This document shows, in pieces, positions 1 through 55,838 of a DNA stretch of 55,838 nucleotides. The stretch is from positions 1 to 55,838 of IMG/VR virus record IMGVR_UViG_3300046808_000835; one strand, written 5' to 3'. This stretch comes from a virus. Lineage: Duplodnaviria; Caudoviricetes. Position 1 is the first letter of the stretch, and the number at the start of each line of letters is the position of its first letter. Below the pieces are notes generated by a model that was given only the letters and a program-made list of their open reading frames with translations, made no database searches and was not told the origin of the DNA. The position numbers and the translations under genes were made by a program.

Positions 1-536
1 ATATTAAGTAATTTATTATAGCTTTTTTGACTAGTATTATACTTTACACACTGTTCTGCATTTAACTGTATGCTTTCAATAATACTTTGAACTTCTGAGT
101 CTTTATGTGGCAGGCCTAACAACTTTGTTACTGTAAAACTGGCTATACTAATACTGATTTGACTTATATTTAATAAGTCTTTATCTGTAAGAAGCTGTTG
201 TACAAATAGTTCAATATCTTTTAATATCTGATTAGAAAAATCTTTAGAGTAGCTAGTTTTAACAATAGATTTATACTCATCATGAATAGGGCTATCACTA
301 GCCCCTAATGTTTTGCCAAATCTACTAGTATTTTCTACTATTAAATTACCTAATCCAGACATAAAAACTTCACTATTTTTTAGTGCATCTAAAATAGTGG
401 TATAATCAACTAATACAAACATATTATAGTTTTTACTATAATATACGGTATCTAGCTGTCTTATTTTTTCGTAATACTTAAACTTATTTTTTAGCCAATT
501 ATTACAGTGTGGATTAAATAATTCTTCATCTATCAT
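1..536 (-). CDS. Cytochrome P450-like protein, N-terminal ~178 aa (runs off window start)
   Basis: Not in ORF track. Manual translation: MIDEEYFNPHCNNWLKNKFKYYEKIRQLDTVYYSKNYNMFVLVDYTTILDALKNSEVFMSG...LGASDSPIHDEYKSIVKTSYS...SIASFTVTKLLGLPHKD. Fits the bacterial P450 N-terminal pattern (y..lR...pV; vtrY.dv..aL.....Fss; DPP.H...R.lv...F; vi..lLGvP..D). Haem-Cys motif would lie outside the window. Confidence 0.7.
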   Translation of the reverse strand, partial: MIDEELFNPHCNNWLKNKFKYYEKIRQLDTVYYSKNYNMFVLVDYTTILDALKNSEVFMSGLGNLIVENTSRFGKTLGASDSPIHDEYKSIVKTSYSKDFSNQILKDIELFVQQLLTDKDLLNISQISISIASFTVTKLLGLPHKDSEVQSIIESIQLNAEQCVKYNTSQKSYNKLLN

Positions 537-631
537 TTTTTAGGCAAAAACCTGGCTCGATCGCCTAGTTTAAAACTAACTCCTGAATTATCAGGTTTTT
601 TCTTGCTTTGATTATTATTTTGTTTAGTCAT
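533..631 (-). CDS. 32-aa basic peptide translationally coupled to the P450-like gene
   Basis: MTKQNNNQSKKKPDNSGVSFKLGDRARFLPKK; ATGA overlap with the P450 start; directly downstream of a promoter. Confidence 0.5.
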   Translation of the reverse strand: MTKQNNNQSKKKPDNSGVSFKLGDRARFLPKK

Positions 632-662
632 AGTTTTTTGTTAAATTATCAACAGAACAGTT

Positions 663-691
663 ATTATATCAAATTGTGAACACAGTTTCAA
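663..691 (-). promoter_or_regulatory. sigma70-type promoter for the peptide-P450 unit
   Basis: TTGAAA-17 nt-TATAAT on minus strand. Confidence 0.75.
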
Positions 692-708
692 CAAAATATT
701 TTTGCAAC

Positions 709-731
709 AAAAAACCCGGCACAAAGCCGGG
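709..731 (-). terminator. Intrinsic terminator
   Basis: CCCGGC-TTTGT-GCCGGG then T6 on minus strand, just after ORF 737..1066. Confidence 0.75.
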
Positions 732-736
732 CTTGG

Positions 737-1066
737 TTAGTAACCGTATTCAAAAATATCTTGAAAAATTTGTTTAAGTGTAACAACAGGCCGACCACTA
801 CGATAGATAGGCATAGTAATAAAACTACCATCTAAAAGATTTTCTACTGCCAGTTGCTGTCCCAATTTACGGTTATAACGATCTTTTACATTGCAGTAAC
901 TAACTGCAACTCGTGCAAAGTCACCAGTTGGATAACCAACACCATCATGTCGGATAGGTTGATATGCAATAGTGCAGCCACCATAAGGGTAGTCTTTGTT
1001 AAACAAATGCACAATGCGAATATGGTATTCGTCGATCAGATCTTTAATCTCTTGTTGATTACTCAC
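737..1066 (-). CDS. Hypothetical phage protein
   Basis: 109-aa ORF followed by a terminator; AVSYC...DRYNRKLG motif typical of small phage proteins. Confidence 0.7.
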   Translation of the reverse strand: MSNQQEIKDLIDEYHIRIVHLFNKDYPYGGCTIAYQPIRHDGVGYPTGDFARVAVSYCNVKDRYNRKLGQQLAVENLLDGSFITMPIYRSGRPVVTLKQIFQDIFEYGY

Positions 1067-1082
1067 GATTTTTTATGAAAGT

Positions 1083-1157
1083 TGGTGGTTTCTATAGGAT
1101 TCGAACCTATGACCTTTGCCGTGTAAAGGCAACACTCTACCGCTGAGTTAAGAAACC
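1083..1157 (-). tRNA. tRNA-Val(TAC)
   Basis: Cloverleaf GGTTTCT...AGAAACC-ACCA; anticodon loop TTTACAC. Confidence 0.95.
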
Positions 1158-1318
1158 TTGGTTAAACTACGCACTAAACAGTTATTTAGTACGGCTACTT
1201 TTTCTTGTTCTGTGTATTGCAACCACTTTGCTATTTCTTCTAGTGTTCTGTAACAGCCTGTGCAGATATAGCTATTTGGGTCGACCTTGCATACTTTAAT
1301 GCACGGACTGTTTACCAT
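1148..1318 (-). CDS. DUF1289-family small Cys-rich (putative Fe-S) protein
   Basis: MVNSPCIKVCKVD...CTGCYRTLEEIAKW motif; start moved from the ORF-track 1459 to the Met at 1318. Confidence 0.85.
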   Translation of the reverse strand: MVNSPCIKVCKVDPNSYICTGCYRTLEEIAKWLQYTEQEKVAVLNNCLVRSLTKVS

Positions 1319-1323
1319 AGCAA

Positions 1324-1521
1324 TTAAGTTTTTGCTTTTTGTACTACATTTCCTGCAATATAACCACCTACAACACCAAGTGTAATTGTGGTATATGCAC
1401 CCACATCTAGTTTGCCAAAGTATAGCAGTGCAGATGCACCAATTTGTGTTAGCAAACACAAAACAAACTTACGTCCACCTATTTTATCCCAAAAACTACT
1501 CGTTGTTGGTTCTATCTCCAT
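1324..1521 (-). CDS. Small two-TM membrane protein, holin-like
   Basis: GGRKF followed by two hydrophobic segments and a basic C-terminus. Confidence 0.5.
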   Translation of the reverse strand: MEIEPTTSSFWDKIGGRKFVLCLLTQIGASALLYFGKLDVGAYTTITLGVVGGYIAGNVVQKAKT

Positions 1522-1632
1522 GTTCTACCTCTACGATTTTATAATGTAAGAATCCCCAAGAATCTAAAGTCCAGACTATAAAAGTATTTGGACTAAAATC
1601 TTTAATATAGTTAGTTGTATCCATACTGTACT

Positions 1633-1709
1633 TGGCACGAGGCACAGGATTCGAACCTGCGACCATTGGATTAGAAATCCAATGCTCTATCCAGCTGAGC
1701 TAGCCTCGT
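1633..1709 (-). tRNA. tRNA-Arg(TCT)
   Basis: Cloverleaf, anticodon loop TTTCTAA, encoded CCA. Confidence 0.95.
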
Positions 1710-1715
1710 AGTTAT

Positions 1716-1792
1716 TGGTCTGAGTGGCAGGATTCGAACCTGCGGCCTCCTGCTCCCAAAGCAGACGCGATACCGGACTACGCTACACTCAG
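1716..1792 (-). tRNA. tRNA-Pro(TGG)
   Basis: Cloverleaf, anticodon loop TTTGGGA, encoded CCA. Confidence 0.95.
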
Positions 1793-1802
1793 TCTATTGA
1801 TT

Positions 1803-2312
1803 CTATTTTTGTTGCAAGTTTAATGCATGCACAGGCCCTAAGGCTTCACCATAATACTCTACTGTAGCGCTAGTAGGATTAGTTACGGCCTCATTCCATA
1901 TCTGGATATTGTATACTACAGCACCAGTATCACCTGCCTGAAATCCGTGCAAAAATGGTGGAAATGTTATAGAAGAAACGTTGTAATTTGAAGTATTCTC
2001 AAAAGTACTAGAAACTTCTACAAAATTATCTTTTCTGTATACTTTTAATTTACCTGCTAAAATTATCATTTGATTAGCAAATGGATGACTATGAGCAGTA
2101 ATTTTTGGAGTATTTGGATGCATTAAATAATGCTCTATAACAACATTATCTTTTACATACGCTAGATATGAAGTTGTTATATCTGATACAAACACTCTAT
2201 TATTTGGAATAGAATTAAATGGCATATGTACAAAGCCAGAATCTATAAATTCTTGTATAATTTCTAGGGCTTTTTGTACAGACTCATTACTTATTTTTTG
2301 AACTTGTTGCAT
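1803..2312 (-). CDS. Cupin-fold protein
   Basis: Cupin motif 1 (P....HSHP....MIILAG) and motif 2 (PPFLHGF); AT-rich. Confidence 0.65.
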   Translation of the reverse strand: MQQVQKISNESVQKALEIIQEFIDSGFVHMPFNSIPNNRVFVSDITTSYLAYVKDNVVIEHYLMHPNTPKITAHSHPFANQMIILAGKLKVYRKDNFVEVSSTFENTSNYNVSSITFPPFLHGFQAGDTGAVVYNIQIWNEAVTNPTSATVEYYGEALGPVHALNLQQK

Positions 2313-2330
2313 AATAAGTATTTCCAGTAT

Positions 2331-2650
2331 TGATGCCCATTTATTCTGTTACGAGGAAAATGGGCTAAAACCCTAGGCTAGCTTAAGCTGCCAATGCGTA
2401 AACTTCGTCGTTTGCGTTTACTTGTTTTGCTTCTACGGCCAGGTAGTCCTAACCCTAACGGCTTCTGCATTGCCGAGTTGTCTGCGTCGCTACTATTTGC
2501 CCAATCGAAACCGTGACTGGCCCATCATAAACACACCAAGTTAGAAGAATATAGTTCGAACACTCAACTTCTTGTTCTCAATGTGTTTATGGTGGACCAG
2601 GTGGGAGTCGAACCCACGTCCTGAACACTGTTCCCTCAACTTCATACAAC
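2331..2650 (-). ncRNA. ssrA: Circularly permuted (two-piece) tmRNA; tag ANDEVYALAA
   Basis: On minus strand the T-arm plus CTGGTCC-ACCA (ends 2590) precedes a stem-loop intervening segment, then GGGCCAGTCACGGTTTCGA (starts 2523). G3.U70 pair present; tag frame 2415-2383. Outer boundaries approximate. Confidence 0.9.
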
Positions 2651-2730
2651 CATAACACAAAGCACTTTAGCTAGCCATGGAGCCTGTGTGCACCCAGTGG
2701 GGTTTTAACCCAAAAGTGCTTTGTGTTATG
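2651..2730 (-). ncRNA. Candidate structured RNA closed by an 18-bp perfect stem
   Basis: CATAACACAAAGCACTTT ... AAAGTGCTTTGTGTTATG. Confidence 0.45.
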
Positions 2731-2803
2731 ATTTTTGAGCAAGGATTCGAACCTTAATCTGTGTATTGTCTACCTGTGTGTCCCACCACACCGACCCAAA
2801 AAT
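2731..2803 (-). ncRNA. tRNA-like element lacking a normal anticodon arm
   Basis: Acceptor-like TTTGGGT/GCTCAAA, D-arm GTGT/ACAC, T-arm AAGG-TTCGAAT-CCTT; no CCA. Confidence 0.45.
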
Positions 2804-2946
2804 ATGGCAGAGAGCGCCTATCTCTCTCACACGCTAAAACCAAGCACTAACGCTGTTGCCTCGAATACCGTTACAGGTGCGACCAATCCTAGTCACCACT
2901 TTAGCGTTTTATAGGTTCAGCAAGTTGGCATCTTGCAGTTTGCCAT
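2804..2946 (-). ncRNA. Candidate ~140-nt structured RNA ending ...GCCA
   Basis: Terminal stem ATGGCAAA/TCTGCCAT; internal stem ACGCTAAA/TTTAGCGT; no ORF. Confidence 0.4.
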
Positions 2947-2973
2947 AGTTTAGTACAAAACTTGCACTAAACT

Positions 2974-3140
2974 ATGGCAGCAGTCCCTAAACTGCTTTCA
3001 TAGTGTCTTGTTACTATTGGACGACAGTCCGCAGGTCTAGAGTGTCCGTATGCGTAGTCCACCATCACTCGCATATTTTACTAACAGGGTTTCGCCTGTT
3101 ACGCCAGTTTGAGGATAGCTAACTAGGGATTGTTAGCCAT
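2974..3140 (-). ncRNA. Candidate ~165-nt multibranched RNA ending ...GCCA
   Basis: Closing stem ATGGC..CAATCCCTA/TAGGGACTG..GCCAT; helices AAACTG/CAGTTT, TAACAGG/CCTGTTA, TATGCG/CGCATA, ATAGT/ACTAT. Confidence 0.5.
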
Positions 3141-3154
3141 AGCCTTTGCGGGAA

Positions 3155-3427
3155 CTATTCTTTGGTATATTTAGGATTTTCTGCTTCTAGCGCATCCCAA
3201 ATTAAATTATGAATGGTTAAGTATCCTGATAGCTGTGCAGGTGCATATGCACCACCATCAAAGCCAAATACATCATATAGCACATAACGATAACTGCCAC
3301 GCAGTTCAACGTCACCACGATACACACGACGCATAACAGCACAAAAACAATCTAGTTGCTGTTGCTTACTAAGTGAGTTCCAATACTCCTCACTTTGCAC
3401 TTCTAGTTCGTCCCAATAGTCATTCAT
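3155..3427 (-). CDS. Hypothetical protein
   Basis: 90-aa ORF between RNA genes; GSYRYVLYDVFGF motif. Confidence 0.75.
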   Translation of the reverse strand: MNDYWDELEVQSEEYWNSLSKQQQLDCFCAVMRRVYRGDVELRGSYRYVLYDVFGFDGGAYAPAQLSGYLTIHNLIWDALEAENPKYTKE

Positions 3428-3437
3428 AATAATCTCA

Positions 3438-3513
3438 TGGTGCCCCTGGACGGACTCGAACCGCCAACCTACTGATTACAAATCAGTTGCGCTACCAATT
3501 ACGCTACAGAGGC
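3438..3513 (-). tRNA. tRNA-Thr(TGT)
   Basis: Cloverleaf, loop TTTGTAA, CCA. Confidence 0.95.
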
Positions 3514-3517
3514 AATA

Positions 3518-3612
3518 TGGCGGAGAGTAAGAGATTCGAACTCTTGATCAGAGTTATAGCCCCGATGCCTTCTTAGCAGGAAGGTGCCTTCGACCAACTC
3601 GGCCAACTCTCC
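3518..3612 (-). tRNA. tRNA-Ser(GCT)
   Basis: Cloverleaf with long variable arm, loop CTGCTAA, G73-CCA. Confidence 0.95.
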
Positions 3613-3614
3613 AG

Positions 3615-3965
3615 TTACATTTTTGCTGAGCCTACAGGCCAGTCAAAGCTTTCTACGCCCCACTCATCGTCGTCTGATTCTTCCACAGTTTCATAGTTAG
3701 GATCAAACTGTGCTTTAGCTTCCGAAAAGCCACGACGATAAGCAGCATCTACGTTTTCTTTTTCCGACCTAAAGCTAGCTTCAAACTGCGACCACAGTTT
3801 TTCAAACTTCATTTGGTAAAGAGTACTCAAACCAAGCAGTGCATTTTGGTAATCATCTTCCGACACCTTGGTATAGTCGCTGGCTTCAGCCACTGCTTTA
3901 ATATCCTCAACCACACTCCAGCAGGTCATGATTTGCTGCTCAAAATCAAAACGATTAAACTTCAC
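3615..3965 (-). CDS. Hypothetical protein
   Basis: 116-aa ORF with AAGGA RBS; RFDFEQQIMTCW motif. Confidence 0.75.
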   Translation of the reverse strand: MKFNRFDFEQQIMTCWSVVEDIKAVAEASDYTKVSEDDYQNALLGLSTLYQMKFEKLWSQFEASFRSEKENVDAAYRRGFSEAKAQFDPNYETVEESDDDEWGVESFDWPVGSAKM

Positions 3966-4044
3966 GATTTTCCTTTTAGTAAATAAAAAGCCCTAACTCT
4001 CTTGCTCTGACAGACTGGCTACTGTCCCTGGTGTAGGAAAAAAC

Positions 4045-4121
4045 TGGTGGGCCCAACTGGACTTGAACCAGTGACCCCGGAATTATGAGTTCCACGCTCT
4101 AACCATCTGAGCTATAGGCCC
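4045..4121 (-). tRNA. tRNA with CAT anticodon, probably Ile2 (lysidine-type)
   Basis: GGGCCTA acceptor, loop CTCATAA, T-loop TTCAAGT; resembles Ile2 more than fMet or elongator Met. Confidence 0.85.
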
Positions 4122-4243
4122 GACTGAAATAATATTTTACAACGAAACAACTAGTTCAATCAAGTAAATAATTATGTGGGCAACAACGAGATTCAGTTGT
4201 TATTAAGTTTTTATCTGTGAACACGCACAGGCTCGAAACACCC

Positions 4244-4372
4244 ATATTGAAACACACTCAACCCTCTCTCTTTTACACAGCAGACCGGAATGACCGGGGC
4301 TTGAACTGTTTATGCGATATCCTGTTTCGAACCAGGGAGGACCGAGCGCCACAGTGTAAGTGTGTTTCAATA
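4244..4372 (-). ncRNA. Candidate structured RNA in the tRNA-Leu trailer
   Basis: 17-bp perfect inverted repeat CCATATTGAAACACACT (4242-4258 / 4359-4375) enclosing further hairpins. Confidence 0.45.
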
Positions 4373-4457
4373 TGGTGCCCCGGGCCGGACTCGAACCGGC
4401 ACGCCTTGCGGCGGAGGATTTTAAGTCCTCTACGTCTACCTATTCCATCACCGGGGC
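4373..4457 (-). tRNA. tRNA-Leu(TAA)
   Basis: Type II cloverleaf, loop CTTAAAA, CCA. Confidence 0.95.
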
Positions 4458-4479
4458 AGTGCGACACTGTATAAAGAAT

Positions 4480-4508
4480 ATTATACAGTGTTTTGATCGC
4501 ATTTTCAA
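4480..4508 (-). promoter_or_regulatory. sigma70-type promoter
   Basis: TTGAAA-17-TATAAT upstream of tRNA-Leu. Confidence 0.8.
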
Positions 4509-4518
4509 GAAAATTTTT

Positions 4519-4743
4519 TTAAACTTTTACTAGACCGCCTTCACCGTAACAAATGTAAACATTAGAAAAGTCTTGTAACATTTGTTCGTAGTCACGAACT
4601 GAGCAGTAGGGGCCATCTACAATCTTAAAGTCACTACCTTGATGCCACGCAATTAGTGCTTGTTTAGCAGTTTCGTATTTTCTACCATAAGCCGCAGTCA
4701 AGAAAAGTGGGCTAGTCACTTGTTTGATTGCTGTATATCGCAA
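4519..4743 (-). CDS. Hypothetical protein
   Basis: TTG start after GGGGAG RBS and a TTGAAG-17-TATAAT promoter; AYGRKY...DF...GPYCS motif. Confidence 0.6.
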   Translation of the reverse strand: MRYTAIKQVTSPLFLTAAYGRKYETAKQALIAWHQGSDFKIVDGPYCSVRDYEQMLQDFSNVYICYGEGGLVKV

Positions 4744-4859
4744 TTGTTTTCTCCCCAACAGAAATAATATTATAGCACAATGACCAAATGACTTCAAATC
4801 AAAATTTTCTGTTGTGAACTCACAAAAAGAAATAGGCCAGAAAACTCTGGCCTATTTGT

Positions 4860-4988
4860 TTAACTGTTACGAATCCAATCGGACACCAGTCGGTCTACAT
4901 CGCCAACTGTTTGTGGATTGTGTTGCTCTACATATTTGCGTAAGCTGGGTTGAGCAGTAAACCAAGCATAAATTAGCGCCAATAACAT
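4860..4988 (-). CDS. Small hypothetical protein (42 aa)
   Basis: MLLALIYAWFTAQPSLRKYVEQHNPQTVGDVDRLVSDWIRNS; abuts the upstream gene and is followed by a terminator hairpin. Confidence 0.55.
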   Translation of the reverse strand: MLLALIYAWFTAQPSLRKYVEQHNPQTVGDVDRLVSDWIRNS

Positions 4989-4989
4989 A

Positions 4990-5226
4990 TTAGTCTCGTT
5001 TACTAACGAAACCGTACAATTCTTGCGCTTTCTTTAAAATGTCACTAAAGTCGTACATTTTAGGAGCATACTTTTGCCACTCAGTAACGGCAGCTTGATT
5101 AGTACGCACTAGTTCATCAAATGTTTCACGAGCAAAGTCCACACTAACAGCATATTGCTGTTGAAGGTATTCTTGTGCAAGTTCCAACATCCGGGTACGA
5201 ATTTCAAAAGGTGATTTAGTAGTCAT
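4990..5226 (-). CDS. Hypothetical protein
   Basis: KSPFEIR..MLELA...ILKKAQELYGFVS. Confidence 0.75.
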   Translation of the reverse strand: MTTKSPFEIRTRMLELAQEYLQQQYAVSVDFARETFDELVRTNQAAVTEWQKYAPKMYDFSDILKKAQELYGFVSKRD

Positions 5227-5240
5227 AATGTGTGAGTGTG

Positions 5241-5465
5241 TTAAGGTGCTTGATGACGTTGCAATTTTGCTACCAAGTCATCAAGCTCGCTTGGCAACAA
5301 ATACATTTCAAAAATAGTGTTAGCGGCATTATCACCAACATTATTTAGTGCTTCACTAGTAAAACTTACACGAGTATAAGTGCCAAGCTGATTGGTAGTA
5401 ACCCACACCTTGCGATTAACATTTGAGATTATAAGTTGTGTATTATCAGTAGCTTTCATACCCAT
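5241..5465 (-). CDS. Hypothetical protein
   Basis: Start moved to the Met after the stop of ORF 5470..5628 (AAGGA RBS). Confidence 0.6.
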   Translation of the reverse strand: MGMKATDNTQLIISNVNRKVWVTTNQLGTYTRVSFTSEALNNVGDNAANTIFEMYLLPSELDDLVAKLQRHQAP

Positions 5466-5469
5466 TCCT

Positions 5470-5628
5470 TTAAGTTTTAGGTTTAGTTTCTTTAGTTGGC
5501 TTTTTTGGTTTGTTTTGCTGTGCGTGAATAGCACGTTCAGCAGCTTCGCAAGCACTTAGTGTATCAAACTGGCAACGGCCACTTTCGCCATACTTGTACT
5601 TGCCATTAGAACATTTATAACAAGGCAT
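5470..5628 (-). CDS. Small basic Cys-containing protein (52 aa)
   Basis: MPCYKCSNGKYKYGESGRCQFDTLSACEAAERAIHAQ...; not in ORF track; fills the gap exactly. Confidence 0.65.
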   Translation of the reverse strand: MPCYKCSNGKYKYGESGRCQFDTLSACEAAERAIHAQQNKPKKPTKETKPKT

Positions 5629-5630
5629 AG

Positions 5631-5936
5631 TTAATCTAAACTAGGAATTTTTGTTAGTGTTTTGGTTTTATGACCAACAATGGTATCTGTTGGACGATAT
5701 TTACCATCTTGTTCACGATAAACACGAATAAGTGCACCGGGGTCTTCAGGTGTACCAGTAATAGTAAAACTGCTATTAGGCACTGGCTCGCTGCCACTAG
5801 TAATTACTTTTGTTACTTTGCCACGAGCAGTACCACCACTAGAGTTCCAGCTAACACTGTCTCCGCGTCGAACATTCTTGGCTTTTAATGTGATGGCATC
5901 TAGTGCCCTAAACAGCGCATCGTAGTTTAGTTGCAT
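5631..5936 (-). CDS. HVA1/DUF2945-like Tudor-domain protein
   Basis: GDSVSWNSSGGTARGKVTKV...GTPEDP...VGHK..TL; TTGCAT-17-TATAAT promoter upstream. Confidence 0.7.
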   Translation of the reverse strand: MQLNYDALFRALDAITLKAKNVRRGDSVSWNSSGGTARGKVTKVITSGSEPVPNSSFTITGTPEDPGALIRVYREQDGKYRPTDTIVGHKTKTLTKIPSLD

Positions 5937-5997
5937 AGGTTACTCCTTGAATTTAGTAATATTATACTATAAATGCCAGCCCTATGCAACTGTAAAT

Positions 5998-6165
5998 TTA
6001 CTCTGGTTTAGGGTCTGCCTGTTTTTGTGGCTTTTGTGTGGTAACTAGCTCTGAGTCAATCATGATCTTTTTAATTGCAGATCTATGCTCACTATCATTA
6101 ATACCAGCCAAAAGTGTTTTTAGCTGCTTGCTCATGCGATAAGTTTTATCAGGAATGTTTTTCAT
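5998..6165 (-). CDS. Hypothetical protein (55 aa)
   Basis: MKNIPDKTYRMSKQLKTLLA...AIKKIMIDSEL; not in ORF track. Confidence 0.6.
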   Translation of the reverse strand: MKNIPDKTYRMSKQLKTLLAGINDSEHRSAIKKIMIDSELVTTQKPQKQADPKPE

Positions 6166-6178
6166 ATAGATTAATGAG

Positions 6179-6281
6179 TGGTAGAAGGGGTGGGAATCGA
6201 ACCCACATTACTCCGCCTTATCTAGACGGTGCTCTACGAGTTTATAAGGCTCGCCCTTAGGCCAATATTAGCAACCCTTCC
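6179..6281 (-). tRNA. Atypical tRNA-Ile(TAT) with long variable arm
   Basis: GGAAGGG/CCCTTCT-ACCA acceptor, loop CTTATAA, ~30-nt variable region, T-arm GTGGG-TTCGATT-CCCAC; 103 nt. Confidence 0.75.
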
Positions 6282-6282
6282 A

Positions 6283-6441
6283 CTATTGTTTGTTTTGCTC
6301 AGATTCTTGTACTCGTTGCTCTATGCGCCACTTAGCCCACCTAACACGATATTCAAAACTTAGTGGTTGCTGTTCGTGACACACTAAACTACTTTGTGGA
6401 AATGTATTTTCTAGTTCTGCTATTACTTCATCAGCAGTCAT
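6283..6441 (-). CDS. Hypothetical protein
   Basis: MTADEVIAELE...; ATGA overlap with the rubredoxin stop. Confidence 0.55.
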   Translation of the reverse strand: MTADEVIAELENTFPQSSLVCHEQQPLSFEYRVRWAKWRIEQRVQESEQNKQ

Positions 6442-6575
6442 TGTAGTTCTACTGGTTCGTAATCTTCTTTGCCTACTCCACAATCAGGGCACATAAATGT
6501 GTCGTCTAGCTCTGACCAAGGGCCATCAACAGCCTCATCGTGAATGTGTCCACAAATTACGCATGAATAAGTCAT
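6438..6575 (-). CDS. Rubredoxin
   Basis: MTYSCVICGHIHDEAVDGPWSELDDTFMCPDCGVGKEDY; two CxxCG motifs; not in ORF track. Confidence 0.9.
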   Translation of the reverse strand: MTYSCVICGHIHDEAVDGPWSELDDTFMCPDCGVGKEDYEPVELQ

Positions 6576-7024
6576 ACCAAGCTCCTTAATTTTTCCGCGT
6601 ATTTATCAGCGTGATGCTTTTCAACGCGTTTTAGTGCATTAAAACGTTTTTCAGCTAATGTTAACATACTCTTAAACTGTTCGGCATGTACTTTGCTCTC
6701 ACTAGCTTGCTCTAGTGCTTCTTGTTGCGCTTGTGTATCGCCCTCTGCTTTTGCAATAGCTGCAAAATGTGGATACATTTCAGTGTATTCATATGTTTCG
6801 CCAGCAATAGCCAGTTCCAAACACTCCTTTACACTAGGCTTGCCAATTAAGAGTTCTAGATGGCTCCAAGCATGCAGTAGTTCTTGTTTTGCTGTATCAC
6901 GAAAATGTTGAGCAATTTCAGGATAGCCTTGCTCATCACTTAATTTAGCAAAGTAAAGATATTTTGCATGTGCTGAACTTTCTCCAGCAAAAGCACTTTC
7001 TAGGTTTTTACGAGTATGTTTCAT
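6572..7024 (-). CDS. Rubrerythrin (ferritin-like di-iron)
   Basis: NLESAFAGES.A..KY.YFA...QELLHA...AIAGETYEYTEMYP...ES..HA...VE..HA. Confidence 0.92.
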   Translation of the reverse strand: MKHTRKNLESAFAGESSAHAKYLYFAKLSDEQGYPEIAQHFRDTAKQELLHAWSHLELLIGKPSVKECLELAIAGETYEYTEMYPHFAAIAKAEGDTQAQQEALEQASESKVHAEQFKSMLTLAEKRFNALKRVEKHHADKYAEKLRSLV

Positions 7025-7031
7025 ATTTTAT

Positions 7032-7220
7032 TTATGTGTGATCGTGTAAAAAACGAGCTACCAACTCTTTGTGTAGTGTTTCTTTAAACACTTCTCTAGC
7101 CTGCACAAATAGTTGATAACCATGTGAGTTAAAACTTGCTGCTGCACTTGCCATATCATCGGCTAGAGACAATAGTAGTGCTTCTTTTTCAGCAACGTGT
7201 ATTTTGTCTTTGTGTATCAT
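7032..7220 (-). CDS. Hypothetical protein
   Basis: 62-aa ORF tightly packed in the operon. Confidence 0.6.
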   Translation of the reverse strand: MIHKDKIHVAEKEALLLSLADDMASAAASFNSHGYQLFVQAREVFKETLHKELVARFLHDHT

Positions 7221-7229
7221 AGCTACACC

Positions 7230-7619
7230 TTATACCACGTTCCAGTTTGTTCCGCGGAAAACTAAGGTTACACTACCATCACTAGCTGCTAATATAGAGT
7301 AATTGATGGTGTTTTCAATAGTTTCGGCTCCATCAGGAACAATTAATACGTTGCTAGTTTGGCCAGCTTCAGCTTTTATTACTAAGATTCTGCCGTCTGT
7401 GCCAGCCGGAAGATCAATTTGTACATCAACACCAGTACCTACAACTCCAATATAATAATCTGTTGCAGTTACTGAATAAGGACTTGCAGCATTGTTAACT
7501 AAAACAGTACTTACAACGCCCTCGCTAACAGAAATAACGCCATTTGTAACGTCTATTCCCGTGCCTACTTTTACCACACCATATTGTGTGGTTGAACTAA
7601 TTGGAGAATTATATGCCAT
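7230..7619 (-). CDS. Fibre-like protein (fibre shaft repeat plus LP..G..K beta domain)
   Basis: TTQYGVVKVGTGI..TNGVIS; IDLPAGTDGRILVIK...ETIE...SVTLVFRGTNW. Confidence 0.65.
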   Translation of the reverse strand: MAYNSPISSTTQYGVVKVGTGIDVTNGVISVSEGVVSTVLVNNAASPYSVTATDYYIGVVGTGVDVQIDLPAGTDGRILVIKAEAGQTSNVLIVPDGAETIENTINYSILAASDGSVTLVFRGTNWNVV

Positions 7620-7651
7620 TTTATTATTATCCTTATATCGGCATTTTTATA

Positions 7652-7954
7652 TTATGCTATAGTTTTCCAATTGGTTCCGTCGTATGTTAGCAACACGTGA
7701 GAGAACTTATTGTTTAGTATAGCAAATGTAGCACCATCAATTGTTTTACCTGGTGCGGTAATTGTTATTGGATTGCTTTTTGAATTACCAGAAAAATCTT
7801 TTATATAAAAAGATTTCCCACTATTGCCGCTTCCAGCAAATGCTGGCAGCACTATAGAGCTAGCACTTGCAACATTAGAAAATATAATCTGATCGCTAAC
7901 ATTAACGATGTAAGGTGTTGTAGTTACTAGAGTAGTTGTATAGTTAATAGACAT
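7652..7954 (-). CDS. Fibre-type beta-domain protein
   Basis: IVLPA...GKSFYIKD..G....NPITI...GKTIDG...V.L.YDGTNW, a repeat type known from tail fibres. Confidence 0.65.
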   Translation of the reverse strand: MSINYTTTLVTTTPYIVNVSDQIIFSNVASASSIVLPAFAGSGNSGKSFYIKDFSGNSKSNPITITAPGKTIDGATFAILNNKFSHVLLTYDGTNWKTIA

Positions 7955-8506
7955 TTAGCTTATCCTTGTTAATGTAACTTTTGCAGAATAGCCGCTAGGT
8001 CTAACTGGTCCAACAAGAGGAGCCAGTGCAGTTAAACTTGTTGTTGTATCTGCACTACTCCAACACATCTGTATGTTATCTCCAGCCGTCATGTCTAGGG
8101 TATAGTTTCCGCTAATAAATACGGCGGATAAGTTGTTGGTAAGTGGTAGTTCTTGACTACTACCAACTAAGTTTACACCGTTTTTACGTAACCATAAACT
8201 TATAACCGCGGTACCACCAGCAGTTTTGTTTGTGATAATGGTAAATATTTGTGTATAAGTACCAGTATTAGCAACAACAATACTGTTGCCTCCGCTAATA
8301 CTAACACCGTTTGCAGGACCTAGAGTGTCATAAGTAACTATGTTAACAGCATTTGCAACTGGGTTAGTTTGAGTTGTAACACTGGTTGCAAAACCATAAT
8401 TATTTGCAATAGCTGCGCTTATAACACCATTTGTTTCTGTAATACCGCTTCCAACTTTTACTACCCCGTACTTTGTTGTACTTGCTATGTTTTGATTGTA
8501 GCTCAT
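7955..8506 (-). CDS. C1q/BclA-CTD-like jelly-roll protein with N-terminal fibre repeat
   Basis: TTKYGVVKVGSGI; IVVANTGTY...LWLRKNGVNLVGS...LDMTAGDNIQM; ATGA overlap at 8503-8506. Confidence 0.65.
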   Translation of the reverse strand: MSYNQNIASTTKYGVVKVGSGITETNGVISAAIANNYGFATSVTTQTNPVANAVNIVTYDTLGPANGVSISGGNSIVVANTGTYTQIFTIITNKTAGGTAVISLWLRKNGVNLVGSSQELPLTNNLSAVFISGNYTLDMTAGDNIQMCWSSADTTTSLTALAPLVGPVRPSGYSAKVTLTRIS

Positions 8507-9018
8507 ACAACATTCCACTCAATACCGTTATAAACTAATCCAATGCTACCCCAGTCCAAGTCTATTATGTAATTTGGTAATCCATCTATAGAGGAACCTG
8601 TTGTATTTATAGTAATAGGATTTGTATTAGCATCTCCTACTGAATCTTTTACAACAAAAACCTTACCCAAAGTACCGGCTGGAAGTGTAACTGTTGTTGC
8701 GCCATTAAATATAACTCCTAAAAAGTACTCGTCTGCAGTGGCAGTATATGTAGCTTCATCTATTAAAGTAACAGCTACATCAGCCAAAGAACCTGGTGGT
8801 CCTTGTGGTCCTACAGGTCCTTCTGGTCCAACTGGCCCTGGTGGGCCTGCTGGTCCTGCTGGTCCCGGTGGGCCGGGTATTCCTGGTATTCCTGGTGCAT
8901 AGTTAATAAAAAGGTCATTATCTTCAGGAACTACTGGTGGCACTACAGGACATATAACAGGCGGAGGTATTACATACCAATTAAATGGTGGTAATAAGTG
9001 TTGCCGCTGATTCTTCAT
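8503..9018 (-). CDS. Collagen-like protein with C-terminal fibre beta domain
   Basis: About 11 GXY triplets; VTLPAGTLGKVFVVKD...NPITI...IDG...LVYNGIEW. Confidence 0.75.
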   Translation of the reverse strand: MKNQRQHLLPPFNWYVIPPPVICPVVPPVVPEDNDLFINYAPGIPGIPGPPGPAGPAGPPGPVGPEGPVGPQGPPGSLADVAVTLIDEATYTATADEYFLGVIFNGATTVTLPAGTLGKVFVVKDSVGDANTNPITINTTGSSIDGLPNYIIDLDWGSIGLVYNGIEWNVV

Positions 9019-9039
9019 TAGATAGTCCTTATAAAATCG

Positions 9040-9064
9040 CCCCAGTATCTTTTGAATACTGGGG
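9040..9064 (-). terminator. Hairpin/partial terminator after the first operon gene
   Basis: CCCAGTAT-TCAAAAG-ATACTGGG followed by CGATTTT. Confidence 0.5.
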
Positions 9065-9082
9065 CCATCAATTAGTTAGAGA

Positions 9083-9850
9083 TTATCTAATGTTTGTGTT
9101 TGTGTTTGCTGGGTTAGCGGTTAGTGTGCCGCTGCCAACATTGATTGCTTCATTTGTACTACGAATGCTCTGTGATAGACCCCATAGCACATTGTAGAGT
9201 TGCCCCCACTGAGCTTGCTGCTGTTGTTGCTGTTGCATTTGGTTGATGTTATTAGTTGTAGTAACTTCAACACCACGAGTAACTGCACCAGTATCTAACT
9301 TGGCTTGTAGTGCAATAATTGCTGCATTAGCATCAGAGAGTTGACGGTTTAGGGTAGCTTCGTATTGGCTAGTAATTAGAGCACGAGTTTTATCGCCATC
9401 TGTAGTAATATCTTTAGCTAGCTCATAACGGTTTTCCATTATGGAACGCTCAACGCCATTTAGTTGTTGTGCTAAAACCATTGTGCCAGCATTAACAGCT
9501 TCTTTTGTGCCATCAACACGACTAGCTAAAGAGCTTGCTACGTTATTAAGTTGGCTGGTAAGACCAATTGTTTGGTTAGCTTGGCTGGCTTCCATTGCAG
9601 CAGTGCTTACTGCTACCGACTTATCAACAGCACCAATAGCTGCCATTAAGTCCATATTGGCTTGTGTTTGCTCAGGAGGGCTGCGTAAGACAGCTCCGGC
9701 AGCTGCAACGTCGCCGTTGCCGCCAAATAGATTTCCATTGTTGCGAAGTAAGCTGCCTAAGATAAGGCCGCCAATAAGGCCGCCTCCACCGCCAAAAAGC
9801 CCGTCGCCGCCGCTCATCATCATGCCTGCTGGTGTAATACTTTCTGCCAT
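9083..9850 (-). CDS. Gly-rich N-terminus plus long coiled-coil protein
   Basis: GGGGGLIGGLILGSLL hydrophobic segment, DGDKTRALI motif, poly-Q; strong AGGAG RBS. Confidence 0.8.
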   Translation of the reverse strand: MAESITPAGMMMSGGDGLFGGGGGLIGGLILGSLLRNNGNLFGGNGDVAAAGAVLRSPPEQTQANMDLMAAIGAVDKSVAVSTAAMEASQANQTIGLTSQLNNVASSLASRVDGTKEAVNAGTMVLAQQLNGVERSIMENRYELAKDITTDGDKTRALITSQYEATLNRQLSDANAAIIALQAKLDTGAVTRGVEVTTTNNINQMQQQQQQQAQWGQLYNVLWGLSQSIRSTNEAINVGSGTLTANPANTNTNIR

Positions 9851-9927
9851 TTTATTCTCCTGTTGTTATTGTTATTGTGGAGTAGTAAAAAGCAAACAAT
9901 ACCGGCAAGTATTGCTTGCCGACTGCA

Positions 9928-10125
9928 CTAAGTTAGTGCAGGTTTCTGAATAATTAATTCAAACTGATCTAGTGTTAGCAATTCATCAGTTTTACTTAAA
10001 TCTTTTAAGTTTTCTATAATGTAACCTAAGTGTTCTTCTGTTGTTTCAGGCTTTCTAACATGCTCAAAAAGCTTGTGTAACAGTCTAGGACTTAGTTCGA
10101 TTTCATAAATCTTATACTTCGCCAT
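9928..10125 (-). CDS. Hypothetical protein, paralogue of 10112..10369
   Basis: Shared pattern I.L...L..KL.E..R...E.L..I.E....L.....LT. Confidence 0.65.
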   Translation of the reverse strand: MAKYKIYEIELSPRLLHKLFEHVRKPETTEEHLGYIIENLKDLSKTDELLTLDQFELIIQKPALT

Positions 10126-10369
10126 CAGCAAACTCCTTTACAGGTAAGTCTACTGTTACTGTACGAGACTCTGGCACTATCTTTAAGTAGTGTGCCATTG
10201 TTAGTGTATATCCGTGATTGGTTAAACCAATTGCTCTTTCAGTGATCCAATGTAAATCTTCATCACTAAAACTATCTTCACGAGCATACTCTAACAGTTT
10301 CAAGAACAGTGGTACATTTATGTGCAACACGTCATGTTCATTATAGTTATATTCTGGGTACATATGCAT
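10112..10369 (-). CDS. Hypothetical protein (VPLFLKLLEYARED type)
   Basis: 85-aa ORF with GGAG RBS. Confidence 0.7.
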   Translation of the reverse strand: MHMYPEYNYNEHDVLHINVPLFLKLLEYAREDSFSDEDLHWITERAIGLTNHGYTLTMAHYLKIVPESRTVTVDLPVKEFADGEV

Positions 10370-10429
10370 CTCCGTGCATTTAATTAATGCTGAATTCGTC
10401 TCAGCTACGTTTAAGGCTTTGCCATAAAT

Positions 10430-10504
10430 TGGTGGACCGCTGGAGGATCGAACTCCAACTTAAGCCGTGCAAAGGCCTCGTGCTCCCATTATCACTAGCA
10501 GCCC
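10430..10504 (-). tRNA. tRNA-Ala(TGC)
   Basis: Loop TTTGCAC, G3.U70 pair, ACCA. Confidence 0.92.
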
Positions 10505-10506
10505 AT

Positions 10507-10657
10507 TTAAATAGTAAGAGTACCGCTGTCTGTTTAAAGGCAAGTTAGCCTCCTTAATCACTAAGAACAGCACCACTGTTACAAATTAAGGTTGGATATT
10601 ACCGTAGCGGTCTGGCGGCTGGTTAAGCACCTTTGCTCTCAGACTCTTACTGTTTAA
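10507..10657 (-). ncRNA. Candidate ~150-nt structured RNA
   Basis: 15-bp closing stem TTAAACAGTAAGAGT/ACTCTTACTATTTAA; internal CCTTAAT/ATTAAGG, AACAG/CTGTT, AGGC/GCCT. Confidence 0.45.
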
Positions 10658-10776
10658 CTATACTTTAGGAATCAATGGATTGCTAAAGTATAGCCCCTGT
10701 TCTTTGCAGGGTCGGGAATCGCAGCCCTCAGTGCTTTCAACACACCTATGCCACCCGTTTGAACTATACTGGTTTT

Positions 10777-10962
10777 TTAGTAAACCAACTCACTGTATGA
10801 CGGAAACCGGAGACTATGGCCAGTAGTCGTGGCTAGCTGTTTCTCATCAAACAGTGGACAGTGATACTCGATCAGGTATCTACCGTCAAAACGATCAAGC
10901 ACCTCGCAAGGTACCCAATACGCATTTCGCCATCCAGGAATGCTATAATATACTGTTGGCAT
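10777..10962 (-). CDS. Hypothetical protein
   Basis: MPTVYYSIPGW...; GGAG RBS; the longer ORF-track start overlaps a tRNA. Confidence 0.6.
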   Translation of the reverse strand: MPTVYYSIPGWRNAYWVPCEVLDRFDGRYLIEYHCPLFDEKQLATTTGHSLRFPSYSELVY

Positions 10963-10980
10963 ATTAAACTCCAAAAATTG

Positions 10981-11064
10981 TGGTGCGCAAGGAGAGACTC
11001 GAACTCTCACGCCTTGCGGCACTGGCTTCTAAGACCAGCGTGGCTACCATTACACCACTCGCGC
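10981..11064 (-). tRNA. tRNA-Leu(TAG)
   Basis: Type II cloverleaf, loop CTTAGAA, CCA. Confidence 0.95.
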
Positions 11065-11250
11065 ACAGTGTTCTTTGTATTGTCTGATAGCTTCAGCATC
11101 TAAACTGCAATACTGACGAAACTTGTCTACACTAACCGTTTCCGAAAACTTTTTAGCAAGTTGATACTGTTGTTCTACAATATCAAGACCCAAGCACTCG
11201 TATCGGCTAACAAATGCACCGATCAAAAATTCTTTAGTGTAACCAGACAT
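11050..11250 (-). CDS. Hypothetical protein
   Basis: GGAG RBS, downstream of promoter; YTKEFLI.AFVSRY. Confidence 0.7.
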   Translation of the reverse strand: MSGYTKEFLIGAFVSRYECLGLDIVEQQYQLAKKFSETVSVDKFRQYCSLDAEAIRQYKEHCARVV

Positions 11251-11273
11251 GATTTCTCCAGTTGATAAATAAT

Positions 11274-11302
11274 ATTATAGCATGGGAGACAATACAAGTC
11301 AA
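11274..11302 (-). promoter_or_regulatory. sigma70-type promoter
   Basis: TTGACT-17-TATAAT with AT-rich UP element. Confidence 0.8.
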
Positions 11303-11342
11303 ATGTAAATTTTTTGTGTCATAATTTCGACAAACAAATGTT

Positions 11343-11768
11343 TTAATCTAACAACTTACATCTAATCGTCTCTTGTAGTTCGGGATGCATATATTGATAT
11401 GCGTCATCCAAGTCCCATACTACACTTTTGGGTAGTATTACACCGTTCCAGTAGTGCGTATGTTCGTACAATACTCTAGCACTAAAAAAGCTGGTATTAT
11501 CTACAAAAACAATCTTTGAGGCCCAACTAACCAAGTTTGCACTAATACGAATTACGCTATAAGGCTCTGTACCACAGCTGCGACAATTAACATTAAGTTG
11601 TTGCTGTGTAACACGTGCACAAGTAGCACTACGAAGTACTCCACCGTTATCCACAAAAAGCCATCGTGGAATATCTCCTTCGTAAGGAGTGGCATATGCA
11701 GCTGTTAGATGATAAAGGGGATCTTCTACAACAGGTTTATAATCTGTAAATGTTTGCGCTAGTTTCAT
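11343..11768 (-). CDS. LMW protein-tyrosine-phosphatase-like protein (P-loop Cys replaced by Asp)
   Basis: WLFVDNGGVLRSAT...RSCGT...LVSWASKIVF versus canonical LFVCx5RS...SAGT...WAD.I. Confidence 0.6.
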   Translation of the reverse strand: MKLAQTFTDYKPVVEDPLYHLTAAYATPYEGDIPRWLFVDNGGVLRSATCARVTQQQLNVNCRSCGTEPYSVIRISANLVSWASKIVFVDNTSFFSARVLYEHTHYWNGVILPKSVVWDLDDAYQYMHPELQETIRCKLLD

Positions 11769-12757
11769 TCTAAAAAGCTCTTAACTGAAAGGTTCTTTTG
11801 CTTGGCTTCGCACATAATGTCAAACTGGGGCCTAAAGCTGGCAGCCCAATTATTACATGCTCGATTCCAGTAATATTCACTGTGTGCACGTAGTTTGGTA
11901 CTGGTAAAGCCTTGAGACTTTAGTTCACTTAGATTAGGCAGTGTTTCTGGGTCATGATCTACTACACAATCTTCACGAGATACTGAATAGTGTATTACAG
12001 GTCTAACACCTCGCCAAGATTCAATAATTTGTTGAACTCGAGCATCATCTGGTTTGATATACTCGCCTGTTGCAATCCAGTGATGATGAATGTCTAGCAC
12101 TAGTGCACAGTCTTTGGCCAGCTCTAAGCTATGTTCAACATGCCAAGTATACTCAGCATTTTCAATAGTTAAACAGTTTCGTGCTTCACTACTAAGTTTG
12201 CGTAATGCTTCACGAATACCTTGTGGGCCTCGCTTACCGCCGATATGCACATTGCATTTAAAGTCTTGAAATTGTCGACCAAAACCCATGTAACGAATAA
12301 TGTCACAGTGATACTCAAACTCTACCACACTGCGTTCAACAATTTCTGGGTTTTCACTAGCCAATACACAGAACTGACCGGGATGAAAACTAAGACGAAT
12401 GTCATGCTTGCGAGCATATTCACCACAGCGACTAAGATTACGCTCTAGCCAGTTAACGGTATCTTGCGTAAAATAAAATGCCAGCCAATCATCATGTGTG
12501 TAGGCTGGCAGTAAGTCGCTGCTGATACGAAACATACGTTGTTCACGTGGCAGTTTTGCAACAAATTCTAGTTGTTTTTGCAGTGCTTGTACATTTGATT
12601 GTGTTAAGTCCCACAGTCGCTTTTCAGCAACTGCGCGAGTTTGTGAACTAAGCCACTTAATTGTAGTAGACTTTTGATTGCAACTTGCTAGGGCTTTGTC
12701 ATGCGATTCTTGTACTTTGCACGCAAAGCCTACACGTTGTACTGTTTGGTCGAACAT
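11765..12757 (-). CDS. uvsE: UV-damage endonuclease UvsE/UVDE
   Basis: GFACK, FRISSDLLP, RLSFHPGQF.VLAS, TIEN, LVLDIHHHW, HYS, RAHS, DIMCEAK.K. Confidence 0.93.
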   Translation of the reverse strand: MFDQTVQRVGFACKVQESHDKALASCNQKSTTIKWLSSQTRAVAEKRLWDLTQSNVQALQKQLEFVAKLPREQRMFRISSDLLPAYTHDDWLAFYFTQDTVNWLERNLSRCGEYARKHDIRLSFHPGQFCVLASENPEIVERSVVEFEYHCDIIRYMGFGRQFQDFKCNVHIGGKRGPQGIREALRKLSSEARNCLTIENAEYTWHVEHSLELAKDCALVLDIHHHWIATGEYIKPDDARVQQIIESWRGVRPVIHYSVSREDCVVDHDPETLPNLSELKSQGFTSTKLRAHSEYYWNRACNNWAASFRPQFDIMCEAKQKNLSVKSFLE

Positions 12758-12821
12758 TGGTTTCTCTGTTATAACACAAACAACATTATCTCATGTTTAA
12801 ATTAAATATTCAAGACAATAA

Positions 12822-13049
12822 TTACATTCCTTCTAGATGGCGACAGTAATTACAAATAGGATTGTCGTCCAAATCTAGGATTAATTTGTTTGTCCATATA
12901 TCACAGTGAGTGCATTGATGCAAATTAATTTTATAGCTATCAACACTATCATAATCAATGCCTAACGCATCGCAAGCATCATATAAACTGTGACGAGTAT
13001 TAAGTAAATATTGTGTAAGACGTTTATACATCTGATTTATATCGGTCAT
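12822..13049 (-). CDS. Zn-ribbon hypothetical protein
   Basis: CTHC ... CNYC. Confidence 0.65.
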   Translation of the reverse strand: MTDINQMYKRLTQYLLNTRHSLYDACDALGIDYDSVDSYKINLHQCTHCDIWTNKLILDLDDNPICNYCRHLEGM

Positions 13050-13392
13050 CCAAATGAGGATGCGTTTTCTCCAATTCAATTAAAAACATAAGACAACAAG
13101 CTGCATGAGCTAAGTGACTAATTCCAGTTTCTGAATCAACTGATTCACCGCTGTTCCAGGCTAACAAATGCCGCATAGCAGCACTGTAAGGACGACTCCA
13201 AGCAAAACCACTACGCCAGTTATGGGCACTATATTTTTGTGCACCAAACTGCAGTACTCGGGCCATTTGCTCTAGTGAGTAAGTACTCAATAAATGCATT
13301 GGCAGTTTGTCTTGATCATATTTAATTGCGCCTAGTTTTTCAGTTAGTTGTTCAGTCATTTGTTTAAAAGCAGTTTCAAAGTTGTAGTGCAT
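13024..13392 (-). CDS. dATP/dGTP diphosphohydrolase domain protein (DUF5664)
   Basis: KYDQDK...VLQFGAQKY..HNW..G...AAMRHL.AW..GE..D.ETG.SHLAHAAC. Confidence 0.88.
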   Translation of the reverse strand: MHYNFETAFKQMTEQLTEKLGAIKYDQDKLPMHLLSTYSLEQMARVLQFGAQKYSAHNWRSGFAWSRPYSAAMRHLLAWNSGESVDSETGISHLAHAACCLMFLIELEKTHPHLDDRYKSDV

Positions 13393-13616
13393 AAAAGAGG
13401 TGGGCCGCCGAAGCGGCCCGGCTAGATGACTAGCAATTGTGGAAACTGTACATGCACAGAATTACACCACGGCATTAAGCAGTATAATACAAGAGCATAT
13501 TCTCATATTTCATAACTTAATTAATGTCGATTTGGGTTGTTTCTTGCCTCAGGGCGGTTAGCGGCCAAACGCGAAACTCCGCTAAAACATTATTATAACA
13601 GGAATGGGTTACAGAA

Positions 13617-13817
13617 TCAACTGCCTTTTTTCGGCCGTAATAGTGCGGCAACATTCTTTGCATAAACAGTTTCTGATAGTATATGTGTTGGCACATCGCT
13701 GTAATCAACTGGCACGCCTAAGTAACGGCAACGTTCAACATAAGCAGGCAATAATTTGTTTATTACTAGTTGCTCTAGTTGCTGTGTGTAGCCGTCTGGA
13801 TCACTAAAAATTTTCAT
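13617..13817 (-). CDS. Hypothetical protein
   Basis: Start MKIFSD downstream of a TTGTAT-17-TATAAT promoter. Confidence 0.55.
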   Translation of the reverse strand: MKIFSDPDGYTQQLEQLVINKLLPAYVERCRYLGVPVDYSDVPTHILSETVYAKNVAALLRPKKGS

Positions 13818-13917
13818 AATACAAATTCCTGGGGTTTTACACATTATATCATGGGTACTCAAATCATACAACAGCGAATTTTTTGTGCTTTGGCGCTGTG
13901 CCACAAAAAATTCACTG

Positions 13918-13946
13918 TTGACAGTTTGCGTAAAAAGTACTATACT
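13918..13946 (+). promoter_or_regulatory. sigma70-type promoter at the strand-divergence point
   Basis: TTGACA-17-TATACT. Confidence 0.85.
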
Positions 13947-13971
13947 ATATTTTTAACAATTTTGTCTCAAA

Positions 13972-14496
13972 ATGTACACCTACTATTCATGTTACAGGAA
14001 AAACGCTAAACAGTCAAACACTGCGAGTGTGGCTGTAAAAACAGCCATAGTAACAGTATTGTTTAGTATTTCCACGCAAGTTTTTGCGCCTGAACCTGTT
14101 CGTGGCACAGTATACCAACTAACACAAAAAGATACACACTGTTTAGTTCGCAACGTGTACTACGAAAGTGCAAATCAACCAATTGAGGGTCAGGCTGCTG
14201 TTCTTCAAACTACACTTAACCGTGCATTTGCTAACCGTGAAAGTATCTGTAAAACAGTATACAAACAATTGGTAAACGGTGTGTGTCAGTTTTCTTGGAC
14301 TTGTCAAACACCAAAATATATACCTCCACTAAAGTATAAACAAACACATGACTTTGTAACAGACTATGTATCTGGCAGATACCCACACTGGCAAGAAAAG
14401 TATAAAGACACAAAGTACTTTCATGCAACATACATCAATCCCGGCTGGAAACGCAAAGTAGTTGACAAAGTTGGACAACACGTTTTTTATGAATAA
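13972..14496 (+). CDS. Cell-wall hydrolase SleB-like (Hydrolase_2)
   Basis: CLVRNVYYES.NQP.EGQ.AV...LNR...ICKTVYK...CQFSW...YFHA.Y..P.W...GQHVFY. Confidence 0.9.
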   Translation: MYTYYSCYRKNAKQSNTASVAVKTAIVTVLFSISTQVFAPEPVRGTVYQLTQKDTHCLVRNVYYESANQPIEGQAAVLQTTLNRAFANRESICKTVYKQLVNGVCQFSWTCQTPKYIPPLKYKQTHDFVTDYVSGRYPHWQEKYKDTKYFHATYINPGWKRKVVDKVGQHVFYE

Positions 14497-15415
14497 ACCT
14501 ACAGTAAATGGAACCAACGGCATTAGAGTGGCCGTGCTAGCAGATAGTGTTAATAGTCAAGGTAACAGACTAACCACACTAGAAATTGAATATCCTAGAT
14601 TTATCTTAAGTGAACTAAACACTCACCGTATGCTAAGCAAGAACAGTGCGTCTAGTCGTGCTATTCCACTGCAAAAAATGCATGAGCATATTCGTGAAAA
14701 TCCCGCAATGCCAGTTAACTGGGGTCGTAATCGTAGCGGCATGCAAGCCACAGAAGAATTGCGAACCACAGAACGTAAAGCGGCTGAGGGTGTATGGCTA
14801 GCAGCGCGCGATCAAATGTTGTCACACAGCAACATCTTAAGTCAAATTGGCTTACACAAACAAGTTGCTAACCGTATCACAGAACCTTGGATGATGATGA
14901 AAACGGTTATTAGTGGTACAGAGTGGTCAAACTTTTTATGGCTGCGGGACCATGAAGACGCACAACCTGAGTTTGCACACTTAGCATTTTTAATTCGTTG
15001 TGCGCTAGAAACCAGTGAGCCACAACTGTTATACCCCGGTGAGTGGCACACACCATATGTTGAAACAGAACGTCGTGGTGGTACACTGCAATATTATACG
15101 CAACACAATGATTGTTTAACGCCTGAACAAGCATTAATCATCAGCGCTAGCTGTTGTGCTCAAGTAAGTTATCGCCGTAATGATGAAACACTAGAAAAAG
15201 CGCAACAAATTTTTGACCGATTAATTAATAGTGAGCCAGTACATGCTAGTCCGGTTGAACATCAAGCAACACCTGTTAGGCCAAACTTAACGTTTATTAC
15301 ACCAGAGACTTGGCCAGCGGGTGTTACACATCAGGACAGAACTGGCCGTTTATGGTCTGCTAACTTTTGTGGCTGGATTCAGCATCGCAAACAGTTGCCT
15401 AATGAATCGAGGTAG
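14489..15415 (+). CDS. thyX: Flavin-dependent thymidylate synthase (Thy1/ThyX, phage type)
   Basis: YPRFILSELNTHRMLSKNSASSRAIP, HKQVANR..EPW, LR.H..AQPE, HASP.EHQA. Confidence 0.85.
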   Translation: MNKPTVNGTNGIRVAVLADSVNSQGNRLTTLEIEYPRFILSELNTHRMLSKNSASSRAIPLQKMHEHIRENPAMPVNWGRNRSGMQATEELRTTERKAAEGVWLAARDQMLSHSNILSQIGLHKQVANRITEPWMMMKTVISGTEWSNFLWLRDHEDAQPEFAHLAFLIRCALETSEPQLLYPGEWHTPYVETERRGGTLQYYTQHNDCLTPEQALIISASCCAQVSYRRNDETLEKAQQIFDRLINSEPVHASPVEHQATPVRPNLTFITPETWPAGVTHQDRTGRLWSANFCGWIQHRKQLPNESR

Positions 15416-15418
15416 TAT

Positions 15419-15754
15419 ATGAATACAGTACTGTACACTAAAGATTTAGAACCAATTACAGTTCTAAATATGCCAGTATGGGTACAAGAAGAAATTGAAA
15501 AACATGGGGCAGGCCGCATTGCTGTTCGCGGCCCCAAAGATGGTGAAGAAATGGAAGATATGCCTACCATGTTAATTGAAGTTGAAAAGCTGCAAACAAA
15601 AACTGGAGATACTGCTAGATTCTTTACTACTAAAGATGAAGAACTAGCACTTAGTATTGTGCCACAATGGTTGCCCGGTCAACTGGCAATGTATCAGTAC
15701 ATGCAAAAAATTATTAAGCGACAAAAGCAACTGTTAGACAAACTAGGCGAATAA
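15419..15754 (+). CDS. Hypothetical protein
   Basis: GAGG RBS; VLYT.DLEPITV. Confidence 0.7.
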   Translation: MNTVLYTKDLEPITVLNMPVWVQEEIEKHGAGRIAVRGPKDGEEMEDMPTMLIEVEKLQTKTGDTARFFTTKDEELALSIVPQWLPGQLAMYQYMQKIIKRQKQLLDKLGE

Positions 15755-15817
15755 TTAGTCTCTTGATTGTTTTTGTGTAAACACTTATAATATATTTTTA
15801 TTCGATAAACAAACACC

Positions 15818-16021
15818 ATGACTAAGCAGTGTGTTGTATGTGCTGATGAGTATTCTTATGTTAGATATCGGTTGGGCTACCACACCTGTCTAAGTTGTGG
15901 CGAACAGGCTGCTCGACAGCGTAAGCATTGCATTGTGCCTATGCACAAGAGCAATTATGTGCCCGTTACTAATCTTGATGACCTTAAAGGTATTAACAAT
16001 AAAGGTGGATTTTTCCGATGA
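15818..16021 (+). CDS. Small C4 zinc-finger protein
   Basis: CVVC...RLGYHTCLSCG; TTGATT-17-TATAAT promoter upstream. Confidence 0.75.
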   Translation: MTKQCVVCADEYSYVRYRLGYHTCLSCGEQAARQRKHCIVPMHKSNYVPVTNLDDLKGINNKGGFFR

Positions 16022-16290
16022 AGCTGCGTCCACAAGCACTTAGTCGTAGCCAACTTAAAACTTGGCTGCGTAAATATGGGTACAAACCACACGGCAAAAA
16101 CTGCTGGCGGCACTGTTGGCGGTATGGTGTGTTTCGTAAAGCTAACAGGCTGTACCGCTTTCGTGACTGTGGTCGTATTGTAGACGTAAGTGGACCACTA
16201 GAAACTTTTGATCGTTGGGCCAATAGTTCGGAATATCGTGCAGTGCCACAACAACTTTTTATTGCAGGAACTTACTGTGTATTCGTTTAA
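16018..16290 (+). CDS. Hypothetical basic protein
   Basis: ATGA overlap with upstream gene. Confidence 0.6.
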   Translation: MKLRPQALSRSQLKTWLRKYGYKPHGKNCWRHCWRYGVFRKANRLYRFRDCGRIVDVSGPLETFDRWANSSEYRAVPQQLFIAGTYCVFV

Positions 16291-16585
16291 CTTTTCGGGC
16301 TATAGATTTCAAATGGGCAGCTTTGCATGTCCTGAGCAGTATGATGTGTACTGGAATGGTGTTGTAATGGCATATGTTAGATTGCGTCATGGTACACTTC
16401 GAGTACATGTGCCGGACTTTCCTGGTAAAGTAATTTTTGAAACTACTCAGGTTGAGGGTGACGGTTGCTTTACTTGCAGTGAGCGGCCGCAACAGCTTAA
16501 GCGTGTTGTTGAGGCAATTGATAGTTACTACGCAAACAAACCTTATGAAGATCTAGCGCAATACGAACTTGCGTTTACGGAATAA
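16208..16585 (+). CDS. Hypothetical protein (true start probably downstream)
   Basis: ACPEQYDVY...AYVRLRHG motif. Confidence 0.65.
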   Translation: MIVGPIVRNIVQCHNNFLLQELTVYSFNFSGYRFQMGSFACPEQYDVYWNGVVMAYVRLRHGTLRVHVPDFPGKVIFETTQVEGDGCFTCSERPQQLKRVVEAIDSYYANKPYEDLAQYELAFTE

Positions 16586-16671
16586 CCCAAGGGCTTTCAA
16601 CCACAAAATTTTTGTGTTTGAAAGCCTTTTTTGTTTGTGTTATAATAGTTTTTGATTTGAAAAGGCACATT

Positions 16672-17013
16672 ATGCACATCACACTTGAACTCAGCAAAAA
16701 GATTAGTGAAGTATTGCAGTCAATTGACTACAAAAAACTGGAACTCGTTACACACGCCACAGACTGGGAAATTTTTACAGATCAAGGACTAGTACTATAC
16801 GACGAGCACTGGCTCAAACAAACTGCACACGAAACCCTGTACCGCTGTGTTGAACAATTTGTTGCAAAAAACTTACAGTCACATACAGTATATTCTACTG
16901 GTTGGTACTGTGTTTGTTCTCGTGAACTAGACATTGCGTATATAGGTGACGAACCTGAAGAAGAAATTATAACTGTTAACATTCGTTTTGTAGTAGAAGA
17001 TTGCGAAAGCTGA
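16672..17013 (+). CDS. Hypothetical protein
   Basis: Met downstream of a TTGAAA-17-TATAAT promoter. Confidence 0.65.
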   Translation: MHITLELSKKISEVLQSIDYKKLELVTHATDWEIFTDQGLVLYDEHWLKQTAHETLYRCVEQFVAKNLQSHTVYSTGWYCVCSRELDIAYIGDEPEEEIITVNIRFVVEDCES

Positions 17014-17020
17014 AATAACT

Positions 17021-17215
17021 ATGATTAATACACTTTTGACTGAAGCAACCGAACTGCACCCTAATAACTCTAGTTTTATTGTGCTTAACGAACATGCATT
17101 AACAGACTTTGCTCGTCGTGTTGCAGTAGAGTCAGCATACGTTGCTAGCACGACCGGATTAGAAGGCCTTTTTCTTTATAATGCTATTCTCAAACACTTG
17201 GATATTGCAGAATGA
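17021..17215 (+). CDS. Hypothetical protein
   Basis: Packed operon gene. Confidence 0.6.
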   Translation: MINTLLTEATELHPNNSSFIVLNEHALTDFARRVAVESAYVASTTGLEGLFLYNAILKHLDIAE

Positions 17216-17439
17216 ACCCAACACTTAAAAACTTACTTGAACAAACTGGCTTTGTATTCTGGTCGGACTATGAAGCAGACCACAAAAATTCGGACAACAT
17301 TGATTGGGCCAATGACTACGATAGTGAACTAGAAGATTTTGTGTATGCACTGGTAGAAAAAATTTGTGAAACTGTGGAAACCAGCAATCAAAGTAATTTT
17401 GATCTAGCAGACACACTTCGTGAAAGATACTTGCCATGA
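17212..17439 (+). CDS. Hypothetical protein
   Basis: ATGA overlaps; GFVFW...IDWA.DYD.EL. Confidence 0.65.
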   Translation: MNPTLKNLLEQTGFVFWSDYEADHKNSDNIDWANDYDSELEDFVYALVEKICETVETSNQSNFDLADTLRERYLP

Positions 17440-17621
17440 CACCTGAAGTTTATCAAGCACGTTGCGATGCATTACTGCAAGCACTGCTAGGTCGACGTGA
17501 TGTTGTGTCATTGTGGTGGCAAAGTGCTAATGCACACTGGCAAATGCGTACACCATCAGAAGTTTTTGCAGAAGATCCTGAAACGGTATACCACTACTTG
17601 TTAAACTTTTATGACCGCTAA
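17436..17621 (+). CDS. MbcA/ParS/Xre antitoxin C-terminal-like small protein
   Basis: LLG....V..WW.SAN.....RTP.EV resembles DUF2384; no cognate RES toxin seen. Confidence 0.45.
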   Translation: MTPEVYQARCDALLQALLGRRDVVSLWWQSANAHWQMRTPSEVFAEDPETVYHYLLNFYDR

Positions 17622-17802
17622 TTACGAATACTACCAATACCACTATCAGCCTGTACAGTATAACACAAACCTAACACTAGGCGATTGGGTATTGCACGCA
17701 CTGCAGCTGCCAACAACACATCGTGCTACACTTAACCACTATTTACAACAGTACTATCAAGCAGGGTATAGTCAAGGGTTAAAAGATGCGGCCAAGTATT
17801 AA
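17611..17802 (+). CDS. Hypothetical protein
   Basis: Packed operon gene. Confidence 0.5.
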   Translation: MTANYEYYQYHYQPVQYNTNLTLGDWVLHALQLPTTHRATLNHYLQQYYQAGYSQGLKDAAKY

Positions 17803-18175
17803 CTACTCACTTAACTGGATGGGTCCCATCTCACTAGACTGGTATAAAACGCGTGGTTTTACTAAATCCATCACAGTGACGGTTGAGCCAGATAGTTGGT
17901 TGGTTAACTATAAAGGCTATCAAGCTGGCGATACGGTTACATTTGATGAAATAGTTACACGGTATAGCTGTGGTCGTATTGATGTGTGGGGTACTGGTCT
18001 TGAGTATGGACCGGAAATTGCAGTACCAGTTATGCGGCATGATAGCTGGTATCTGTTTGGCAATTGGCTACAAAACTTTTGTACAGACCATGTATACACA
18101 CTTTGTGAACTGGTTACAGAATACGAGCAAACTAATCTTAAAATTTGTTGGTACAGAGATGAACATACTACCTAA
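17786..18175 (+). CDS. Hypothetical protein
   Basis: 129-aa ORF in operon. Confidence 0.65.
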   Translation: MRPSINYSLNWMGPISLDWYKTRGFTKSITVTVEPDSWLVNYKGYQAGDTVTFDEIVTRYSCGRIDVWGTGLEYGPEIAVPVMRHDSWYLFGNWLQNFCTDHVYTLCELVTEYEQTNLKICWYRDEHTT

Positions 18176-18394
18176 AGACTGGCTTTACTTTGTGTCACTA
18201 GCATACAAACACTACGAACACCAATCACCAGAAGTTAAACAGTTCGTTACGTGGCTATACAAACAGTACGGCATTGTAGAACCAAGCGATAACAGTTAAT
18301 CTTATAGCCCAAGGGGTTGTGACCACAATTATTTTGTGTTTGCAAGCCCTTGGGCTTTGTGTTATAATATTTCTTTGAGTTAATAAACGAAACA

Positions 18395-18733
18395 ATGAAC
18401 TACGAACCAGACCATTGGGTTATTGTAGAAATATCTGGAACAGAAACCGCCGTATATCACAGAATTTTAGCTGGTTGGTATGGTGGTTATGTAACTGGTG
18501 ACAGTTGGCGAATTAGTAGCGGTATTGTAAAAATAACTGATTGTGACACACACTACCAAGTAGTTAATCACAGCGGCAGTATTTACCGTCTTCGCAAAGA
18601 TTGTGAAGGCTTTAACTACTATATGCGAAATATTTATGAACAGCAGAAAAAACAGTGTGCCACACTTGAACTAGAATACTATAGACTGCTTGTTAGTGAT
18701 GTGTTACACCTTTATGAGAACAAACATGACTAA
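18395..18733 (+). CDS. Hypothetical phage protein
   Basis: Y.PD.WV...ILAGWYGGY..GDSWR..SGI; own promoter. Confidence 0.75.
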   Translation: MNYEPDHWVIVEISGTETAVYHRILAGWYGGYVTGDSWRISSGIVKITDCDTHYQVVNHSGSIYRLRKDCEGFNYYMRNIYEQQKKQCATLELEYYRLLVSDVLHLYENKHD

Positions 18734-18947
18734 AGCACAGTTTGAACAACTGCTAGAACAGCACGACATTATGTTTACAGGCGAAGCTGCTTATCGTGTA
18801 GCACAACTTGTTGTGTTACATGAACGTGATCGTTGTGTGCGTGCTTGTCGTGACTTACATGTGTACGGCAGTGATGCTATGCAGCGATTGCAAATTGCAA
18901 CCATTGAAGACTGTGTATTGGCTATACAAGACGAAACTTATGAATGA
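18726..18947 (+). CDS. Hypothetical protein
   Basis: AQLV..HER..C motif shared with 20897 and 21136. Confidence 0.6.
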   Translation: MTKAQFEQLLEQHDIMFTGEAAYRVAQLVVLHERDRCVRACRDLHVYGSDAMQRLQIATIEDCVLAIQDETYE

Positions 18948-19155
18948 CCGAATCGCTAAACTGTACGATGAGTGTATTGTACTGGAAAATGGACAAGATT
19001 ACGTGGCCGGCGAACTAGACGTTGCGAAGTTTGTGAACCTGGTAGAAAGTGAGGTTTTTCTTGAAGGTTACTATGCCGGACTCTCAGACTGTTTGCAAAA
19101 TGGCTTGCAGTGGGCACTAAACTGGCTTGAAGATCAAGAAATTGATGAAAAATGA
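18940..19155 (+). CDS. Hypothetical protein
   Basis: MNDRIAKL...; overlaps neighbours by a few nt. Confidence 0.6.
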   Translation: MNDRIAKLYDECIVLENGQDYVAGELDVAKFVNLVESEVFLEGYYAGLSDCLQNGLQWALNWLEDQEIDEK

Positions 19156-19412
19156 ATGAAACACTAGAAAACTTGCTTTATCGTTCAGGCTTAACAGCAC
19201 AAGGTGGCTGGGATGCGCTTGATGAATACCAGCGTGATTGTGTACTTAAACTTGTTGAACTAACGGTACATGACTGTGTTGACAAGATTGAAACTTATAG
19301 AATTCCTGTTGGCAACAGTAGACTGGGCGAATTAGCTTGTGAGTGGACTTATAGAGCACTTAAAGAAATTCGTGATGACATTTATACACATTTTGGAACT
19401 AAACATGCGTAA
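19152..19412 (+). CDS. Hypothetical protein
   Basis: ATGA overlap. Confidence 0.65.
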   Translation: MNETLENLLYRSGLTAQGGWDALDEYQRDCVLKLVELTVHDCVDKIETYRIPVGNSRLGELACEWTYRALKEIRDDIYTHFGTKHA

Positions 19413-19653
19413 CAGACACGGTGAAACATACAGTTTTGAACAGGTAGAACCCAACATTTATAAATATGTAGGCAATACCAGTTACTGCCGTATGGGTGCA
19501 GTTGAGGGTCAAGATGTTGTAGATCTCAACAACCTAGGCTTTTTTGATCCTAGTGGCGGGCCTTTTGTGGGTGTGGGCGGAATGTTGAATGGGCATGAAA
19601 TTGTCAAGATCGCCAGTACTCAAGACGGTATTTTTATCACAACCCAACCTTAA
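19405..19653 (+). CDS. Hypothetical protein
   Basis: MRNRHG.TY.F...FFDPSGGPF. Confidence 0.65.
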   Translation: MRNRHGETYSFEQVEPNIYKYVGNTSYCRMGAVEGQDVVDLNNLGFFDPSGGPFVGVGGMLNGHEIVKIASTQDGIFITTQP

Positions 19654-19659
19654 AAAAAT

Positions 19660-19730
19660 CCTCTAGTAGCTCCAAAGGTAGAGTCTGATTAAACATCAGG
19701 GTGTGGCAGGTTCGATTCCTGTCCTAGAGG
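19660..19730 (+). pseudogene. Degenerate tRNA (shortened anticodon arm, no CCA)
   Basis: CCTCTAG-TA-GCTC..GAGT-CTGA TTAAACA TCAG-...GCAGG TTCGATT CCTGT-CTAGAGG. Confidence 0.6.
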
Positions 19731-19741
19731 TACTAAGAAAA

Positions 19742-20383
19742 ATGAACGCAACAGAAATGCAAGGTTCACCCTGTCCAGAGTTCTGGATCTGGCTGCCACA
19801 AGCATACCACAACGGCGACGTTGGAATTCAAGCTAAGTTTACTAAATACAATATGGAAGTAGCATTTTTAGCTGGTAAACAATTTGCATTTAACCAGTTG
19901 GATATGCAAAAGCAAAATATTACAGAAAACATGAACGCACTACAAGCAGCAGCACAACAAGCACTGGCGGCATTGAAAAATAACAAACGAGTACATTACT
20001 ATTGCGAGGACACTTGGTATTCGTGCCCAAAGCATGAAGAAGGGTGTGCTAACGAAAACGAAGGCGATGAATGTAATTGTGGTGCTGATGAAGTAAACAA
20101 GGTACTGGATGCGGCTATTGCAGATCTTGAAGCCGCGCTGGAGCAGCCAGAGCAGGAGCCGGTGGGCCAGTTGCAGGAAGAGGCATTTGGTCGCGGGCAA
20201 GTCCTGTGGTTTCACAAGCCTACTGACGGGACACCCCTCTACACCCACCCACCACGCCGTGCTTGGCAGACTCTGACTGATGCAGAGATTGTTAAACTAG
20301 CAGATGAGGTTGACGGTGAAGAACACGGTGTTGAACTCTTTGCCCGCGCCATTGAAGCCACATTACAGGAGCGGAACGCATGA
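19742..20383 (+). CDS. Hypothetical mosaic phage protein
   Basis: H..CED.WYSCP...C.C metal motif; ALEQPEQEPV...LYT.P..W..LTD.EI segments. Confidence 0.7.
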   Translation: MNATEMQGSPCPEFWIWLPQAYHNGDVGIQAKFTKYNMEVAFLAGKQFAFNQLDMQKQNITENMNALQAAAQQALAALKNNKRVHYYCEDTWYSCPKHEEGCANENEGDECNCGADEVNKVLDAAIADLEAALEQPEQEPVGQLQEEAFGRGQVLWFHKPTDGTPLYTHPPRRAWQTLTDAEIVKLADEVDGEEHGVELFARAIEATLQERNA

Positions 20384-20586
20384 CTAACAATGAACCAGCG
20401 TTTCCTGTTGTTGGTCAGTGGTACGGTGATCGACTAGGCGGACAACTAACACACGGCATGACACTGCGCGATTACTTTGCGGCTAAAGCTATGCAGCCTT
20501 TAATTGAAAAATATAGCCACGACGGGGATGTGTCAAGAAACGCTTACAAAATCGCCGACGCCATGCTACAAGCGAGGGACCAATGA
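20380..20586 (+). CDS. Hypothetical protein (GMTLRDYFAAKAM type)
   Basis: PAFP...GMTLRDYFAAKAMQ...AY.IADAML.AR. Confidence 0.8.
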   Translation: MTNNEPAFPVVGQWYGDRLGGQLTHGMTLRDYFAAKAMQPLIEKYSHDGDVSRNAYKIADAMLQARDQ

Positions 20587-20894
20587 CTAGAGTTCCAGAC
20601 ATGGTTTGCATTCCACATCAAATTCCTGCGTGCAGGGTGTGTGAAACTTATAGCAAGGTTGAGTATAAATTGAGTAAAAATAATCAACCAAAAGCTCTAC
20701 AGCTTGCCAATCAGCTTGAGCAAGCCCCAGGATACTGCTTCAACAAGATGTATTGCGAATCCGCCGCCGAACTGCGCCGGTTGCATGAGTTGAATCAGGA
20801 GCTGCTGTGGTCGTTGCGTGCTGCTGCAAATTACATTGACACGCTTGGTGGCACTAGCAAATCTTACCGTAGCACTATTATTAAAGCAGAATAA
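20583..20894 (+). CDS. Hypothetical protein
   Basis: QPKALQLA..LE...AAELRRLH. Confidence 0.65.
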   Translation: MTRVPDMVCIPHQIPACRVCETYSKVEYKLSKNNQPKALQLANQLEQAPGYCFNKMYCESAAELRRLHELNQELLWSLRAAANYIDTLGGTSKSYRSTIIKAE

Positions 20895-20896
20895 AC

Positions 20897-21139
20897 ATGA
20901 CACATAACGACATTATCAAACTGGCAAAGCAAGCTGGCTATGAGGCGGATATGTTTGGTATAGGCATTTGGGACTCGGCAGAGTTCAACAGTTTTGCACA
21001 ACTAGTAGCGCAATATGAGCGTGAAGTGTGTGCCCAACTATGTGAAAGCATGGACGAACCCAATCTACAACTACGTTATGAGTATAAACGTGGTGCGCTA
21101 AACTGCGCTGATGCTATCAGAGCTAGGAGCAAGACATGA
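20897..21139 (+). CDS. Hypothetical protein, paralogue 1
   Basis: MTHNDIIKLAKQAG...FAQLVAQYEREVCAQLCE...CADAIRAR. Confidence 0.75.
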   Translation: MTHNDIIKLAKQAGYEADMFGIGIWDSAEFNSFAQLVAQYEREVCAQLCESMDEPNLQLRYEYKRGALNCADAIRARSKT

Positions 21140-21396
21140 CACATAGTGACATTATCAAACTAGCACAAGAGGCTGGACTATTGGTTTTGCTTGATGAGGA
21201 TTGCTTTCAAAAAATGGGAACAAAGAATTTTGATGCTACCAAGAAAGTACTTGGACGCTTTGCCGCCCTCGTCGCCGCACACGAGCGTGAAGCGTGTGCT
21301 AAAGTATGTGAAGCCAGATACATGGGCGATAACAACCGCGAAGATATGGAGGCAAGGCGTTGTGCCGCCGCCATCAGAGCAAGGGGTCAAGCATGA
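21136..21396 (+). CDS. Hypothetical protein, paralogue 2
   Basis: MTHSDIIKLAQEAG...FAALVAAHEREACAKVCE...CAAAIRAR. Confidence 0.75.
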   Translation: MTHSDIIKLAQEAGLLVLLDEDCFQKMGTKNFDATKKVLGRFAALVAAHEREACAKVCEARYMGDNNREDMEARRCAAAIRARGQA

Positions 21397-21551
21397 ACCA
21401 ACTACCTAGTGGTTGGCGGTTTAGAACGAACTGGCGTGGTCAAATGATATTGCAACGCAGACACCGGGAATTAGGTGGCTATCCTGGCGACTGGATACTT
21501 GTGTGGCGAGATGCTACTGTTGAAGATTTACACGTGTTATTTAGTGAGTAA
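21393..21551 (+). CDS. Hypothetical protein
   Basis: ATGA overlap; WRFR..WRG..ILQ...WRDA.VEDL. Confidence 0.6.
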   Translation: MNQLPSGWRFRTNWRGQMILQRRHRELGGYPGDWILVWRDATVEDLHVLFSE

Positions 21552-21553
21552 CT

Positions 21554-21895
21554 ATGAACCTAAAAAACTATCCTTATCCAGTACTAGAACTAGCCGCAAA
21601 AACTCAGAGATTAAGCTACTCACAAACACAAAGCTGGAACAGCTTACAACAACTGCCACAAGAGTATGCGTCTGCTATAATTTATCAACAAGCTGCCAGT
21701 GCTATTGCACGTGAGTTTGTAGAACATGTAACAAAACACATGTTAATTTCGCACAGAGATACACCCGTTGGACGTGTTACTGAGTTTGAAGCAGTTGCAT
21801 TAAGCTATACAGAACTGGTGGAGCTACTATATCGTGCTTATGCTGAGGGTGAAACTAGTGGTATGAAAAGAACTAAATTTTATGTTAGAGATTGA
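21554..21895 (+). CDS. Hypothetical protein
   Basis: Packed operon gene. Confidence 0.65.
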   Translation: MNLKNYPYPVLELAAKTQRLSYSQTQSWNSLQQLPQEYASAIIYQQAASAIAREFVEHVTKHMLISHRDTPVGRVTEFEAVALSYTELVELLYRAYAEGETSGMKRTKFYVRD

Positions 21896-21898
21896 AAC

Positions 21899-22090
21899 AT
21901 GATTAAACTTGTACCAGAAACCATTGTAGGCTATGACGAACTAGATCAGCCCGTATTTACCGTCACCAGTTACGACGACCAGGTGGCCACAGTAACACTG
22001 CATGATAGCTTGGTAAGCAAACACAGCTGGCCAGAACTTGCACAAGCCGTTCAGCGTGCACTTGAACAGTTATACCCAGATGAAACTTAA
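21899..22090 (+). CDS. Hypothetical protein
   Basis: Packed operon gene. Confidence 0.6.
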   Translation: MIKLVPETIVGYDELDQPVFTVTSYDDQVATVTLHDSLVSKHSWPELAQAVQRALEQLYPDET

Positions 22091-22304
22091 ACAAACACTA
22101 ATCGCCATAGACCAACTCATAAACGCCGTCCTAGGCGGTTGGGCTGATGAAACACTGTCAAGCAGAGCATGGCGGTTGAGGGTCAAGCGGCCTTGGGTAT
22201 ACCGTACTATTGATTGTCTATTCTTTTGGGATCCTAACCACTGTTACAACAGTTATCAGAGTGAAGTACAACGACGTCAACTACCACCACAATTTAGACT
22301 ATGA
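22080..22304 (+). CDS. Hypothetical phage protein
   Basis: LIAIDQL.NA.LGG..DETLSSRAWR...ID.LFFW..NHC. Confidence 0.75.
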   Translation: MKLKQTLIAIDQLINAVLGGWADETLSSRAWRLRVKRPWVYRTIDCLFFWDPNHCYNSYQSEVQRRQLPPQFRL

Positions 22305-22912
22305 AATTCAAAGCACGTAAACCAGGCTCTAACTGGATTCCTCCACATAAAATTGTTGAACGACTATGGCCGTTTCGTGATTGGGATGTTGTGGCAATTG
22401 AGGACTATCCACAAACACTACTAAAATGCCTAAGGCCTGTTAGCGTGGCACTAGAGTGGGTTCTAGACCGTGTACGACCACCACAGTTTAGGGTAAAACT
22501 TGATCACTGGGATACTTGGTCAATGGACTACACTCTAGCACAAATCATTCATCCCATGTTGATCCAGCTTAAGGACACTAAACAAGGATCGCCACATGTT
22601 GATGACGGTGATGTGCCTGAGCATCTTAAGAGTACTAGTGCACCGCCCAAAGAAAACGACTGGGACACTGATGCAAACTGGCATGATCGTTGGACTTATG
22701 TCGTAGACGAAATGATCTGGACATTCCAACAGCTAAAAACTCAGAATCATGATGAACAGTTTTATACTTATGATGCAGTGCCTGAGTCTGCTAGCTTTGA
22801 ACAACAACTTAAGTCAGTACACTTAGACGAAGTAAGTTACAACGCTCACTATGCTCGTATCCAAAACGGCACCAGACTCTTTGGCAAATACTACCAATCA
22901 CTGTGGGACTAA
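22301..22912 (+). CDS. Hypothetical phage protein
   Basis: DTWSMDYTLAQIIHPMLIQLK...G..LFGKYY.SLWD. Confidence 0.8.
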   Translation: MKFKARKPGSNWIPPHKIVERLWPFRDWDVVAIEDYPQTLLKCLRPVSVALEWVLDRVRPPQFRVKLDHWDTWSMDYTLAQIIHPMLIQLKDTKQGSPHVDDGDVPEHLKSTSAPPKENDWDTDANWHDRWTYVVDEMIWTFQQLKTQNHDEQFYTYDAVPESASFEQQLKSVHLDEVSYNAHYARIQNGTRLFGKYYQSLWD

Positions 22913-22913
22913 C

Positions 22914-23117
22914 ATGTTGACCAAAACCGAAAAAATTGACTACGATGCCAGTAACCCTCAACACCGCGAACTGTACTACCGTTTCGTCAAAAAACAGACT
23001 TGGCATACCACTCCCCCTTGGCGACTAAAACCACCTTACACCAATTTGCCACAGCAATTGCATTCGGAAACACTCAGTTACTACCTCCATCATGAGTTCG
23101 AAAACCACGGTAACTAA
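22914..23117 (+). CDS. Hypothetical protein
   Basis: YDASN.QHR..Y..F....TW. Confidence 0.6.
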   Translation: MLTKTEKIDYDASNPQHRELYYRFVKKQTWHTTPPWRLKPPYTNLPQQLHSETLSYYLHHEFENHGN

Positions 23118-23316
23118 CTATCTAGGTGTGTTTCAGCAACGACTGGACATGCAGCTAGCCAGACTTAAAGAACTGCTCAAAACACCGAAACGTCACCGTG
23201 ACAAGCATAAGATTAAGCATGTAGTCAGAGAAGCTAAGTTTCTTAAAAAACTATTACGAGAACACCGTCCCAAAAATACATGCCCACACTGCCATCGAGA
23301 ATTACCCAGCCCATAA
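23092..23316 (+). CDS. Basic hypothetical protein with C-terminal CPHC
   Basis: 74-aa ORF ending before a promoter. Confidence 0.65.
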   Translation: MSSKTTVTNYLGVFQQRLDMQLARLKELLKTPKRHRDKHKIKHVVREAKFLKKLLREHRPKNTCPHCHRELPSP

Positions 23317-23327
23317 AAAATTTACAC

Positions 23328-23356
23328 TAGACAATTGCAAAAAAGTATGCTATAAT
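23328..23356 (+). promoter_or_regulatory. sigma70-type promoter for D2/D3
   Basis: TAGACA-17-TATAAT (extended TG). Confidence 0.7.
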
Positions 23357-23385
23357 TTAGTATAAATTCTAGAGATTTCAATACG

Positions 23386-23516
23386 GGTAATGTGTTCCGG
23401 TTTAATGTAAAAACACAATTTTGCGTCGCAGTAGCAGGAGGGGCCCCTCCGGGGAGGTTGCTTGCAGCTGCAGCAAATTAGTGTGCAGTTACATGTGAAC
23501 ATGAAAACACATTACC
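23386..23516 (+). ncRNA. Long rod-like hairpin in the D2 leader
   Basis: GGTAATGTGTT/AACACATTACC outer stem; nested ATGTAA/TTACAT, ACAC/GTGT, AATTTTGC/GCAAATT. Confidence 0.5.
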
Positions 23517-23562
23517 TTTAGTTGGGGCAAATTCTGCTTATTGCTTTTAAAAAAATTAACTG

Positions 23563-24321
23563 ATGACTAAAAAATACTCGATTGACTCATTACCACATCA
23601 AGAACTTGTAAAGCTTTCCGACTCACAATTAACTGAGTGGTGTGATACTAATAATGTACACGCCCAACACACCTGGCTGTTGCCACAAATCGTGGCAAGG
23701 ATGTCAAACTGGACACCACAACGAACTGAGGGTCGACTAGACCCATTTGAAACACTTAGACTGGGTTGCGTAACCACACTAGACCAACTGTGCTGGAGGC
23801 TAGCTAGACTGCCCAGAAGTGCGTTAATTAAGGGTCAGGTAGCCAATCCACAGTATTCACAACTGGTACCACTTATACTACTAGCATTCAAGCAACAGTT
23901 TGGGATCATGTATAGTAGTTGGCAAAACTCGCAGCGACTAGATTTAGTGTTAGAACCCAAACTGTATGAAATGGTGAACCTTAGTCTAGAGCAAAGGGAA
24001 GTTGTTAACGGTTTAGGGTCAGAACAACTACTAGAGCTTCGTGATCATGGTTTGTGGAACTCACGAACACAAAAGCTGAAAAGTGCTACTAGTACCTGGG
24101 CACTTAGTCGTGTTGCAGGTACTCCACTAGCCGGCTTACCTAAACTTACACAAACCATTTTAACCCAAATTTGGCTAGCACATCCCACAAAGCGTAACTC
24201 AAACATGATCCTAGATCCACTCAACTGGGATCGTATTCCACCTCCACTAGTTTCACCGGAACCTCTGCTCGAAACCACCACAACCACTACCACCGACACT
24301 TACAAACTGCCATGGCTGTAA
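23563..24321 (+). CDS. T5 D2-like protein
   Basis: PR......Q...P.YS.LVPLIL.AFK.....YS.W and C-terminal LTQIWLA recall T5 D2; followed by a D3-like gene as in T5. Confidence 0.65.
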   Translation: MTKKYSIDSLPHQELVKLSDSQLTEWCDTNNVHAQHTWLLPQIVARMSNWTPQRTEGRLDPFETLRLGCVTTLDQLCWRLARLPRSALIKGQVANPQYSQLVPLILLAFKQQFGIMYSSWQNSQRLDLVLEPKLYEMVNLSLEQREVVNGLGSEQLLELRDHGLWNSRTQKLKSATSTWALSRVAGTPLAGLPKLTQTILTQIWLAHPTKRNSNMILDPLNWDRIPPPLVSPEPLLETTTTTTTDTYKLPWL

Positions 24322-24620
24322 AATATACCAAAGAAATCGTTGAAGAAATTGTTCGTGACTATGAAGCAGGCCGTCCAGTTGCAGAGATTGCACAACAGCT
24401 GGATGTACCTGAACGTAGTGTAATTGCTAAGTTGAGTTCGCTTGGAGTGTACAAGCGCAAGCAATATGTTAACAAAAATGGTGAAGCTCCTGTTAAAAAG
24501 GAGGTTTACATTGGTCGTATCGCTACACTGCTAGATGCCAACATTGAACTCTTAGACTCACTGGAAAAGGTAAACAAGCGAGTGCTTGTTATGCTTATGG
24601 AGGCACTGGAGTCGAAGTAG
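24312..24620 (+). CDS. T5 D3/A2-family DNA-binding protein
   Basis: YT.E....IV.DY.AG..V.EIA......RSVIAKLS..GVY. Confidence 0.7.
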   Translation: MAVKYTKEIVEEIVRDYEAGRPVAEIAQQLDVPERSVIAKLSSLGVYKRKQYVNKNGEAPVKKEVYIGRIATLLDANIELLDSLEKVNKRVLVMLMEALESK

Positions 24621-24678
24621 ATGCGGCTTTTTGCAGCTTACCACAATCAGAATTTTACCCCTATAAATTCGCTCAAGG

Positions 24679-24713
24679 TGCCACAGGTTTAACAACCTGT
24701 GGCATTTTTTTTT
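24679..24713 (+). terminator. Intrinsic terminator ending the early plus-strand unit
   Basis: TGCCACAGGTT-TAAC-AACCTGTGGCA then T9. Confidence 0.9.
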
Positions 24714-24908
24714 GACCCTAAACTGCAACAAATCACAGTTTTGGGTGCCATGTGTCAAATTTTCCACAATTAAACACAATTATTGCAGTTTAGGGTCAAA
24801 CAAACGAAATTAAGTACTTGACACTGACCCTAAACTGTGGTAGTCTGGGTTGGGTGACCAGTGTGTAGAATTTTCGTGGAGTTTTTGCACTGGCGCCGGT
24901 TTAGGGTC
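24711..24908. repeat. GACCCTAAAC motif x4, including an 18-bp perfect inverted pair
   Basis: TTTGACCCTAAACTGCAA 24711-24728 / TTGCAGTTTAGGGTCAAA 24783-24800; further copies at 24825 and 24899. Confidence 0.85.
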
Positions 24909-25003
24909 GAACGCAAGAATTTGCACTGGCGCAAAACACATGCACACACTAGTTTTTGCACTGGCGCAACATTAACGGATTCGTCAAGATTTTGCACTGG
25001 CGC
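24884..25003 (+). repeat. Four direct repeats TTTGCACTGGCGC, period 36/35/36
   Basis: Starts 24884, 24920, 24955, 24991; unique 22-23-nt spacers. Confidence 0.9.
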
Positions 25004-25020
25004 AGCAGGCCAACCAGGTT

Positions 25021-25292
25021 AGTTAGTGCTTACTAACTGCACCAAGTTGGTGCACAGTGCACCAAAACAGTGCATGATTTGTGAGTGGCCGCTAACTTGT
25101 GGTCTATGTGGCGTTTTTGCAACGTCGCAAAAGTTTTACAAAAATTCCCTTGACACCACGGAATTTTATGTGATAAAATTGGCGCGTCAAGTGTTGCATT
25201 TTTGCAACATGTAAAAAGTGAGCGCTCACTTTCAAAAAGTTTTAAAAAAATGCCTGCATTGTTAATGCAGGCATTTAAAAGGGCTTTCGCCC
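25021..25292. promoter_or_regulatory. Cluster of operator-like palindromes
   Basis: AGTTAGTGCTTACTAACT, TGCACCAAGTTGGTGCA, TGCACCAAAACAGTGCA, TTTTGCAACGTCGCAAAA, TGTTGCATTTTTGCAACA, AAAGTGAGCGCTCACTTT, AAATGCCTGCATT-GTT-AATGCAGGCATTT. Confidence 0.7.
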
Positions 25293-25298
25293 CGTTAA

Positions 25299-25628
25299 TT
25301 AAACCGGCTTTGAATTAGCCAGTGCGGTGAAAATCGCTTTAAGAGCCGATTTATTGGCTTTAGTAAGCGAATCAGTATCCGATTCACTCAATTGCAGAAT
25401 CGCGCCAATTGCATCAGCGTGAGCGTCTTTTTTAACAGGCTTTTCGCCAGTTTTAGAAACATACTCTTTTTTCTTATAAACTCCCTCACGCGAGAGTTTA
25501 GCCACAATCGACCGAACCGATTTTCCCATGCGATCAGCGATAGATTCCACGGATTCACCGACCAGATAACCAGCGACGATATCTTGAGTTTGTTCCGGAG
25601 TGTAGTTCACAGTTTTAGTTGCAGCCAT
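25299..25628 (-). CDS. T5 A2-like DNA-binding protein, copy 1
   Basis: MAATKTVNYTPEQT...GKSVRSIVAKLSREGVYKKK...SLTKANKSAL; own promoter TTGGCC-17-TATAAT. Confidence 0.7.
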   Translation of the reverse strand: MAATKTVNYTPEQTQDIVAGYLVGESVESIADRMGKSVRSIVAKLSREGVYKKKEYVSKTGEKPVKKDAHADAIGAILQLSESDTDSLTKANKSALKAIFTALANSKPV

Positions 25629-25886
25629 TTTCAAGCATCCTTTTTGGATTGTATCAGAAAACCCTTTCGGGCGGTTCAGGCTTTGCTTTGTGCTCTGCCC
25701 ATGAAAAGAATTATACAGGAAAACCAACCGGCGGCCAACAACAAAATTTTATATGTATATAGCAAATGGTTATATGCACAAAAACAACAGATACAAAAAA
25801 TTTACAATGTTCTGCTTGACACGGGCAAAATTATAATGATATAATTTTGGCGCGGTTTTTGCTGCACTGCAACATAGAATCCGAAT

Positions 25887-25914
25887 AAAAAAGCCGGATT
25901 ATCTCCGGCTTTTT
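25887..25914. terminator. Bidirectional terminator
   Basis: AAAAAAGCCGGA-TTATC-TCCGGCTTTTT. Confidence 0.8.
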
Positions 25915-25915
25915 G

Positions 25916-26263
25916 TTAATCAATATCCAATTCTGAATAATAAACGTTCGTTAACGCAAAACGCTTTTCCATCTTTTTAGCCAATCGCATAAAGTGTTTA
26001 CCGTGAATTTCAGTTAAACCCTTTTCTGCCTGATAAGCGTGAATCAATTCATGGGCCAAAAGTGTATTAAATTCTCGGTCAAAATCTGAATTACTGCAAA
26101 CATAAAAACGGATTATGTGACGTTTAACTTTGCCATTATCACGCATTTTAGGCCAGTATTCAGCATCATATTCAGACAATTTGCAGAATCTGAATTGTAT
26201 ATCAACCGGCTTTTTAAGTTTTAAAAAACTCACAAAATCGTTTAACAGATTAACGTCAATCAT
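25916..26263 (-). CDS. SprT-like zinc metallopeptidase
   Basis: TLLAHELIHAYQ...HGKHF. Confidence 0.75.
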   Translation of the reverse strand: MIDVNLLNDFVSFLKLKKPVDIQFRFCKLSEYDAEYWPKMRDNGKVKRHIIRFYVCSNSDFDREFNTLLAHELIHAYQAEKGLTEIHGKHFMRLAKKMEKRFALTNVYYSELDID

Positions 26264-26508
26264 TTTTTACCCCAAATTTTAAAGTATAGCATAACATTTA
26301 CAACCCCAAAATTAGCCACATAATTAAAAACTAAGGGCCAATCGTTTCGGTCAATAGTATATATCAACATGAAAACTTCTGCAAAAAACCAGCAAAGCAA
26401 AAATGCCCAGGATAATCCTGCGCTAGATTTATCCTGATAACATTTAACAGCCTGCGGTATTCCACATATTGCAAACAATGTGCTACCGATCCATGCGATT
26501 GCTTCCAT
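26260..26508 (-). CDS. PQ-loop/SemiSWEET-like 3-TM protein
   Basis: IG..LF....IPQA.K....KSS.GLS...L...Y......P...NY. Confidence 0.8.
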   Translation of the reverse strand: MEAIAWIGSTLFAICGIPQAVKCYQDKSSAGLSWAFLLCWFFAEVFMLIYTIDRNDWPLVFNYVANFGVVNVMLYFKIWGKK

Positions 26509-26623
26509 TTTTAAATTACCCTTTCGATTGTGGCAGTTAAAAGAAAACGGTCATTATAATATACCGTTTCAAACCGCTTTGCACTTATTAAGTGCAAAGC
26601 GATAATCAGGCAAATATAGAATC

Positions 26624-27316
26624 TCATTTAGCCGTGAAATTATCTTTTACCTGAAACTTGCGCCAATCATAACGCACCACATTATCCTGCCATTTACGAC
26701 GATTAACAATCTTTTGCAGGATAGGCAATTCAAAATCTCGCGCATCTTCTAATGCGGTATGCGGTTCAGTTTTAAATGAACCAGTAATAAAACCAGCGAC
26801 ACATTCGGCATTGGTTTTAAACGTCATGTTACCGTGTTCTGTCACACGATTAAATGCGTGATTATCAACGCAGAATTGACGATATTTTTTGGAATTGCAG
26901 ATATTACCGACTGCGGCTTGCCACAAACAAAACTTACTATTAAACCCGGAAAGGTCAATACCAGTATTGGCACACTTGTCCGAATCAAACGCTAGATTGT
27001 ATGCGGTAAGCATAGGATTATATTTTGCAACGGCTTGAATAAGCCAGCGATTAATAGCAGACACTGATGCCATAATACGATGGCCGGAATCCAGCATTTC
27101 ATTATAACCCTGCCGCTTTTGCTCGGCATATTCACGCGACCATTCTGCGCGAGAATTGGGAATATAAAAAAGGGATTTAGAATCGAAATGATCTTTTACC
27201 AGTACGGCACACTGATTGAAAATTTCACCGTGACGATCAACGATAACGCAGGCAAAATCAGCCACAGTATCATCAATGGTAGTTTCGGTGTCAATAATCG
27301 CAAAATACTTTTTCAT
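26624..27316 (-). CDS. DEDDh 3'-5' exonuclease
   Basis: IIDTETT, AYNLAFD, HTALEDA; start MKKYF downstream of TTGCAC-17-TATACT. Confidence 0.85.
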   Translation of the reverse strand: MKKYFAIIDTETTIDDTVADFACVIVDRHGEIFNQCAVLVKDHFDSKSLFYIPNSRAEWSREYAEQKRQGYNEMLDSGHRIMASVSAINRWLIQAVAKYNPMLTAYNLAFDSDKCANTGIDLSGFNSKFCLWQAAVGNICNSKKYRQFCVDNHAFNRVTEHGNMTFKTNAECVAGFITGSFKTEPHTALEDARDFELPILQKIVNRRKWQDNVVRYDWRKFQVKDNFTAK

Positions 27317-27617
27317 GGAAAACCTTATACCGGAAAACGCCGGATAGTCGCGTGTGGCAGTGCCGCCACAGAAAAGAGTATACACCCAATCCCAAGACTG
27401 TGCAAGCCAGGCATCATTGAATTTTTCTATCGCGCCCATAGAAAATTTCAATCGGCCAGGGTCTTGACAAACTCAAAATTTTATGGTAAAATTTTGGCGC
27501 CGTGGGTGTTGTAAAAAAACAACACCACAAAAAATTTACAATTTTTTCTTGACACGGCCGAATTTTATATGATAAAATTGGCGCCTCAATTGCCTAAAAA
27601 ATAGGCAATTGAGTTTT

Positions 27618-27788
27618 TTAAATTGTCACAGTATCCTCAACCGTAAAAATTTCAATAGTACTATATCCCAAATCGTATTTTAGCAATTTGCGGTAATCTT
27701 CAAAGATTCTGTCATAATCACAATTTTCTGTGAGAATATCCAATTTGCCGGAATCGTCATCATAAAAACCCACAATGCAATAATTCAT
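27618..27788 (-). CDS. Small acidic hypothetical protein
   Basis: MNYCIVGFYDDD...; starts just after the dmp-like stop. Confidence 0.55.
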   Translation of the reverse strand: MNYCIVGFYDDDSGKLDILTENCDYDRIFEDYRKLLKYDLGYSTIEIFTVEDTVTI

Positions 27789-27789
27789 T

Positions 27790-28263
27790 TCAGTGTCCTT
27801 GAAAACTTGGGCAAAATACTGGTTTGATTTGCGGAAAACGATCACAAACTGCCATCAGATAATCACGATTATCCTCATAAAAAGCCCATTCCGCTTTTTG
27901 GAATTGTGGCAAGTTAAAAAACCGGGCCAATCCGTTTGATTTAAGGGTTTTACCGGATTGTGAATCATTAGGCTTGCGAGAGATAATATAATCAGGCCGA
28001 CCCAAAACCGTATCAATAAAACGTGCATCTGGACGATTAATAACTCGCGCAGTGGCAATAATCACATAAGTATTAGGGCAAAGTAAATCGCGCTTATATT
28101 GATCGGCCAATGGCAAGAGTTTATCCTGCATTGCGCGATACTCATTAGCACGCCAGTATTCTAGATCAATACGTTCCGTGCCGTCCAGATTTTTGATTGT
28201 GCGATACCTGTGCAAACTGTCCACAATAGTACCGTCCATGTCGTACACTTGAACCCGTTTCAT
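27790..28263 (-). CDS. dmp: HAD-family deoxynucleoside 5'-monophosphatase (T5 Dmp-like)
   Basis: RVQVYDMDGTIVDSLHR...IDL..WR...MQDKLLPL...IATAR...FYEDN recalls the T5 Dmp N-terminus. Confidence 0.7.
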   Translation of the reverse strand: MKRVQVYDMDGTIVDSLHRYRTIKNLDGTERIDLEYWRANEYRAMQDKLLPLADQYKRDLLCPNTYVIIATARVINRPDARFIDTVLGRPDYIISRKPNDSQSGKTLKSNGLARFFNLPQFQKAEWAFYEDNRDYLMAVCDRFPQIKPVFCPSFQGH

Positions 28264-28461
28264 CGTTTGTTTTCCGTTGTTTGTTTCCATGAGAGAATTA
28301 TACACGAGCCACACAATCCTGCAAGCAACAAAAAATTATTAGCACATGAAAAAAAGTTGCTTGAGATGCCTTGACACCAGCAAATTATATATGATATAAT
28401 TTTGGCGCCGCAAGTGTGGTAAAAATACCACACTTGACCAGCAGGTTACAGTCTGCTAGGG

Positions 28462-28776
28462 TTAGGCTTGCAACGCCTTGAGAATTGCAGCCAATGCAGA
28501 TTTATTGGCTTTTGTCAAACTTTCGGCATCACTTTCCGACAGTTGCAGGATTGCAGCGATCGCATCAGCCTGAACATCCTTGCTTACCGGACGCTCGCCA
28601 TTTTTGCTAACGTACTCTTTCTTTTTGTACACGCCTTCGCGTGACAGTTTAGCCACAATCGAACGAACCGATTTGCCCATTTCCTGAGCAATAGATTCGA
28701 CAGATTCACCGGCCTGATAATCAGCCACGATTTTCAGGGTTTGCTCTTGCGTGTAGTTTACGGTCTTTTCAGCCAT
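28462..28776 (-). CDS. T5 A2-like DNA-binding protein, copy 2
   Basis: Highly similar to copy 1 (identical MGKSVRSIVAKLSREGVYKKKEYVSK); own promoter TTGCGC-17-TATAAT. Confidence 0.7.
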   Translation of the reverse strand: MAEKTVNYTQEQTLKIVADYQAGESVESIAQEMGKSVRSIVAKLSREGVYKKKEYVSKNGERPVSKDVQADAIAAILQLSESDAESLTKANKSALAAILKALQA

Positions 28777-28993
28777 TTGAAGCACCTTTTAGGTTATAAC
28801 ACAAATTCGATCAGCCCCGCGCCAACCGATAAAAACAATTATACAGAACAGAACCCAGTCGCGCAAGTGTGAAATGTAAAAGGTTTGTGTTGCTTACTTC
28901 CACAAAAAATTTACAATTGACGGCTTGACACCAGCAAATTATATATAGTATAATTTGGCGCCACAAATGCCTAAAAGTTAGGCATTTGTAACT

Positions 28994-29209
28994 TTAAAAA
29001 TTCCAGTTTATGATCGCAATTGAATTTGCTACCAAAAAACTAGCCTGTAAAAATGCTAGGTTATATTGACGGAATCTAACGGCAGTTAAAAAAAGAATTA
29101 TGCTGCTAACAAAAAACAGTGGAATTGCGCCGGTTGGCAGTTTGAATGCCAGCAAAAAACTGCCCACAATTCCAAAACTTACGCCAAAAATTTCCAAGAG
29201 TTTGTTCAT
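28994..29209 (-). CDS. Small multi-TM membrane protein
   Basis: Three hydrophobic segments. Confidence 0.65.
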   Translation of the reverse strand: MNKLLEIFGVSFGIVGSFLLAFKLPTGAIPLFFVSSIILFLTAVRFRQYNLAFLQASFLVANSIAIINWNF

Positions 29210-29598
29210 TATACTTTATCCATTCTGTGATAGCGTTTCGGAGCCAGTCCATAGTTTAGCATGATTTTTTGCCAATTTTTACCGTGTCCGCATTTCTTTT
29301 CACTTTCACCGTACAGGTTAAAATCTACTTGATGGGCCAATTCATGCGGCACAATTTCATGCGACATAATTGTGAGATATTCCGGGCTATGCAGCCAAAA
29401 ATTAATGCCAAATTCAATACGATTGCTTTGTTGAAAACACAATCCTGCGGTAACTTTTAGTCTGCCGTTTAGTTTAATTTCCGGCATTTCAAAATGAGAT
29501 AGTTCAGGATACAGCAATACAAATTTTTGCCAGTGACGCTGGCAAATTGTCCTGACCGTGTTGGTCAGTTCTGTGCGCTGTGATTTTGTGAGAGCCAT
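29209..29598 (-). CDS. SprT-family metallopeptidase
   Basis: RLKVTAG...IVPHELAH...HGKNWQKIM...G..P.RYH. Confidence 0.85.
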   Translation of the reverse strand: MALTKSQRTELTNTVRTICQRHWQKFVLLYPELSHFEMPEIKLNGRLKVTAGLCFQQSNRIEFGINFWLHSPEYLTIMSHEIVPHELAHQVDFNLYGESEKKCGHGKNWQKIMLNYGLAPKRYHRMDKV

Positions 29599-29746
29599 GA
29601 AAAGATTATAGCACAGTGCGACAGGCCAACAAGCAACAAAATTTCATTAGCATATAGCAAAAAGTTGCTTGCAGCCTGTTGACACCAGCAAATTTTATGT
29701 GATAAAATTGGCGCCCGGATTGCCTAAAAATTAGGCAACCTTACTT

Positions 29747-30043
29747 TTAAATGGTAATCTTTTGCGCTGGAAATTGGATTGAACCGTCATATTCTAATTG
29801 GTCGCGCTCATAACTGGTAAGATAATCGTCCTCATGCAAACTCCAATCAATAATCCATTCACGGAAATATTCATTGTCGCATTCAATTTGCGGTTTAGCA
29901 CGCAAAATCAGGTTATGCAATGAAACATAATCGACACGCTGAACATTTTCAATCACATAATCGTTCCCGCCTTTAGCCTTCCAGTAAGGCTTATCGGCAT
30001 CGCCATAGTTTTCCATTACTTGAGTTTCGATCACGATTTTCAT
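29747..30043 (-). CDS. Hypothetical protein
   Basis: KIVIETQ..ENYG.....YWK.KGG..Y. Confidence 0.75.
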   Translation of the reverse strand: MKIVIETQVMENYGDADKPYWKAKGGNDYVIENVQRVDYVSLHNLILRAKPQIECDNEYFREWIIDWSLHEDDYLTSYERDQLEYDGSIQFPAQKITI

Positions 30044-30054
30044 ATAAAACCCTT

Positions 30055-30285
30055 TTAGATATACTCTGACCCGCCGCCATAATCTTCATCAGTACCCCAG
30101 CCTGCGGATGCTAGTGCATCTGAATCATCATTATAGTCCGGTTCTGAATCACTGTCAAGCGGAGCGATTCCGCTTTCGATTGCTTCCATAACCCAAGACT
30201 CGGGAATGTCGAGCCATTTAGCAATCTCGGCCACAGTCATGCCATCTTCAATGCCATCACAGATATTCATTTCAAGATCAGTCAT
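30055..30285 (-). CDS. HTH-like N-terminus with acidic tail
   Basis: DGMTVAEIAKWLDIPESWV...DALASAGWGTDEDYG. Confidence 0.7.
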   Translation of the reverse strand: MTDLEMNICDGIEDGMTVAEIAKWLDIPESWVMEAIESGIAPLDSDSEPDYNDDSDALASAGWGTDEDYGGGSEYI

Positions 30286-30286
30286 T

Positions 30287-30409
30287 TTACTTCCTCACAA
30301 TTTCACGAACAAGGTACACGGAAATGTTATATTTTGCAACCAGTTGCATGATGGTCATGCCCAGTGCATAGTCACGCTCGATCAGGGGAACCGCTTGTTC
30401 TAGACTCAT
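30287..30409 (-). CDS. 40-aa HTH-like peptide
   Basis: MSLEQAVPLIERDYALGMTIMQLVAKYNISVYLVREIVRK; GGAG RBS; TTGTAC-17-TATACT promoter. Confidence 0.6.
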   Translation of the reverse strand: MSLEQAVPLIERDYALGMTIMQLVAKYNISVYLVREIVRK

Positions 30410-30579
30410 TTCATTTGCTCCGTTCAACATGGAAACAGTATAGCATACCGAGCACAGTGTACAAACGACTTTTTGTTATTAGCATATAGCAAAAAATTGC
30501 TTGCAGCCTGTTGACACGCACAAAAATCATATGATATAATTTGGCGCGTCAAGTGTGGTATTTTTACCACACTTGAATT

Positions 30580-30669
30580 TCATTTAATGAACCTGAACAG
30601 AATCCAACATTTTACCACGAAAATTGCAGCCACTACACCGGTGGCCACAATAATTTCACAATTAGTCAT
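30580..30669 (-). CDS. 29-aa single-TM peptide
   Basis: MTNCEIIVATGVVAAIFVVKCWILFRFIK; GAGG RBS. Confidence 0.45.
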   Translation of the reverse strand: MTNCEIIVATGVVAAIFVVKCWILFRFIK

Positions 30670-30952
30670 AGTATACCTCAGAGTTACGATCCAGCCATTC
30701 TACATATTCTTCCTGAATTGAGTCATACTCTTGCTCATGGAAACGCTCTTCCATTTGTCGCAGAACATCATCAGGAAAACCTTCTTCAGCATAACGCTCA
30801 TCCAGCCATTCTGGCTGGGTTTCCGTCCAAGAATCAAACATAAACTCAAGATGGCTCAGCCATTTTTTGCTAGATTCGTCAGAGTAGCAAGGCTCTTCAT
30901 AATCATAGCGTGAATCATAGTAATAACTTTCAGGGGTTTCGACGATCTTCAT
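30662..30952 (-). CDS. Highly acidic protein
   Basis: About 29/96 D+E; promoter TTGACA-17-TATAAT. Confidence 0.75.
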   Translation of the reverse strand: MKIVETPESYYYDSRYDYEEPCYSDESSKKWLSHLEFMFDSWTETQPEWLDERYAEEGFPDDVLRQMEERFHEQEYDSIQEEYVEWLDRNSEVYYD

Positions 30953-31031
30953 GTTTGCTTCCTTGTTTCAATGTGTCTATTATACAGGAACCAGTTGCTG
31001 TGTCAACAGGTTCCTGTGTCAACATTGTAAA

Positions 31032-31184
31032 TTAATAGCGTGATTCTGCAAGTTCACGCAGTTCACGGTTAGCATCTTCCCTGTCCTGCTCAAAGCATTC
31101 TTCCAGAATCTTTTGGGTATCGTCAAAGAACCCATCATCATAGAAGTCCTCGCAGGTCACAGCACAATCAAAATCGTCAAACAT
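31032..31184 (-). CDS. Highly acidic 50-aa protein
   Basis: MFDDFDCAVTCEDFYDDGFFDDTQKILEECFEQDREDANRELRELAESRY; AGGAGG RBS; own promoter; not in ORF track. Confidence 0.7.
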   Translation of the reverse strand: MFDDFDCAVTCEDFYDDGFFDDTQKILEECFEQDREDANRELRELAESRY

Positions 31185-31255
31185 CACAACCTCCTGTTAA
31201 TGTATAAACATTATATCATGCAATCCTGGGCCATGCAAGCCCAGGATTTTTATTG

Positions 31256-31579
31256 TTACGCTGCGATCCACTCCTGCTCATCACGGAACAGCAAACCTTC
31301 TGAACCATCATATTCATCCATCACAAACTGCCTACCTTCACGCACCCACAGCACGCCCAGATCATCCATGTTGCCATCCCAACGATAGGTGTCCCACAGG
31401 TAGTCCGTCAGGGCATCCGTACCCAAACCGTTTTCCATGTTTTCCAGTGATGCAGCAACCACCGGGTCAAACATGGCTTGCATACGATACTCACGGTCAA
31501 GCCCTGTCGAGAAGCCACGACCGTAGTCGTTGGTCAGTACCACAGCCACAAAACCGTCACGCTTCAATTTGGCAACCAT
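31256..31579 (-). CDS. Hypothetical phage protein
   Basis: VAVV....YG.GFST...MFDP...F..DEYDGSE; AGGAG RBS; TTGCAC-17-TATACT promoter. Confidence 0.8.
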   Translation of the reverse strand: MVAKLKRDGFVAVVLTNDYGRGFSTGLDREYRMQAMFDPVVAASLENMENGLGTDALTDYLWDTYRWDGNMDDLGVLWVREGRQFVMDEYDGSEGLLFRDEQEWIAA

Positions 31580-31641
31580 CACAATCTCCTGTTAACGTGT
31601 GAACAGTATAGCACAGCCATAGATTTGTGCAAGCATTTTTC

Positions 31642-31688
31642 GATTGTATTTTTCTATTGCGTTTTCGGGTTGATAGAAAAATACAATC
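31642..31688. repeat. 16-bp perfect inverted repeat at the pre-early/late boundary
   Basis: GATTGTATTTTTCTAT / ATAGAAAAATACAATC. Confidence 0.8.
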
Positions 31689-31819
31689 ACGAAAATACTT
31701 GACAACAGGGGGGTTATGGGACATAATGAATGATTGTGTGCTGATCACCCACACACACGTAAATCATGAAAAACAAAACCAAAACCCTCACGGTGCCATC
31801 ACCCTAATAAAAAACACAC

Positions 31820-31848
31820 TTGCCATACATGCATAACCATGTTATACT
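31820..31848 (+). promoter_or_regulatory. Promoter for terminase genes
   Basis: TTGCCA-17-TATACT. Confidence 0.7.
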
Positions 31849-31872
31849 GTAAAAAATTTCTCGAGGAATACA

Positions 31873-32367
31873 ATGCTGCCCCAAACCAATCCCGCCGAGG
31901 CACTGCAAATACAGCCAGAACAATTGGAAATAGCCAATTGTTATTTACAATGTGGAAGTGTGGCCGAAACTGCCGACAATCTACAACTGTCACCCGAAAC
32001 CGTAGCAAACACACTCCAGCTGCCACATGTCAGAGCGTACACAGCTCAGCTATTCATGGAAACTGGCTTTGCAAATCGTCACACTATCCGTCGCGCCATG
32101 GACGCTGTCATACGCCAAAAACTGCAAGAACTGCATGAGTCAGAAACTGGATCCAACAAAGACATTGCCGACCTACTGTTACTATCACATAAAATGTCTA
32201 TGGATATTTTAGATCGCGAACTGCAACTGGCCAAACTGCAGCAGCAGGTAACTGAGAGTCAGGTCAAAACACAAACCAACATACAAATTAACGGTGGTTT
32301 AACAGACAACACACAGTATGCTAAACTAATTCAACAGTTACTGGAACGAGATGCTGGAGATAAGTAA
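31873..32367 (+). CDS. terS: Terminase small subunit (T5-like)
   Basis: PE.LEIAN.YL..G...F..TG..NR...I..KL.E..E...GS.KDI.DLL; directly upstream of TerL. Confidence 0.8.
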   Translation: MLPQTNPAEALQIQPEQLEIANCYLQCGSVAETADNLQLSPETVANTLQLPHVRAYTAQLFMETGFANRHTIRRAMDAVIRQKLQELHESETGSNKDIADLLLLSHKMSMDILDRELQLAKLQQQVTESQVKTQTNIQINGGLTDNTQYAKLIQQLLERDAGDK

Positions 32368-33640
32368 ACCTGATATACATGGCGACTACTTAATAAACTA
32401 TTCAGCATCTAGTCGTTTTTTAAAGCTGCCAGTACAACCTTACCTAGAACTGCTCGGTATCTACGACTCGCTCAATCGCCCACAGTGTGCACTAATCAAT
32501 GCAATTAACAGTCCACAGTATCGTTTTGTGGTAGCTGCACTAGCCAGACGATTAGGCAAAACTTATATAGCCAATGTGTGTGGTCAACTGGTCAACTTAA
32601 TGCCTGGGTCGAATGTATTGATCATGAGCCCTAACTTTAGTTTAAGCTCTATTAGTTTTGAACTGCAACGACGACTAATCAATCACTTTGACCTAGAAGT
32701 TGCACGTGACAACTTAAAAGACCGATTAATTGAACTTTCAAATGGTTCAACTATTCGTATGGGTTCGATTTCAACTGTTGATAGTTGCGTTGGCCGATCG
32801 TATGATTTAATTATATTTGATGAAGCCGCACTTAGTTCGGCTGGCGAAGCTGCTTTTAATGTAGCATTACGACCCACACTAGACAAGCCCAACTCAAAGT
32901 GTGTGTTTATTTCAACTCCTCGTGGCCGATTAAACTGGTTTTCACAGTTTTATGATCGTGGTTGGAGTAGTCAGTTTCCTGAGTGGATCTCACTACGTGC
33001 AGACTATTCAGAAAATGCTAGAATGAGCGTTAGTGATGTTGAAGAAGCCAAACGTACCTTAAGTTCGGCTGAGTTTGAACAAGAGTATCGTGCCAGTTTT
33101 ACAGTATTTCAAGGGCAAATATATTCGTTTGATCGTGAGCGTTCTGTTTCGGAACCACCACCCGACCTACGCGGTGAGTTTATAGCTGGCTGCGACCCTG
33201 GCTATCGTGATGCTACCGCTTATGTGGTGGTGTGTTATGAACCCAGTACAGATTGTTTTTGGGTAGTAGATGAATATGTTGAAAGTGGGGTGCCTACATC
33301 ACAACATGCTAGTCATTTTCAAACACTTAATTCGCGCTGGGGTGTAGAAACTGTGTTTATTGATTCTGCAGCAGCACAATTTGCAGCTGACTTAGCTTAT
33401 CAGTACAACCTAGCAACTACTCGTGCTCGCAAAGATGTACTACCAGGTATCGCCTACGTGCAAAACTTAATTGAAAATAACCGACTTCGTGTTGCACCCA
33501 ACTGTACTCATACACTAGCCATGTTAGACCAATATCGTTGGGATACCGGCACTGCTCTACAGCGTGAAAGACCTGTACATGATTCTCACTCGCACATTGC
33601 TGACGCACTGCGTTACTGTTTGTATAGTTATACAGTCTAG
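32351..33640 (+). CDS. terL: Terminase large subunit
   Basis: Walker A ARRLGKT, Walker B LIIFDEAA, ISTPRG, nuclease GCDPG...DSA...HIADALRY. Confidence 0.95.
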   Translation: MLEISKPDIHGDYLINYSASSRFLKLPVQPYLELLGIYDSLNRPQCALINAINSPQYRFVVAALARRLGKTYIANVCGQLVNLMPGSNVLIMSPNFSLSSISFELQRRLINHFDLEVARDNLKDRLIELSNGSTIRMGSISTVDSCVGRSYDLIIFDEAALSSAGEAAFNVALRPTLDKPNSKCVFISTPRGRLNWFSQFYDRGWSSQFPEWISLRADYSENARMSVSDVEEAKRTLSSAEFEQEYRASFTVFQGQIYSFDRERSVSEPPPDLRGEFIAGCDPGYRDATAYVVVCYEPSTDCFWVVDEYVESGVPTSQHASHFQTLNSRWGVETVFIDSAAAQFAADLAYQYNLATTRARKDVLPGIAYVQNLIENNRLRVAPNCTHTLAMLDQYRWDTGTALQRERPVHDSHSHIADALRYCLYSYTV

Positions 33641-33715
33641 GTAGCTAAAATTTTGTGTTGCGTGTTTGTTGCTGACCTGATATAATAGCTCTAGAATTGT
33701 GAAAAATCATGCAAT

Positions 33716-34141
33716 ATGGCAATTAATACTAATAAACGGATCCCTGTAAAATGGGTCCGTGACAAAGCAAAACGGGCTTACGAAAAGCAAGCGCATTGTT
33801 ATGTGTGCGGTACCGCTAGCAATTTAGAGCTACATCACCTGCATTCTGTTACTTATTTACTAGATACCTGGGCTGCTGCTCATGGTTATGATATAAGTAC
33901 TGATTCGGGGATCTTAGCTGTAAGAGATGAATTTATTCAAGAACATCATGCCGAGCTATATGAGCAGGTTTATACCTTATGTAACCCTCATCATGTAGCA
34001 CTACATCAAGTTTACGGTAAAAGTCCAGCTCCTAGTTCAGTGCCAAAGCAAGCTCGTTGGATTGAGCGTCAGCGTGATAAACATAACGGTGTTGCAGCGG
34101 AAAAAAAGCCTGGTATTTCATTTTTTGGTGATTTACTATAA
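33716..34141 (+). CDS. HNH nicking endonuclease (T5 Sci-like)
   Basis: VKWVRDKAK..Y.K...C.VCG....LELHH...TLC..HH..LH.VYG; between terL and portal as in T5; own TTGCGT-17-TATAAT promoter. Confidence 0.8.
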   Translation: MAINTNKRIPVKWVRDKAKRAYEKQAHCYVCGTASNLELHHLHSVTYLLDTWAAAHGYDISTDSGILAVRDEFIQEHHAELYEQVYTLCNPHHVALHQVYGKSPAPSSVPKQARWIERQRDKHNGVAAEKKPGISFFGDLL

Positions 34142-34153
34142 GGCAAAAACACC

Positions 34154-35332
34154 ATGAGCATTGTAAAAAATATTGGCAGCTGGATGCGTGAAAAACTTAA
34201 TCCAGCCCAGAGTCGTATTTATGTTGATACTGGCACAGATGTTTCAACATCAGCAAATTTAAACTATCAAAAAAGCTTTGACACACTAGATTCGGTCAAT
34301 CGCGGAGTTAACTTAATTGTTAGTGCTTGCAGCGGTTTAGATTATGATATTCGTGACAGTGTGTCAGAACCAGTTTATGCTGGTATGCGTAAAAAGCAAC
34401 TAAACACATTACTAAACTTTAGACCTAACCCTTATCAGAGTGCACAAGATTTTCGTCAGAACCTTTTTACTGACTTTTTGTTAGAAGGCAACTGCTTTGT
34501 GTACTTTGATGGTGCACACCTTTATCATTTACCAGCACAGCAAGTAGATATCTTACCAGATGACCGCACATTTATTCGTGGTTACAAGTATGGATCTGAT
34601 GTAGACTTTAAGCCGTCAGAAGTATTTAGTTTTCGCGACTTAAGCAGTGATTCTATTTATCGTGGCGATAGCCGACTGCAAAGTGTTATTTCAAGCGTTC
34701 GCACACTACAATCAATGGGCGAACTGCAACAAAACTTCTTTGATAATGGTGCTGTGTTTGGCACTGTGTTGACCACAGACAATACACTATCGCAGGCTGC
34801 AAAAGATCGTACAATTGAGGGTTGGCTGCAAAAGTACAACCCACGCAAAGGTTTACGCAAGCCAGTTATCTTAGACAGTGGCTTAAAGCCTTTTCAACTT
34901 ACACAAGCCAGTTTCCGCGACATGGACTTTGATGCTGCTATCCGCACACATTCAGAGCGTGTATTAACTGCACTAGGTGTACCACCTATTTTATTAGCAG
35001 GCGGAAATAACGCAAATATTTCGCCTAACTTACGGCTTTTTTACTTAGAAACTGTGTTACCAATCGTTCGTCGCTATACCAGTGCGATTGAGCGGTTTTT
35101 TGGCTATGACGTAGAAGCGGTCACTGCTAGTGTGAGTGCACTACAACCCGAACTAAAAGACATAGCTGCTTATCATGCTACCCTAGTTAATGGTGGCATT
35201 ATTAGTCCTAACGAAGCTCGCGTTGAGCTGCGTTATCCACCCAAAACAGGGCATGACGACTTACGGATTCCTGCTAATATTGCTGGAAGTGCTAGCAATC
35301 CTAGCGTAGGCGGACGCCCAGAACAAGAGTGA
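34154..35332 (+). CDS. Portal protein
   Basis: LLN.RPNPYQ, FF.NGA, LGVPP.LL.GGNNANI.PN, I.PNEAR, IPANIAGSA. Confidence 0.95.
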   Translation: MSIVKNIGSWMREKLNPAQSRIYVDTGTDVSTSANLNYQKSFDTLDSVNRGVNLIVSACSGLDYDIRDSVSEPVYAGMRKKQLNTLLNFRPNPYQSAQDFRQNLFTDFLLEGNCFVYFDGAHLYHLPAQQVDILPDDRTFIRGYKYGSDVDFKPSEVFSFRDLSSDSIYRGDSRLQSVISSVRTLQSMGELQQNFFDNGAVFGTVLTTDNTLSQAAKDRTIEGWLQKYNPRKGLRKPVILDSGLKPFQLTQASFRDMDFDAAIRTHSERVLTALGVPPILLAGGNNANISPNLRLFYLETVLPIVRRYTSAIERFFGYDVEAVTASVSALQPELKDIAAYHATLVNGGIISPNEARVELRYPPKTGHDDLRIPANIAGSASNPSVGGRPEQE

Positions 35333-35338
35333 GGTTGT

Positions 35339-37285
35339 ATGGTAGACCGCAATCAAATGCTGTATTTAAACAGCACAGTTACCAAAGCCGAGCCCTCTAA
35401 TCCTGATGATGACAGTTTAGTTATTAGTGGTTACGCAAGTACCGTAGATGCAGACCGTCATGGTGATGTGGTAAGTAGTGCTGCTTGGCAGCGTGGTTTG
35501 AATAACTACTTGAAAAATCCTATTATTCTAGCATTTCATAATCATTCAATGCCTATCGGTCGTATGGTAGAGCATAGAATTGATGAGCGTGGTTTGTGGA
35601 TTAAAGCTCGTATTTCTAAAGCCGCTTCCGCAGTTTATGAATTGGTAAAAGACGGCATTTTAAGCGCATTCAGTATCGGATTCAGAGTTGTTGATGCTGA
35701 GTATAATCAATTAACAGAACTATTTGTTGTAAAAGAACTGGAACTGCATGAAATTAGCGTTGTAAGCGTCCCAGCAAATCAAGAAACACTATTTAGTTTA
35801 GCAAAAGCGTTTGACACTCACTCCGAGTACAAACAGTTTAAGTTGCAATTTGCACCCGAAAGCGAATCAGCTAAAGGGCTAGAATCCTCAGTGGAAGCAA
35901 ATAGCATATCAATTAGTAAGGAATGGAATATGACTCCAGAAGAAATGAAACAAGCAATGGTTGATGCTGCTCGCCAAGCCGCCGAGGAAGCTGCTAAGGC
36001 AGTTGTAGCCGAGCAACAGAAAGCCGCCCAAGCCCTGGCTGCCCAACAGCAAGCCGAGCGTGACTTAGAAGCCAAGATCAAAGCTGCCGTTAGCGCAACT
36101 GTTGAGACTGGTGTTAGCGGTGCAGAGAAGCTGCTTGCTGAAGTTGAGAAGCGTTTTGCTGAACAAGCTGAGCAAAGCAAGAGCGCAATCGCTGGTTTAG
36201 AAGCTGCTCTCAAAGAGAAAGCTGCTGAACTCGAAGCAATTCAGAAGAGCAAGATGCAGTTTAGCGACAAGAGCGGTGACACCGTTTCTTATTCCGACAA
36301 AGAGAAAGCTGTTCTGTTAGCTCGCATGAGCAAGAAAAGCATTCTTGAGACCAAAGTTGGTCGTGAGCTTGTACAAAAGTACGGTGCACACGTTCCTTCA
36401 GCCACTTGGGAACTCGAAGTTTCTACTAACCTAGAAAACGAAGTTCGTCAGCGTTTAGTTGTAGCACCTACAATGCGTGCTATCACAATGCAAACCAATG
36501 TAATGACAATTCCTGTTAATCCAGAGTCTGGTGTTGCAACCTGGGTTCAGAATGCTAACTTTGGTGCAGCTGCTAGTGCTGGTAACAATGCTACACACGC
36601 ACTTAAAGAAATCACTCTTAATGCATACAAAGTTGCTACCAATGAGTACGTAGCCTTCGAAGAAGAAGAAGACGCTCTGTTAGCAATTATGCCTGTTATC
36701 CGTGATGGCATGATCCGTCGTGTTGCTCGCGCTGTAGATCGCGCTTTCTTACGCGGTGCCGGTGCTGGTGCTGATCCTGTTAAAGGTATCGGTACATACG
36801 ACGCAGCCAGTGCTGTAAACCTCGATATCGACGGTGCTACACTTGCTGCTGGCAGCTATGCCAAAACCACAGTTGCTACCCTGCGCGATATGCGTAAAGA
36901 TCTAGGCGTATGGGGTCTTGATCCTAGCGAGCTAGTTTACATTGTTTCTACCGATGTATATTACGAGTTGCTCGAAGACACCAACTTCTTAACAGTTGAC
37001 AAAGTTGGTGATCGTGCCACAATCTTAACCGGTCAAATCGGCTCTGTTGCTAATACACCAGTATTAGTAAGCGGCGAGTTTGATGCTAAGGGTGCTGGTG
37101 CCATGGCTGCTGTTTGCTTTGCACCTGCTAACTTCTTGGTTGGCAATCAGCGCGGTCTCCGTGTTGACACCGATGACTTGATCGAGACACAGCGTCGCGT
37201 AATGGTTGCAAGCCTGCGCACTGGTCTTACACAAGTTACCACAAACTACGGTCAGGGCGTAAGCACCTTACGTTACGTAGCTTAA
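35339..37285 (+). CDS. Fused HK97 prohead protease / major capsid protein
   Basis: ISGYAS...DRHGD...ILAFHNH..PIG...FSIGF...EISVVSVPANQ, then coiled-coil delta domain and HK97 fold; in-frame ATG at 35930 with AAGGA RBS. Confidence 0.92.
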   Translation: MVDRNQMLYLNSTVTKAEPSNPDDDSLVISGYASTVDADRHGDVVSSAAWQRGLNNYLKNPIILAFHNHSMPIGRMVEHRIDERGLWIKARISKAASAVYELVKDGILSAFSIGFRVVDAEYNQLTELFVVKELELHEISVVSVPANQETLFSLAKAFDTHSEYKQFKLQFAPESESAKGLESSVEANSISISKEWNMTPEEMKQAMVDAARQAAEEAAKAVVAEQQKAAQALAAQQQAERDLEAKIKAAVSATVETGVSGAEKLLAEVEKRFAEQAEQSKSAIAGLEAALKEKAAELEAIQKSKMQFSDKSGDTVSYSDKEKAVLLARMSKKSILETKVGRELVQKYGAHVPSATWELEVSTNLENEVRQRLVVAPTMRAITMQTNVMTIPVNPESGVATWVQNANFGAAASAGNNATHALKEITLNAYKVATNEYVAFEEEEDALLAIMPVIRDGMIRRVARAVDRAFLRGAGAGADPVKGIGTYDAASAVNLDIDGATLAAGSYAKTTVATLRDMRKDLGVWGLDPSELVYIVSTDVYYELLEDTNFLTVDKVGDRATILTGQIGSVANTPVLVSGEFDAKGAGAMAAVCFAPANFLVGNQRGLRVDTDDLIETQRRVMVASLRTGLTQVTTNYGQGVSTLRYVA

Positions 37286-37308
37286 TATTCTCAGGGATGG
37301 GAAGGGGG

Positions 37309-37334
37309 GATGGGGCCTTCGGGCCCCGTCTTTT
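37309..37334 (+). terminator. Terminator after the capsid gene
   Basis: GATGGGGCC-TTCG-GGCCCCGTC then TTTT. Confidence 0.8.
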
Positions 37335-37384
37335 AAAGCAGATTGATAAGTATGCTTTAAAAGACGGTTTTGCTAGGAGTGGAC

Positions 37385-37951
37385 ATGGCTTTTGAATTAA
37401 TTACTAAGGCTGAGTACAAAGCCTACGCAGGAATAAACAGTACTAATAGCGATACAGAGATTGATGCACTGTTATCACCAGTTAGTGAACTAGTAAAAAA
37501 CTACTGTGGTCGCAGATTTTTAGATTACTTTGATGAATCTAAAACCGAAACGTTTAATGGCGACGTTGAATACTTTAGGCTATCGGAATCACCTATCGTT
37601 CGTGTATTAGGTGTTGAGTATAGTTCAGATTATGGCCAAAATTGGACAAGTTTAGTAGAATACTTAGACTGGGTACTGGACGGTGACAAGGTTTATAGTT
37701 TAAGTAGTACAGGCTGGCTCAAACAACTTCGTGGTTATCGTGTTGTATATACAGCTGGCTACGAAACAGTGCCAGCTGACTTAAAATTAGCCACAATGGA
37801 CCTGTTAACTTACTATCGTCAAAACGATTCGGCTATTCACTCTACCAAAGCACCTGGCACTAATTCAGTACAAATTGAGTATGTTAGCGGAGCCAACTTA
37901 CCAGCACATATTAAACGTGTACTAGATCTTTATGTGGTAGGTTATGCATGA
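37385..37951 (+). CDS. Head completion / head-tail connector
   Basis: LITKAEYK.Y...VKNYCGR.F...YTAGY..VP.DLKLA...P.HIKRVLDLY. Confidence 0.85.
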   Translation: MAFELITKAEYKAYAGINSTNSDTEIDALLSPVSELVKNYCGRRFLDYFDESKTETFNGDVEYFRLSESPIVRVLGVEYSSDYGQNWTSLVEYLDWVLDGDKVYSLSSTGWLKQLRGYRVVYTAGYETVPADLKLATMDLLTYYRQNDSAIHSTKAPGTNSVQIEYVSGANLPAHIKRVLDLYVVGYA

Positions 37952-39621
37952 GTATAGATAAAATGTCTGCAAGTATTCGTAATAGAATAACCAGCAGACT
38001 CAAAGAAGTTATAACAAGAGGTACTGGCGAAGCTATAACAGCTAGGAAACTAAAAAGTTTCACAGAGTATACTAGCGGAGATCAAATTCGTAAAGATACT
38101 GATACTGTAGGCGGACGACATGAATCTGTAATGAGTAGGCAAGCCTTTGAAAACTTATTACAAGATATGAAACAAGCTATAGAGACAAAAGAGTTGTCCA
38201 ACGAACTAAGTAGTGCCGTAGAAAAAGCTAGTTTTGATGGATTCGTAAGTTATATTTCAGAAATATATTACAAAGATAAAGAGTTTTTATTAACTGACAA
38301 CAGGCGAGTTAAAAACGGATTTATTTATAGCGGACCGACAAGAAATACTACAGAAAGTGTTGCCGTATTTGCTAAGGTTCAGGGCGAAGAACAAAGCTAT
38401 AAAGATGTATTACTATTAAAAAATATTCCTCAAGGTAAACTAGTTACTTATTACGTAGAATATATAGACAGTAATTTTGGTGGCTTAAGCTCAGAAGCTA
38501 AAAAACAGCTTAAAAAGTCTTTGCAAGCAGGTCACTTAACAGGTGTTTTTACAGCTAGATTGATTCGTGCTTTTGGTTTACGAAAAGATACCTCTGGAAC
38601 AGTAAGTTTTTCAACAGACACAAAAGAACTAACAGATTTAGAGAAACAATTAGGTAGAATAGTTGATTTAGTAACAGATGCTGATTTTCTAAGCAGTAAT
38701 ATAGTTTTAGATTTAGAATTGTTTACAGAAACAGATAAAAGATTATATTCTAATGCTAGCGAAGTACGATTAACTACAGAAGTACAGTTTGCTAAATCTA
38801 ATGAAGCTGCAGGAGACTTACTAAAAACTGCTGGTACTTATTTGAGTAAATTAATTGCTTCCGTTAATCCTAATGTATCGGAGAAGGGGCAAGATCAAGC
38901 AGCTCAGGAAGCATTTAAAAAACTTCTTGAAAGTCTAAAAAAAGTAAATACTTATGTTAAAGACAGAGCAACTCAGCTAAAAGCATTAGAAAAGAGTAAT
39001 AGCCTTGACCCTAAATTGCAACAAAAATTAACAAAAATACTGGAAAACCAAAAAGTTTTTGAAACTCTTATAACTACTGAAGGTTCTCCCAGTGTTGTGC
39101 AGCATATAGCCGCAGTAATAGCTAGTGGTATAAAAGGTAAACAGGCAAATAGTAGCCGTTCTGTAACAAAAACTAAAGAACGAGTAAAAGTACAAGCTGC
39201 ACCAACTAAAACAAAACCTACTAATAAGTCAGTATCTAAGCGCAGTAATTTAACTTTTAAACAAAAGCCTTTAAAACAAGGCATTAAACCAATTTCAAAC
39301 TTAACTAGTTTACAACGATTATTAGACGCTCAATTAGTTCAGCAAGTAAAACAAAATATGGGTACTGGTAGTCGTAGAGATATACTCAACTTGCGTACCG
39401 GCAGATTTGCAGAAAGTGTCAAAGTTGAAAGATTGTCTGAAAGTCGCGAAGGCATGATAACTGCGTTTTATAGTTATATGCGTAATCCGTATGCAACTTT
39501 TAGCGCAGGTGGTCGTCAAGAAACGCCAAAGACCAGAGATCCCAAGTTATTAATCTCAAAGTCAATTCGTGAAGTTGCAGCACAACTAGTAACTAACCGT
39601 TTAAGATCGGTAAATGTATGA
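37948..39621 (+). CDS. Tail completion protein (T5 p143-like C-terminus) with long N-terminal extension
   Basis: L..RTGRFA.SV...Y.YM..PY.TF...RDP..LI.KSIRE; synteny. Confidence 0.7.
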   Translation: MSIDKMSASIRNRITSRLKEVITRGTGEAITARKLKSFTEYTSGDQIRKDTDTVGGRHESVMSRQAFENLLQDMKQAIETKELSNELSSAVEKASFDGFVSYISEIYYKDKEFLLTDNRRVKNGFIYSGPTRNTTESVAVFAKVQGEEQSYKDVLLLKNIPQGKLVTYYVEYIDSNFGGLSSEAKKQLKKSLQAGHLTGVFTARLIRAFGLRKDTSGTVSFSTDTKELTDLEKQLGRIVDLVTDADFLSSNIVLDLELFTETDKRLYSNASEVRLTTEVQFAKSNEAAGDLLKTAGTYLSKLIASVNPNVSEKGQDQAAQEAFKKLLESLKKVNTYVKDRATQLKALEKSNSLDPKLQQKLTKILENQKVFETLITTEGSPSVVQHIAAVIASGIKGKQANSSRSVTKTKERVKVQAAPTKTKPTNKSVSKRSNLTFKQKPLKQGIKPISNLTSLQRLLDAQLVQQVKQNMGTGSRRDILNLRTGRFAESVKVERLSESREGMITAFYSYMRNPYATFSAGGRQETPKTRDPKLLISKSIREVAAQLVTNRLRSVNV

Positions 39622-40052
39622 GCCGAAGAACCTCAATCGTAAAAGCCTTGGCAGAGCGTTTTAAAACCATAGACGGTACAGCACCTTATCAAACCAATTT
39701 ATTCTCAAATAGCTTTGCCAAGCTAAAATTTTGGGATGAAGTCAACGACTTTCCTGCTGTATTTGTAACACCTGGATCAGAGCAACGAGAATACTTACCC
39801 GGCGACTTTACCTGGGGCTATTTAGGTGTATGTGTTAAAGTGTATGTGCGCAGTGAAGATGAATCGCAAGAACAACTAGAAACACTACTAGAAGATTTAG
39901 AAAAATGTATTGATAGTAACCGAGTGTTAAGTTATTCAGACACTGAAGAAACCACAGAAATATTGGTTACATCAATAACAACTGACGAAGGTTTATTAGC
40001 GCCTTATGCTGTTGGTGAAATAAACTTACAAGTGCGTTATGCACTAACTTAG
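39618..40052 (+). CDS. Tail terminator (T5 p142-like)
   Basis: MS.RTSI..AL...F.DEV.DFP...E.R.YLP..F...ITTDEGLL.PY..GEI. Confidence 0.85.
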   Translation: MSRRTSIVKALAERFKTIDGTAPYQTNLFSNSFAKLKFWDEVNDFPAVFVTPGSEQREYLPGDFTWGYLGVCVKVYVRSEDESQEQLETLLEDLEKCIDSNRVLSYSDTEETTEILVTSITTDEGLLAPYAVGEINLQVRYALT

Positions 40053-40123
40053 TACTACGCTATAAATCTCAGATAAATGTCTTGAGCACATAGTATAGTG
40101 CTAGCCTCAAAAAGGGAAAGAAC

Positions 40124-41599
40124 ATGGCATTAAATTTAGTCCGTAATAGTCGTGTGTTTTTTACAACAAATGTAAATAGCACCACCGGTGTAGTAGCTGA
40201 TGGCAGCCACACAACTGGTACAACATTTGAAATTCAAGTTTTAGATGGTTTTAGTTTTTCACAGAATACTAATTCAGAAGCCATCACAGTTAGCGAAGCA
40301 GGCACAAACCCTGTTCGTGGTCAGCGTAGTTTCAACACCAGCTTAGCACCAGTTGATTTTAGCTTTAGCACTTACATCCGCCCAGAAAAAGTAAGCAATG
40401 AAATTCTTTGCGAAGAAAGCGTACTGTGGAACGCAATGGCAGGTACTGAGGCACAAAATACTGCTTACTCAAAGACCGGTACATTTAGTGATGCTAGTTA
40501 CGCAACAGCTACCAATATCCTAACAATTACTGGCACCACAATGGCAGTAACTGGTTTGTCGGTTGGCGACGATGTATTAATTCAAGGTGTTAACAGTGCA
40601 AATGCTACTACAGCAACACAACTAGCACAAGAAAAAGTTGTAAACGGTCCAGCACGTGTTGTTAGTTTAGGTGGTAGCTCAATCACACTAAAAATGCACA
40701 ATCCTGGCGATGCTGACATTACCAACACAGACCTAGATGTTGCAAACTTAGTGTTTTACAAGAGTGCTTGGGGCACTAACGGTGGTACAGCTGGTCAGCC
40801 AATTGCAAGCGTTTTAGGTTTCCATGGCAGCAACAAAAATCAGTTACAAAAAGTTGGTTTATTAGTAGTTATCGACGGCGTAAGCTATGCTATTGATAAT
40901 GCTGCTATGACCCAGGTAACAATTGACTTTGGTTTAGATGGTATTGCAACAGCACAGTGGACTGGTCAAGCAACTGCTATGCGTCAGTTAACCAATAATA
41001 TTACTACTGCTACAGCAGGTACATTTGGTGGCGGTACAATTAGTGGTAACTATACTCAGAAGCGTACAAGCGCTAACTTTATTACCAATAAATTGAGCAC
41101 TGCAACACTAAAAACTGTTAAAGCTCTTGGTGCTATTGTTGCTGGTACACCTTACTACATTGCTATTACTGGTGGATCTATCACTATTAATAACAATATT
41201 ACTTACATCACACCAGCTATTCTTAGCGTTGTTAACCAGCCTGTTACATACTACACAGGTACACGCAGTGTAAGCGGTAGTTTAAATGCTTATTTAAATA
41301 CTGGTAGCGTAAGTGGCTTTAGCGGTGGTGGTACTGGTAACTTGTTAAAAGACATGTTAGCAGCCGCTTCAAGTGTAACTGAGCCAATGTTTGCAGTTGA
41401 ACTAGCAATTGGTGGTAGTGGCAATGCAGTAAAAGTAGAACTGCAAATGCCTTCGGTATCTATCGGTGTTCCTACCCTTAACACTGAGCAGGTTGTTTCT
41501 ACAACTATCAACTTTACCGCTGCAGCCAGCGATCAAGACGGTAGCGCAGAGTATGACCTTGGATTTACAAACGATTTAACTGTACGTTACTACGCTTAA
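40124..41599 (+). CDS. Major tail tube protein (T5 pb6-like)
   Basis: L.RN.RVF...EI.VLD..SFSQ...SEAG..P.RG...FN..LAP..FSFSTYIRP...DF..DGIA...W.G. Confidence 0.88.
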   Translation: MALNLVRNSRVFFTTNVNSTTGVVADGSHTTGTTFEIQVLDGFSFSQNTNSEAITVSEAGTNPVRGQRSFNTSLAPVDFSFSTYIRPEKVSNEILCEESVLWNAMAGTEAQNTAYSKTGTFSDASYATATNILTITGTTMAVTGLSVGDDVLIQGVNSANATTATQLAQEKVVNGPARVVSLGGSSITLKMHNPGDADITNTDLDVANLVFYKSAWGTNGGTAGQPIASVLGFHGSNKNQLQKVGLLVVIDGVSYAIDNAAMTQVTIDFGLDGIATAQWTGQATAMRQLTNNITTATAGTFGGGTISGNYTQKRTSANFITNKLSTATLKTVKALGAIVAGTPYYIAITGGSITINNNITYITPAILSVVNQPVTYYTGTRSVSGSLNAYLNTGSVSGFSGGGTGNLLKDMLAAASSVTEPMFAVELAIGGSGNAVKVELQMPSVSIGVPTLNTEQVVSTTINFTAAASDQDGSAEYDLGFTNDLTVRYYA

Positions 41600-41666
41600 T
41601 TAGTGTAAACAAAATACAAAGGGGCATATGCCCCTTTGTATCCCAATAACAATATAGGATTTCCAA

Positions 41667-42083
41667 TTGAGTAACTTATCCCTGAAAACCCTTTTAGTAC
41701 CCAGCAAAAGTGTAACCGTTGAATATCCTGGCATGCCAGGTTTTAGTGTTGATGTTTGCTTTTTAAGTCGTGAAACACTGCAAAATATTCGCAAAAAAAG
41801 TACTAAAACAACCTTTAAAAATCGTCAACCACTTGAAGAACTAAATGACGAACTATTTTTAGAGCTATATGTAAAAGCATCAATCAAAGGCTGGACAGGC
41901 TTAAAACTTAGTTATTTAGAGCAGCTGGCACCAGTTGATTTGTCGGATGAAGATGGTGAGCAAACTCTAGAGTATACTGAAGAAAATGCACTGTACTTAA
42001 TGAAAGCTTCGCCCAACTTTGATGCGTTTATTAGTGAACAGGTTACTGACTTGGGAAACTTTTCCAAGAGCAAGCAGAGTTAA
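41667..42083 (+). CDS. Tail assembly chaperone
   Basis: TTG start; position before tape measure; ends after slippery G GGA AAC. Confidence 0.8.
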   Translation: MSNLSLKTLLVPSKSVTVEYPGMPGFSVDVCFLSRETLQNIRKKSTKTTFKNRQPLEELNDELFLELYVKASIKGWTGLKLSYLEQLAPVDLSDEDGEQTLEYTEENALYLMKASPNFDAFISEQVTDLGNFSKSKQS

Positions 42084-42457
42084 TACGTGGTCAGCTAGAT
42101 AACTACCTAAAAAACTCACAAGCTAATATGACTAGTGAGTTGTACTTTGAAATGTGTGAAGCAATGGGTACTGAACCGGTAGAATCCGAAATACCTGTTA
42201 ACTTCCACGACTTGCCTGATGTGGTACAAGACTATGTACACATTTACTACCTATTACGAGACATTTGGGATCCTATGGGTGGTAACTATCTAGGCAAAGA
42301 CATGAGTACAGTATTTGAGTTTTTTAGGTTGTACAACATAGAACCTGACGAACAACTGTTTGCACTTGGCGTGATACAGCAATTAGACAGTTGCCGATCA
42401 CAGTTAATACAAGAAAAGCAAAAACAACAAGAAGCCCTAAGCAAGAAAAAAGCTTAG
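42053..42457 (+). CDS. Tail assembly chaperone -1 frameshift extension
   Basis: GGGAAAC at 42053-42059; -1 frame is open into ORF 42128..42457. Confidence 0.75.
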   Translation, partial: GKLFQEQAELIRGQLDNYLKNSQANMTSELYFEMCEAMGTEPVESEIPVNFHDLPDVVQDYVHIYYLLRDIWDPMGGNYLGKDMSTVFEFFRLYNIEPDEQLFALGVIQQLDSCRSQLIQEKQKQQEALSKKKA

Positions 42458-42476
42458 GGCTTTTTTGTGTTTTGGT

Positions 42477-42505
42477 TTGACAAAAGTTTGCTTGCATGAT
42501 ATAAT
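42477..42505 (+). promoter_or_regulatory. Consensus promoter upstream of the tape measure
   Basis: TTGACA-17-TATAAT. Confidence 0.8.
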
Positions 42506-42557
42506 AGGCCATAAGTAAAATCTTGCATACAACGGTAAAAGCCAGTTGGGAGATAGT

Positions 42558-45500
42558 ATGTCTCAAAAAATCGGAATCGAAGTAGTTGTTAATAGTAATA
42601 TTAAGAACGAAACTCAAGACGCTAACAAGTTTAATGAAGCATTAAAACGTGCAGCTCAGACTGCAAAAACTATTGGGGTAGGTGCAGCTGCTGGTGGTAC
42701 TAGTGGCAGTCAGCGAGCTGCACAAATGTCACAGCCTGTAATGGCTACTCAAGTAACTGAATATGGTCGTGCTCGCGGCAGTGCTGGCGCAACCGGTGCT
42801 AGTGCTCGTGATTTTGCAAACCAGTCCCAAGGTCTGGGTGGATTAGTACGTCTATATGCAACATATGCTGCTAACGTATTTGCTGTTGGGGCTGCTTTCC
42901 GTGCACTTTCAAGTGCTATGGACACAGCCAATATGGTTCGCGGATTAGATCAAATTGGTGCTGCAAGTGGTGTAGCCCTAGGCGGATTGTCTCGTCAATT
43001 AGTTGCAGCTACTGGTGGTGCTATCAGCCTACGTGAGGCTATGAGCGCAACTGTTAAAGTAACAGCCGCTGGTTTAGGAAGTGAAAACGTACTAAGATTG
43101 GGTACAGTTGCCGCAAAAGCATCACAAGCACTAGGTGTTGATCTTGGTGATGCTGTTAACCGTTTAAGTCGTGGTATTACTAAATTAGAGCCTGAATTAT
43201 TAGATGAATTAGGCATCTTTACTAAGATTGAGCCTGCTGTTCAAAAATATGCACTAGCTCTTGGCAAAAATGCTAGCTCATTAACTGATTTTGAACGTCG
43301 TCAAGCATTTGCTAATGCTGTATTAGAAGAAGGTGAAAAGAAGTTTGCTGCTATTAAGGTTGATGCAAACCCTTATAACAAACTTGCTGCCTCATTACAA
43401 AATATAGCACAAAGTGGATTAGAGTTAATAAATAAAGTACTAGCACCAATTGTTAACTTTTTAAGTGAAAGCCCCACTGCATTAATAGCTGCATTAGGGG
43501 GACTAGGTTTAGCACTAGTACGTCAAATTGCTCCTGCTTTTGGACAGTTTCGTGAAAATATTCGCAAATCAAATATTGAAGCCGCACAAGCCGGCAAAGC
43601 TAGAGTTCAAAGTGCTATTGCTCTTCAACAAGAATTAAATGCACAAGTATTAAGATACTCAGAGATAGGTGCCGATAAAGAAATTGCTAAATTAGAAGCA
43701 GCAGAAAAAAGATTAAATAGATTACAAGCTAAACTAAGTACAGAAACCGCTGCCTCTAAAATACTGGCGGAAAAACCTGATACGGCCGATATTACAAAAG
43801 CTGATATTAAAGCTATTAGAGCTGCTGCAGCCGCTGATGAAGCCGCCGGTAATATAGCTTTAGCTAAATCCCAAAGAGAAATCGCTACTGCTATTGTAAA
43901 AGTTCAGAATGCTGAAAAAGGTTTAAGTGAGGAACAAAGACAAAAAGCTGCAAATTTACAAAAAGAATTAACTAATAGTAGAACTATAATAGGCATAAAT
44001 GCTCAACTAGCCAGTAGTATTCAAAAAGCTAGTTACAAGGATCAAATAGTTTCAAATGCTGCTTATGCCGGTAGTTTAATTGGACCAACCCGCGCCATAA
44101 GGCTAATGTTAGCTGAACTAAAGGCTGGTGAAGTTCAGTTAAATGCTTTTTCAAGGGCCACAGTTGTTGCTCGCGGAACTTTAGCAGCTTTTGCTGGAGC
44201 AGCTGCTACAATTGGGGCTGCAATAAATACGGCCTTAGGAGTCATTGGTTTAATAGCCGGAGCTCTAAGTTTACTATCAACAGCTTTTAGTGCAACTACG
44301 CGGGAATCTAAAGCTACTGGAGAAGCACTAGACGTATTAGAACAGAGTACAAAAAATCTTAATAATACAATAGATGTTATTAATTCAAAACCATTTTTAG
44401 AGCAGTTTAGTACTCAAAGTGTAACTGCACGTTCCAATGCATTAGATAGTTTAAGTACTAGTATACAAAAAGTAATAGATACTAGTCAGGCCGAGTTATC
44501 TAGAATGAATTGGATTGATAGTTTAAAAGATAATATTTCAAAAATATGGGGCGGAGACGTACTAAGTAAATCTGCTGAAGAAATCTCTCGTGGCTTAGCT
44601 GCCGCATTTAGTGATGCCACTACTGCAAACAGTACAGCAGGTAAGGCTGCGCGCGAAAGTTTAGAAAGATTATTAGGTACAGGCGTTGATTTAACTGACT
44701 TTGAAAAAATTGATGCTGCACTTGCTAAATTAAGTAAAGCAGACCGTATAACAGCAATAAAATCTATTGGTTTTGAAATCAATAATTTATCAAAAGCTGC
44801 AAAAGCACCAGCAGTAGCCTTGCAGGGTTTAGATGAATCGCTTAAGAAAATAAGTGAAAGTCGTCAAAAATTTATTAGTGGCTTATTACCTACAGATCCA
44901 CTTAGTGAATTTGGCCGAGGATTAATTGCTACTAGCTTTCAATTTGAAGAAGCACTAAAAAATCCAACAGTTCAACTTGAAACAATTAAAAAGCTGTTTG
45001 AACAAATTAAATCATTACCGGTTAGCCCTGATTTACTGTTAGGTCTACAAGATGCGGATGCAATAGCAAAAAATCTTCAAGAATTACAGGGCGAATTAGG
45101 CAGTACACAAGCAAAAATAACGCAATTAACTAAAGCTAGGAACGAAGAGCTTAGTAAAAGCGGTAAAGGCTTTCAAACTGTTAAAACTGGAGATATTGAA
45201 AAAATTGAAGAGTATGCAAATAAAGTACAAAATTCTAGTTCCAAAGTTAAAGAGTTAAATACCGAATTAGGTAGGCTAAAAGGCCTGGGAGCAAGCCTAG
45301 AAATAGAAATACAAACCGAAACAGAAAGTTTAAGTAAGTTTAAAGATACAATTAATGCTGCTGTTGTTAAAACTTTTGAAGTTGGTGCAGAAGTAGTTTC
45401 AGCACGTCTTGGTGCAGAGTTTGTAAAGGCAAGCGCTACAGTAACTCAAACTTTTGGAAGCCTTTTAGGCAATACAAAAACTGGTATTGCTATGAGAGCA

Positions 45501-48500
45501 GAAGCAGAAAGACGAATGCTTGCTGCACAATTAGCTCAAATAGACGCTACAGAAAGAAATATACGTGCACAACAAGATGCCGTTATAGTTACTAAAGAGG
45601 CAAATGTTTTACGATTAAAAGCATTAGCCGCAGAAAAAACTAGACAAGGCACCCTTAGCGAAGCGGAAGATCAAAATATATCTAGAGAAGTATTAAGAAA
45701 TGAAGCAGAAATTGTTGGATTAAAGAAAATACTTTCTGGTACTATCAACGTTAAACAAGCCTTTAATCTTCGAGCAGCTGAAATGAGAGCTGCACAAAGA
45801 GACCCAGCTGCAATATCTACTATAACCGAAGGCGGGCTACAACTAGCACAGCAATTAGAAGCTAGTCGAGCATCTCGTGCAAATATTGGTGCCCAAGTAT
45901 TTGGCGTAAATATTACCGAAAGAATAAACCAATTTAAGTTAGAAGAAGAAAATAATATAAAAAGAAAGCAAGCAGATTTAGACGCTTTAAAAGCATCTGC
46001 AGCATTATTAGCAAGTAATAGAGAAATAAATTCTGAAACAAACGAAGCAGCACTAATTGCTAGGCAAAGTGCAGAGGCAGCAGTTCAGCTGGCCGAACAA
46101 GAGCTTAGAGTACTGCAAGCAAAAAGAGAAATAAGTGTTCAAGAAAAACTACAACAAGAACTACTGGCATTAAAAACGGATGAAGGAAGAACTAGGGCTA
46201 AACAAGTAGGCGAAGATATAGACAATCTTAAAGAGTTAGTAAATTTAACAGAGCGCGCTTTTGCAACCAAAGAGCAAGAAACGCAACAAAAAAATATTTT
46301 AGATTTAGTTGATGTAAGATTACGTAATAGACTAAAAATATTGGATCAAGAAGGTCAAAAAGCTAAAGACTTAGATGCTGCTCGTGAATTTGCATTAAGA
46401 ACTGAAGAACAAAGTTTTGACTTTTTACAGCGTTCCGTAGAACTTTCCGCTACTTATATAGCTCGTAGAAAAGAAGCACTTGACGTAAAACGTGCTGAAT
46501 TTGATTTTGATAAACAAATTCGTGAAGCTGAAGAAGCAAGAAATAGAGCACTGTTAGAATCCGAAACAAGAACTAAAAAGATTGAGCTAGCAGCACCCCC
46601 AACTGCTGCAACAGCTGCAGAAGTAAGTGGTGATATAGAAATAGGTGCTGCTAGATCCGAAGCCTTAGCAATAGAAATAGCTGCTCGTGATGTAATAAAT
46701 CAACAATATGAACGACAAGCAACGGCTGCAACAAGAAGTTTAGAACTAACAAAAGCTCAAGCTGCAGAAACAAGGCGAGTAGCAGAAGAACAAGAAAAGT
46801 ATAATAAATTACTACAGAACGCCGCTGATCTGGGCAGTACTTTAGGCAATGTTTTCAGAGGATTAGGCAGCAGCGCGGACAGATTTGCAGACGGAATAGA
46901 AAAGTTTGTTACAGGCTTAACTGAAGGTGCTATACAAACAGAAAAGAATGCAAAAGCAACCGCAGCTATTCAAGAAAGAATAACCCTAACTGCTGAAGGT
47001 TCACAAGAAAGAAAAGAAGCTGAACAAGAACTGGGTGTACAACAGAAAAAGAATGCAAAAGACGAACTAAGTAATAATATTAAATTAGTTGGTTCTGCCA
47101 AAATGCTATTTAAAGAAAAGAGCACTGGCTATAAACTACTTGCTGGCATAGAGCGAGCTATGCATATTGTAAAGCTGGCAATGGCAGCAAAAGAAATGGC
47201 AGTAGATATTGCCAATACAGTTAAGTCTGTAGCCAATAGCGGAGTCAGAACGGCTGCATCGGTTGTTGAAGCTGGTGTAGCAGGTGTAACGGCAGTAGTT
47301 AAATCAATTGCTAGTTTACCTTTTCCGTTTAATATTGCTGCAGGAGCTGTAGTAGCTGGTATAGTTGCAAGCTTGTTAAGTAAAATCGGTGGAGATCCAC
47401 CAACAAGTTTTAGCGCTGGTGGAAGTGCAGTTAGCGCAGAAAAACGTCAAGAAGTCCAAGGTAGCGCAATGAACTACAATGATCAAGGTCAGCTAGTTCG
47501 TGTACGTGAAGGCGTATTTGGGGATACTGAGGCTAAATCAGAATCTATTGCTAATTCACTGGAAATTATTCGTGATAATAGCGTGGCTGGTTTAGCTTAT
47601 GACGATAAGCTGTTAAAAGCATTTGAAAAATTAAGCAGGTCACTAGAAACAGCTGCTAAACGACTTTATGGTATTACTGGTGTTACTGGTGGTAGTGCTT
47701 TTGGAACGGTTGAAGGCAGTACCGGCACAAGCATTTTAGGTTTAAGCTTATCAAAAACCACTACAAGCATTATTGATAGCGGTTTAAAAATTACTGGTAG
47801 TTTTTTAGAGTTAGCCCGAGCAACAGGTGGTGTTATTGAAGGTTTTGAAACCGTACAAACAACACGTAAACGGTTTATTGGAAAAACAAAAACTTCTATC
47901 GACACCAGAGAGTTTGGACTAGATGATGCTACTGTACAAGCTATTAATGATGCATTCGGCAGTGCACTAGATGCGCTTTATAGCGTTGGCGATACCTTAA
48001 AAACAGATCAACAAAAAATAGATCAAGCACTAGCTAGTTTACAAGTTAATGAGTTTGCTAGTTTGCGTGGTTTAAAAGGCAAAGACTTACAAGAAGCCCT
48101 TAATGCTGTTATTGGTTCGGTTGTAGATGATGCTGCTGTGGCTGCTTTTACTCAACTAAAGCTGTTCCGTAAGTTTGGTGAAGGCATGTTGGAAACCGTA
48201 GTTCGTGTTGCTGATACTAATCGCAAGATCGAACAAGTATTGGGCAATTTAACTAACAGACCAGCACTAGACATTGAACTAGATATAACTGAAGCACTTG
48301 CAGAAGCGTCGGGCGGACTGTCAAACTTTTTAGAAAATATCGAAAGTTTTACAGATAACTTTTTAACAGAAGAAGAAAAACTTGGTCCAACTCGTCGTGC
48401 AGTTGAAACAGAACTCAACAGACTGGGCTTAAGCAGCATAAAAACTCGTCAACAGTTTAAGCAAGTTGTACAAACACTGATAAACACTGGTCAAGCTGGT

Positions 48501-49667
48501 ACAGAAACCTTTTTAAGCTTAATAAAGTTAAGTGACGGTTTTGCAAAAGTTACTGAGTCGGCTGAAAAAACCAACGATGCACTTAAGTCAGCATATGATG
48601 CGCGTGTTAGCGAACTAAAAGGTGCTCGCAGTGAGTTTGAAAACTTTGCTAAGAGTTTACGTGAGTATCAGCTTAGCTTAAAAACCGGCAGCTTAAGCCC
48701 ACTAACACCACTTGAACAGTATCGTGAGTTACGTGCAGAGTTTTTAACAACCAGAGAACTTGCACAACGTGGTGACGTTGGGGCAATTGGTAAGTTGCAG
48801 TCTATTAGTAACTCTTTCTTACAAGCTAGTCAAAAAATGTATGCATCTAGTGATGAATACATTGGTGACTTTCAACTAGTATCTCAAACCATTGATCAAA
48901 CAGCTACTTTTGCAGAACTGCAAATAGATATAGCCAACAACACACTTGCAGAAATTAAAAATGTTGTTGGTGCATTAGTAGAGCTTAAGACTGAAACTGA
49001 AAAAGTACCGGTTGCACTAACTGGGCTTGGCACTAGTTTAACCACAGCGTTAACTGCGGCACAAGCTGCTAACGGCTCCGCCACTATTAGTGATATCCCT
49101 GTTATTGGCGGTGAAGTTGCCGATATCGTATCCGGCTATGAATTCCAGCGCCAAGCAGATGCTGCAGAAGCAGCTGCAGAAGCAGCAAAAGCAGCTGCAG
49201 AAGCCGCTGCAGCTGCTGCAAGAGCTGCTCAAAGCATGTTTGGTCAGCTGTATAACACGGTAATGGGTTATGATTATGGTATTGGTGCTGCAATGGGTGC
49301 TGCTTTTGATACTGGCGGCGTTCGCAAATTTGCTCGTGGCGGCATAGTTAACGGCTTAACACCATTTAGTTATAGTTCGGGACTTGGTGTCATGGGTGAA
49401 GCAGGGCCAGAAGCTATTATGCCACTACGTCGTACACCTAGCGGTAACTTGGGTGTAATTAGTATGGCAGGTAATGGTGATATGCTTCGTGAACTTGCTA
49501 GACTTAATCAACAAGTTGAAACATTAACTCGTGCTGTGTCTGAGGGTGCAGTTATTAACGCACAAGCAACTGATCGTAATACTGAAGCAGTTGTTGGTGC
49601 TGTTGTTGATAAAACAGTTAATAACACATACCAAACACGGCTAAAAGATAAGGTTCAGGTTGTATGA
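42558..49667 (+). CDS. Tape measure protein (~2,370 aa)
   Basis: GLV..YA..AANVFA..AAF..L, RG.TKLEPELLDELGI (T5 pb2-like); long Ala-rich coiled coil; C-terminal FARGG...GEAGPEAIMPL. Confidence 0.93.
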   Translation: MSQKIGIEVVVNSNIKNETQDANKFNEALKRAAQTAKTIGVGAAAGGTSGSQRAAQMSQPVMATQVTEYGRARGSAGATGASARDFANQSQGLGGLVRLYATYAANVFAVGAAFRALSSAMDTANMVRGLDQIGAASGVALGGLSRQLVAATGGAISLREAMSATVKVTAAGLGSENVLRLGTVAAKASQALGVDLGDAVNRLSRGITKLEPELLDELGIFTKIEPAVQKYALALGKNASSLTDFERRQAFANAVLEEGEKKFAAIKVDANPYNKLAASLQNIAQSGLELINKVLAPIVNFLSESPTALIAALGGLGLALVRQIAPAFGQFRENIRKSNIEAAQAGKARVQSAIALQQELNAQVLRYSEIGADKEIAKLEAAEKRLNRLQAKLSTETAASKILAEKPDTADITKADIKAIRAAAAADEAAGNIALAKSQREIATAIVKVQNAEKGLSEEQRQKAANLQKELTNSRTIIGINAQLASSIQKASYKDQIVSNAAYAGSLIGPTRAIRLMLAELKAGEVQLNAFSRATVVARGTLAAFAGAAATIGAAINTALGVIGLIAGALSLLSTAFSATTRESKATGEALDVLEQSTKNLNNTIDVINSKPFLEQFSTQSVTARSNALDSLSTSIQKVIDTSQAELSRMNWIDSLKDNISKIWGGDVLSKSAEEISRGLAAAFSDATTANSTAGKAARESLERLLGTGVDLTDFEKIDAALAKLSKADRITAIKSIGFEINNLSKAAKAPAVALQGLDESLKKISESRQKFISGLLPTDPLSEFGRGLIATSFQFEEALKNPTVQLETIKKLFEQIKSLPVSPDLLLGLQDADAIAKNLQELQGELGSTQAKITQLTKARNEELSKSGKGFQTVKTGDIEKIEEYANKVQNSSSKVKELNTELGRLKGLGASLEIEIQTETESLSKFKDTINAAVVKTFEVGAEVVSARLGAEFVKASATVTQTFGSLLGNTKTGIAMRAEAERRMLAAQLAQIDATERNIRAQQDAVIVTKEANVLRLKALAAEKTRQGTLSEAEDQNISREVLRNEAEIVGLKKILSGTINVKQAFNLRAAEMRAAQRDPAAISTITEGGLQLAQQLEASRASRANIGAQVFGVNITERINQFKLEEENNIKRKQADLDALKASAALLASNREINSETNEAALIARQSAEAAVQLAEQELRVLQAKREISVQEKLQQELLALKTDEGRTRAKQVGEDIDNLKELVNLTERAFATKEQETQQKNILDLVDVRLRNRLKILDQEGQKAKDLDAAREFALRTEEQSFDFLQRSVELSATYIARRKEALDVKRAEFDFDKQIREAEEARNRALLESETRTKKIELAAPPTAATAAEVSGDIEIGAARSEALAIEIAARDVINQQYERQATAATRSLELTKAQAAETRRVAEEQEKYNKLLQNAADLGSTLGNVFRGLGSSADRFADGIEKFVTGLTEGAIQTEKNAKATAAIQERITLTAEGSQERKEAEQELGVQQKKNAKDELSNNIKLVGSAKMLFKEKSTGYKLLAGIERAMHIVKLAMAAKEMAVDIANTVKSVANSGVRTAASVVEAGVAGVTAVVKSIASLPFPFNIAAGAVVAGIVASLLSKIGGDPPTSFSAGGSAVSAEKRQEVQGSAMNYNDQGQLVRVREGVFGDTEAKSESIANSLEIIRDNSVAGLAYDDKLLKAFEKLSRSLETAAKRLYGITGVTGGSAFGTVEGSTGTSILGLSLSKTTTSIIDSGLKITGSFLELARATGGVIEGFETVQTTRKRFIGKTKTSIDTREFGLDDATVQAINDAFGSALDALYSVGDTLKTDQQKIDQALASLQVNEFASLRGLKGKDLQEALNAVIGSVVDDAAVAAFTQLKLFRKFGEGMLETVVRVADTNRKIEQVLGNLTNRPALDIELDITEALAEASGGLSNFLENIESFTDNFLTEEEKLGPTRRAVETELNRLGLSSIKTRQQFKQVVQTLINTGQAGTETFLSLIKLSDGFAKVTESAEKTNDALKSAYDARVSELKGARSEFENFAKSLREYQLSLKTGSLSPLTPLEQYRELRAEFLTTRELAQRGDVGAIGKLQSISNSFLQASQKMYASSDEYIGDFQLVSQTIDQTATFAELQIDIANNTLAEIKNVVGALVELKTETEKVPVALTGLGTSLTTALTAAQAANGSATISDIPVIGGEVADIVSGYEFQRQADAAEAAAEAAKAAAEAAAAAARAAQSMFGQLYNTVMGYDYGIGAAMGAAFDTGGVRKFARGGIVNGLTPFSYSSGLGVMGEAGPEAIMPLRRTPSGNLGVISMAGNGDMLRELARLNQQVETLTRAVSEGAVINAQATDRNTEAVVGAVVDKTVNNTYQTRLKDKVQVV

Positions 49668-51145
49668 CAACTAAAGCAGAACTAGTTAGTTGGTTAAAAA
49701 CAAGCACTACACGACGTGTAGTGCTTGTTGAAATCACAGGTGTATTAGATAGTGCCGGCAATAGTGTCGGCACTATTTATTACTCAAATAAACCTTATGG
49801 TACGCGTTCTACCGATACCCCTGCTAATACACAGTATAGTGCTGTTATTAACGGTGGTGTAACTTTTTCACAAACTCTAGACTTAGATGGCAGAGCCACA
49901 TTAGGCTTTGGAGATATTCAACTAGATAATACCAACGGTGTTCGCGACACACTATTAACTTATATCTGGGCTAACAAAGCAGTTACAGTTTATTTGGGCG
50001 ATGCTGGCTGGAGTCGTGCAGATTTTTACCCAATATTTACTGGCTTTGTTAGTGATATTGAAAGCCGTGATCGCAATACCCTAAACTTAATACTAGTAGA
50101 CCGATTACAGTACTTAAATACTGCTGTTAGCACGGCATTAGTGGGTGGTACTGGTTCGCAAAAAGATCAATTAAAGCCACTTTGCTTTGGTGAGTGTTTT
50201 AATGTTACACCAGTTGTAGTTGATAGCCCTAATTTAATTTATCAGGTACATAACGGTGAAATTGAGCGTGTTATAGAAGTTCGTGATAATGGTGCTAAAC
50301 TAACTGGTGTTACCACAGATTTAGCAAACGGCAGATTCACACTAACTGCTAGCCCATTCGGACAAATAACTGCTAGTGTGCAAGGTGGTAAGTATGGAAG
50401 TCCCGCTAGCTATAGCAGTAAAGTGGCGACGGTTATACAAAACTTATTACTATACTATGGTCGAACACTAACACTGTCAGATATTGACGCTGCTTCTTTT
50501 GCAGCTTATAATACACAAGACGTAGGTGTTTATCTTAATAACCGCGAAAACTTACTGGACTTATGCCAACGACTAGCTAATGGTTGTGGTTTAAGTTTAA
50601 CTGTAGGTGTAGACGGCAAGTTTAAATTAGTTCGTGTACTAGTAGACCAAGCGAGTGGTGAAACACACAGCGTTACACCTAGTGATATGTATGAACGCAC
50701 ATTAGCTATATCACAAAAAGTACCGGTACAAGGCTCAGTTAAACTAAGTTACTGCAAAAACTGGACACCACAAACAACAGGTTTAGCTGGTGCACTAAAG
50801 CCAGATGTTAGTGCTATTTTTGCAAAAGAAAACTACTTAACTGCCAGCAGTGATGCAACAGTATTAGCTCGTTATAATCAAACAGAAGAGCCACCTACAA
50901 AAGACACACTGTTAGTAACCACAGCTCAAGCAACTAGTGAAGCAACCAGACTATTAAACATATATAAAACTCCTAGGTATGTATATACTGCAACATACTA
51001 TTCACACTTATTATTTTGTGAATTAGGTGATCAAGTATTGTTAACTTATCCACGCTTTGGTTTAAATAATGGCAAGCGAGGGACTGTAGTTCAAATTAAT
51101 CGTGACTGGTTAGCCGGAAAAGTAAATATAGGAATACTAGTATAA
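49664..51145 (+). CDS. Baseplate hub / tail tip protein
   Basis: Follows TMP; G.I.LDN..G..D, KPLCFGECFNVTP, ELGD.V.L.YPRFGL..GK.G.V. Confidence 0.7.
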   Translation: MTTKAELVSWLKTSTTRRVVLVEITGVLDSAGNSVGTIYYSNKPYGTRSTDTPANTQYSAVINGGVTFSQTLDLDGRATLGFGDIQLDNTNGVRDTLLTYIWANKAVTVYLGDAGWSRADFYPIFTGFVSDIESRDRNTLNLILVDRLQYLNTAVSTALVGGTGSQKDQLKPLCFGECFNVTPVVVDSPNLIYQVHNGEIERVIEVRDNGAKLTGVTTDLANGRFTLTASPFGQITASVQGGKYGSPASYSSKVATVIQNLLLYYGRTLTLSDIDAASFAAYNTQDVGVYLNNRENLLDLCQRLANGCGLSLTVGVDGKFKLVRVLVDQASGETHSVTPSDMYERTLAISQKVPVQGSVKLSYCKNWTPQTTGLAGALKPDVSAIFAKENYLTASSDATVLARYNQTEEPPTKDTLLVTTAQATSEATRLLNIYKTPRYVYTATYYSHLLFCELGDQVLLTYPRFGLNNGKRGTVVQINRDWLAGKVNIGILV

Positions 51146-54100
51146 TGGCAACAACTGTAAATACTGCTGATTTAGAATTAGGTGGGATTGGCGAATATCG
51201 CACCGGCGCTTTTTCGCCTAAAGAAGTTCGTTTAATACCCAGCACAAATTTATTTAGAGTTAGTAAAGACGGTACTGTTAGTGTTAATGACATAACACTA
51301 ACAGTACAACGAGTATATGTAACAGGTACAGCCACCTTTACTACAACTCCATCTGTTACACTAACTGGCTCTGGAGATACTCGCACACTAAGTTATACAA
51401 ATCTTGGTGCAAATAATACAGTTGTGATAACTGTTAGTGTTACTGATAGTGCTGATGGCACAGTTTATACTGACAGCGTTACCATTGCCAAAGTTACCGA
51501 TGGTAGCGACAGTTTAACAGTTGCACTTAGCAACGAAGCTTGCAGTGTACCAGGCAATGCATTGGGTCAAACTGCAAGTTTTGCTGGCACTGGTACCACG
51601 ATCGAAGTTTATGAAGGTAGTCAAAAACTAACTTATGTAACCGGCACACTCACAAACAGTAGCTTTAGCGTTACGACTTCAGTTAGTCCTGCTGCGAAAA
51701 TAACCGTTGGTACTATTACTGGTGCTAATACTACGACCGCAACAGTTGCAAACCATAGCGCACTAGCAGACGATACTGATTTAGTAGCCATTACTTATAC
51801 CATTAGTGCTAAACGTAGTAATGGTACTACTAGTACGCTTACCGCTACTCAATCAATTACAAAAACTCGTAGCGGTTTAAATTTTAGTGATGCAAAAGTA
51901 CTATTTACTGATACCACTTTTGCAACTGGTTTAAATGATGTTGCAGTATACAATAACAGTGGCGGCGGTACTGTTACTGTTACCAGAGAAGCTGCTCAAG
52001 CAGATTCGCCTTTTATAAATGTTAGTAGCTTTAACATAAAAGTTAGTAATACAGGCACAGCCAGTCCTGGTATTGGTGGCTTTGTACATGCAACTACAAG
52101 TCGTGCAAATGCTGTTTTTGCTCAACGCGTTATTGCAAAAATACCTGTTGGATACACACTACAGTGGGCCAGTAATGCTATTGGGGATAATTCAACACAG
52201 CGTTGGATAACTAGCCAAGCAGGAACTGGCAACTTTGAAGAATACATAGTTATTCGTAAATGCGGAGCAACTGGAACTTTTTCAAGTACTGGTCATTTAT
52301 ACTTAACTGGTACTGTAGGTACTCCCGCTGCACCAGTTAACTGGTATTTGGCTTATGCAACTGTATACGACTTTACTGCACCTGCTAACTTACTAACAAG
52401 TGCTAGATTAACAAAAGATTCTGTTACAGTGCCTGCTAGCAGTGATGGCACTGTAAGTGATTTTAGTGCTGCCACAACCACTTTTCGTGTTTACAACGGA
52501 GCAACAGACGATACTGCAAACTGGACTATTACAGCTACACCCGGTACTGGTGTAACAGGTACAGCTAGTGGTTCGCCTGCAAATAGTACATATACACTAA
52601 CTGGTTTATCACAAGATAGTGGCACCGTTACATTTACTGCTAGCAGATCTGGCTATAGTAGTTTAACTAGTACTTTTACTGTTGTTAAGGCACGAGCAGG
52701 TGTAACTGGAACTAATGCCGCATACGTTGTTGTAAACAGTACTCAAGGTCAAGCATTTAAATTTGCAAGCGGAGCTAGTACTCCTACTAATGGCAATAGT
52801 TTAATTTTTACTGCCACATTAAACGGTGGATTAAGTGCTTACCAATGGCAGTATTATAATGGCACTGCCTGGACAAATTTTAGTGCTGCTACTTCAAGCA
52901 GCTTTACATTAGCTTATAATGATGCTGCTTGGGGCAGTGCAGTGGCACTTAATATTCGTTGTTTAAGTGGTTCACAGTCCGACGAAGTTACTGTAGTTAA
53001 ATTATCTGATGGTACAAATGGTACAAATGGTACAAATGGTACAAATGGTACAAATGGTATTAATACTGCTACTGTTACATTATATGCTAAAAACACTAGT
53101 AGCAGTACTCCACCCGCAGCTTTTAGTGGCACTTTTACTTATACCTTTAGTACTGCCGCACTAACTGGCGGTACTCTAAATACTTGGAGCACCACAGCTC
53201 CTAGTATTACTAACGGCGAATATTTATGGGCTCGTTACGCCGTAGCTGCTAGTAGTGCTGCTACAGATACTGTAGATACCGCAGAGTTTTCTAGTGCTGT
53301 AGTAGTAGCTGTTGGTGGTATTAACGGTATTAATGGCACTAATGGTACTAACGGTACTAACGGTACTAATGGAGTTAATACTGCTACTGTTACATTATAT
53401 GCTAAAAATACTAGCAGCAGTGCTGCACCCGCAGCTTTTAGTGGTACTTTTACTTATACTTTTAGTAGTGCAGCATTAACTGGCGGTACTCTAAATACTT
53501 GGAGTACTACAGCTCCTAGTATTACTAATGGTGAGTATTTATGGGCTCGTTATGCTGTAGCTGCTAGTAATACTGCTACAGATACTATAGATACAACAGA
53601 GTTTTCTACTGCCGTTGTAGTAGGTATTGGCGGCACTAATGGTAGTAATGGTACTAATGGGGTTAATACTGCTACTGTTACATTATATGCTAAAAATACT
53701 AGCAGCAGTACCGCACCTACAGCTTTTAGTGGTACTTTTACTTATACTTTTAGTACTGCAGCATTAACTGGTGGTACGCTAAATACTTGGAGTACTACAG
53801 CTCCTAGCATTACTAATGGTGAGTACTTATGGGCTCGTTATGCTGTAGCTGCTAGTAGCGCCGCTACAGATACTGTAGATACAGCCGAGTTTTCTAGTGC
53901 TGTAGTAGTGGCTATTGGAGGTATTAATGGTACTAATGGTACTAATGGTACTAATGGTACTAATGGTACCAATGGTATTAATACTGCTACTGTTACATTA
54001 TATGCTAAAAATACTAGCAGCAGTACTGCACCTACAGCTTTCAGCGGTACTTTTACTTATACTTTTAGTAGTGCAGCATTAACTGGTGGCACTCTAAATA

Positions 54101-55838
54101 CTTGGAGTACCACAGCTCCTAGTATTACTAATGGTGAGTATTTATGGGCTCGTTATGCTGTAGCTGCTAACAATACAGCTACAGATACTATAGATACAAC
54201 AGAATTTTCTACTGCCGTTGTAATAGCTGTTGGCGGTATTAATGGCACCAATGGAGTAAACGCTGTTAGTGGTTACTTAACTAACGAATCTCACACAATA
54301 CCCGCAGATAATGCCGGAACAGTTCAAAGTGGTGACTACGCTGCAGCAGGCGGCACTTTTAAAGTTTATAACGGTATTACTGATGTAACCACAAGTAGTA
54401 CTTTTAGTGTAGTAGGCACACCTACCGGCATTACTGCTAGTATAGTTAGTAATACCGGCGTATACACTCTAAGTAATATGAGTGTTAACTCAACAACAGT
54501 TACTTTTAGAGCCACATATAGCGGCACTACTATAGATAAAGTTTATAGTATTTCTAAGTCTAGAACTGGTAGCAGCGGTCAACGTGGTAGTGTAAGTTTT
54601 GATATAGCAACCACTCAAACCACTTGGAATGCTACTGTTGAGTCGGAAATCAACACATATTATACCAATAACTACAGTTCAACTAAAGTATTAAATGATC
54701 GTGTAACTGCTTACAATACTAGCGCAGGTTTTTCACAAACACGCTACTGGAGTGGTTCCGCTTGGATTCAGGCAACTAGTGTAGTTGATGGTAACTTAAT
54801 TGTAACTGGTACAATTACTGGTGATAAGTTAGTTACTAATACGATTACTACTAATAAACTATTGGTAACAGGACAAGGTGCTGCACTTAATAATGATCCA
54901 AGTACACAAGATATTACTGCTTGGACTTCAAGTGGGTCGGGTACCGCACCTAGTTTTAGTATACAGACGCTTACTGACGGTGTCGTTGGGGATAAGGCAC
55001 TTAGAGGCACAGGCGGAGTACATGTTCTTTCTAGAACTATACCTGTTGATGCAACTAAAAAATATCGTGTACGCTGTCGCGCGCGTCGCAGTACCGATGC
55101 AACAGGCACATTTTATTTACGACTATATCAATATGATGCCGCAGGAGCTCAAGTAGAAATTGTTGCTGGTTTTGAGGGAGTTGCCATTACTACTGCATGG
55201 CAAACTTTTACTTCCAGCGCGCTTACTCTTAATACTAGTACCGTTTCGGCCAAAGTAGCAGTTGTACTTAATTGGAATACTACTACTGGTTATATGGAAG
55301 CGCAAGATATTAGGTGTGAGCAAGTAATTGGTGGAGATTTAATTGTTGACGGCTCTTTAACTGCAGATAAAATTGATAGTCGTGGTTTAAGCATTAAAGA
55401 TGCTAATGGCAACGTATTATTTTCAGCCGGAGTACCACTAAGTTCTAGTAATATTACGCCTGCGTCAGGATGGTTAAACTCAAATATCAGTATTAATTCA
55501 AGCGGTGCACTTAGTGGTGCTGGTGGTGGACAAGTTACTATCGGCGGATTAGGCTATACAGGTGCATTAGATGCTAATAAAACATCTATAGACGCTAATG
55601 GTGCTATACAAGGTGTTAGTAGTGGTGCTGGTACCACAGTTGCTAATAGCCAAATTACTATTAGTAGTGGAGCTATTCAAGGTATTGGAACAGGTGCTGG
55701 TACCACAGTTGCTAATAGCAGTATAGCAGTTAATGGTAGTGGTCAAATTACGGGTATTGGTACGGGGGATAGTACTACAGTAGCTAATAGCCAAATTACT
55801 ATTAGCAGTGGAGCTATTCAAGGTATTGGAACAGGTGC
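51145..55838 (+). CDS. Long tail fibre / host-specificity protein, >1,560 aa, truncated by window end
   Basis: TAATG overlap; frame open to the window end (hence absent from ORF track); Ig-like LSNE/LTNE modules, two carbohydrate-binding-like domains, DGNLIVTGTITGDKL and DGSLTADKI trimer motifs. Confidence 0.85.
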   Translation, partial: MATTVNTADLELGGIGEYRTGAFSPKEVRLIPSTNLFRVSKDGTVSVNDITLTVQRVYVTGTATFTTTPSVTLTGSGDTRTLSYTNLGANNTVVITVSVTDSADGTVYTDSVTIAKVTDGSDSLTVALSNEACSVPGNALGQTASFAGTGTTIEVYEGSQKLTYVTGTLTNSSFSVTTSVSPAAKITVGTITGANTTTATVANHSALADDTDLVAITYTISAKRSNGTTSTLTATQSITKTRSGLNFSDAKVLFTDTTFATGLNDVAVYNNSGGGTVTVTREAAQADSPFINVSSFNIKVSNTGTASPGIGGFVHATTSRANAVFAQRVIAKIPVGYTLQWASNAIGDNSTQRWITSQAGTGNFEEYIVIRKCGATGTFSSTGHLYLTGTVGTPAAPVNWYLAYATVYDFTAPANLLTSARLTKDSVTVPASSDGTVSDFSAATTTFRVYNGATDDTANWTITATPGTGVTGTASGSPANSTYTLTGLSQDSGTVTFTASRSGYSSLTSTFTVVKARAGVTGTNAAYVVVNSTQGQAFKFASGASTPTNGNSLIFTATLNGGLSAYQWQYYNGTAWTNFSAATSSSFTLAYNDAAWGSAVALNIRCLSGSQSDEVTVVKLSDGTNGTNGTNGTNGTNGINTATVTLYAKNTSSSTPPAAFSGTFTYTFSTAALTGGTLNTWSTTAPSITNGEYLWARYAVAASSAATDTVDTAEFSSAVVVAVGGINGINGTNGTNGTNGTNGVNTATVTLYAKNTSSSAAPAAFSGTFTYTFSSAALTGGTLNTWSTTAPSITNGEYLWARYAVAASNTATDTIDTTEFSTAVVVGIGGTNGSNGTNGVNTATVTLYAKNTSSSTAPTAFSGTFTYTFSTAALTGGTLNTWSTTAPSITNGEYLWARYAVAASSAATDTVDTAEFSSAVVVAIGGINGTNGTNGTNGTNGTNGINTATVTLYAKNTSSSTAPTAFSGTFTYTFSSAALTGGTLNTWSTTAPSITNGEYLWARYAVAANNTATDTIDTTEFSTAVVIAVGGINGTNGVNAVSGYLTNESHTIPADNAGTVQSGDYAAAGGTFKVYNGITDVTTSSTFSVVGTPTGITASIVSNTGVYTLSNMSVNSTTVTFRATYSGTTIDKVYSISKSRTGSSGQRGSVSFDIATTQTTWNATVESEINTYYTNNYSSTKVLNDRVTAYNTSAGFSQTRYWSGSAWIQATSVVDGNLIVTGTITGDKLVTNTITTNKLLVTGQGAALNNDPSTQDITAWTSSGSGTAPSFSIQTLTDGVVGDKALRGTGGVHVLSRTIPVDATKKYRVRCRARRSTDATGTFYLRLYQYDAAGAQVEIVAGFEGVAITTAWQTFTSSALTLNTSTVSAKVAVVLNWNTTTGYMEAQDIRCEQVIGGDLIVDGSLTADKIDSRGLSIKDANGNVLFSAGVPLSSSNITPASGWLNSNISINSSGALSGAGGGQVTIGGLGYTGALDANKTSIDANGAIQGVSSGAGTTVANSQITISSGAIQGIGTGAGTTVANSSIAVNGSGQITGIGTGDSTTVANSQITISSGAIQGIGTG
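53011..54258 (+). repeat. Four ~96-105-aa tandem domains joined by (GTN)n linkers
   Basis: NTATVTLYAKNTSSS...GEYLWARYAVAA units starting 53059, 53374, 53662, 53977. Confidence 0.95.
55600..55838 (+). repeat. ~23-24-aa repeats GAIQGIGTGAGTTVANSQITISS
   Basis: At least three copies, continuing past the window end. Confidence 0.85.

Follow-up and report, generated by a model that had tools for sequence, protein, structure and literature searches.

A five-gene cassette with collagen, jelly-roll and probable gp9/gp10-type domains in the tRNA region of a distantly T5-like freshwater phage: candidate accessory virion fibres

The window, which is the whole 55,838-nucleotide stretch of viral DNA analysed here, carries on its minus strand five consecutive genes, A to E, whose products are best read as an accessory set of virion-borne fibres, in which A, made in excess, would act as shaft or anchor; we give this reading a probability of roughly 40%. 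It starts from what was established for the cassette, namely its anatomy, the fold and domain assignments of its products, the co-inheritance of A and B, a conserved hairpin and a presence/absence polymorphism. All five open reading frames were found at the place named in the earlier note, and its description of genes built from common parts, with shared domains and a hairpin, was confirmed.

Gene A (9083..9850, minus strand) encodes a protein of 255 residues with a glycine-zipper segment, a long helix, a conserved motif, a poly-Q run and an N/T-rich C-terminal tail. The other four genes follow on the same strand. Gene B (8503..9018; 171 residues) combines a Q/P/aromatic-rich N-terminus with collagen and a C-terminal beta domain, gene C (7955..8506; 183 residues) has a fibre N-terminus (residues 1-33) and a jelly-roll head (residues ~37-183), gene D (7652..7954; 100 residues) is a beta domain alone, and gene E (7230..7619; 129 residues) joins a C-type fibre N-terminus to a beta domain. 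The TGA of B and the ATG of C overlap as ATGA, and D starts directly 3′ of the TAA of C. The cassette strand also bears tRNAs, rubrerythrin and rubredoxin, and the window holds 10 tRNAs and a tmRNA. The small terminase gene starts at 31873, 22 kb away, so the cassette is indeed far from the virion module. Two small acidic paralogues of 67 and 85 residues (9928..10369, minus strand) lie just upstream of A and travel with the cassette. Their relatives, found by blastp in 20/80 and 28/80 loci, sit upstream of A or, in L007, L015 and L035, 3′ of the last fibre gene; a search run with no positive control did not find them in the relatives G003, G006 and G007.

The phage itself appears to be a distantly T5-like freshwater siphophage. 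Its capsid/protease fusion is 39% identical to that of Thalassavirus (Demerecviridae) Vibrio phages, and its tail tube protein shares 31-35% identity with those of phages that we recognise as T5-like. The label 'T5-like' therefore stands as distant kinship and not as classified membership.

In the AF2 model of A, residues 60-231 form a single continuous helix of about 170 residues, downstream of the glycine-zipper segment (about residues 17-35). The Gly-rich hydrophobic N-terminus, the long helix, the DGDKTRALI motif, the poly-Q run and the strong ribosome-binding site noticed earlier are all present. The motif is conserved as DG(D/E)KTRALI, and this central motif and the C-terminal tail are strongly conserved over 60 diverse members. 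The family is large: one search found 2185 proteins with an E of 1e-3 or below, and a separate one gave 249 clusters at 50% identity. It is covered by no model in Pfam, PHROG or NCBIfam, and Pfam gave no family for the N-terminal extensions of ten longer members. Names were equally scarce: a protein-language-model atlas gave unnamed viral clusters only, a cluster look-up of ten A homologues gave nothing past 'hypothetical protein', and the A profile reached only chance-level matches among PDB sequences (E 0.18 or worse). A related-loci search with P0200 yielded no confirmed relative.

The sole annotated relative of A is gp38 of Iodobacter phage PhiPLPE, a 'putative tail-fiber protein', which aligns with the A family over 223 columns (hhalign probability 99.9, E 7e-35) spanning the glycine zipper, LGDIKAAVP, DGEKTRALI and the Q-rich stretch. 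It was also the sole useful match of A in a BFVD fold search, the other matches being single long helices without meaning. The earlier note knew of no described system with this layout in T5-like phages; A does have this annotated relative, but no experimental characterisation of gp38 was found, the protein being unnamed in the searched passages of the comparative paper PMC3391216. No experimental study of the A family at large was found either.

Gene A is set off by terminator-like structures on both sides. Upstream, one or more hairpins (9891..9923, minus strand; a 13-pair stem followed by TTTTTACT) would close the preceding unit, and related loci have a long hairpin at this site whose stem letters vary while the pairing, judged by eye, is kept. 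From there a short A+T-rich leader (9851..9890, minus strand) runs to A, with AGGAG 6 nt before the ATG and room for a putative A promoter; no sigma-70 consensus match was called in this leader, and its counterpart in relatives reads CTCC..TATAATTATAA..AAGGAG. Between A and B lies an intrinsic-terminator-like hairpin with a short U-run (9031..9065, minus strand), a putative attenuator whose stem (9065-9039) has 11 pairs, 6 of them G-C, followed by GATTTTAT. A strong hairpin 3′ of A is kept in 61/62 distinct downstream sequences of related loci, with different stems and preserved pairing, and such a predicted structure is far beyond chance. The hairpin noticed earlier was thus borne out. Given this conserved terminator-like element, A appears to be geared to far stronger expression than B-E, in line with the idea of one abundant subunit and several minor ones. 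The hairpin is lacking directly 3′ of 7/8 solo A genes in distant loci; it is present in L096 and L099, both of which have fibre genes.

In filamentous phages gene VIII is followed by gene III, and in pilus operons the major subunit gene is followed by a terminator and then by minor subunit genes. The cassette resembles these in its presumably abundant first gene product, its hairpin and the fraction of transcripts that would reach minor or tip genes, whereas A, a long-helix protein of 255 residues, is neither a pilin nor a small coat protein.

The N-terminus of B holds a DNDLFIN motif and leads into 11 unbroken G-X-Y triplets (residues 43-77, nt 8788-8892), which belong to the collagen family PF01391 at E 3e-6 (27.4 bits, with a cut-off of 27.2). 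The beta domain of B (nt 8506-8769) is common to B, D and E, with blastp values of 5e-15 for B-E, 4e-14 for B-D and 4e-6 for D-E. Gene D matched Pfam T4_gp9_10_N (PF07880) at E 1.2e-3 (19.4 bits, under the cut-off of 25), the PHROG families of the gp34 proximal fibre (2.8e-5) and a baseplate protein (2.9e-5), and, in tblastn, baseplate proteins of Haloarcula virus (2e-6); a longer-protein search gave 2 uninformative matches. A beta-domain profile of 66 sequences (A2) aligned with residues 112-192 of 9f4a, the T4 long tail fibre proximal subunit gp34 (E 4.5e-5), and with residues 99-167 of the CBA120 TSP4-N entries 7rej, 7rfo and 7rfv (E 0.02-0.05). The latter match falls within the XD1 region as bounded in the available text of PMC8825819, which calls the role of the XD1-type domain not understood. 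On these profile matches, the beta domain of B, D and E is probably of the T4 gp9/gp10/gp34 type (XD1-like).

The N-termini of C and E share 22/33 identical residues (blastp E 9.5e-12), so the two genes do start almost alike. Beyond it, the AF2 model of C (mean pLDDT 85.5) gave Foldseek matches in the PDB to BclA, F-BclA, 4-1BBL, ExsFA and Caprin-2 C1q, with a best E of 9e-9, probability 1.00 and target-normalised TM of 0.64-0.76; the top entries 9h38, 3tyj, 2z5w and 1wck range from E 9e-9 to 1e-7. In this model the head of C is a jelly roll of the BclA/C1q/TNF type. At the level of sequence, C fell into no Pfam (E up to 1), PHROG or NCBIfam family, and its profile reached only an exosporium protein (E 0.34) and TNFSF9 (E 0.59) among PDB sequences. 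C-like heads occur in 25/80 loci, as counted by blastp since E-type N-termini also match the HMM and make its count ambiguous. The domain calls made earlier from the letters (collagen, C1q/BclA-like head, shared fibre N-terminus, and one beta domain in three genes) were all right. No signal peptide was found in any of B-E, and B also has no lipobox.

How firmly do these genes travel together? Among 64 loci with at least 2.5 kb downstream of A, some of them duplicates, one or more beta-domain genes come directly after A in 64/64. There is one such gene in 33 loci, two in 10, three in 17 and four in 4, and in 59/64 exactly one of them contains collagen. The near-complete relatives G006 and G007 (96% and 93% complete, with a large terminase 68-70% identical to that of the window) are missing both A and the beta domain, in a search whose positive controls matched. 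In G006, 14 called tRNA genes along with small ORFs lie between tRNA-Ala and rubrerythrin, an interval with 0 tRNA genes in the window. The cassette is thus accessory and moron-like. Its terminator-like hairpins on both sides of A, its presence or absence among close relatives and a putative promoter of its own are the marks by which it would be classed as a moron. The co-conservation suggested earlier therefore holds for A with its collagen/beta-domain gene (together 64/64, jointly absent 2/2) and fails for C, D and E, which come and go. B-E also diversify rapidly.

For the virion-borne set we propose the following arrangement. A self-contained moron-like insert in the tRNA region would equip the virion with add-on trimeric fibres, presumably adhesive. 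Their conserved alpha-helical shaft or anchor would be A, ~25 nm long if its helix of 170 residues forms a coiled coil. A would be made from its own expression signals and in large excess, because the terminator-like hairpin would pass only some transcripts on to B-E. B, the only partner always present, may join A through its Q/P-rich N-terminus, extend a short collagen triple helix and end in the beta domain, of a kind that T4 gp9, gp10, gp34 and CBA120 TSP4 carry next to attachment sites. C, D and E would serve as interchangeable adhesin modules, distal or branching, that shift in number among close relatives as the parts of host-range cassettes do. A complex prediction with three copies each of A residues 170-255 and B residues 1-85, run with no controls, returned 'no answer' (score 0.00) and so weighs neither way on A-B contact.

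In favour of a virion fibre, all the domains of B-E belong to types that virion fibres or baseplates are known to contain, and proteins with no signal peptide would remain in the cytoplasm, the site of virion building. The adjacency of A and the beta domain, their joint absence and the hairpin count on the same side, as does the confinement of the beta domain to the A-B cassette in four near-complete relatives; it is absent from the remainder of these genomes and from the tail module of the window. Gene positions elsewhere also favour the virion. In L099 the whole A-E set is flanked by the large terminase (E 2e-31) on one side and by tail-fibre/virion genes on the other. The gp38 gene of PhiPLPE lies between head and neck genes, beside virion proteins confirmed by mass spectrometry according to the record notes, and the homologue in Acinetobacter phage At2 (hypothetical protein NNFDKGAK_00065; tblastn 1e-5) lies 3′ of a 1348-aa tail spike and ~900 nt before an endolysin and an Rz-like spanin.

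Several observations count against a virion fibre. A distance of 22 kb separates the cassette from the structural genes, and its strand is that of the tRNAs, rubrerythrin and rubredoxin. The late module of G003, a complete relative with direct terminal repeats, already contains six fibre-like genes along with spanins and an endolysin, and its A-B pair is elsewhere, ~6 kb beyond the late-module fibre/lysis genes and on the opposite strand. A appears in no virion proteome; among the PhiPLPE proteins, gp34, gp35 and gp63 are flagged in the record as confirmed by mass spectrometry, and gp38 is not. A glycine-zipper segment is unusual in a fibre, and a fibre with an equal A3:B3 ratio needs no attenuator. 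In addition, the beta domain matches the XD1-type and not the XD2/XD3 docking domains, as these are delimited in the available text of PMC8825819. Lastly, distant A genes stand alone with no fibre partner, and an endolysin lies within ~1 kb in 4/7 of these lineages.

These solo genes leave room for a non-fibre role of A. In L085 an endolysin (E 4.6e-34) is followed by a 153-aa TM/coiled-coil protein, a 76-aa ORF and then A; L087/88/90 have a holin-like gene and an endolysin (2.9e-37) oriented divergently to A; in L091 an endolysin (3.1e-39) and a TM protein precede A; At2 is the fourth case. A might accordingly be envelope-active, a membrane-inserting glycine zipper with a coiled coil that serves lysis control, superinfection exclusion or another envelope step, with the fibre-like genes merely joined on and working with A or apart; we regard this as rather doubtful. 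A dispensable cassette with high expression and its own terminators would suit such a moron, and the segment of A scores 1.59 on the Kyte-Doolittle scale (19-residue window), right beside the usual threshold of 1.6. However, only 14/60 family members reach that threshold, the flanks of the segment are poor in charge (the N-flank is net acidic, the C-flank has ~1 K/R), and 21/60 members have >60 residues ahead of it and no signal peptide, so that no single topology suits the family. Moreover, the same genomes hold separate holin, endolysin and spanin candidates. As to A being a holin, no holin family was matched in Pfam, PHROG or NCBIfam, and the window has a SleB-type Hydrolase_2 endolysin candidate (E 5.5e-12) 4 kb off on the opposite strand; distant A genes do neighbour endolysins, in loci that also hold other holin candidates. 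B-E, lacking export signals, could not reach the periplasm. Tail fibre genes commonly adjoin lysis cassettes too, so the neighbourhood does not decide. A role of A as a spanin was rejected, given its marginal hydrophobic segment, the lack of a lipoprotein partner and the presence of other spanins in At2 and in G003 (a 139-aa protein and an 88-aa lipoprotein-like protein). Should A nevertheless be an envelope or lysis factor, it would be a new player in phage lysis cassettes.

Could A instead assist fibres without being part of them? B-E would then be small virion fibres docking elsewhere, and A an abundant helper, such as a scaffold or chaperone for trimer or collagen folding, or an unrelated neighbour, which we think unlikely. 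An excess of A over B-E would suit a helper acting in bulk. The two parts also occur separately: L100 has a beta-domain mini-fibre without A inside a tail-fibre cluster, and the A homologues of PhiPLPE and At2 are followed by no gp9/gp10-type or collagen gene and instead by a helical protein of 50-95 residues, such small proteins beside distant A genes ending in a KFARYVQS-like motif. Yet the 64/64 adjacency and the joint absence argue for one functional unit, and the tail and central motif of A, conserved across 60 members, look more like a structural interface. Phage fibre chaperone genes, furthermore, usually follow the fibre gene and do not precede it as A does.

Alternatively, the products might lie outside the virion, either as free complexes set loose when the cell lyses, such as adhesive decoys covering the receptors of debris or of cells nearby, or as an intracellular structure. 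That the cassette is accessory and outside the late module, that A is in excess, and that B-E change as rapidly as proteins meeting variable host surfaces would all fit; the location of the genes in L099, PhiPLPE and At2 speaks for the virion, and we know of no precedent for free complexes with these domain types, which makes this very unlikely. A structure on the surface of the infected cell, which the earlier note had also considered, was rejected since B-E have no export signals. It is distinctly unlikely, finally, that A founds a new class of appendage or envelope device, in which many copies of A on capsid, tail or membrane would display low-copy, interchangeable collagen, C1q and gp9-type mini-adhesins at a ratio fixed by the attenuator, a pilus-like operon carried as a moron, and the wider A family would represent an unrecognised, widespread phage function.

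Returning to the accessory virion fibres, the closest known systems share parts of the design. CBA120 TSP4/TSP2, G7C gp66 and T4 gp9/gp10/gp34 likewise reuse small trimeric beta domains of one family in adjacent genes, and the branched complexes of CBA120 and G7C have interchangeable partner N-termini and a gene number that varies among relatives. Unlike those, the cassette places its domain C-terminally on proteins of 100-171 residues without an enzymatic or long fibre body, lies outside the tail module behind an unrelated coiled-coil protein, and shows no baseplate anchor domain; it was not assigned to the branched complexes. BclA-type fibres (BclA of the Bacillus exosporium; F-BclA of F-ENA) offer a collagen-like stalk as in B and a C1q/TNF-like head as in C. 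In the cassette, by contrast, stalk and head are on separate proteins, C has a phage-fibre N-terminus in place of collagen, identity to C is 14-20%, and the context is a phage and not a spore. PhiPLPE gp38 and the At2 protein, true homologues of A, differ by the genes that follow them.

Modular fibre and adhesin cassettes decide phage host use, and the modules of this one are unusually small, optional, outside the tail genes and tied to a widespread A family. The conserved attenuator makes a clear, testable prediction of stoichiometry, and since PhiPLPE and At2 are both cultured, direct tests of the location and role of A are feasible.

A megablast of 7000-10200 against cultured phages gave zero matches. 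In metatranscriptome run X10, scattered contigs of 180-400 nt at low depth were found over 1-20 kb, which can neither rank the genes nor reveal read-through. Most sequencing runs listed as holding matching DNA are labelled freshwater metagenomes; contigs of run X3 match over 1.2-3.8 kb with 0-3 letters different in the listed pieces, and in run X5 the divergence ranges from <1% to ~8%, depending on the piece.

Five closely spaced genes lie on the minus strand at 7230-9850, as the earlier note had described, and are termed here A (9083-9850), B (8503-9018), C (7955-8506), D (7652-7954) and E (7230-7619). All the features claimed for the 255-aa product of A were found: an AGGAG site, a hydrophobic Gly-rich start, the DGDKTRALI motif and a poly-Q run. 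In an AF2 model of A built on a 60-sequence alignment, a short helix (residues 25–36) is followed by a single uninterrupted helix (residues 60–231), with pLDDT above 90 over about residues 80–190, and the final 25 residues are disordered. The terminator-like hairpin between A and B is located at 9065-9039, and a second one just upstream of A. The domain composition proposed for the smaller genes also held. B carries 11 collagen triplets and a C-terminal β domain, D is the β domain alone, and E places it behind an N-terminus in common with C (22 of 33 residues identical). The remaining 150 residues of C are predicted to form a jelly-roll head of the BclA/C1q type (pLDDT 85.5), with BclA, F-BclA, 4-1BBL, ExsFA/BxpB and a C1q domain as the best PDB matches (E 9e-9 to 1e-6).

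A 66-sequence profile of the β domain matched the T4 long tail fibre proximal subunit (9f4a, residues 112–192, E 4.5e-5) and, more weakly, the N-terminal fragment of the gp10-like tailspike TSP4 of CBA120 (7rej/7rfo/7rfv, residues 99–167, E 0.02–0.05). By the domain limits in an excerpt of PMC8825819, residues 99–167 fall within XD1, a gp9/gp10-type module whose function is not understood according to its authors; the profile match of the cassette domain is to this module and not to the docking modules XD2/XD3. The match to Pfam T4_gp9_10_N was sub-threshold, those to the PHROG gp34 and baseplate families were at about 3e-5, and tblastn retrieved baseplate proteins of Haloarcula tailed viruses.

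A has 2185 relatives at E ≤ 1e-3 in one search and 249 clusters at 50% identity in a second; the best 120 of the 2185 are all unnamed or 'hypothetical', and Pfam, PHROG and NCBIfam hold no model for A. In one member of 402 aa (P0138), the C-terminal half of A is preceded by a long N-terminal coiled-coil region that by eye resembles a tape measure protein; this could be a genuine fusion or a chimera of the assembly. Among 80 related viral loci, several of them duplicates, at least one β-domain gene directly follows A, mostly within 60 nt, in each of the 64 whose downstream flank is 2.5 kb or longer (one such gene in 33, two in 10, three in 17 and four in 4), and exactly one β-domain gene per locus contains collagen in 59 of these 64. 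With C-like genes in just 25, D-like in 38 and E-like in 45 of the 80 loci (blastp), the A–B pair is the core and C, D and E are variable extras; co-conservation holds for A with its β-domain gene but not for C, D and E.

Of 62 distinct downstream sequences, 61 have a hairpin with a U-run 3′ of A, its stem letters varying. It is found in two further loci bearing fibre genes as well, but 7 of 8 solo A genes from distant phages lack it immediately downstream. This distribution makes the hairpin look like a device, still putative, that sets A far above B–E.

A more distant cassette (L102 4-1179) contains two short tandem A-like genes that lack the glycine zipper. After these come a gene for a 56-aa peptide rich in Gly and Tyr, then a collagen protein of 372 aa, a head like that of C and fibres like E. 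Two small acidic paralogues of 67 and 85 aa (window 9928-10369, minus strand; motif PLLLRL.EY.RE...DEDLH), for which no family matched, are found with the cassette in many relatives, located upstream of A or behind the last fibre gene.

Both A and the β domain are missing from two further relatives, which were found independently via the large terminase (68–70% identity; 96% and 93% complete); as positive control of the search for A, three known carriers matched at about 1e-90. No β domain was found outside the cassette in four near-complete relatives. Between tRNA-Ala and rubrerythrin, 14 tRNA genes were called in one of these two cassette-free relatives, along with small ORFs; the window has zero tRNA genes in this interval. 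Given the terminator-like hairpins flanking A, the absence from relatives and the tRNA genes at that site instead, the cassette is a moron-like accessory insertion. Just downstream of it lie genes for a 150-aa rubrerythrin-like and a 45-aa rubredoxin-like protein (6438-7024, minus strand; assigned by reading), the former with relatives in 12 of the 80 loci. The late module of a complete relative, G003, contains six fibre-like genes, spanins and an endolysin, and its A–B pair is positioned about 6 kb beyond, on the opposite strand, adjoining a 152-aa ORF that matches the 150-aa gene in place and by eye looks Dps/ferritin-like. Right behind this endolysin are five consecutive genes (L103 12825-15494; 190, 283, 166, 127 and 138 aa), whose products all begin with signal-peptide-like sequences; the cluster looks secreted or fimbria-like.

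The top BFVD fold match of A was gp38 of Iodobacter phage PhiPLPE, annotated as 'putative tail-fiber protein' and judged a true homologue by hhalign (probability 99.9, E 7e-35). It is placed between head and neck genes, together with a GDSL esterase, two virion proteins MS-confirmed according to the record and another putative fibre; an excerpt of the comparative paper PMC3391216 does not name it. In locus L099, a full A–E set is flanked by the large terminase on one side and by tail-fibre/virion genes on the other. We favour, at a probability of about 0.4, the reading that the cassette encodes an accessory set of fibres borne on the virion, in which A would serve as shaft or anchor, since the domains of B–E are all of virion-fibre kinds, an export signal was found in none of B–E, the cassette is inherited as one unit whose modules turn over rapidly, and several homologues lie within structural modules or at their end.

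Other homologues of A have lysis genes as neighbours. In Acinetobacter phage At2, A follows a 1348-aa tail spike and precedes an endolysin and an Rz-like spanin, and an endolysin lies within about 1 kb of A in L085, L087/88/90 and L091, where the profile scan found no β-domain gene. Such solo A genes, the location of the cassette outside the late genes and the putative excess of A speak against a fibre set. A might instead be an envelope or lysis-linked protein, which we consider unlikely, or a helper, which is slightly less likely still; that the cassette products act as free complexes appears the least probable.

A constitutive single-topology membrane anchor is at odds with the family: only 14 of 60 members attain 1.6 in their best 19-residue hydrophobicity window (1.59 for A itself), the flanks of the hydrophobic segment carry little charge, and 21 of the 60 have more than 60 residues before it and no signal peptide. 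The glycine zipper of A is possibly a latent membrane-active or oligomerising element. In L085, L086, L089, At2 and PhiPLPE, A is followed by a small helical protein whose C-terminus is KFARYVQS-like and which is probably a partner of A. The conserved ending resembles L(T/S)KFARYVQS in the helical proteins behind solo A genes of distant phages at L085 6702-6992, L086 6620-6922, L082 6666-6953 and L083 3608-3760.

The earlier note knew of no described system with such a layout in T5-like phages, and searches of the literature on gp10-like tailspikes and collagen/C1q phage fibres listed none. The building blocks are known already; what is new is their arrangement as an optional cassette of the tRNA region, in which a gene of an uncharacterised long-helix family precedes miniature gp9-type/collagen/C1q proteins and comes with a conserved putative attenuator.

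The IMG/VR contig (55.8 kb) is estimated to be 53% complete. It encodes 10 tRNAs, one tmRNA, small and large terminase, portal, a protease-capsid fusion, tail tube, a large distal tail protein and, from its position, a putative tape measure of 2373 aa. The name 'T5-like' is apt only in a distant sense, because capsid and tail tube are just 31–39% identical to those of T5-like phages (Demerecviridae). The tmRNA (2331-2710, minus strand) scored 90.8 bits with the betaproteobacterial model and 116 bits with the permuted model, and its ARAGORN tag is ANDEVYALAA; it hints at a betaproteobacterial host. Contigs of a run labelled freshwater (X3) match the window near-exactly, and most of the sequencing runs listed with matches are labelled freshwater metagenomes. 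From the tmRNA models and these labels, we infer a freshwater betaproteobacterium as host.

A 100-nt tRNA detected by Rfam (6182-6281, minus strand) is absent from the ARAGORN list, and relative G006 has a 101-nt ARAGORN 'tRNA-???' with a four-base anticodon (tacc) beside tRNA-Ser (L184 4414-4514); these could be intron-bearing or frameshift-suppressor tRNAs. Head maturation protease and major capsid protein form one 648-aa ORF (35339-37285, plus strand; PHROG protease 8e-44, PHROG major head 8e-39). The rightward block opens with a gene for a 174-aa SleB-type cell wall hydrolase (13972-14496, plus strand; Pfam Hydrolase_2, E 5.5e-12), which has a hydrophobic N-terminal segment and is a candidate signal-anchored endolysin.

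Follow-up and report, generated by a model that had tools for sequence, protein, structure and literature searches.

An AGCT-free module beside the terminase genes of a T5-like phage most likely reflects avoidance of host restriction

The window analysed here, a 55,838-base stretch of DNA from a distant T5-like freshwater phage, contains a zone of 7379 bases (~7.4 kb, positions 24639-32017, 13% of the window) that lacks the word AGCT, most likely so that a host restriction enzyme cannot cut the DNA that is exposed first. The zone is a leftward-transcribed module beside the gene for the small terminase subunit (terS), and it probably holds the genes that the phage switches on first. We consider it probable that sites of an AGCT-cutting host system have been avoided in a pre-early, probably first-exposed module that is the counterpart of the first-step-transfer, or terminal-repeat, DNA of T5.

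The gap is bordered by AGCT sites at 24635-24638 on the left and 32018-32021 on the right, the same limits as in an earlier note on this DNA, which had described the word as absent between them and abundant elsewhere. The window holds 292 AGCT compared with a mean of 307 (sd 16.5) in 100 dinucleotide-preserving shuffles, so the word is not rare window-wide. From the density of the remaining window 44.5 AGCT are expected in the zone, from its base composition alone 26.5, from a first-order model 19.5 and from a second-order Markov model of the segment itself 17.3 (P = 3e-8), while none is present. Measured against this Markov expectation, as the earlier note had suggested, AGCT is thus not at its expected frequency. 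Synonymous-codon shuffles within the segment's own genes (4611 coding bases, n = 2000) give 13.8 ± 3.2 AGCT with a minimum of 5, and recoding the same proteins with late-gene codon usage gives 24.5 ± 4.5. The word is missing from this coding part and also from ~2.8 kb of non-coding DNA. In a longest-gap test over all 136 reverse-complement 4-mer classes, AGCT is the most extreme word (log10 P ~ -14.3, runner-up ~ -7.7), and the neighbours of AGCT at one mismatch are at or above expectation in the zone, which identifies the exact word as what the zone has lost.

These counts bear on the possibility that there was no site-specific selection and that the gap is a by-product of composition or codon usage, or of the module having been acquired recently from a source poor in AGCT. 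The composition of the module does differ strongly: ACTA, CTAG and GTAC are rarer than in the flanks by a factor of 3-4, yet equal to their in-segment Markov expectation, and ~60% of the contrast in AGCT between zone and flanks is a general difference in composition that is common to the T5 terminal repeat (25 versus 58.4 AGCT), where the same cause would apply. However, the expectation is still 13.8-17.3 AGCT under nulls that keep the trinucleotides of the segment, or its proteins and codon usage, with 0/2000 shuffles below 5, and the terS-proximal part (30401-32017), which is compositionally unlike the core, is likewise AGCT-free (6.5 expected). A by-product is already disfavoured by the Markov null, the codon shuffles and the one-mismatch neighbours, and we regard it as very improbable.

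The landmarks of the zone and its borders are listed in Table 1. Within the repeat block, nine TTWTNCACA-like sites (one exact and eight with one mismatch) fall at 24751-25169, and the bin 24501-25000 is the densest in DnaA-box-like words of the window's 500-base bins. The position of the block matches the injection stop region of T5, and a corresponding function may be suggested from this position. The two helix-turn-helix proteins are paralogues (289-base direct repeat D1, 71% identity), and BLASTP finds no similarity between the one at 28462-28776 and T5 A2. The protein encoded at 26624-27316 has no sequence match in Pfam or PDB; its AlphaFold2 model (11 sequences, pLDDT 89.3) has as top Foldseek matches the DnaQ domain, REXO2/Orn, RNase T and ExoI (E 3.5e-5 to 1e-3, TM 0.45-0.52), and D9, E11, D111, H186 and D191 are invariant. 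The six ORFs nearest terS match no Pfam family above cut-off, and 29747-30043 alone among them has a homologue in the loci of 17 relatives at E 1e-4. Five of the six are very acidic (pI 4.05-4.49, net charge -9 to -21), and the six could be candidates for an anti-restriction role. Each of the eight promoters is followed by GGCGCC or GGCGCG and then by a stable hairpin (z -2.0 to -5.8; for seven of the eight, 0/200 shuffles fold as well), an arrangement present in 17/17 relatives.

Table 1. Annotated features in and around the AGCT-free zone
Feature	Position	Strand	Basis or detail
Terminator-like hairpin, end of rightward operon stopping at 24620	24675-24708	+	15-pair stem, then T run
Repeat block, non-coding (direct repeats, inverted repeats, DnaA-box-like words)	24707-25250	.	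Families D8, D11, D13; inverted repeat I2
Helix-turn-helix protein, 109 aa	25299-25628	-	PHROG DNA-binding families; weak Pfam HTH matches
SprT-like metalloprotease-like protein, 115 aa	25916-26263	-	PF10263, E 1.4e-5, 25.3 bits (just missing cut-off of 25.6)
PQ-loop small membrane protein, 82 aa	26260-26508	-	Pfam PF04193, E 2.4e-12, 46.9 bits
Predicted DEDDh (DnaQ-like) 3'-5' exonuclease fold, 230 aa	26624-27316	-	AlphaFold2 and Foldseek
Small acidic ORF, start uncertain	27618-27845	-	ORF list; pI 4.26; no Pfam family
Homologue of T5 pre-early Dmp (deoxynucleoside-5'-monophosphatase), 157 aa	27790-28263	-	BLASTP
Helix-turn-helix protein, 104 aa	28462-28776	-	PHROG and Pfam HTH matches
Small membrane protein, weakly PnuC-like, 71 aa	28994-29209	-	PF04973, E 4.5e-5, 23.9 bits (below cut-off of 27.3)
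SprT-like metalloprotease-like protein, 129 aa	29209-29598	-	Pfam PF10263, E 2.6e-10, 40.6 bits
Six small terS-nearest ORFs	29747-31582	-	29747-30043, 30055-30285, 30287-30430, 30662-30952, 31032-31187, 31256-31582
Eight consensus sigma-70-type promoters, opposite strand to genes	25150-30540	+	11-12 of 12 hexamer matches; repeat families D2-D6
Positions of the eight promoters	25150-25179, 25816-25845, 27464-27492, 27549-27578, 28371-28400, 28925-28954, 29679-29708, 30511-30540	+	
Small terminase subunit (terS)	31873-32367	+	PHROG 3802, E 2e-34
Large terminase subunit (terL), T5-like	32351-33640	+	PHROG 2; tblastn

Homology, promoters, codon usage and composition establish the module as pre-early in nature, and the earlier note's matching of the gap to the repeat block and pre-early genes is thereby upheld. 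The Dmp homologue shares 33% identity with T5 Dmp over 86 aa (E 5e-12, DxDGT motif included), and dmp adjoins terS/terL in T5, My1, vB_ValS_X1, PSTCR5 and JSF10, as in the present phage, whose terL has Demerecviridae terminases (45-48% identity) as all of the best 25 tblastn matches listed. Codon usage in the module is host-like: the share of TTA among leucine codons is 0.09, as against 0.48 in late genes, and codons that tRNAs of the phage itself decode are under-represented. The tetranucleotide contrast between the segment and the rest correlates with that between the T5 terminal repeat and the rest of T5 (rho 0.59, p 4e-14), compared with rho <= 0.08 in 23 control windows. A tetranucleotide classifier trained solely on the T5 terminal repeat, with AGCT excluded from the score, is positive within the window at 24501-30500 only. 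Positive values of this score are confined in My1 to the exact terminal repeat of 12,854 bases, in a further three cultured Demerecviridae to DNA next to dmp, and in two near-complete uncultured relatives to the module.

The edges of the gap are step-like, with 5 AGCT/kb in each of the three preceding 1-kb bins, 0 in seven and then 7-8/kb, the first site past the gap lying 145 bases inside terS. The core (25299-30400) has none of 11.6 expected sites, but only 0.2-2.5 are expected in the 660 bases at the left end (24639-25298, repeat block), which are therefore not significant alone, nor are the final ~435 bases individually. The zone sequence is recovered in contigs from four public freshwater-metagenome runs (two samples, two studies), and none of the six variants listed among these contigs makes an AGCT. 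We infer that the limits of the zone may approximate a terminal repeat, as the earlier note had proposed. The same restriction pressure could instead have acted on an early-expressed or leading zone in a phage with no terminal repeat and no two-step transfer, so that the limits would say nothing about genome ends. This is consistent with the weak outer parts of the gap and with the depth of assembled contigs, the only material of the depth check, which span the right edge unchanged (18.2 versus 18.4 in one run, 14.3 versus 13.2 in another) and give no terminal-repeat doubling; DNA from infected cells would give single depth too. It also agrees with the lack of A1 and A2, on which second-step transfer depends in T5: among 17 T5 pre-early proteins used as tblastn queries Dmp alone was found, and homologues of A1 and A2 are missing from the window and from two relatives 96% and 93% complete. 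The T5 mechanism is therefore not simply transferable to the present phage. T7-like phages, moreover, are reported to avoid leading-region sites without long repeats (PMC12455610). We nonetheless think this variant unlikely, given that the terminase is T5-like, that the composition score is positive solely in the terminal repeat of My1 and, here, solely in the zone, and that a repeat block with DnaA-box-like words lies at the inner end, the site of the T5 stop signal.

Restriction as the cause is further supported by the modules of 17 uncultured relatives, which are depleted of palindromes that vary by lineage (AGCT, GGCC, CCGG, GATC and TTAA) and whose counts in the late genes of these loci match expectation. 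Two depletion tests were passed by 14/272 palindromic 4-mers versus 18/2040 non-palindromes (odds ratio 6.1, p 5e-6, across loci that are not independent lineages). This lineage-specific loss fits restriction pressure. Against this reading, the overall depletion of AGCT itself in the relatives' modules is modest (182 observed versus 279 Markov-expected), the word is among the three most depleted in 4/17, and the AGCT-free stretches of the relatives cover part of the module only. The five cultured Demerecviridae named above have no comparable 4-mer gap, so it is not a general family trait.

An unannotated pre-early protein might itself be, or direct, an AGCT-specific endonuclease that starts the breakdown of host DNA; pre-early DNA would then be AGCT-free because the enzyme is present in the cell at the same time, and the rest would arrive after shut-off. 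Such an idea was proposed for T5 A1 by Davison (bioRxiv 10.1101/866236), and the escape of T5 DNA from its own DNase is still stated as an open question (10.64898/2026.04.02.716235). The module also has a host-DNA-catabolism set consisting of the predicted DEDDh exonuclease fold, Dmp and two small transporter-like membrane proteins, an exonuclease requires ends as starting points, and AGCT is low in most relatives' modules against a flank-based expectation (182 versus 489). However, PHROG and Pfam searches find no restriction-endonuclease-like, HNH or GIY-YIG domain in any module ORF. Relatives miss different palindromes, some of them several (both AGCT and GGCC in L007), which variable host systems fit better, and L051 and L065 have the same core genes yet normal AGCT (20 versus 25.1 and 18 versus 26.4 expected). 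In the T5 terminal repeat the depletion of 4-mers goes no further than p ~4e-5, and the depleted words do not include AGCT. Self-inflicted cutting therefore seems to us improbable.

Under avoidance of host restriction, host RNA polymerase would read the module first, and the DNA of the module would probably be exposed in the cell first. A cut there would be fatal to the infection, coming before any counter-defence has been produced, and selection by an AGCT-cutting host system, presumably of AluI-type specificity, may have purged the word from coding and non-coding DNA of the zone. The other ~100 kb would retain its 4.6-7.5 AGCT sites per kb through later entry or through protection by module products. 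The earlier note had proposed that the gap marks the segment exposed before defences are disabled. This is partly supported: the pre-early module and the palindrome loss in relatives speak for it, and a host enzyme as selective agent and first entry of the zone are plausible. The note's suggestion of a methylation-dependent system found no support. In that case the phage would methylate its own AGCT, and lacking the word would spare first-exposed DNA from a methylation-dependent (Type IV) nuclease of the host. This would account for a region-limited absence, and AGCT methylation (m4C) is described in freshwater microbes, in a Lake Biwa Thaumarchaeota bin (PMC6329791). However, the methyltransferase families PF00145, PF01555 and PF02086 are unmatched in the window (~53% of a genome) and in four relatives (two at least 93% complete), and we judge it extremely improbable.

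Phages generally avoid Type II palindromes genome-wide. The present case is alike in that a short palindrome falls below its Markov expectation, but the avoidance extends over 13% of the window only, and elsewhere AGCT is as frequent as shuffles predict. Genome-wide avoidance is mentioned in PMC8594841. A likeness is also found in T7-like phages (Murciavirus / Mme2I), where only motifs in the leading region are reported to matter for restriction and this first-entering region is highly variable (PMC12455610); in the present phage, similarly, the ORFs closest to what is presumed to be the leading end are acidic and unique to the phage. That system concerns a Type I bipartite motif in a podovirus and is experimental, whereas ours concerns a 4-base palindrome in a T5-like siphovirus, inferred from sequence.

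The closest comparison is with T5. T5-like phages are reported, from experiments, to be restricted only via sites in first-step-transfer DNA (PMC10644984), and the T5 terminal repeat lacks 33/64 six-base palindromes compared with 21.7 ± 3.3 elsewhere in T5, both of which bear out the earlier note's statement that this DNA is poor in restriction sites. The terminal repeat and two-step transfer of T5 are both putative in the present phage. A1, which all 227 Demerecviridae genomes of one analysis are reported to carry (10.64898/2026.04.02.716235), and A2 are missing here, and eight DnaA boxes are described for T5-like phages (10.1101/866236) against one exact box here. The first-step-transfer DNA of T5 and other Tequintavirus members and the present module share a Dmp gene, sigma-70-type promoters, missing restriction-type words and a tetranucleotide signature, and in both phages the module adjoins the terminase genes and has a non-coding repeat block at its far end. 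Unlike in T5, the module genes of the present phage all run in one direction with consensus promoters facing them, and one 4-base word is lost entirely over 7.4 kb.

The word AGCT is not rare across the window overall, since its 292 occurrences in 55,838 bases lie near the mean of dinucleotide-preserving shuffles (307, sd 16.5, n=100). Between the neighboring sites at 24635-24638 and 32018-32021, however, 7379 bases contain none. These are the bounding sites named in the earlier note, and counting upholds its claim that AGCT is absent from 24639-32017 and abundant elsewhere, with zero observed against 13.8-44.5 expected. The higher value derives from flank density (44.5); base composition predicts 26.5 sites, a first-order model 19.5 and a second-order Markov model of the segment itself 17.3 (P = 3e-8). 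Synonymous-codon shuffling among the segment's own genes, which preserves the proteins and the segment codon usage, gives 13.8 +/- 3.2 sites over 4611 coding bases, with a minimum of 5 in 2000 shuffles, and recoding the segment proteins with late-gene codon usage gives 24.5 +/- 4.5. The segment is also three- to fourfold poorer in ACTA, CTAG and GTAC, whose counts nevertheless equal its Markov expectation. The contrast with the flanks owes much to composition, which puts the fair null at about 14-17 sites rather than 44. That composition alone produces the gap is nonetheless highly improbable, as the codon-aware and Markov nulls still expect AGCT sites.

The absence is specific to the word and sharply bounded. 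The earlier note had proposed counting 4-mers against Markov expectation, and this count bears it out: beside the zero against 17.3, a longest-gap test over 136 reverse-complement 4-mer classes finds AGCT the most extreme (log10 P about -14.3; runner-up -7.7), and the six classes one mismatch from AGCT occur at or above expectation. AGCT density is steplike at the edges, passing from 5 per kb to seven empty 1-kb bins and then to 7-8 per kb. The outer parts of the gap contribute little weight (expected sites: 0.2-2.5 in the left 660 bases, 11.6 in the core at 25299-30400 and 6.5 in 30401-32017). Thirty-two of the 64 six-base palindromes are missing from the zone (non-overlapping windows miss 19-27); AGCT itself occurs in four of the 32, which leaves little effect beyond that word. 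The sequence is also found in contigs of four public freshwater-metagenome runs (two samples, two studies), and none of the six listed variants among the run contigs creates an AGCT. The gap sequence is no assembly oddity, and the AGCT gap is real and highly non-random.

The window is the entire assembly and is rated 53% of a genome by CheckV. Within it, the zone consists of two parts, a non-coding repeat block and fifteen small genes, every one on the minus strand, whose features are collected in the table together with those of the surrounding DNA.

Features of the AGCT-free zone and of the rest of the window
Feature	Position	Strand	Remark
Permuted tmRNA, betaproteobacterial type	2331-2710	-	upstream of zone, with ten tRNA genes; Rfam RF01850 90.8 bits, RF04321 116 bits
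Rubrerythrin gene	6572-7024	-	early region
UvdE-type UV endonuclease gene	11765-12757	-	early region; Pfam E 1.6e-40
ThyX-like thymidylate synthase gene	14462-15415	+	early region
End of rightward operon	stop 24620	+	bounds zone on left
Terminator-like hairpin	24675-24708		after rightward operon
Non-coding repeat block	about 24707-25250		550 bases; left part of zone
Eight sigma-70-type promoters	25150-30540	+	facing the minus-strand pre-early genes
Two paralogous helix-turn-helix proteins		-	module
Two SprT-like proteins		-	module
PQ-loop membrane protein	26260-26508	-	
DnaQ-like DEDDh exonuclease fold, 230 aa	26624-27316	-	predicted structure, pLDDT 89
Homologue of T5 pre-early Dmp, 157 aa	27790-28263	-	E 5e-12
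Small membrane protein, weakly PnuC-like	28994-29209	-	
Five very acidic small ORFs			pI about 4; beside terS; no homologue in relatives' loci
Small terminase gene terS	31873-32367		right neighbor of module
Portal gene			downstream of terminase
Protease/major-head-protein fusion, 648 aa	35339-37285	+	downstream of terminase
Major tail protein gene			downstream of terminase
2373-aa ORF, tape-measure position			downstream; assigned from size and position
CATG-free stretch, 5.7 kb	42495-48185	+	inside 2373-aa ORF; log10 P about -4.8

The model of the 230-aa protein matched a DnaQ domain, REXO2, RNase T and ExoI in Foldseek, and residues D9, E11, D111, H186 and D191 of this protein are invariant. 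A PDB sequence search with the exonuclease-like and Dmp-like proteins returned nothing significant, the ESM Atlas gave no usable feature match and only below-threshold structure matches for two acidic ORFs, Rfam on 24000-32500 (E <= 1) gave just two sRNA matches, both sub-threshold, and nothing in the phage collection matched 24000-33000 by megablast.

We note that the PQ-loop and PnuC-like proteins sit beside the DEDDh exonuclease fold and Dmp. T5 is reported to degrade host DNA to nucleosides and export them, and the exonuclease, Dmp and small transporter-like proteins suggest a compact set for host-DNA degradation to nucleosides and their export that does without A1. Inside the zone, the contigs from the four runs are broken or divergent: loose ends lie at 26721, 26767 and 25216, and a weak joint, present in a single contig with 23 letters on its shorter side and left out of account, skips 27589-30077. 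Of the 80 related contigs, 15 stop no more than about 560 bases upstream of terL. Strain variation seems to be concentrated in the pre-early module.

The earlier note placed the gap on the repeat block plus pre-early genes, and several lines of evidence agree with that placement: the block is present, and a Dmp homologue, promoters, codon usage and a T5-like composition point the same way. The Dmp homologue is 33% identical to T5 Dmp over 86 aa, with a reciprocal tblastn match, and was the sole match when 17 T5 pre-early proteins were searched by tblastn (E <= 0.1) against the window and two near-complete uncultured relatives, G1 (96% complete) and G2 (93% complete). A1 and A2 were not found in this sequence-level search of the three, BLASTP of a module helix-turn-helix protein against T5 A2 showed no similarity, and metallophosphatase matches in relatives fall outside the module. 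Position is also comparable. The start of terS lies 291 bases past the last module gene, dmp and terL are 1.3-4.6 kb apart in the cultured Demerecviridae My1, vB_ValS_X1, PSTCR5 and JSF10, and the T5 right repeat starts 3.1 kb past terS, with a non-coding injection-stop region at its end. Promoter-like sites are abundant in the region (56, against 21.8 +/- 3.5 in shuffles). TTA makes up 0.09 of Leu codons in the segment genes and 0.48 in the late genes, and the segment makes sparing use of the codons that the phage's own tRNAs read (Leu-TAA, Leu-TAG, Ser-GCT and others), as expected of genes translated before phage tRNAs exist.

The composition of the segment resembles that of the T5 terminal repeat. 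Tetranucleotide log-ratios of segment to rest correlate with those of the T5 repeat to the rest of T5 (Spearman rho 0.59, p 4e-14; 0.58 without AGCT), against rho <= 0.08 for 23 other 7.4-kb windows of the contig. A T5-trained tetranucleotide score, run with AGCT set to zero and counting positive stretches of at least 2 kb, is positive in the window at 24501-30500 only. In My1 it is positive only at 1-6750 and 8251-10750, both within its terminal repeat, which was verified as exact over 12,854 bases; it is positive only beside dmp in the other three cultured phages, and only in the homologous module in the two near-complete uncultured relatives. Nine TTWTNCACA sites, allowing up to one mismatch, fall in the repeat block at 24751-25169, and no 500-base bin of the window is richer in DnaA-box-like words than 24501-25000. 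A single one of these nine is exact, and across the window exact boxes occur at chance level, so the likeness to the T5 stop signal is weak.

The eight promoters within the zone that face the minus-strand genes are near-perfect, with TTGACA, 17-18-base spacing and TATAAT or TAAAAT, and an extended TG in six. Within about 10 bases after each comes GGCGCC or GGCGCG with a stable hairpin, some of the hairpins having a T run; the stems vary in sequence and keep their shape. All 17 relatives with a homologous module carry 1-7 such promoters in the module span on the same strand (more with flanks); on the strand of the genes they are few or absent. Possible roles are the production of short RNAs, a roadblock to polymerase, or shut-off of pre-early genes.

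A 4-base palindrome is the classic form of a Type II site, and AGCT is missing from coding and non-coding DNA alike. Given a palindromic word, intact neighbors and sharp edges, restriction avoidance is the best reading. Indeed, the short palindrome falls below both Markov and codon-aware expectation with its neighbors unaffected, and relatives, although not independent loci, avoid different palindromes. Tequintaviruses are reported to resist Type I and II systems unless sites lie in first-step-transfer DNA (PMC10644984), and PMC12455610 reports a similar rule for the leading region in T7-like phages. The T5 repeat lacks 33 of the 64 six-base palindromes, while 37 other T5 windows lack 21.7 +/- 3.3 (maximum 30); this, like the report on Tequintaviruses, agrees with the statement of the earlier note that T5 first-step-transfer DNA is depleted of restriction sites. 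The gap marks a T5-like pre-early module, and avoidance of restriction sites in DNA that is probably exposed first is its probable explanation.

The methylation-dependent variant put forward in the earlier note found no support. Its proposed check for phage methyltransferases came back empty, with none of the DNA methyltransferase families PF00145, PF01555 and PF02086 in the window or four relatives, so that phage-encoded methylation of these kinds does not protect the later DNA. AGCT methylation is described in freshwater microbes (PMC6329791), in a record for an archaeal bin that has no bearing on the host of this phage. The tmRNA of the window carries the tag ANDEVYALAA according to ARAGORN, and its betaproteobacterial type may be a hint to the host lineage.

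Related loci extend the pattern to other palindromes. Eighty were collected from IMG/VR (terL 59-72% identical), of which 17 hold at least 2.5 kb of homologous module. Their modules contain 182 AGCT; the remainder of each locus predicts 489 and the module Markov model 279. This modest Markov depletion means that clade-wide AGCT poverty is largely compositional. Ranked by Markov p-value, AGCT is among the top three words in four modules and first in none. Depletion at p < 0.01 against both nulls was found in 14 of 272 tests of palindromes and 18 of 2040 of non-palindromes (Fisher p 5e-6, with an odds ratio of 6.1; several loci are close relatives and so not independent). AGCT is depleted in L007, L035, L061 and L077, GGCC in L007, L011 and L076 (whose expectation the recurrent GGCGCC motif may inflate), CCGG in L024, GATC in L024, L046 and L077, and TTAA in L051, L065 and L067. 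In the late genes of those loci the depleted words occur about as often as expected, and the most depleted word is a palindrome in nine of the 17 modules versus three of the 17 late-gene sets. AGCT sites of relatives aligned to the exonuclease-like and dmp genes of the window are too few to be informative (eight, two synonymous and six not). AGCT is specifically purged in some lineages only, and varying palindromes in one module fit varying host restriction systems.

The same loci bear on a self-immunity explanation, by which an unannotated pre-early protein would be an AGCT-directed nuclease that starts host-DNA destruction, with the co-resident DNA kept AGCT-free. Davison proposed such 'restriction enzyme' self-immunity for T5 A1 (10.1101/866236), and how T5 DNA escapes A1 is stated to be still open (10.64898/2026.04.02.716235). 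A host-DNA-disposal theme is plausible in view of the exonuclease, Dmp and the transporter-like proteins; however, no endonuclease domain was found in the module ORFs, relatives lack different palindromes and some lack several, and L051 and L065 hold the same core genes with normal AGCT. We consider this explanation improbable; if true, it would be Davison's answer to T5-type sparing of the phage's own DNA, in a lineage without A1.

Contig depth bears on the earlier note's prediction that the gap gives the terminal-repeat limits. Assembled contigs bridge the right edge, for example 27549-35888 at depth 18.2 (flank contig 18.4) and 29227-35888 at 14.3 (13.2). Their depth is not doubled, which argues against a second copy in the sampled runs, although DNA under replication inside infected cells would give the same picture. 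The unchanged depth is consistent with a leading region under restriction pressure that has neither terminal repeat nor two-step transfer. Given the likeness of the zone to T5 pre-early DNA and to the My1 terminal repeat, we regard this version as less likely, and restriction-site avoidance in a T5-like pre-early module remains our preferred reading.

Elsewhere in the window, one ORF matches both head-maturation-protease and major-head-protein families, which are separate genes in T5. The CATG-free stretch has a counterpart in one relative (G002), where a similar 6.0-kb gap spans 36721-42686. Auxiliary genes of the early region encode the UV endonuclease, rubrerythrin and thymidylate synthase.

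The step-edged absence of a restriction word, together with a composition signature transferred from T5, provides a computational marker that delimits pre-early DNA in uncultured T5-like phages and also reads out the specificity of the defence that their hosts probably carry. The rest of the genome holds hundreds of AGCT; therefore, if our reading is right, this lineage protects its later DNA as T5 does. That it would do so without A1 and A2 narrows the search for the T5-type protection function, for which the SprT-like proteins, the acidic leading ORFs and the helix-turn-helix proteins are candidates.

The zone is enriched in GCGC (28 vs 11.4) and CGCG (17 vs 7.9), and the T5 terminal repeat far more so (55 vs 9.0 and 29 vs 6.8); the T5 record notes a nick consensus PuGCGC. 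Possible nick sites are the GGCGCC motifs after each antisense promoter and the block's TGCACTGGCGC repeats. By analogy with the T5 nicks we also considered AGCT as part of a phage nick site, and rejected this because GCGC is enriched, not depleted, in both the T5 repeat and the zone.

The terL product is 45-48% identical to those of T5-like phages, and the best 25 matches listed are all Demerecviridae. With regard to membership in that family, terL is T5-like whereas the A1 hallmark, reported in all 227 Demerecviridae genomes analysed (10.64898/2026.04.02.716235), was not found here; judged by these sequences, the phage is best described as a distant T5-like lineage. T5, My1, vB_ValS_X1, PSTCR5 and JSF10 have no comparable 4-mer gap (best log10 P -2.8 to -5.4), none of their best gaps is a palindrome gap in pre-early DNA, and AGCT in the T5 repeat is not depleted against Markov expectation. 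The AGCT gap is an unusually clean new case of a known phenomenon, in an uncultured T5-like lineage without A1 and A2.

Follow-up and report, generated by a model that had tools for sequence, protein, structure and literature searches.

Backward-facing promoter cassettes at the ends of early gene units in an uncultured T5-like freshwater phage

Described systems closest to the cassettes

Collision-driven bidirectional terminators have been described between convergent genes in E. coli (Ju et al. 2019, as cited in Wang et al., bioRxiv 10.1101/2022.10.23.513370; Wang et al., bioRxiv 10.1101/2022.10.23.513370). Head-on polymerase collision is needed to stop read-through at these terminators. They do not look like intrinsic terminators, need no canonical U-tract, and need a nascent-RNA stem-loop to fix the collision site. 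Their termination efficiency scales with initiation at the opposing promoter. The PeSL (promoter-early stem-loop) cassettes of T4-type phages are composite terminator/promoter motifs that consist of a near-consensus sigma-70 promoter and a stem-loop (PMC2839356, PMC4122927). They lie between small variable early ORFs, are conserved across a phage group and are tied to indels. The promoter of a PeSL drives the next ORF and its stem-loop lies upstream of that promoter. The T5 injection-stop region contains DnaA-box-like repeats, and a G/A-GCGC word followed by a palindrome (NC_005859 annotation; Davison, bioRxiv 10.1101/866236). The T5 major-nick consensus is R/GCGCRGG (PMC3517423). Stringent, stable-RNA-type promoters have a G/C-rich discriminator between the -10 and the start site (PMC9303308). 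They typically have 16-nt spacers and imperfect hexamers, and they drive rRNA or tRNA. Lambda OOP RNA, a short non-coding cis-antisense RNA that acts against cII, comes from a promoter downstream of a gene that fires back over the 3' end of that gene, at a single locus with a defined terminator.

The window analysed in this work is the whole 55,838-nt stretch of the virus record IMGVR_UViG_3300046808_000835. The initial annotation had described an eight-copy module there, made up of an antisense promoter, GGCGC and a variable palindrome. That observation is confirmed in this work. Comparing the module to the E. coli terminators, both may place convergent transcription across a short element that can form a hairpin in either RNA. 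However, a dedicated consensus promoter without a gene would supply the opposing polymerases here, where a real convergent gene does so in E. coli. The hairpin sits in the first 30 nt of the putative antisense transcript, and the arrangement is repeated after every unit of a co-directional gene array. Comparing the module to PeSLs, both are repeated intergenic composites among small variable early ORFs. However, the consensus promoter here is antisense, the stem-loop lies downstream of it, a second and weaker sense promoter serves the next gene, and the phage family is different. The module shares a G/C-rich discriminator with stringent promoters, where short-lived open complexes and sensitivity to DNA relaxation and ppGpp would be expected, but it has an 18-nt spacer, consensus hexamers and an extended -10, and it drives nothing recognisable. 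Comparing it to OOP, there is an array of eight here, and many of the copies have a terminator before the gene or none at all. Full-text literature searches on T5 pre-early, injection-stop and antisense themes found no description of the module.

Anatomy of the eight modules

The pattern TTGACA N17-19 TAWAAT N1-5 GGCGC gives eight matches on the + strand between 25150 and 30576. It gives no match on the - strand and none for the backwards control. A stricter pattern gave 5 matches against 0.00 expected in 100 shuffles. The features of this stretch are as follows.

24882..25003 (+): four direct repeats TTTTGCACTGGCGC (period 35-36 nt), a DnaA-box-like word followed by G/GCGC, with TGGCGC at 24891, 24927, 24962 and 24998; the counterpart of the repeat and major-nick part of the T5 injection-stop region.
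25150..25274 (+): module 1, TTGACA-N18-TGaTAAAAT-T-GGCGC (25150-25185), palindrome 25192-25209, GTGAGCGCTCAC at 25218-25229 and hairpin 25250-25274; faces the stop of the HTH gene at 25299.
25816..25914 (+): module 2, TTGACA-N18-TGaTATAAT-TTT-GGCGC (25816-25853), a weak palindrome, then the bidirectional terminator GCCGGA..TCCGGC+T5 (25893-25914); faces the stop at 25916.
27464..27528 (+): module 3, first of a tandem pair, TTGACA-N17-TGgTAAAAT-TTT-GGCGC (27464-27500), palindrome 27502-27528.
27549..27613 (+): module 4, TTGACA-N18-TGaTAAAAT-T-GGCGC (27549-27584), 12-bp-arm palindrome 27585-27613 followed by T6; abuts the stop at 27618.
28371..28436 (+): module 5, TTGACA-N18-TGaTATAAT-TTT-GGCGC (28371-28408), palindrome CAAGTGTGGTA..TACCACACTTG 28411-28436; faces the stop of the HTH gene at 28462.
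28925..28989 (+): module 6, TTGACA-N18-TATAAT-TT-GGCGC (28925-28961; no TG), palindrome ACAAATGCCTA..TAGGCATTTGT 28963-28989; abuts the stop at 28994.
29679..29740 (+): module 7, TTGACA-N18-TGaTAAAAT-T-GGCGC (29679-29714), palindrome TTGCCTAA..TTAGGCAA 29720-29738; abuts the stop at 29747.
30511..30576 (+): module 8, TTGACA-N18-TGaTATAAT-TT-GGCGC (30511-30547), palindrome 30549-30576; abuts the stop of a 29-codon ORF (30580-30669, -).
25710..25738 (-): sense promoter of the unit 25299-25631, back to back with module 2 (TTGGCC-17-TATAAT).
27377..27405 (-): sense promoter of the unit 26624-27316 and following genes, back to back with module 3 (TTGCAC-17-TATACT by eye; listed by the consensus scan as TGCACA-16-TATACT).
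28462..28776 (-): HTH protein, 104 aa, the most conserved gene of the region in the clade, with paralogues at 25299-25631 (-) and 24312-24620 (+); by inference only, a candidate reader of the invariant part of the module.

The spacer is 18 nt in 7 of 8 modules and 17 nt in module 3. TG precedes the -10 in 7 of 8 modules, except module 6. TGGCGC is present in 8 of 8 modules, and the only other + strand copies between 24.8 and 30.6 kb are the four in the direct repeats. The inverted repeat around the -10 is seen in 7 of 8 modules and is imperfect at 30511. The palindromes start 1-7 nt after GGCGC and fall into two families. The first family, GTGTGGTA..TACCACAC / TGTTGCA..TGCAACA / GGTGTTG..CAACACC, is found at modules 1, 3, 5 and 8. 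The second family, TGCCTA-N5-TAGGCA, is found at modules 4, 6 and 7. Module 2 has only the weak palindrome. The AT-rich linker that the initial annotation described as TAGCAyATAGCAAAAA-like is present at 3 of 8 modules (5, 7 and 8). Its claim of a 17-nt spacer in the minus-strand sense promoters is only partly right, since the spacers read by eye are 16-17 nt and only three sense promoters are listed by the consensus scan.

The genes of 25.3-31.6 kb are on the - strand, with PHROG or Pfam hits for HTH, SprT-like and HAD-like proteins. All seven minus-strand transcription units between 30.6 and 25.1 kb end at a module. No + strand ORF with a ribosome-binding site follows the modules. The term pre-early that had been applied to these genes is not supported as stated and is an inference, as the window holds no A1, A2 or dmp homologue and no doubled depth marks a terminal repeat.

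Conservation in uncultured relatives of T5

The module marks a large uncultured clade of distant T5 relatives, and an IMG/VR scan identified it in at least 120 stretches. No module is found in the 12-kb left end of T5, and Vibrio phage X1 also lacks it. The window and 120 IMG/VR loci (121 sources, 1.13 Mb) contain 322 unique -10 + GGCGC sites, of which 255 have a perfect TTGACA and 34 have 5 of 6. Among the 255 sites, the spacer is 18 nt in 179 and 17 nt in 73, and TG precedes the -10 in 169. All copies are co-oriented in the window and in 29 of the 30 related loci with at least 3 copies (except the locus L101), and ORF cover lies on the opposite strand. In loci with at least 3 copies, 76 copies are antisense, 2 are sense and 60 are unclear. 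Tandem copies 77-124 nt apart occur in the window and in 11 related loci, which fits a dosage of polymerases.

Two promoter classes separate cleanly in 35 clade sources, including the window. Promoters with GGCGC are antisense in 75 cases, sense in 2 and unclear in 83. Promoters without GGCGC are sense in 82 cases, antisense in 20 and unclear in 98. In the intergenic subset, sense promoters have a 17-nt spacer in 30 of 38 and AT-rich discriminators, and antisense promoters have an 18-nt spacer in 37 of 41.

GGCGC plus 40 nt has a mean MFE of -12.4 kcal/mol against -7.4 for shuffles, with no strand preference (127 against 154, p = 0.14). Arms of 8 bp or more are found in 161 of 289 modules, and the palindrome centre lies 14-16 nt after GGCGC in 75 of those 161. 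Palindromes at the orthologous site upstream of the HAD-like gene differ between relatives by paired changes, for example between the window and the related locus L062. The stop of a converging ORF of at least 60 aa lies within 600 nt of 224 of 253 modules, where the median distance is 98.5 nt and only 2 are closer than 20 nt. In the whole clade set, 7 of 289 modules are followed by SD+start+12 codons, against a shuffled mean of 4.15 and maximum of 7. No Rfam family was found at gathering score.

One rival explanation is that the modules are PeSL-like shuffling cassettes, where the conserved 40-80 bp persist mainly because they give homology for exchange of small early gene cassettes between related phages and the promoter activity is incidental. 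Gene content between modules differs among relatives, as several window genes have 0-2 homologues in 120 loci while others have 40-76. Contigs from DNA runs break at modules, but the joints seen in related DNA runs have short sides (22-29 letters) and are not reliable. The strict antisense orientation (76 against 2) and the separate promoter class point to selection on function and not just on homology, and we consider this explanation improbable.

A second rival explanation, which we consider about as improbable, is a supercoil coupler. The module would be the divergent partner of the next unit's sense promoter, and its 18-nt spacer and GC-rich discriminator would make it fire only on negatively supercoiled DNA. 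The pair would generate or buffer local torsion on linear, freshly entered DNA, and cruciform extrusion of the two inverted repeats would add to the buffer. A divergent promoter-like site lies within 180 nt upstream of 139 of 241 modules, against 35 of 241 for the reversed control, with a -35 to -35 distance of mostly 20-80 nt. Long spacers are favoured at high negative supercoiling, and G/C-rich discriminators go with repression by relaxation and ppGpp (PMC9303308). Both inverted repeats are also strand-symmetric. However, the distance between the paired promoters is not fixed (42-78 nt in the window by eye, and spread among the 241 modules), module 1 has no sense partner, and back-to-back placement follows anyway from the end of one unit meeting the start of the next. 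The role of topology is inferred from sequence alone.

Possible roles of the modules

The interpretation in the initial annotation is partly supported. A real, repeated, selected cis-element with a consensus promoter faces the 3' end of the preceding gene, has no gene of its own, and is conserved in position, spacing and orientation in dozens of related contigs. Four roles had been proposed for it. Operator-gated antisense or collision shut-off is the closest to our preferred explanation. Short hairpin RNAs fit only the roughly 42% of modules that have a terminator-like site within 160 nt. Nick sites have one real point in their favour, which is given below. Polymerase brakes for DNA entry would be a purely inferred role.

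The nick explanation proposes that G/GCGC followed by a palindrome is the recognition unit of a T5-like nicking or injection-stop system, spread along the first-entering DNA instead of being concentrated in one injection-stop region. Nicks would lie in the template strand of the early genes, giving run-off ends, and in the non-template strand of the module promoter. GGCGC contains the core R/GCGC of the T5 nick consensus, whose minus-strand sites in T5 at 9742, 22330, 39740, 78567 and 121273 match the known nick map. The T5 injection-stop region has GGATTTGCACA repeats, the last followed by AAA/GCGCAGGG. The T5 nick at 9748 follows a TTTGCACA repeat and is followed at once by a palindrome, and the window has four TTTGCACTG/GCGC repeats beside module 1 (DnaA box consensus TTWTNCACA; Davison, bioRxiv 10.1101/866236). 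Both regions lie between the early genes and the small-gene region next to the terminase genes. By that homology, the + strand of the window corresponds to the nicked strand of T5. All 12 GGCGC copies of 24.9-30.6 kb are on it, and GGCGC is kept even in the four repeats that have no -10. However, 0 of 8 modules have RGG after GCGC and none meets the full consensus. The two T5 major nicks outside the terminal repeats that were examined, at 22330 and 39740, show no promoter-like context. T5 has R/GCGCRGG on both strands (5 and 6 copies), so the word alone does not define a nick. T5 and Vibrio phage X1 have no module, no nickase was identified, and a nick signal leaves the full consensus promoter unexplained. 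This explanation is unlikely, though slightly less so than the previous two.

An operator-gated cis-antisense RNA system is the strongest of the rivals, although we also regard it as unlikely. The promoters would make stable 5'-hairpin RNAs that pair with the 3' ends of the early mRNAs. Phage-encoded proteins or conserved host regulators bound to the palindromes at about +15 to +20 would switch them, giving timed shut-off of each unit. Lambda OOP RNA against cII is a precedent. The palindrome centre is fixed relative to the promoter and not to the stop codon (20-600 nt away), which equally suits an operator. Palindrome families recur within a phage and between distant phages. The family AATGMGA..TCKCATT keeps its sequence across very distant phages, and it occurs without a consensus promoter in the sequence read in the T5 injection-stop region and also in the unannotated gap of Vibrio phage X1, which argues for a bound protein and not mere structure. 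About 58% of modules have no module-strand terminator within 160 nt, so their RNA would enter the gene. The highly conserved HTH protein is encoded in the same region in 76 of 120 loci, and it is 70-81% identical in the best hits, against about 53% for TerS. However, it is too uniform to read the variable palindromes. The outer arms of the palindromes vary yet stay complementary, which a dimeric repressor does not require, and 42% of modules are cut off by a terminator-like site before or at the gene end. Both the RNA and its protein switch are inferred from sequence alone.

The explanation that we prefer, tentatively and at less than even confidence, is that the modules are orphan convergent promoters with a symmetric hairpin that end or insulate each unit by head-on polymerase collision, for which the E. 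coli bidirectional terminators are a precedent. The sequence anatomy, its non-random nature, its conservation and its strict antisense placement are established by this analysis, whereas initiation by polymerase at the modules, and the importance of collision over the RNA product or a bound protein, are inferred. The one RNA-library run holds only unstranded contigs over 28301-28816 and 25903-26053, one of which spans module 5 whole, and this fits sense read-through or DNA carry-over as well as anything else. A gene-sense terminator-like hairpin lies near 79 of 246 modules, and 104 of 246 have one on the module strand within 160 nt, against 28 of 246 for the reversed control. In those cases a collision device looks redundant and the antisense transcript would be very short. 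The model does not explain the invariant GGCGC. It also does not explain the inverted repeat around the -10, which is present in 132 of 289 modules against 1 of 289 shuffled and covaries perfectly (TATAAT with ATTATA 66:0; TAAAAT with ATTTTA 31:0). Elongating polymerases also usually dislodge a promoter-bound polymerase rather than stop at it.

In this view, each module would be a genuine sigma-70-type promoter of a separate kinetic class, with a consensus -35, an extended and consensus -10, an 18-nt spacer and a GGCGC discriminator. It would be placed tail-on at the end of an early transcription unit and would fire back towards that unit, with no gene to express. Its first 25-35 transcribed bases would be a symmetric palindrome that folds equally well in either RNA. 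The polymerases it loads, held near the promoter by the hairpin, would meet polymerases arriving from the gene head-on. That would end, and insulate, the unit and, where no terminator intervenes, would damp it by antisense transcription into its 3' end. In effect, the module would be a self-contained, promoter-powered bidirectional terminator or insulator.

The array in the window and its gene context

The window is an IMG/VR virus record of 55,838 bases that is estimated to be 53% complete. The main blocks of the window are as follows.

1-11 kb (- strand): tRNA genes and a tmRNA gene.
Up to about 24.6 kb: nucleotide-metabolism and other genes.
25.3-31.6 kb (- strand): a block of small genes.
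From 31.87 kb onward (+ strand): terminase small and large subunits, portal, protease/capsid, and tail genes.

The large terminase is about 48% identical to those of Vibrio T5-like phages (Demerecviridae). No closer cultured relative was identified in the phage collection. Megablast of 25150-30576 and blastn of 28330-28440 against 50,697 phage records returned no match. Individual features within these blocks were identified as follows.

2331-2710 (- strand): a phage-borne permuted tmRNA gene that matches Rfam beta_tmRNA (90.8 bits, gathering 84) and tmRNA_permuted (116 bits), with the tag ANDEVYALAA given by ARAGORN.
1083-11064 (- strand): nine tRNA genes identified by ARAGORN, interspersed with small ORFs.
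6182-6281 (- strand): a tenth, weak tRNA hit by Rfam (35.2 bits), also among the small ORFs.
24312-24620 (+ strand), 25299-25631 (- strand), and 28462-28776 (- strand): three paralogues of a 102-110 aa predicted two-domain HTH protein (PHROG 323 'D5-like', weak).
25916-26263 (- strand) and 29209-29598 (- strand): two small SprT-like (zinc-metalloprotease-fold) proteins, a duplication that is unusual.
29598-29640 (- strand): promoter of the SprT-like gene, the TATAAT of which, read by eye, lies 6 nt before the ATG so that the mRNA would be leaderless or nearly so.
35339-37285 (+ strand): a 648-aa ORF that matches both head-maturation protease (residues 16-299) and major head protein (21-618) families and looks like a fused protease-capsid gene.
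42546-49667 (+ strand) and 51145-55836 (+ strand): very long ORFs of 2373 aa and more than 1564 aa in the tail region, the first being about twice the length of the tape-measure gene annotated in Vibrio phage X1.

The tmRNA hints at a betaproteobacterial host, and the DNA data sets that contain the phage are freshwater metagenomes.

The array of promoter modules described in the initial annotation is real. The pattern TTGACA-N17-19-TAWAAT-N1-5-GGCGC occurs eight times between 25150 and 30547, and all eight copies are on the + strand. The pattern gave no reverse hits and no hits for the backwards control. A stricter form of the pattern gave 5 hits against 0.00 in 100 shuffles. All eight modules fit a sigma-70-type promoter in sequence (-35 TTGACA, spacer of 17 +/- 1, -10 TATAAT, and an optional TGn extension) and score 11-12 of 12. 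Seven of the eight spacers are 18 nt, and seven of the eight modules have the TGn extension. Each GGCGC is followed within 1-7 nt by a palindrome of one of two families, except for module 2 (modules are numbered along the + strand), where a weak palindrome is followed by a bidirectional terminator.

The - strand genes have family support that consists of two SprT-like, one HAD-like, and two 80%-identical HTH proteins. Reading the units from 30.6 kb down to 25.1 kb, all seven units end at a module, and one of these ends has a tandem pair (modules 3 and 4). Each following unit has its own weaker promoter that lies back to back with the module. Three of these promoters were listed by the consensus scan, while the rest were read by eye, with spacers of 16-17 nt. 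No + strand ORF with a ribosome-binding site follows the modules, and no hidden small genes were identified beyond chance. No known RNA family was identified by Rfam at gathering score in 24300-31900. Three sub-threshold rows around module 2 (best E 0.089) are taken as chance.

The single RNA-library run (X16) gave 8 unstranded contig pieces that show neither strand nor ends. The contig depths of the DNA runs labelled X1 and X3 are uneven, with no clear doubling over 24.4-31.8 kb that would mark a terminal repeat.

The module and its promoter class across related loci

The pattern was used to scan IMG/VR, and at least 120 stretches that contain it were identified. Many of them hold 3-7 co-oriented copies. 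Among 120 loci, 76 encode the HTH protein of the window, 54 encode its HAD-like protein, and 57 encode its TerS, so most hits are relatives. Since the relatives were identified using the motif itself, these counts describe the clade that has it and not its frequency among T5-like phages. The module is not present in the left 12 kb of T5 or in the 29 kb around the terminase of Vibrio phage X1.

The copies share one strand in 29 of the 30 related loci with at least 3 copies and in the window, with ORF cover on the other strand. The exception is the related locus L101, where two modules (6614-6698) face each other with their GGCGC blocks about 15 nt apart, so two polymerases could not occupy both at once. 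The sub-clade of L101 also has ATTACAAATTTGTAAT palindromes upstream of the -35. Module by module, 76 are antisense, 2 are sense, and 60 are unclear because the neighbouring ORFs are short, in loci with at least 3 copies. The strand was called from simple ORF cover and not from a gene finder.

We also anchored the search only on a -10-like hexamer plus GGCGC so that the -35 was not imposed beyond the one match that brought each locus in. This search gave 322 unique sites. Of these, 255 have a perfect TTGACA and 34 have 5 of 6 positions, which gives 289 of 322 with at least 5 of 6. Among the 255 sites, the spacer is 18 nt in 179, 17 nt in 73, and 16 nt in 1, and TG is present in 169.

Two promoter classes were identified among promoter-like sites that score at least 10 of 12 in the 35 sources with at least 3 modules, the window among them. 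The sites with GGCGC consist of 75 antisense, 2 sense, and 83 unclear sites. The sites without GGCGC consist of 82 sense, 20 antisense, and 98 unclear sites. In the intergenic subset, the sites with GGCGC are 41 antisense to 0 sense, and the sites without GGCGC are 10 antisense to 38 sense. Sense promoters have 17-nt spacers (30 of 38) and A/T-rich discriminators. The antisense class has 18-nt spacers (37 of 41) and the G/C block, with G/C-dominated position frequencies after the -10.

The G/C-rich discriminator is shared with stringent-type promoters. However, the 16-nt spacer subclass of those promoters does not agree with the spacers identified here. Promoter classes in T5 are reported to differ mainly in the discriminator (PMC7472727). 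Long spacers are reported to be favoured at high negative supercoiling, and G/C-rich discriminators are reported to go with repression by relaxation and ppGpp (PMC9303308). From these reports we infer that the module promoters bind polymerase strongly but open conditionally. A divergent promoter-like partner is present in 139 of 241 modules, against 35 of 241 in the control. Torsional coupling of the module with this divergent sense promoter is a possible but unlikely main role.

Two inverted repeats and the predicted antisense transcripts

The first inverted repeat lies around the -10. Since the loop position varies, the repeat could not be assessed in a fixed register and was searched module by module. 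Eight or more Watson-Crick pairs are present in 132 of 289 modules, against 1 of 289 when the spacer is shuffled and 2 of 165 for other consensus promoters of the same loci. The arms covary perfectly (TATAAT with ATTATA 66:0, and TAAAAT with ATTTTA 31:0; Fisher p = 5e-26), and the T-run before GGCGC is mirrored by an A-run. About half of the modules lack this repeat, so it is optional, and we have no explanation for it. A single-strand-DNA promoter or primer site was considered and set aside because the repeat would pair the -10 with its own spacer. A second module subtype that lacks the -10 inverted repeat is present in many related loci, for example L019 (11971-12007) and L020 (2429-2465). 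This subtype instead has a TAGGGG-N4-CCCCTA palindrome that abuts the -35, and TGTTGTATTTTTGCA words upstream.

The second inverted repeat lies downstream of GGCGC. GGCGC plus 40 nt folds at -12.4 kcal/mol on average, against -7.4 for shuffles, and neither strand is favoured (127 against 154, p = 0.14). Arms of 8 bp or more are present in 161 of 289 modules, and the centre lies 14-16 nt after GGCGC in 75 of those 161. At the orthologous site upstream of the HAD-like gene, relatives carry different palindromes, and the window and the related locus L062 differ by paired changes. One family, AATGMGA-N3-7-TCKCATT, keeps its sequence in 21 of 134 loci. These include the injection-stop region of T5 (L129, 9691-9709) and the unannotated gap of Vibrio phage vB_ValS_X1 (L130, 5596-6016), which suggests a binding site shared across Demerecviridae with different hosts. 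So both structure and, for some families, sequence appear to matter. A resemblance of one palindrome family to a metal-regulator box was set aside. Recombination hot-spot words in three modules of the window, which are not conserved in relatives, were also set aside.

The stop of a converging ORF of at least 60 aa lies within 600 nt in 224 of 253 modules. The median distance is 98.5 nt, and only 2 modules are closer than 20 nt. In the window, the palindrome just fills the gap at modules 4, 6, 7, and 8. A hairpin plus T-run on the module strand lies within 160 nt in 104 of 246 modules, against 28 of 246 for the reversed control, and is absent in 142 of 246. One on the gene strand lies there in 79 of 246 and is absent in 167 of 246. 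So roughly two-fifths of the modules would give RNAs of 25-110 nt, and the rest would run into the gene. Operator-gated antisense RNA is a rival reading of the module that we consider rather unlikely as the main explanation.

The three HTH paralogues include a 104-aa protein that is the most conserved gene of the region, with 70-81% identity in the best hits against about 53% for TerS, and it is far more conserved than its neighbours. Two of the paralogues are 80% identical, and relatives also carry 2 or more copies. No PDB sequence hit below E 0.03 was identified for this protein. The AlphaFold model (mean pLDDT 85.8) shows two three-helix bundles joined by a basic linker. Foldseek gave no row with E of 0.001 or lower, and the weak rows include the bipartite HTH domains of Tc3, Mos1, and IstA transposases, which is a lead only. 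The uniformity of the protein suits the invariant part of the module or the TTTTGCACTGGCGC repeats to the left of module 1 better than the variable palindromes, although a role as protein partner is inference only.

Comparison with known systems and the proposed mechanism

Four TTTTGCACTGGCGC repeats lie to the left of module 1, while the T5 injection-stop region has GGATTTGCACA repeats. The last T5 repeat is followed by the annotated major nick, AAA/GCGCAGGG, and a palindrome. The published nick consensus is R/GCGCRGG, and its minus-strand sites reproduce the nick map. This makes the + strand of the window the counterpart of the nicked strand of T5, and every GGCGC of the array is on it. However, R/GCGC is present in 8 of 8 modules while RGG follows in 0 of 8. 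The fourth repeat box at 24998 reads G/GCGCAGC, which is 6 of 7. The two T5 nicks outside the repeats that were examined show no promoter-like context, and the consensus word occurs on both T5 strands. The reading of the modules as T5-type nick or entry-stop signals is considered unlikely.

The first-step-transfer (pre-early) region of T5 lies in a long terminal repeat, carries A1, A2, and dmp, and ends at an injection-stop region with DnaA boxes. Injection-stop-like repeats are present in this incomplete record, while no A1, A2, or dmp family was identified among the ORFs of the window that were tested, and BLASTP gave no alignment of the HTH protein to T5 A2. The term 'pre-early' used in the initial annotation remains an analogy based on position. 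The interpretation of the array in the initial annotation as an undescribed cis-system of such genes is supported only in part. No description of the module was found in full-text searches on T5 pre-early, injection-stop, and antisense themes, within the literature that was searched.

PeSL cassettes of T4-type phages share with the module a near-consensus early promoter plus stem-loop that is repeated between small variable ORFs. The PeSL motif is described as a composite terminator/promoter. In PeSL cassettes, the promoter is in sense with the downstream ORF, and the stem-loop, which is the terminator of the preceding gene, lies upstream of it. The modules do not show this arrangement, as 76 are antisense against 2 sense and the palindrome lies downstream of GGCGC. 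Joints in related DNA runs lie near modules (25859, 27589, and 25101/25794), but their sides are only 23-29 letters (22-29 letters over the cassette joints examined), which is below the reliability limit of the method. PeSL-like shuffling cassettes are a doubtful main explanation.

The features to be explained together are consensus-strength promoters, strict antisense placement at unit ends, no product, a strand-symmetric hairpin in the first 30 nt, frequent tandem copies (the window plus 11 loci), and frequent absence of a canonical terminator. The best match in the literature that we examined is collision-driven bidirectional termination, where head-on collision is required to stop read-through, a nascent stem-loop fixes the place, and efficiency rises with initiation frequency. 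In sequence, the module agrees with such an element as it lies between predicted convergent units, folds in either strand, and is often without a canonical intrinsic terminator. We therefore read the module, tentatively, as a gene-less convergent promoter that supplies the opposing polymerases. In this view, it would be a promoter-powered terminator or insulator, with antisense damping where it reads into the gene. The sequence anatomy, the conservation, and the placement of the modules come from the analysis itself. Initiation by polymerase at the modules, the meeting of transcript ends at the hairpin and the dependence of termination on the opposing promoter, any strand break at G/GCGC, any sensitivity to ppGpp or relaxation, and any binding by the HTH protein are inferred. 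The rival readings are not exclusive of the collision reading.

A further reading that is compatible with the evidence, although unlikely, is that a whole clade of uncultured T5-like phages uses a purpose-built cis-device that has not been described before. This device would be a gene-less, consensus-strength promoter of a special class (18-nt spacer, GGCGC discriminator, and -10 buried in its own inverted repeat) with a symmetric hairpin or operator at +1 to +30, installed after every first-expressed gene unit. It would terminate, insulate, and time those units by programmed head-on polymerase collisions. Each copy might be gated by a different DNA-binding protein or by DNA torsion, and possibly also by T5-type nicks at G/GCGC in the template strand.

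If the modules act as proposed, they show that a phage can build a terminator or insulator out of a promoter. That would carry the recently described collision mode of termination from an incidental property of convergent genes to a dedicated, portable cassette, of use as an insulator part in synthetic biology. How pre-early and early genes of T5 are shut off, and what the repeats, palindromes, and GCGC nicks of the injection-stop region are for, is still unsettled. This clade spreads the same building blocks (GCGC, palindromes, and DnaA-like boxes) over every gene boundary, which gives many natural variants. The module also marks this large freshwater phage clade sharply, and it sorts the promoters of the clade into two classes from sequence alone.
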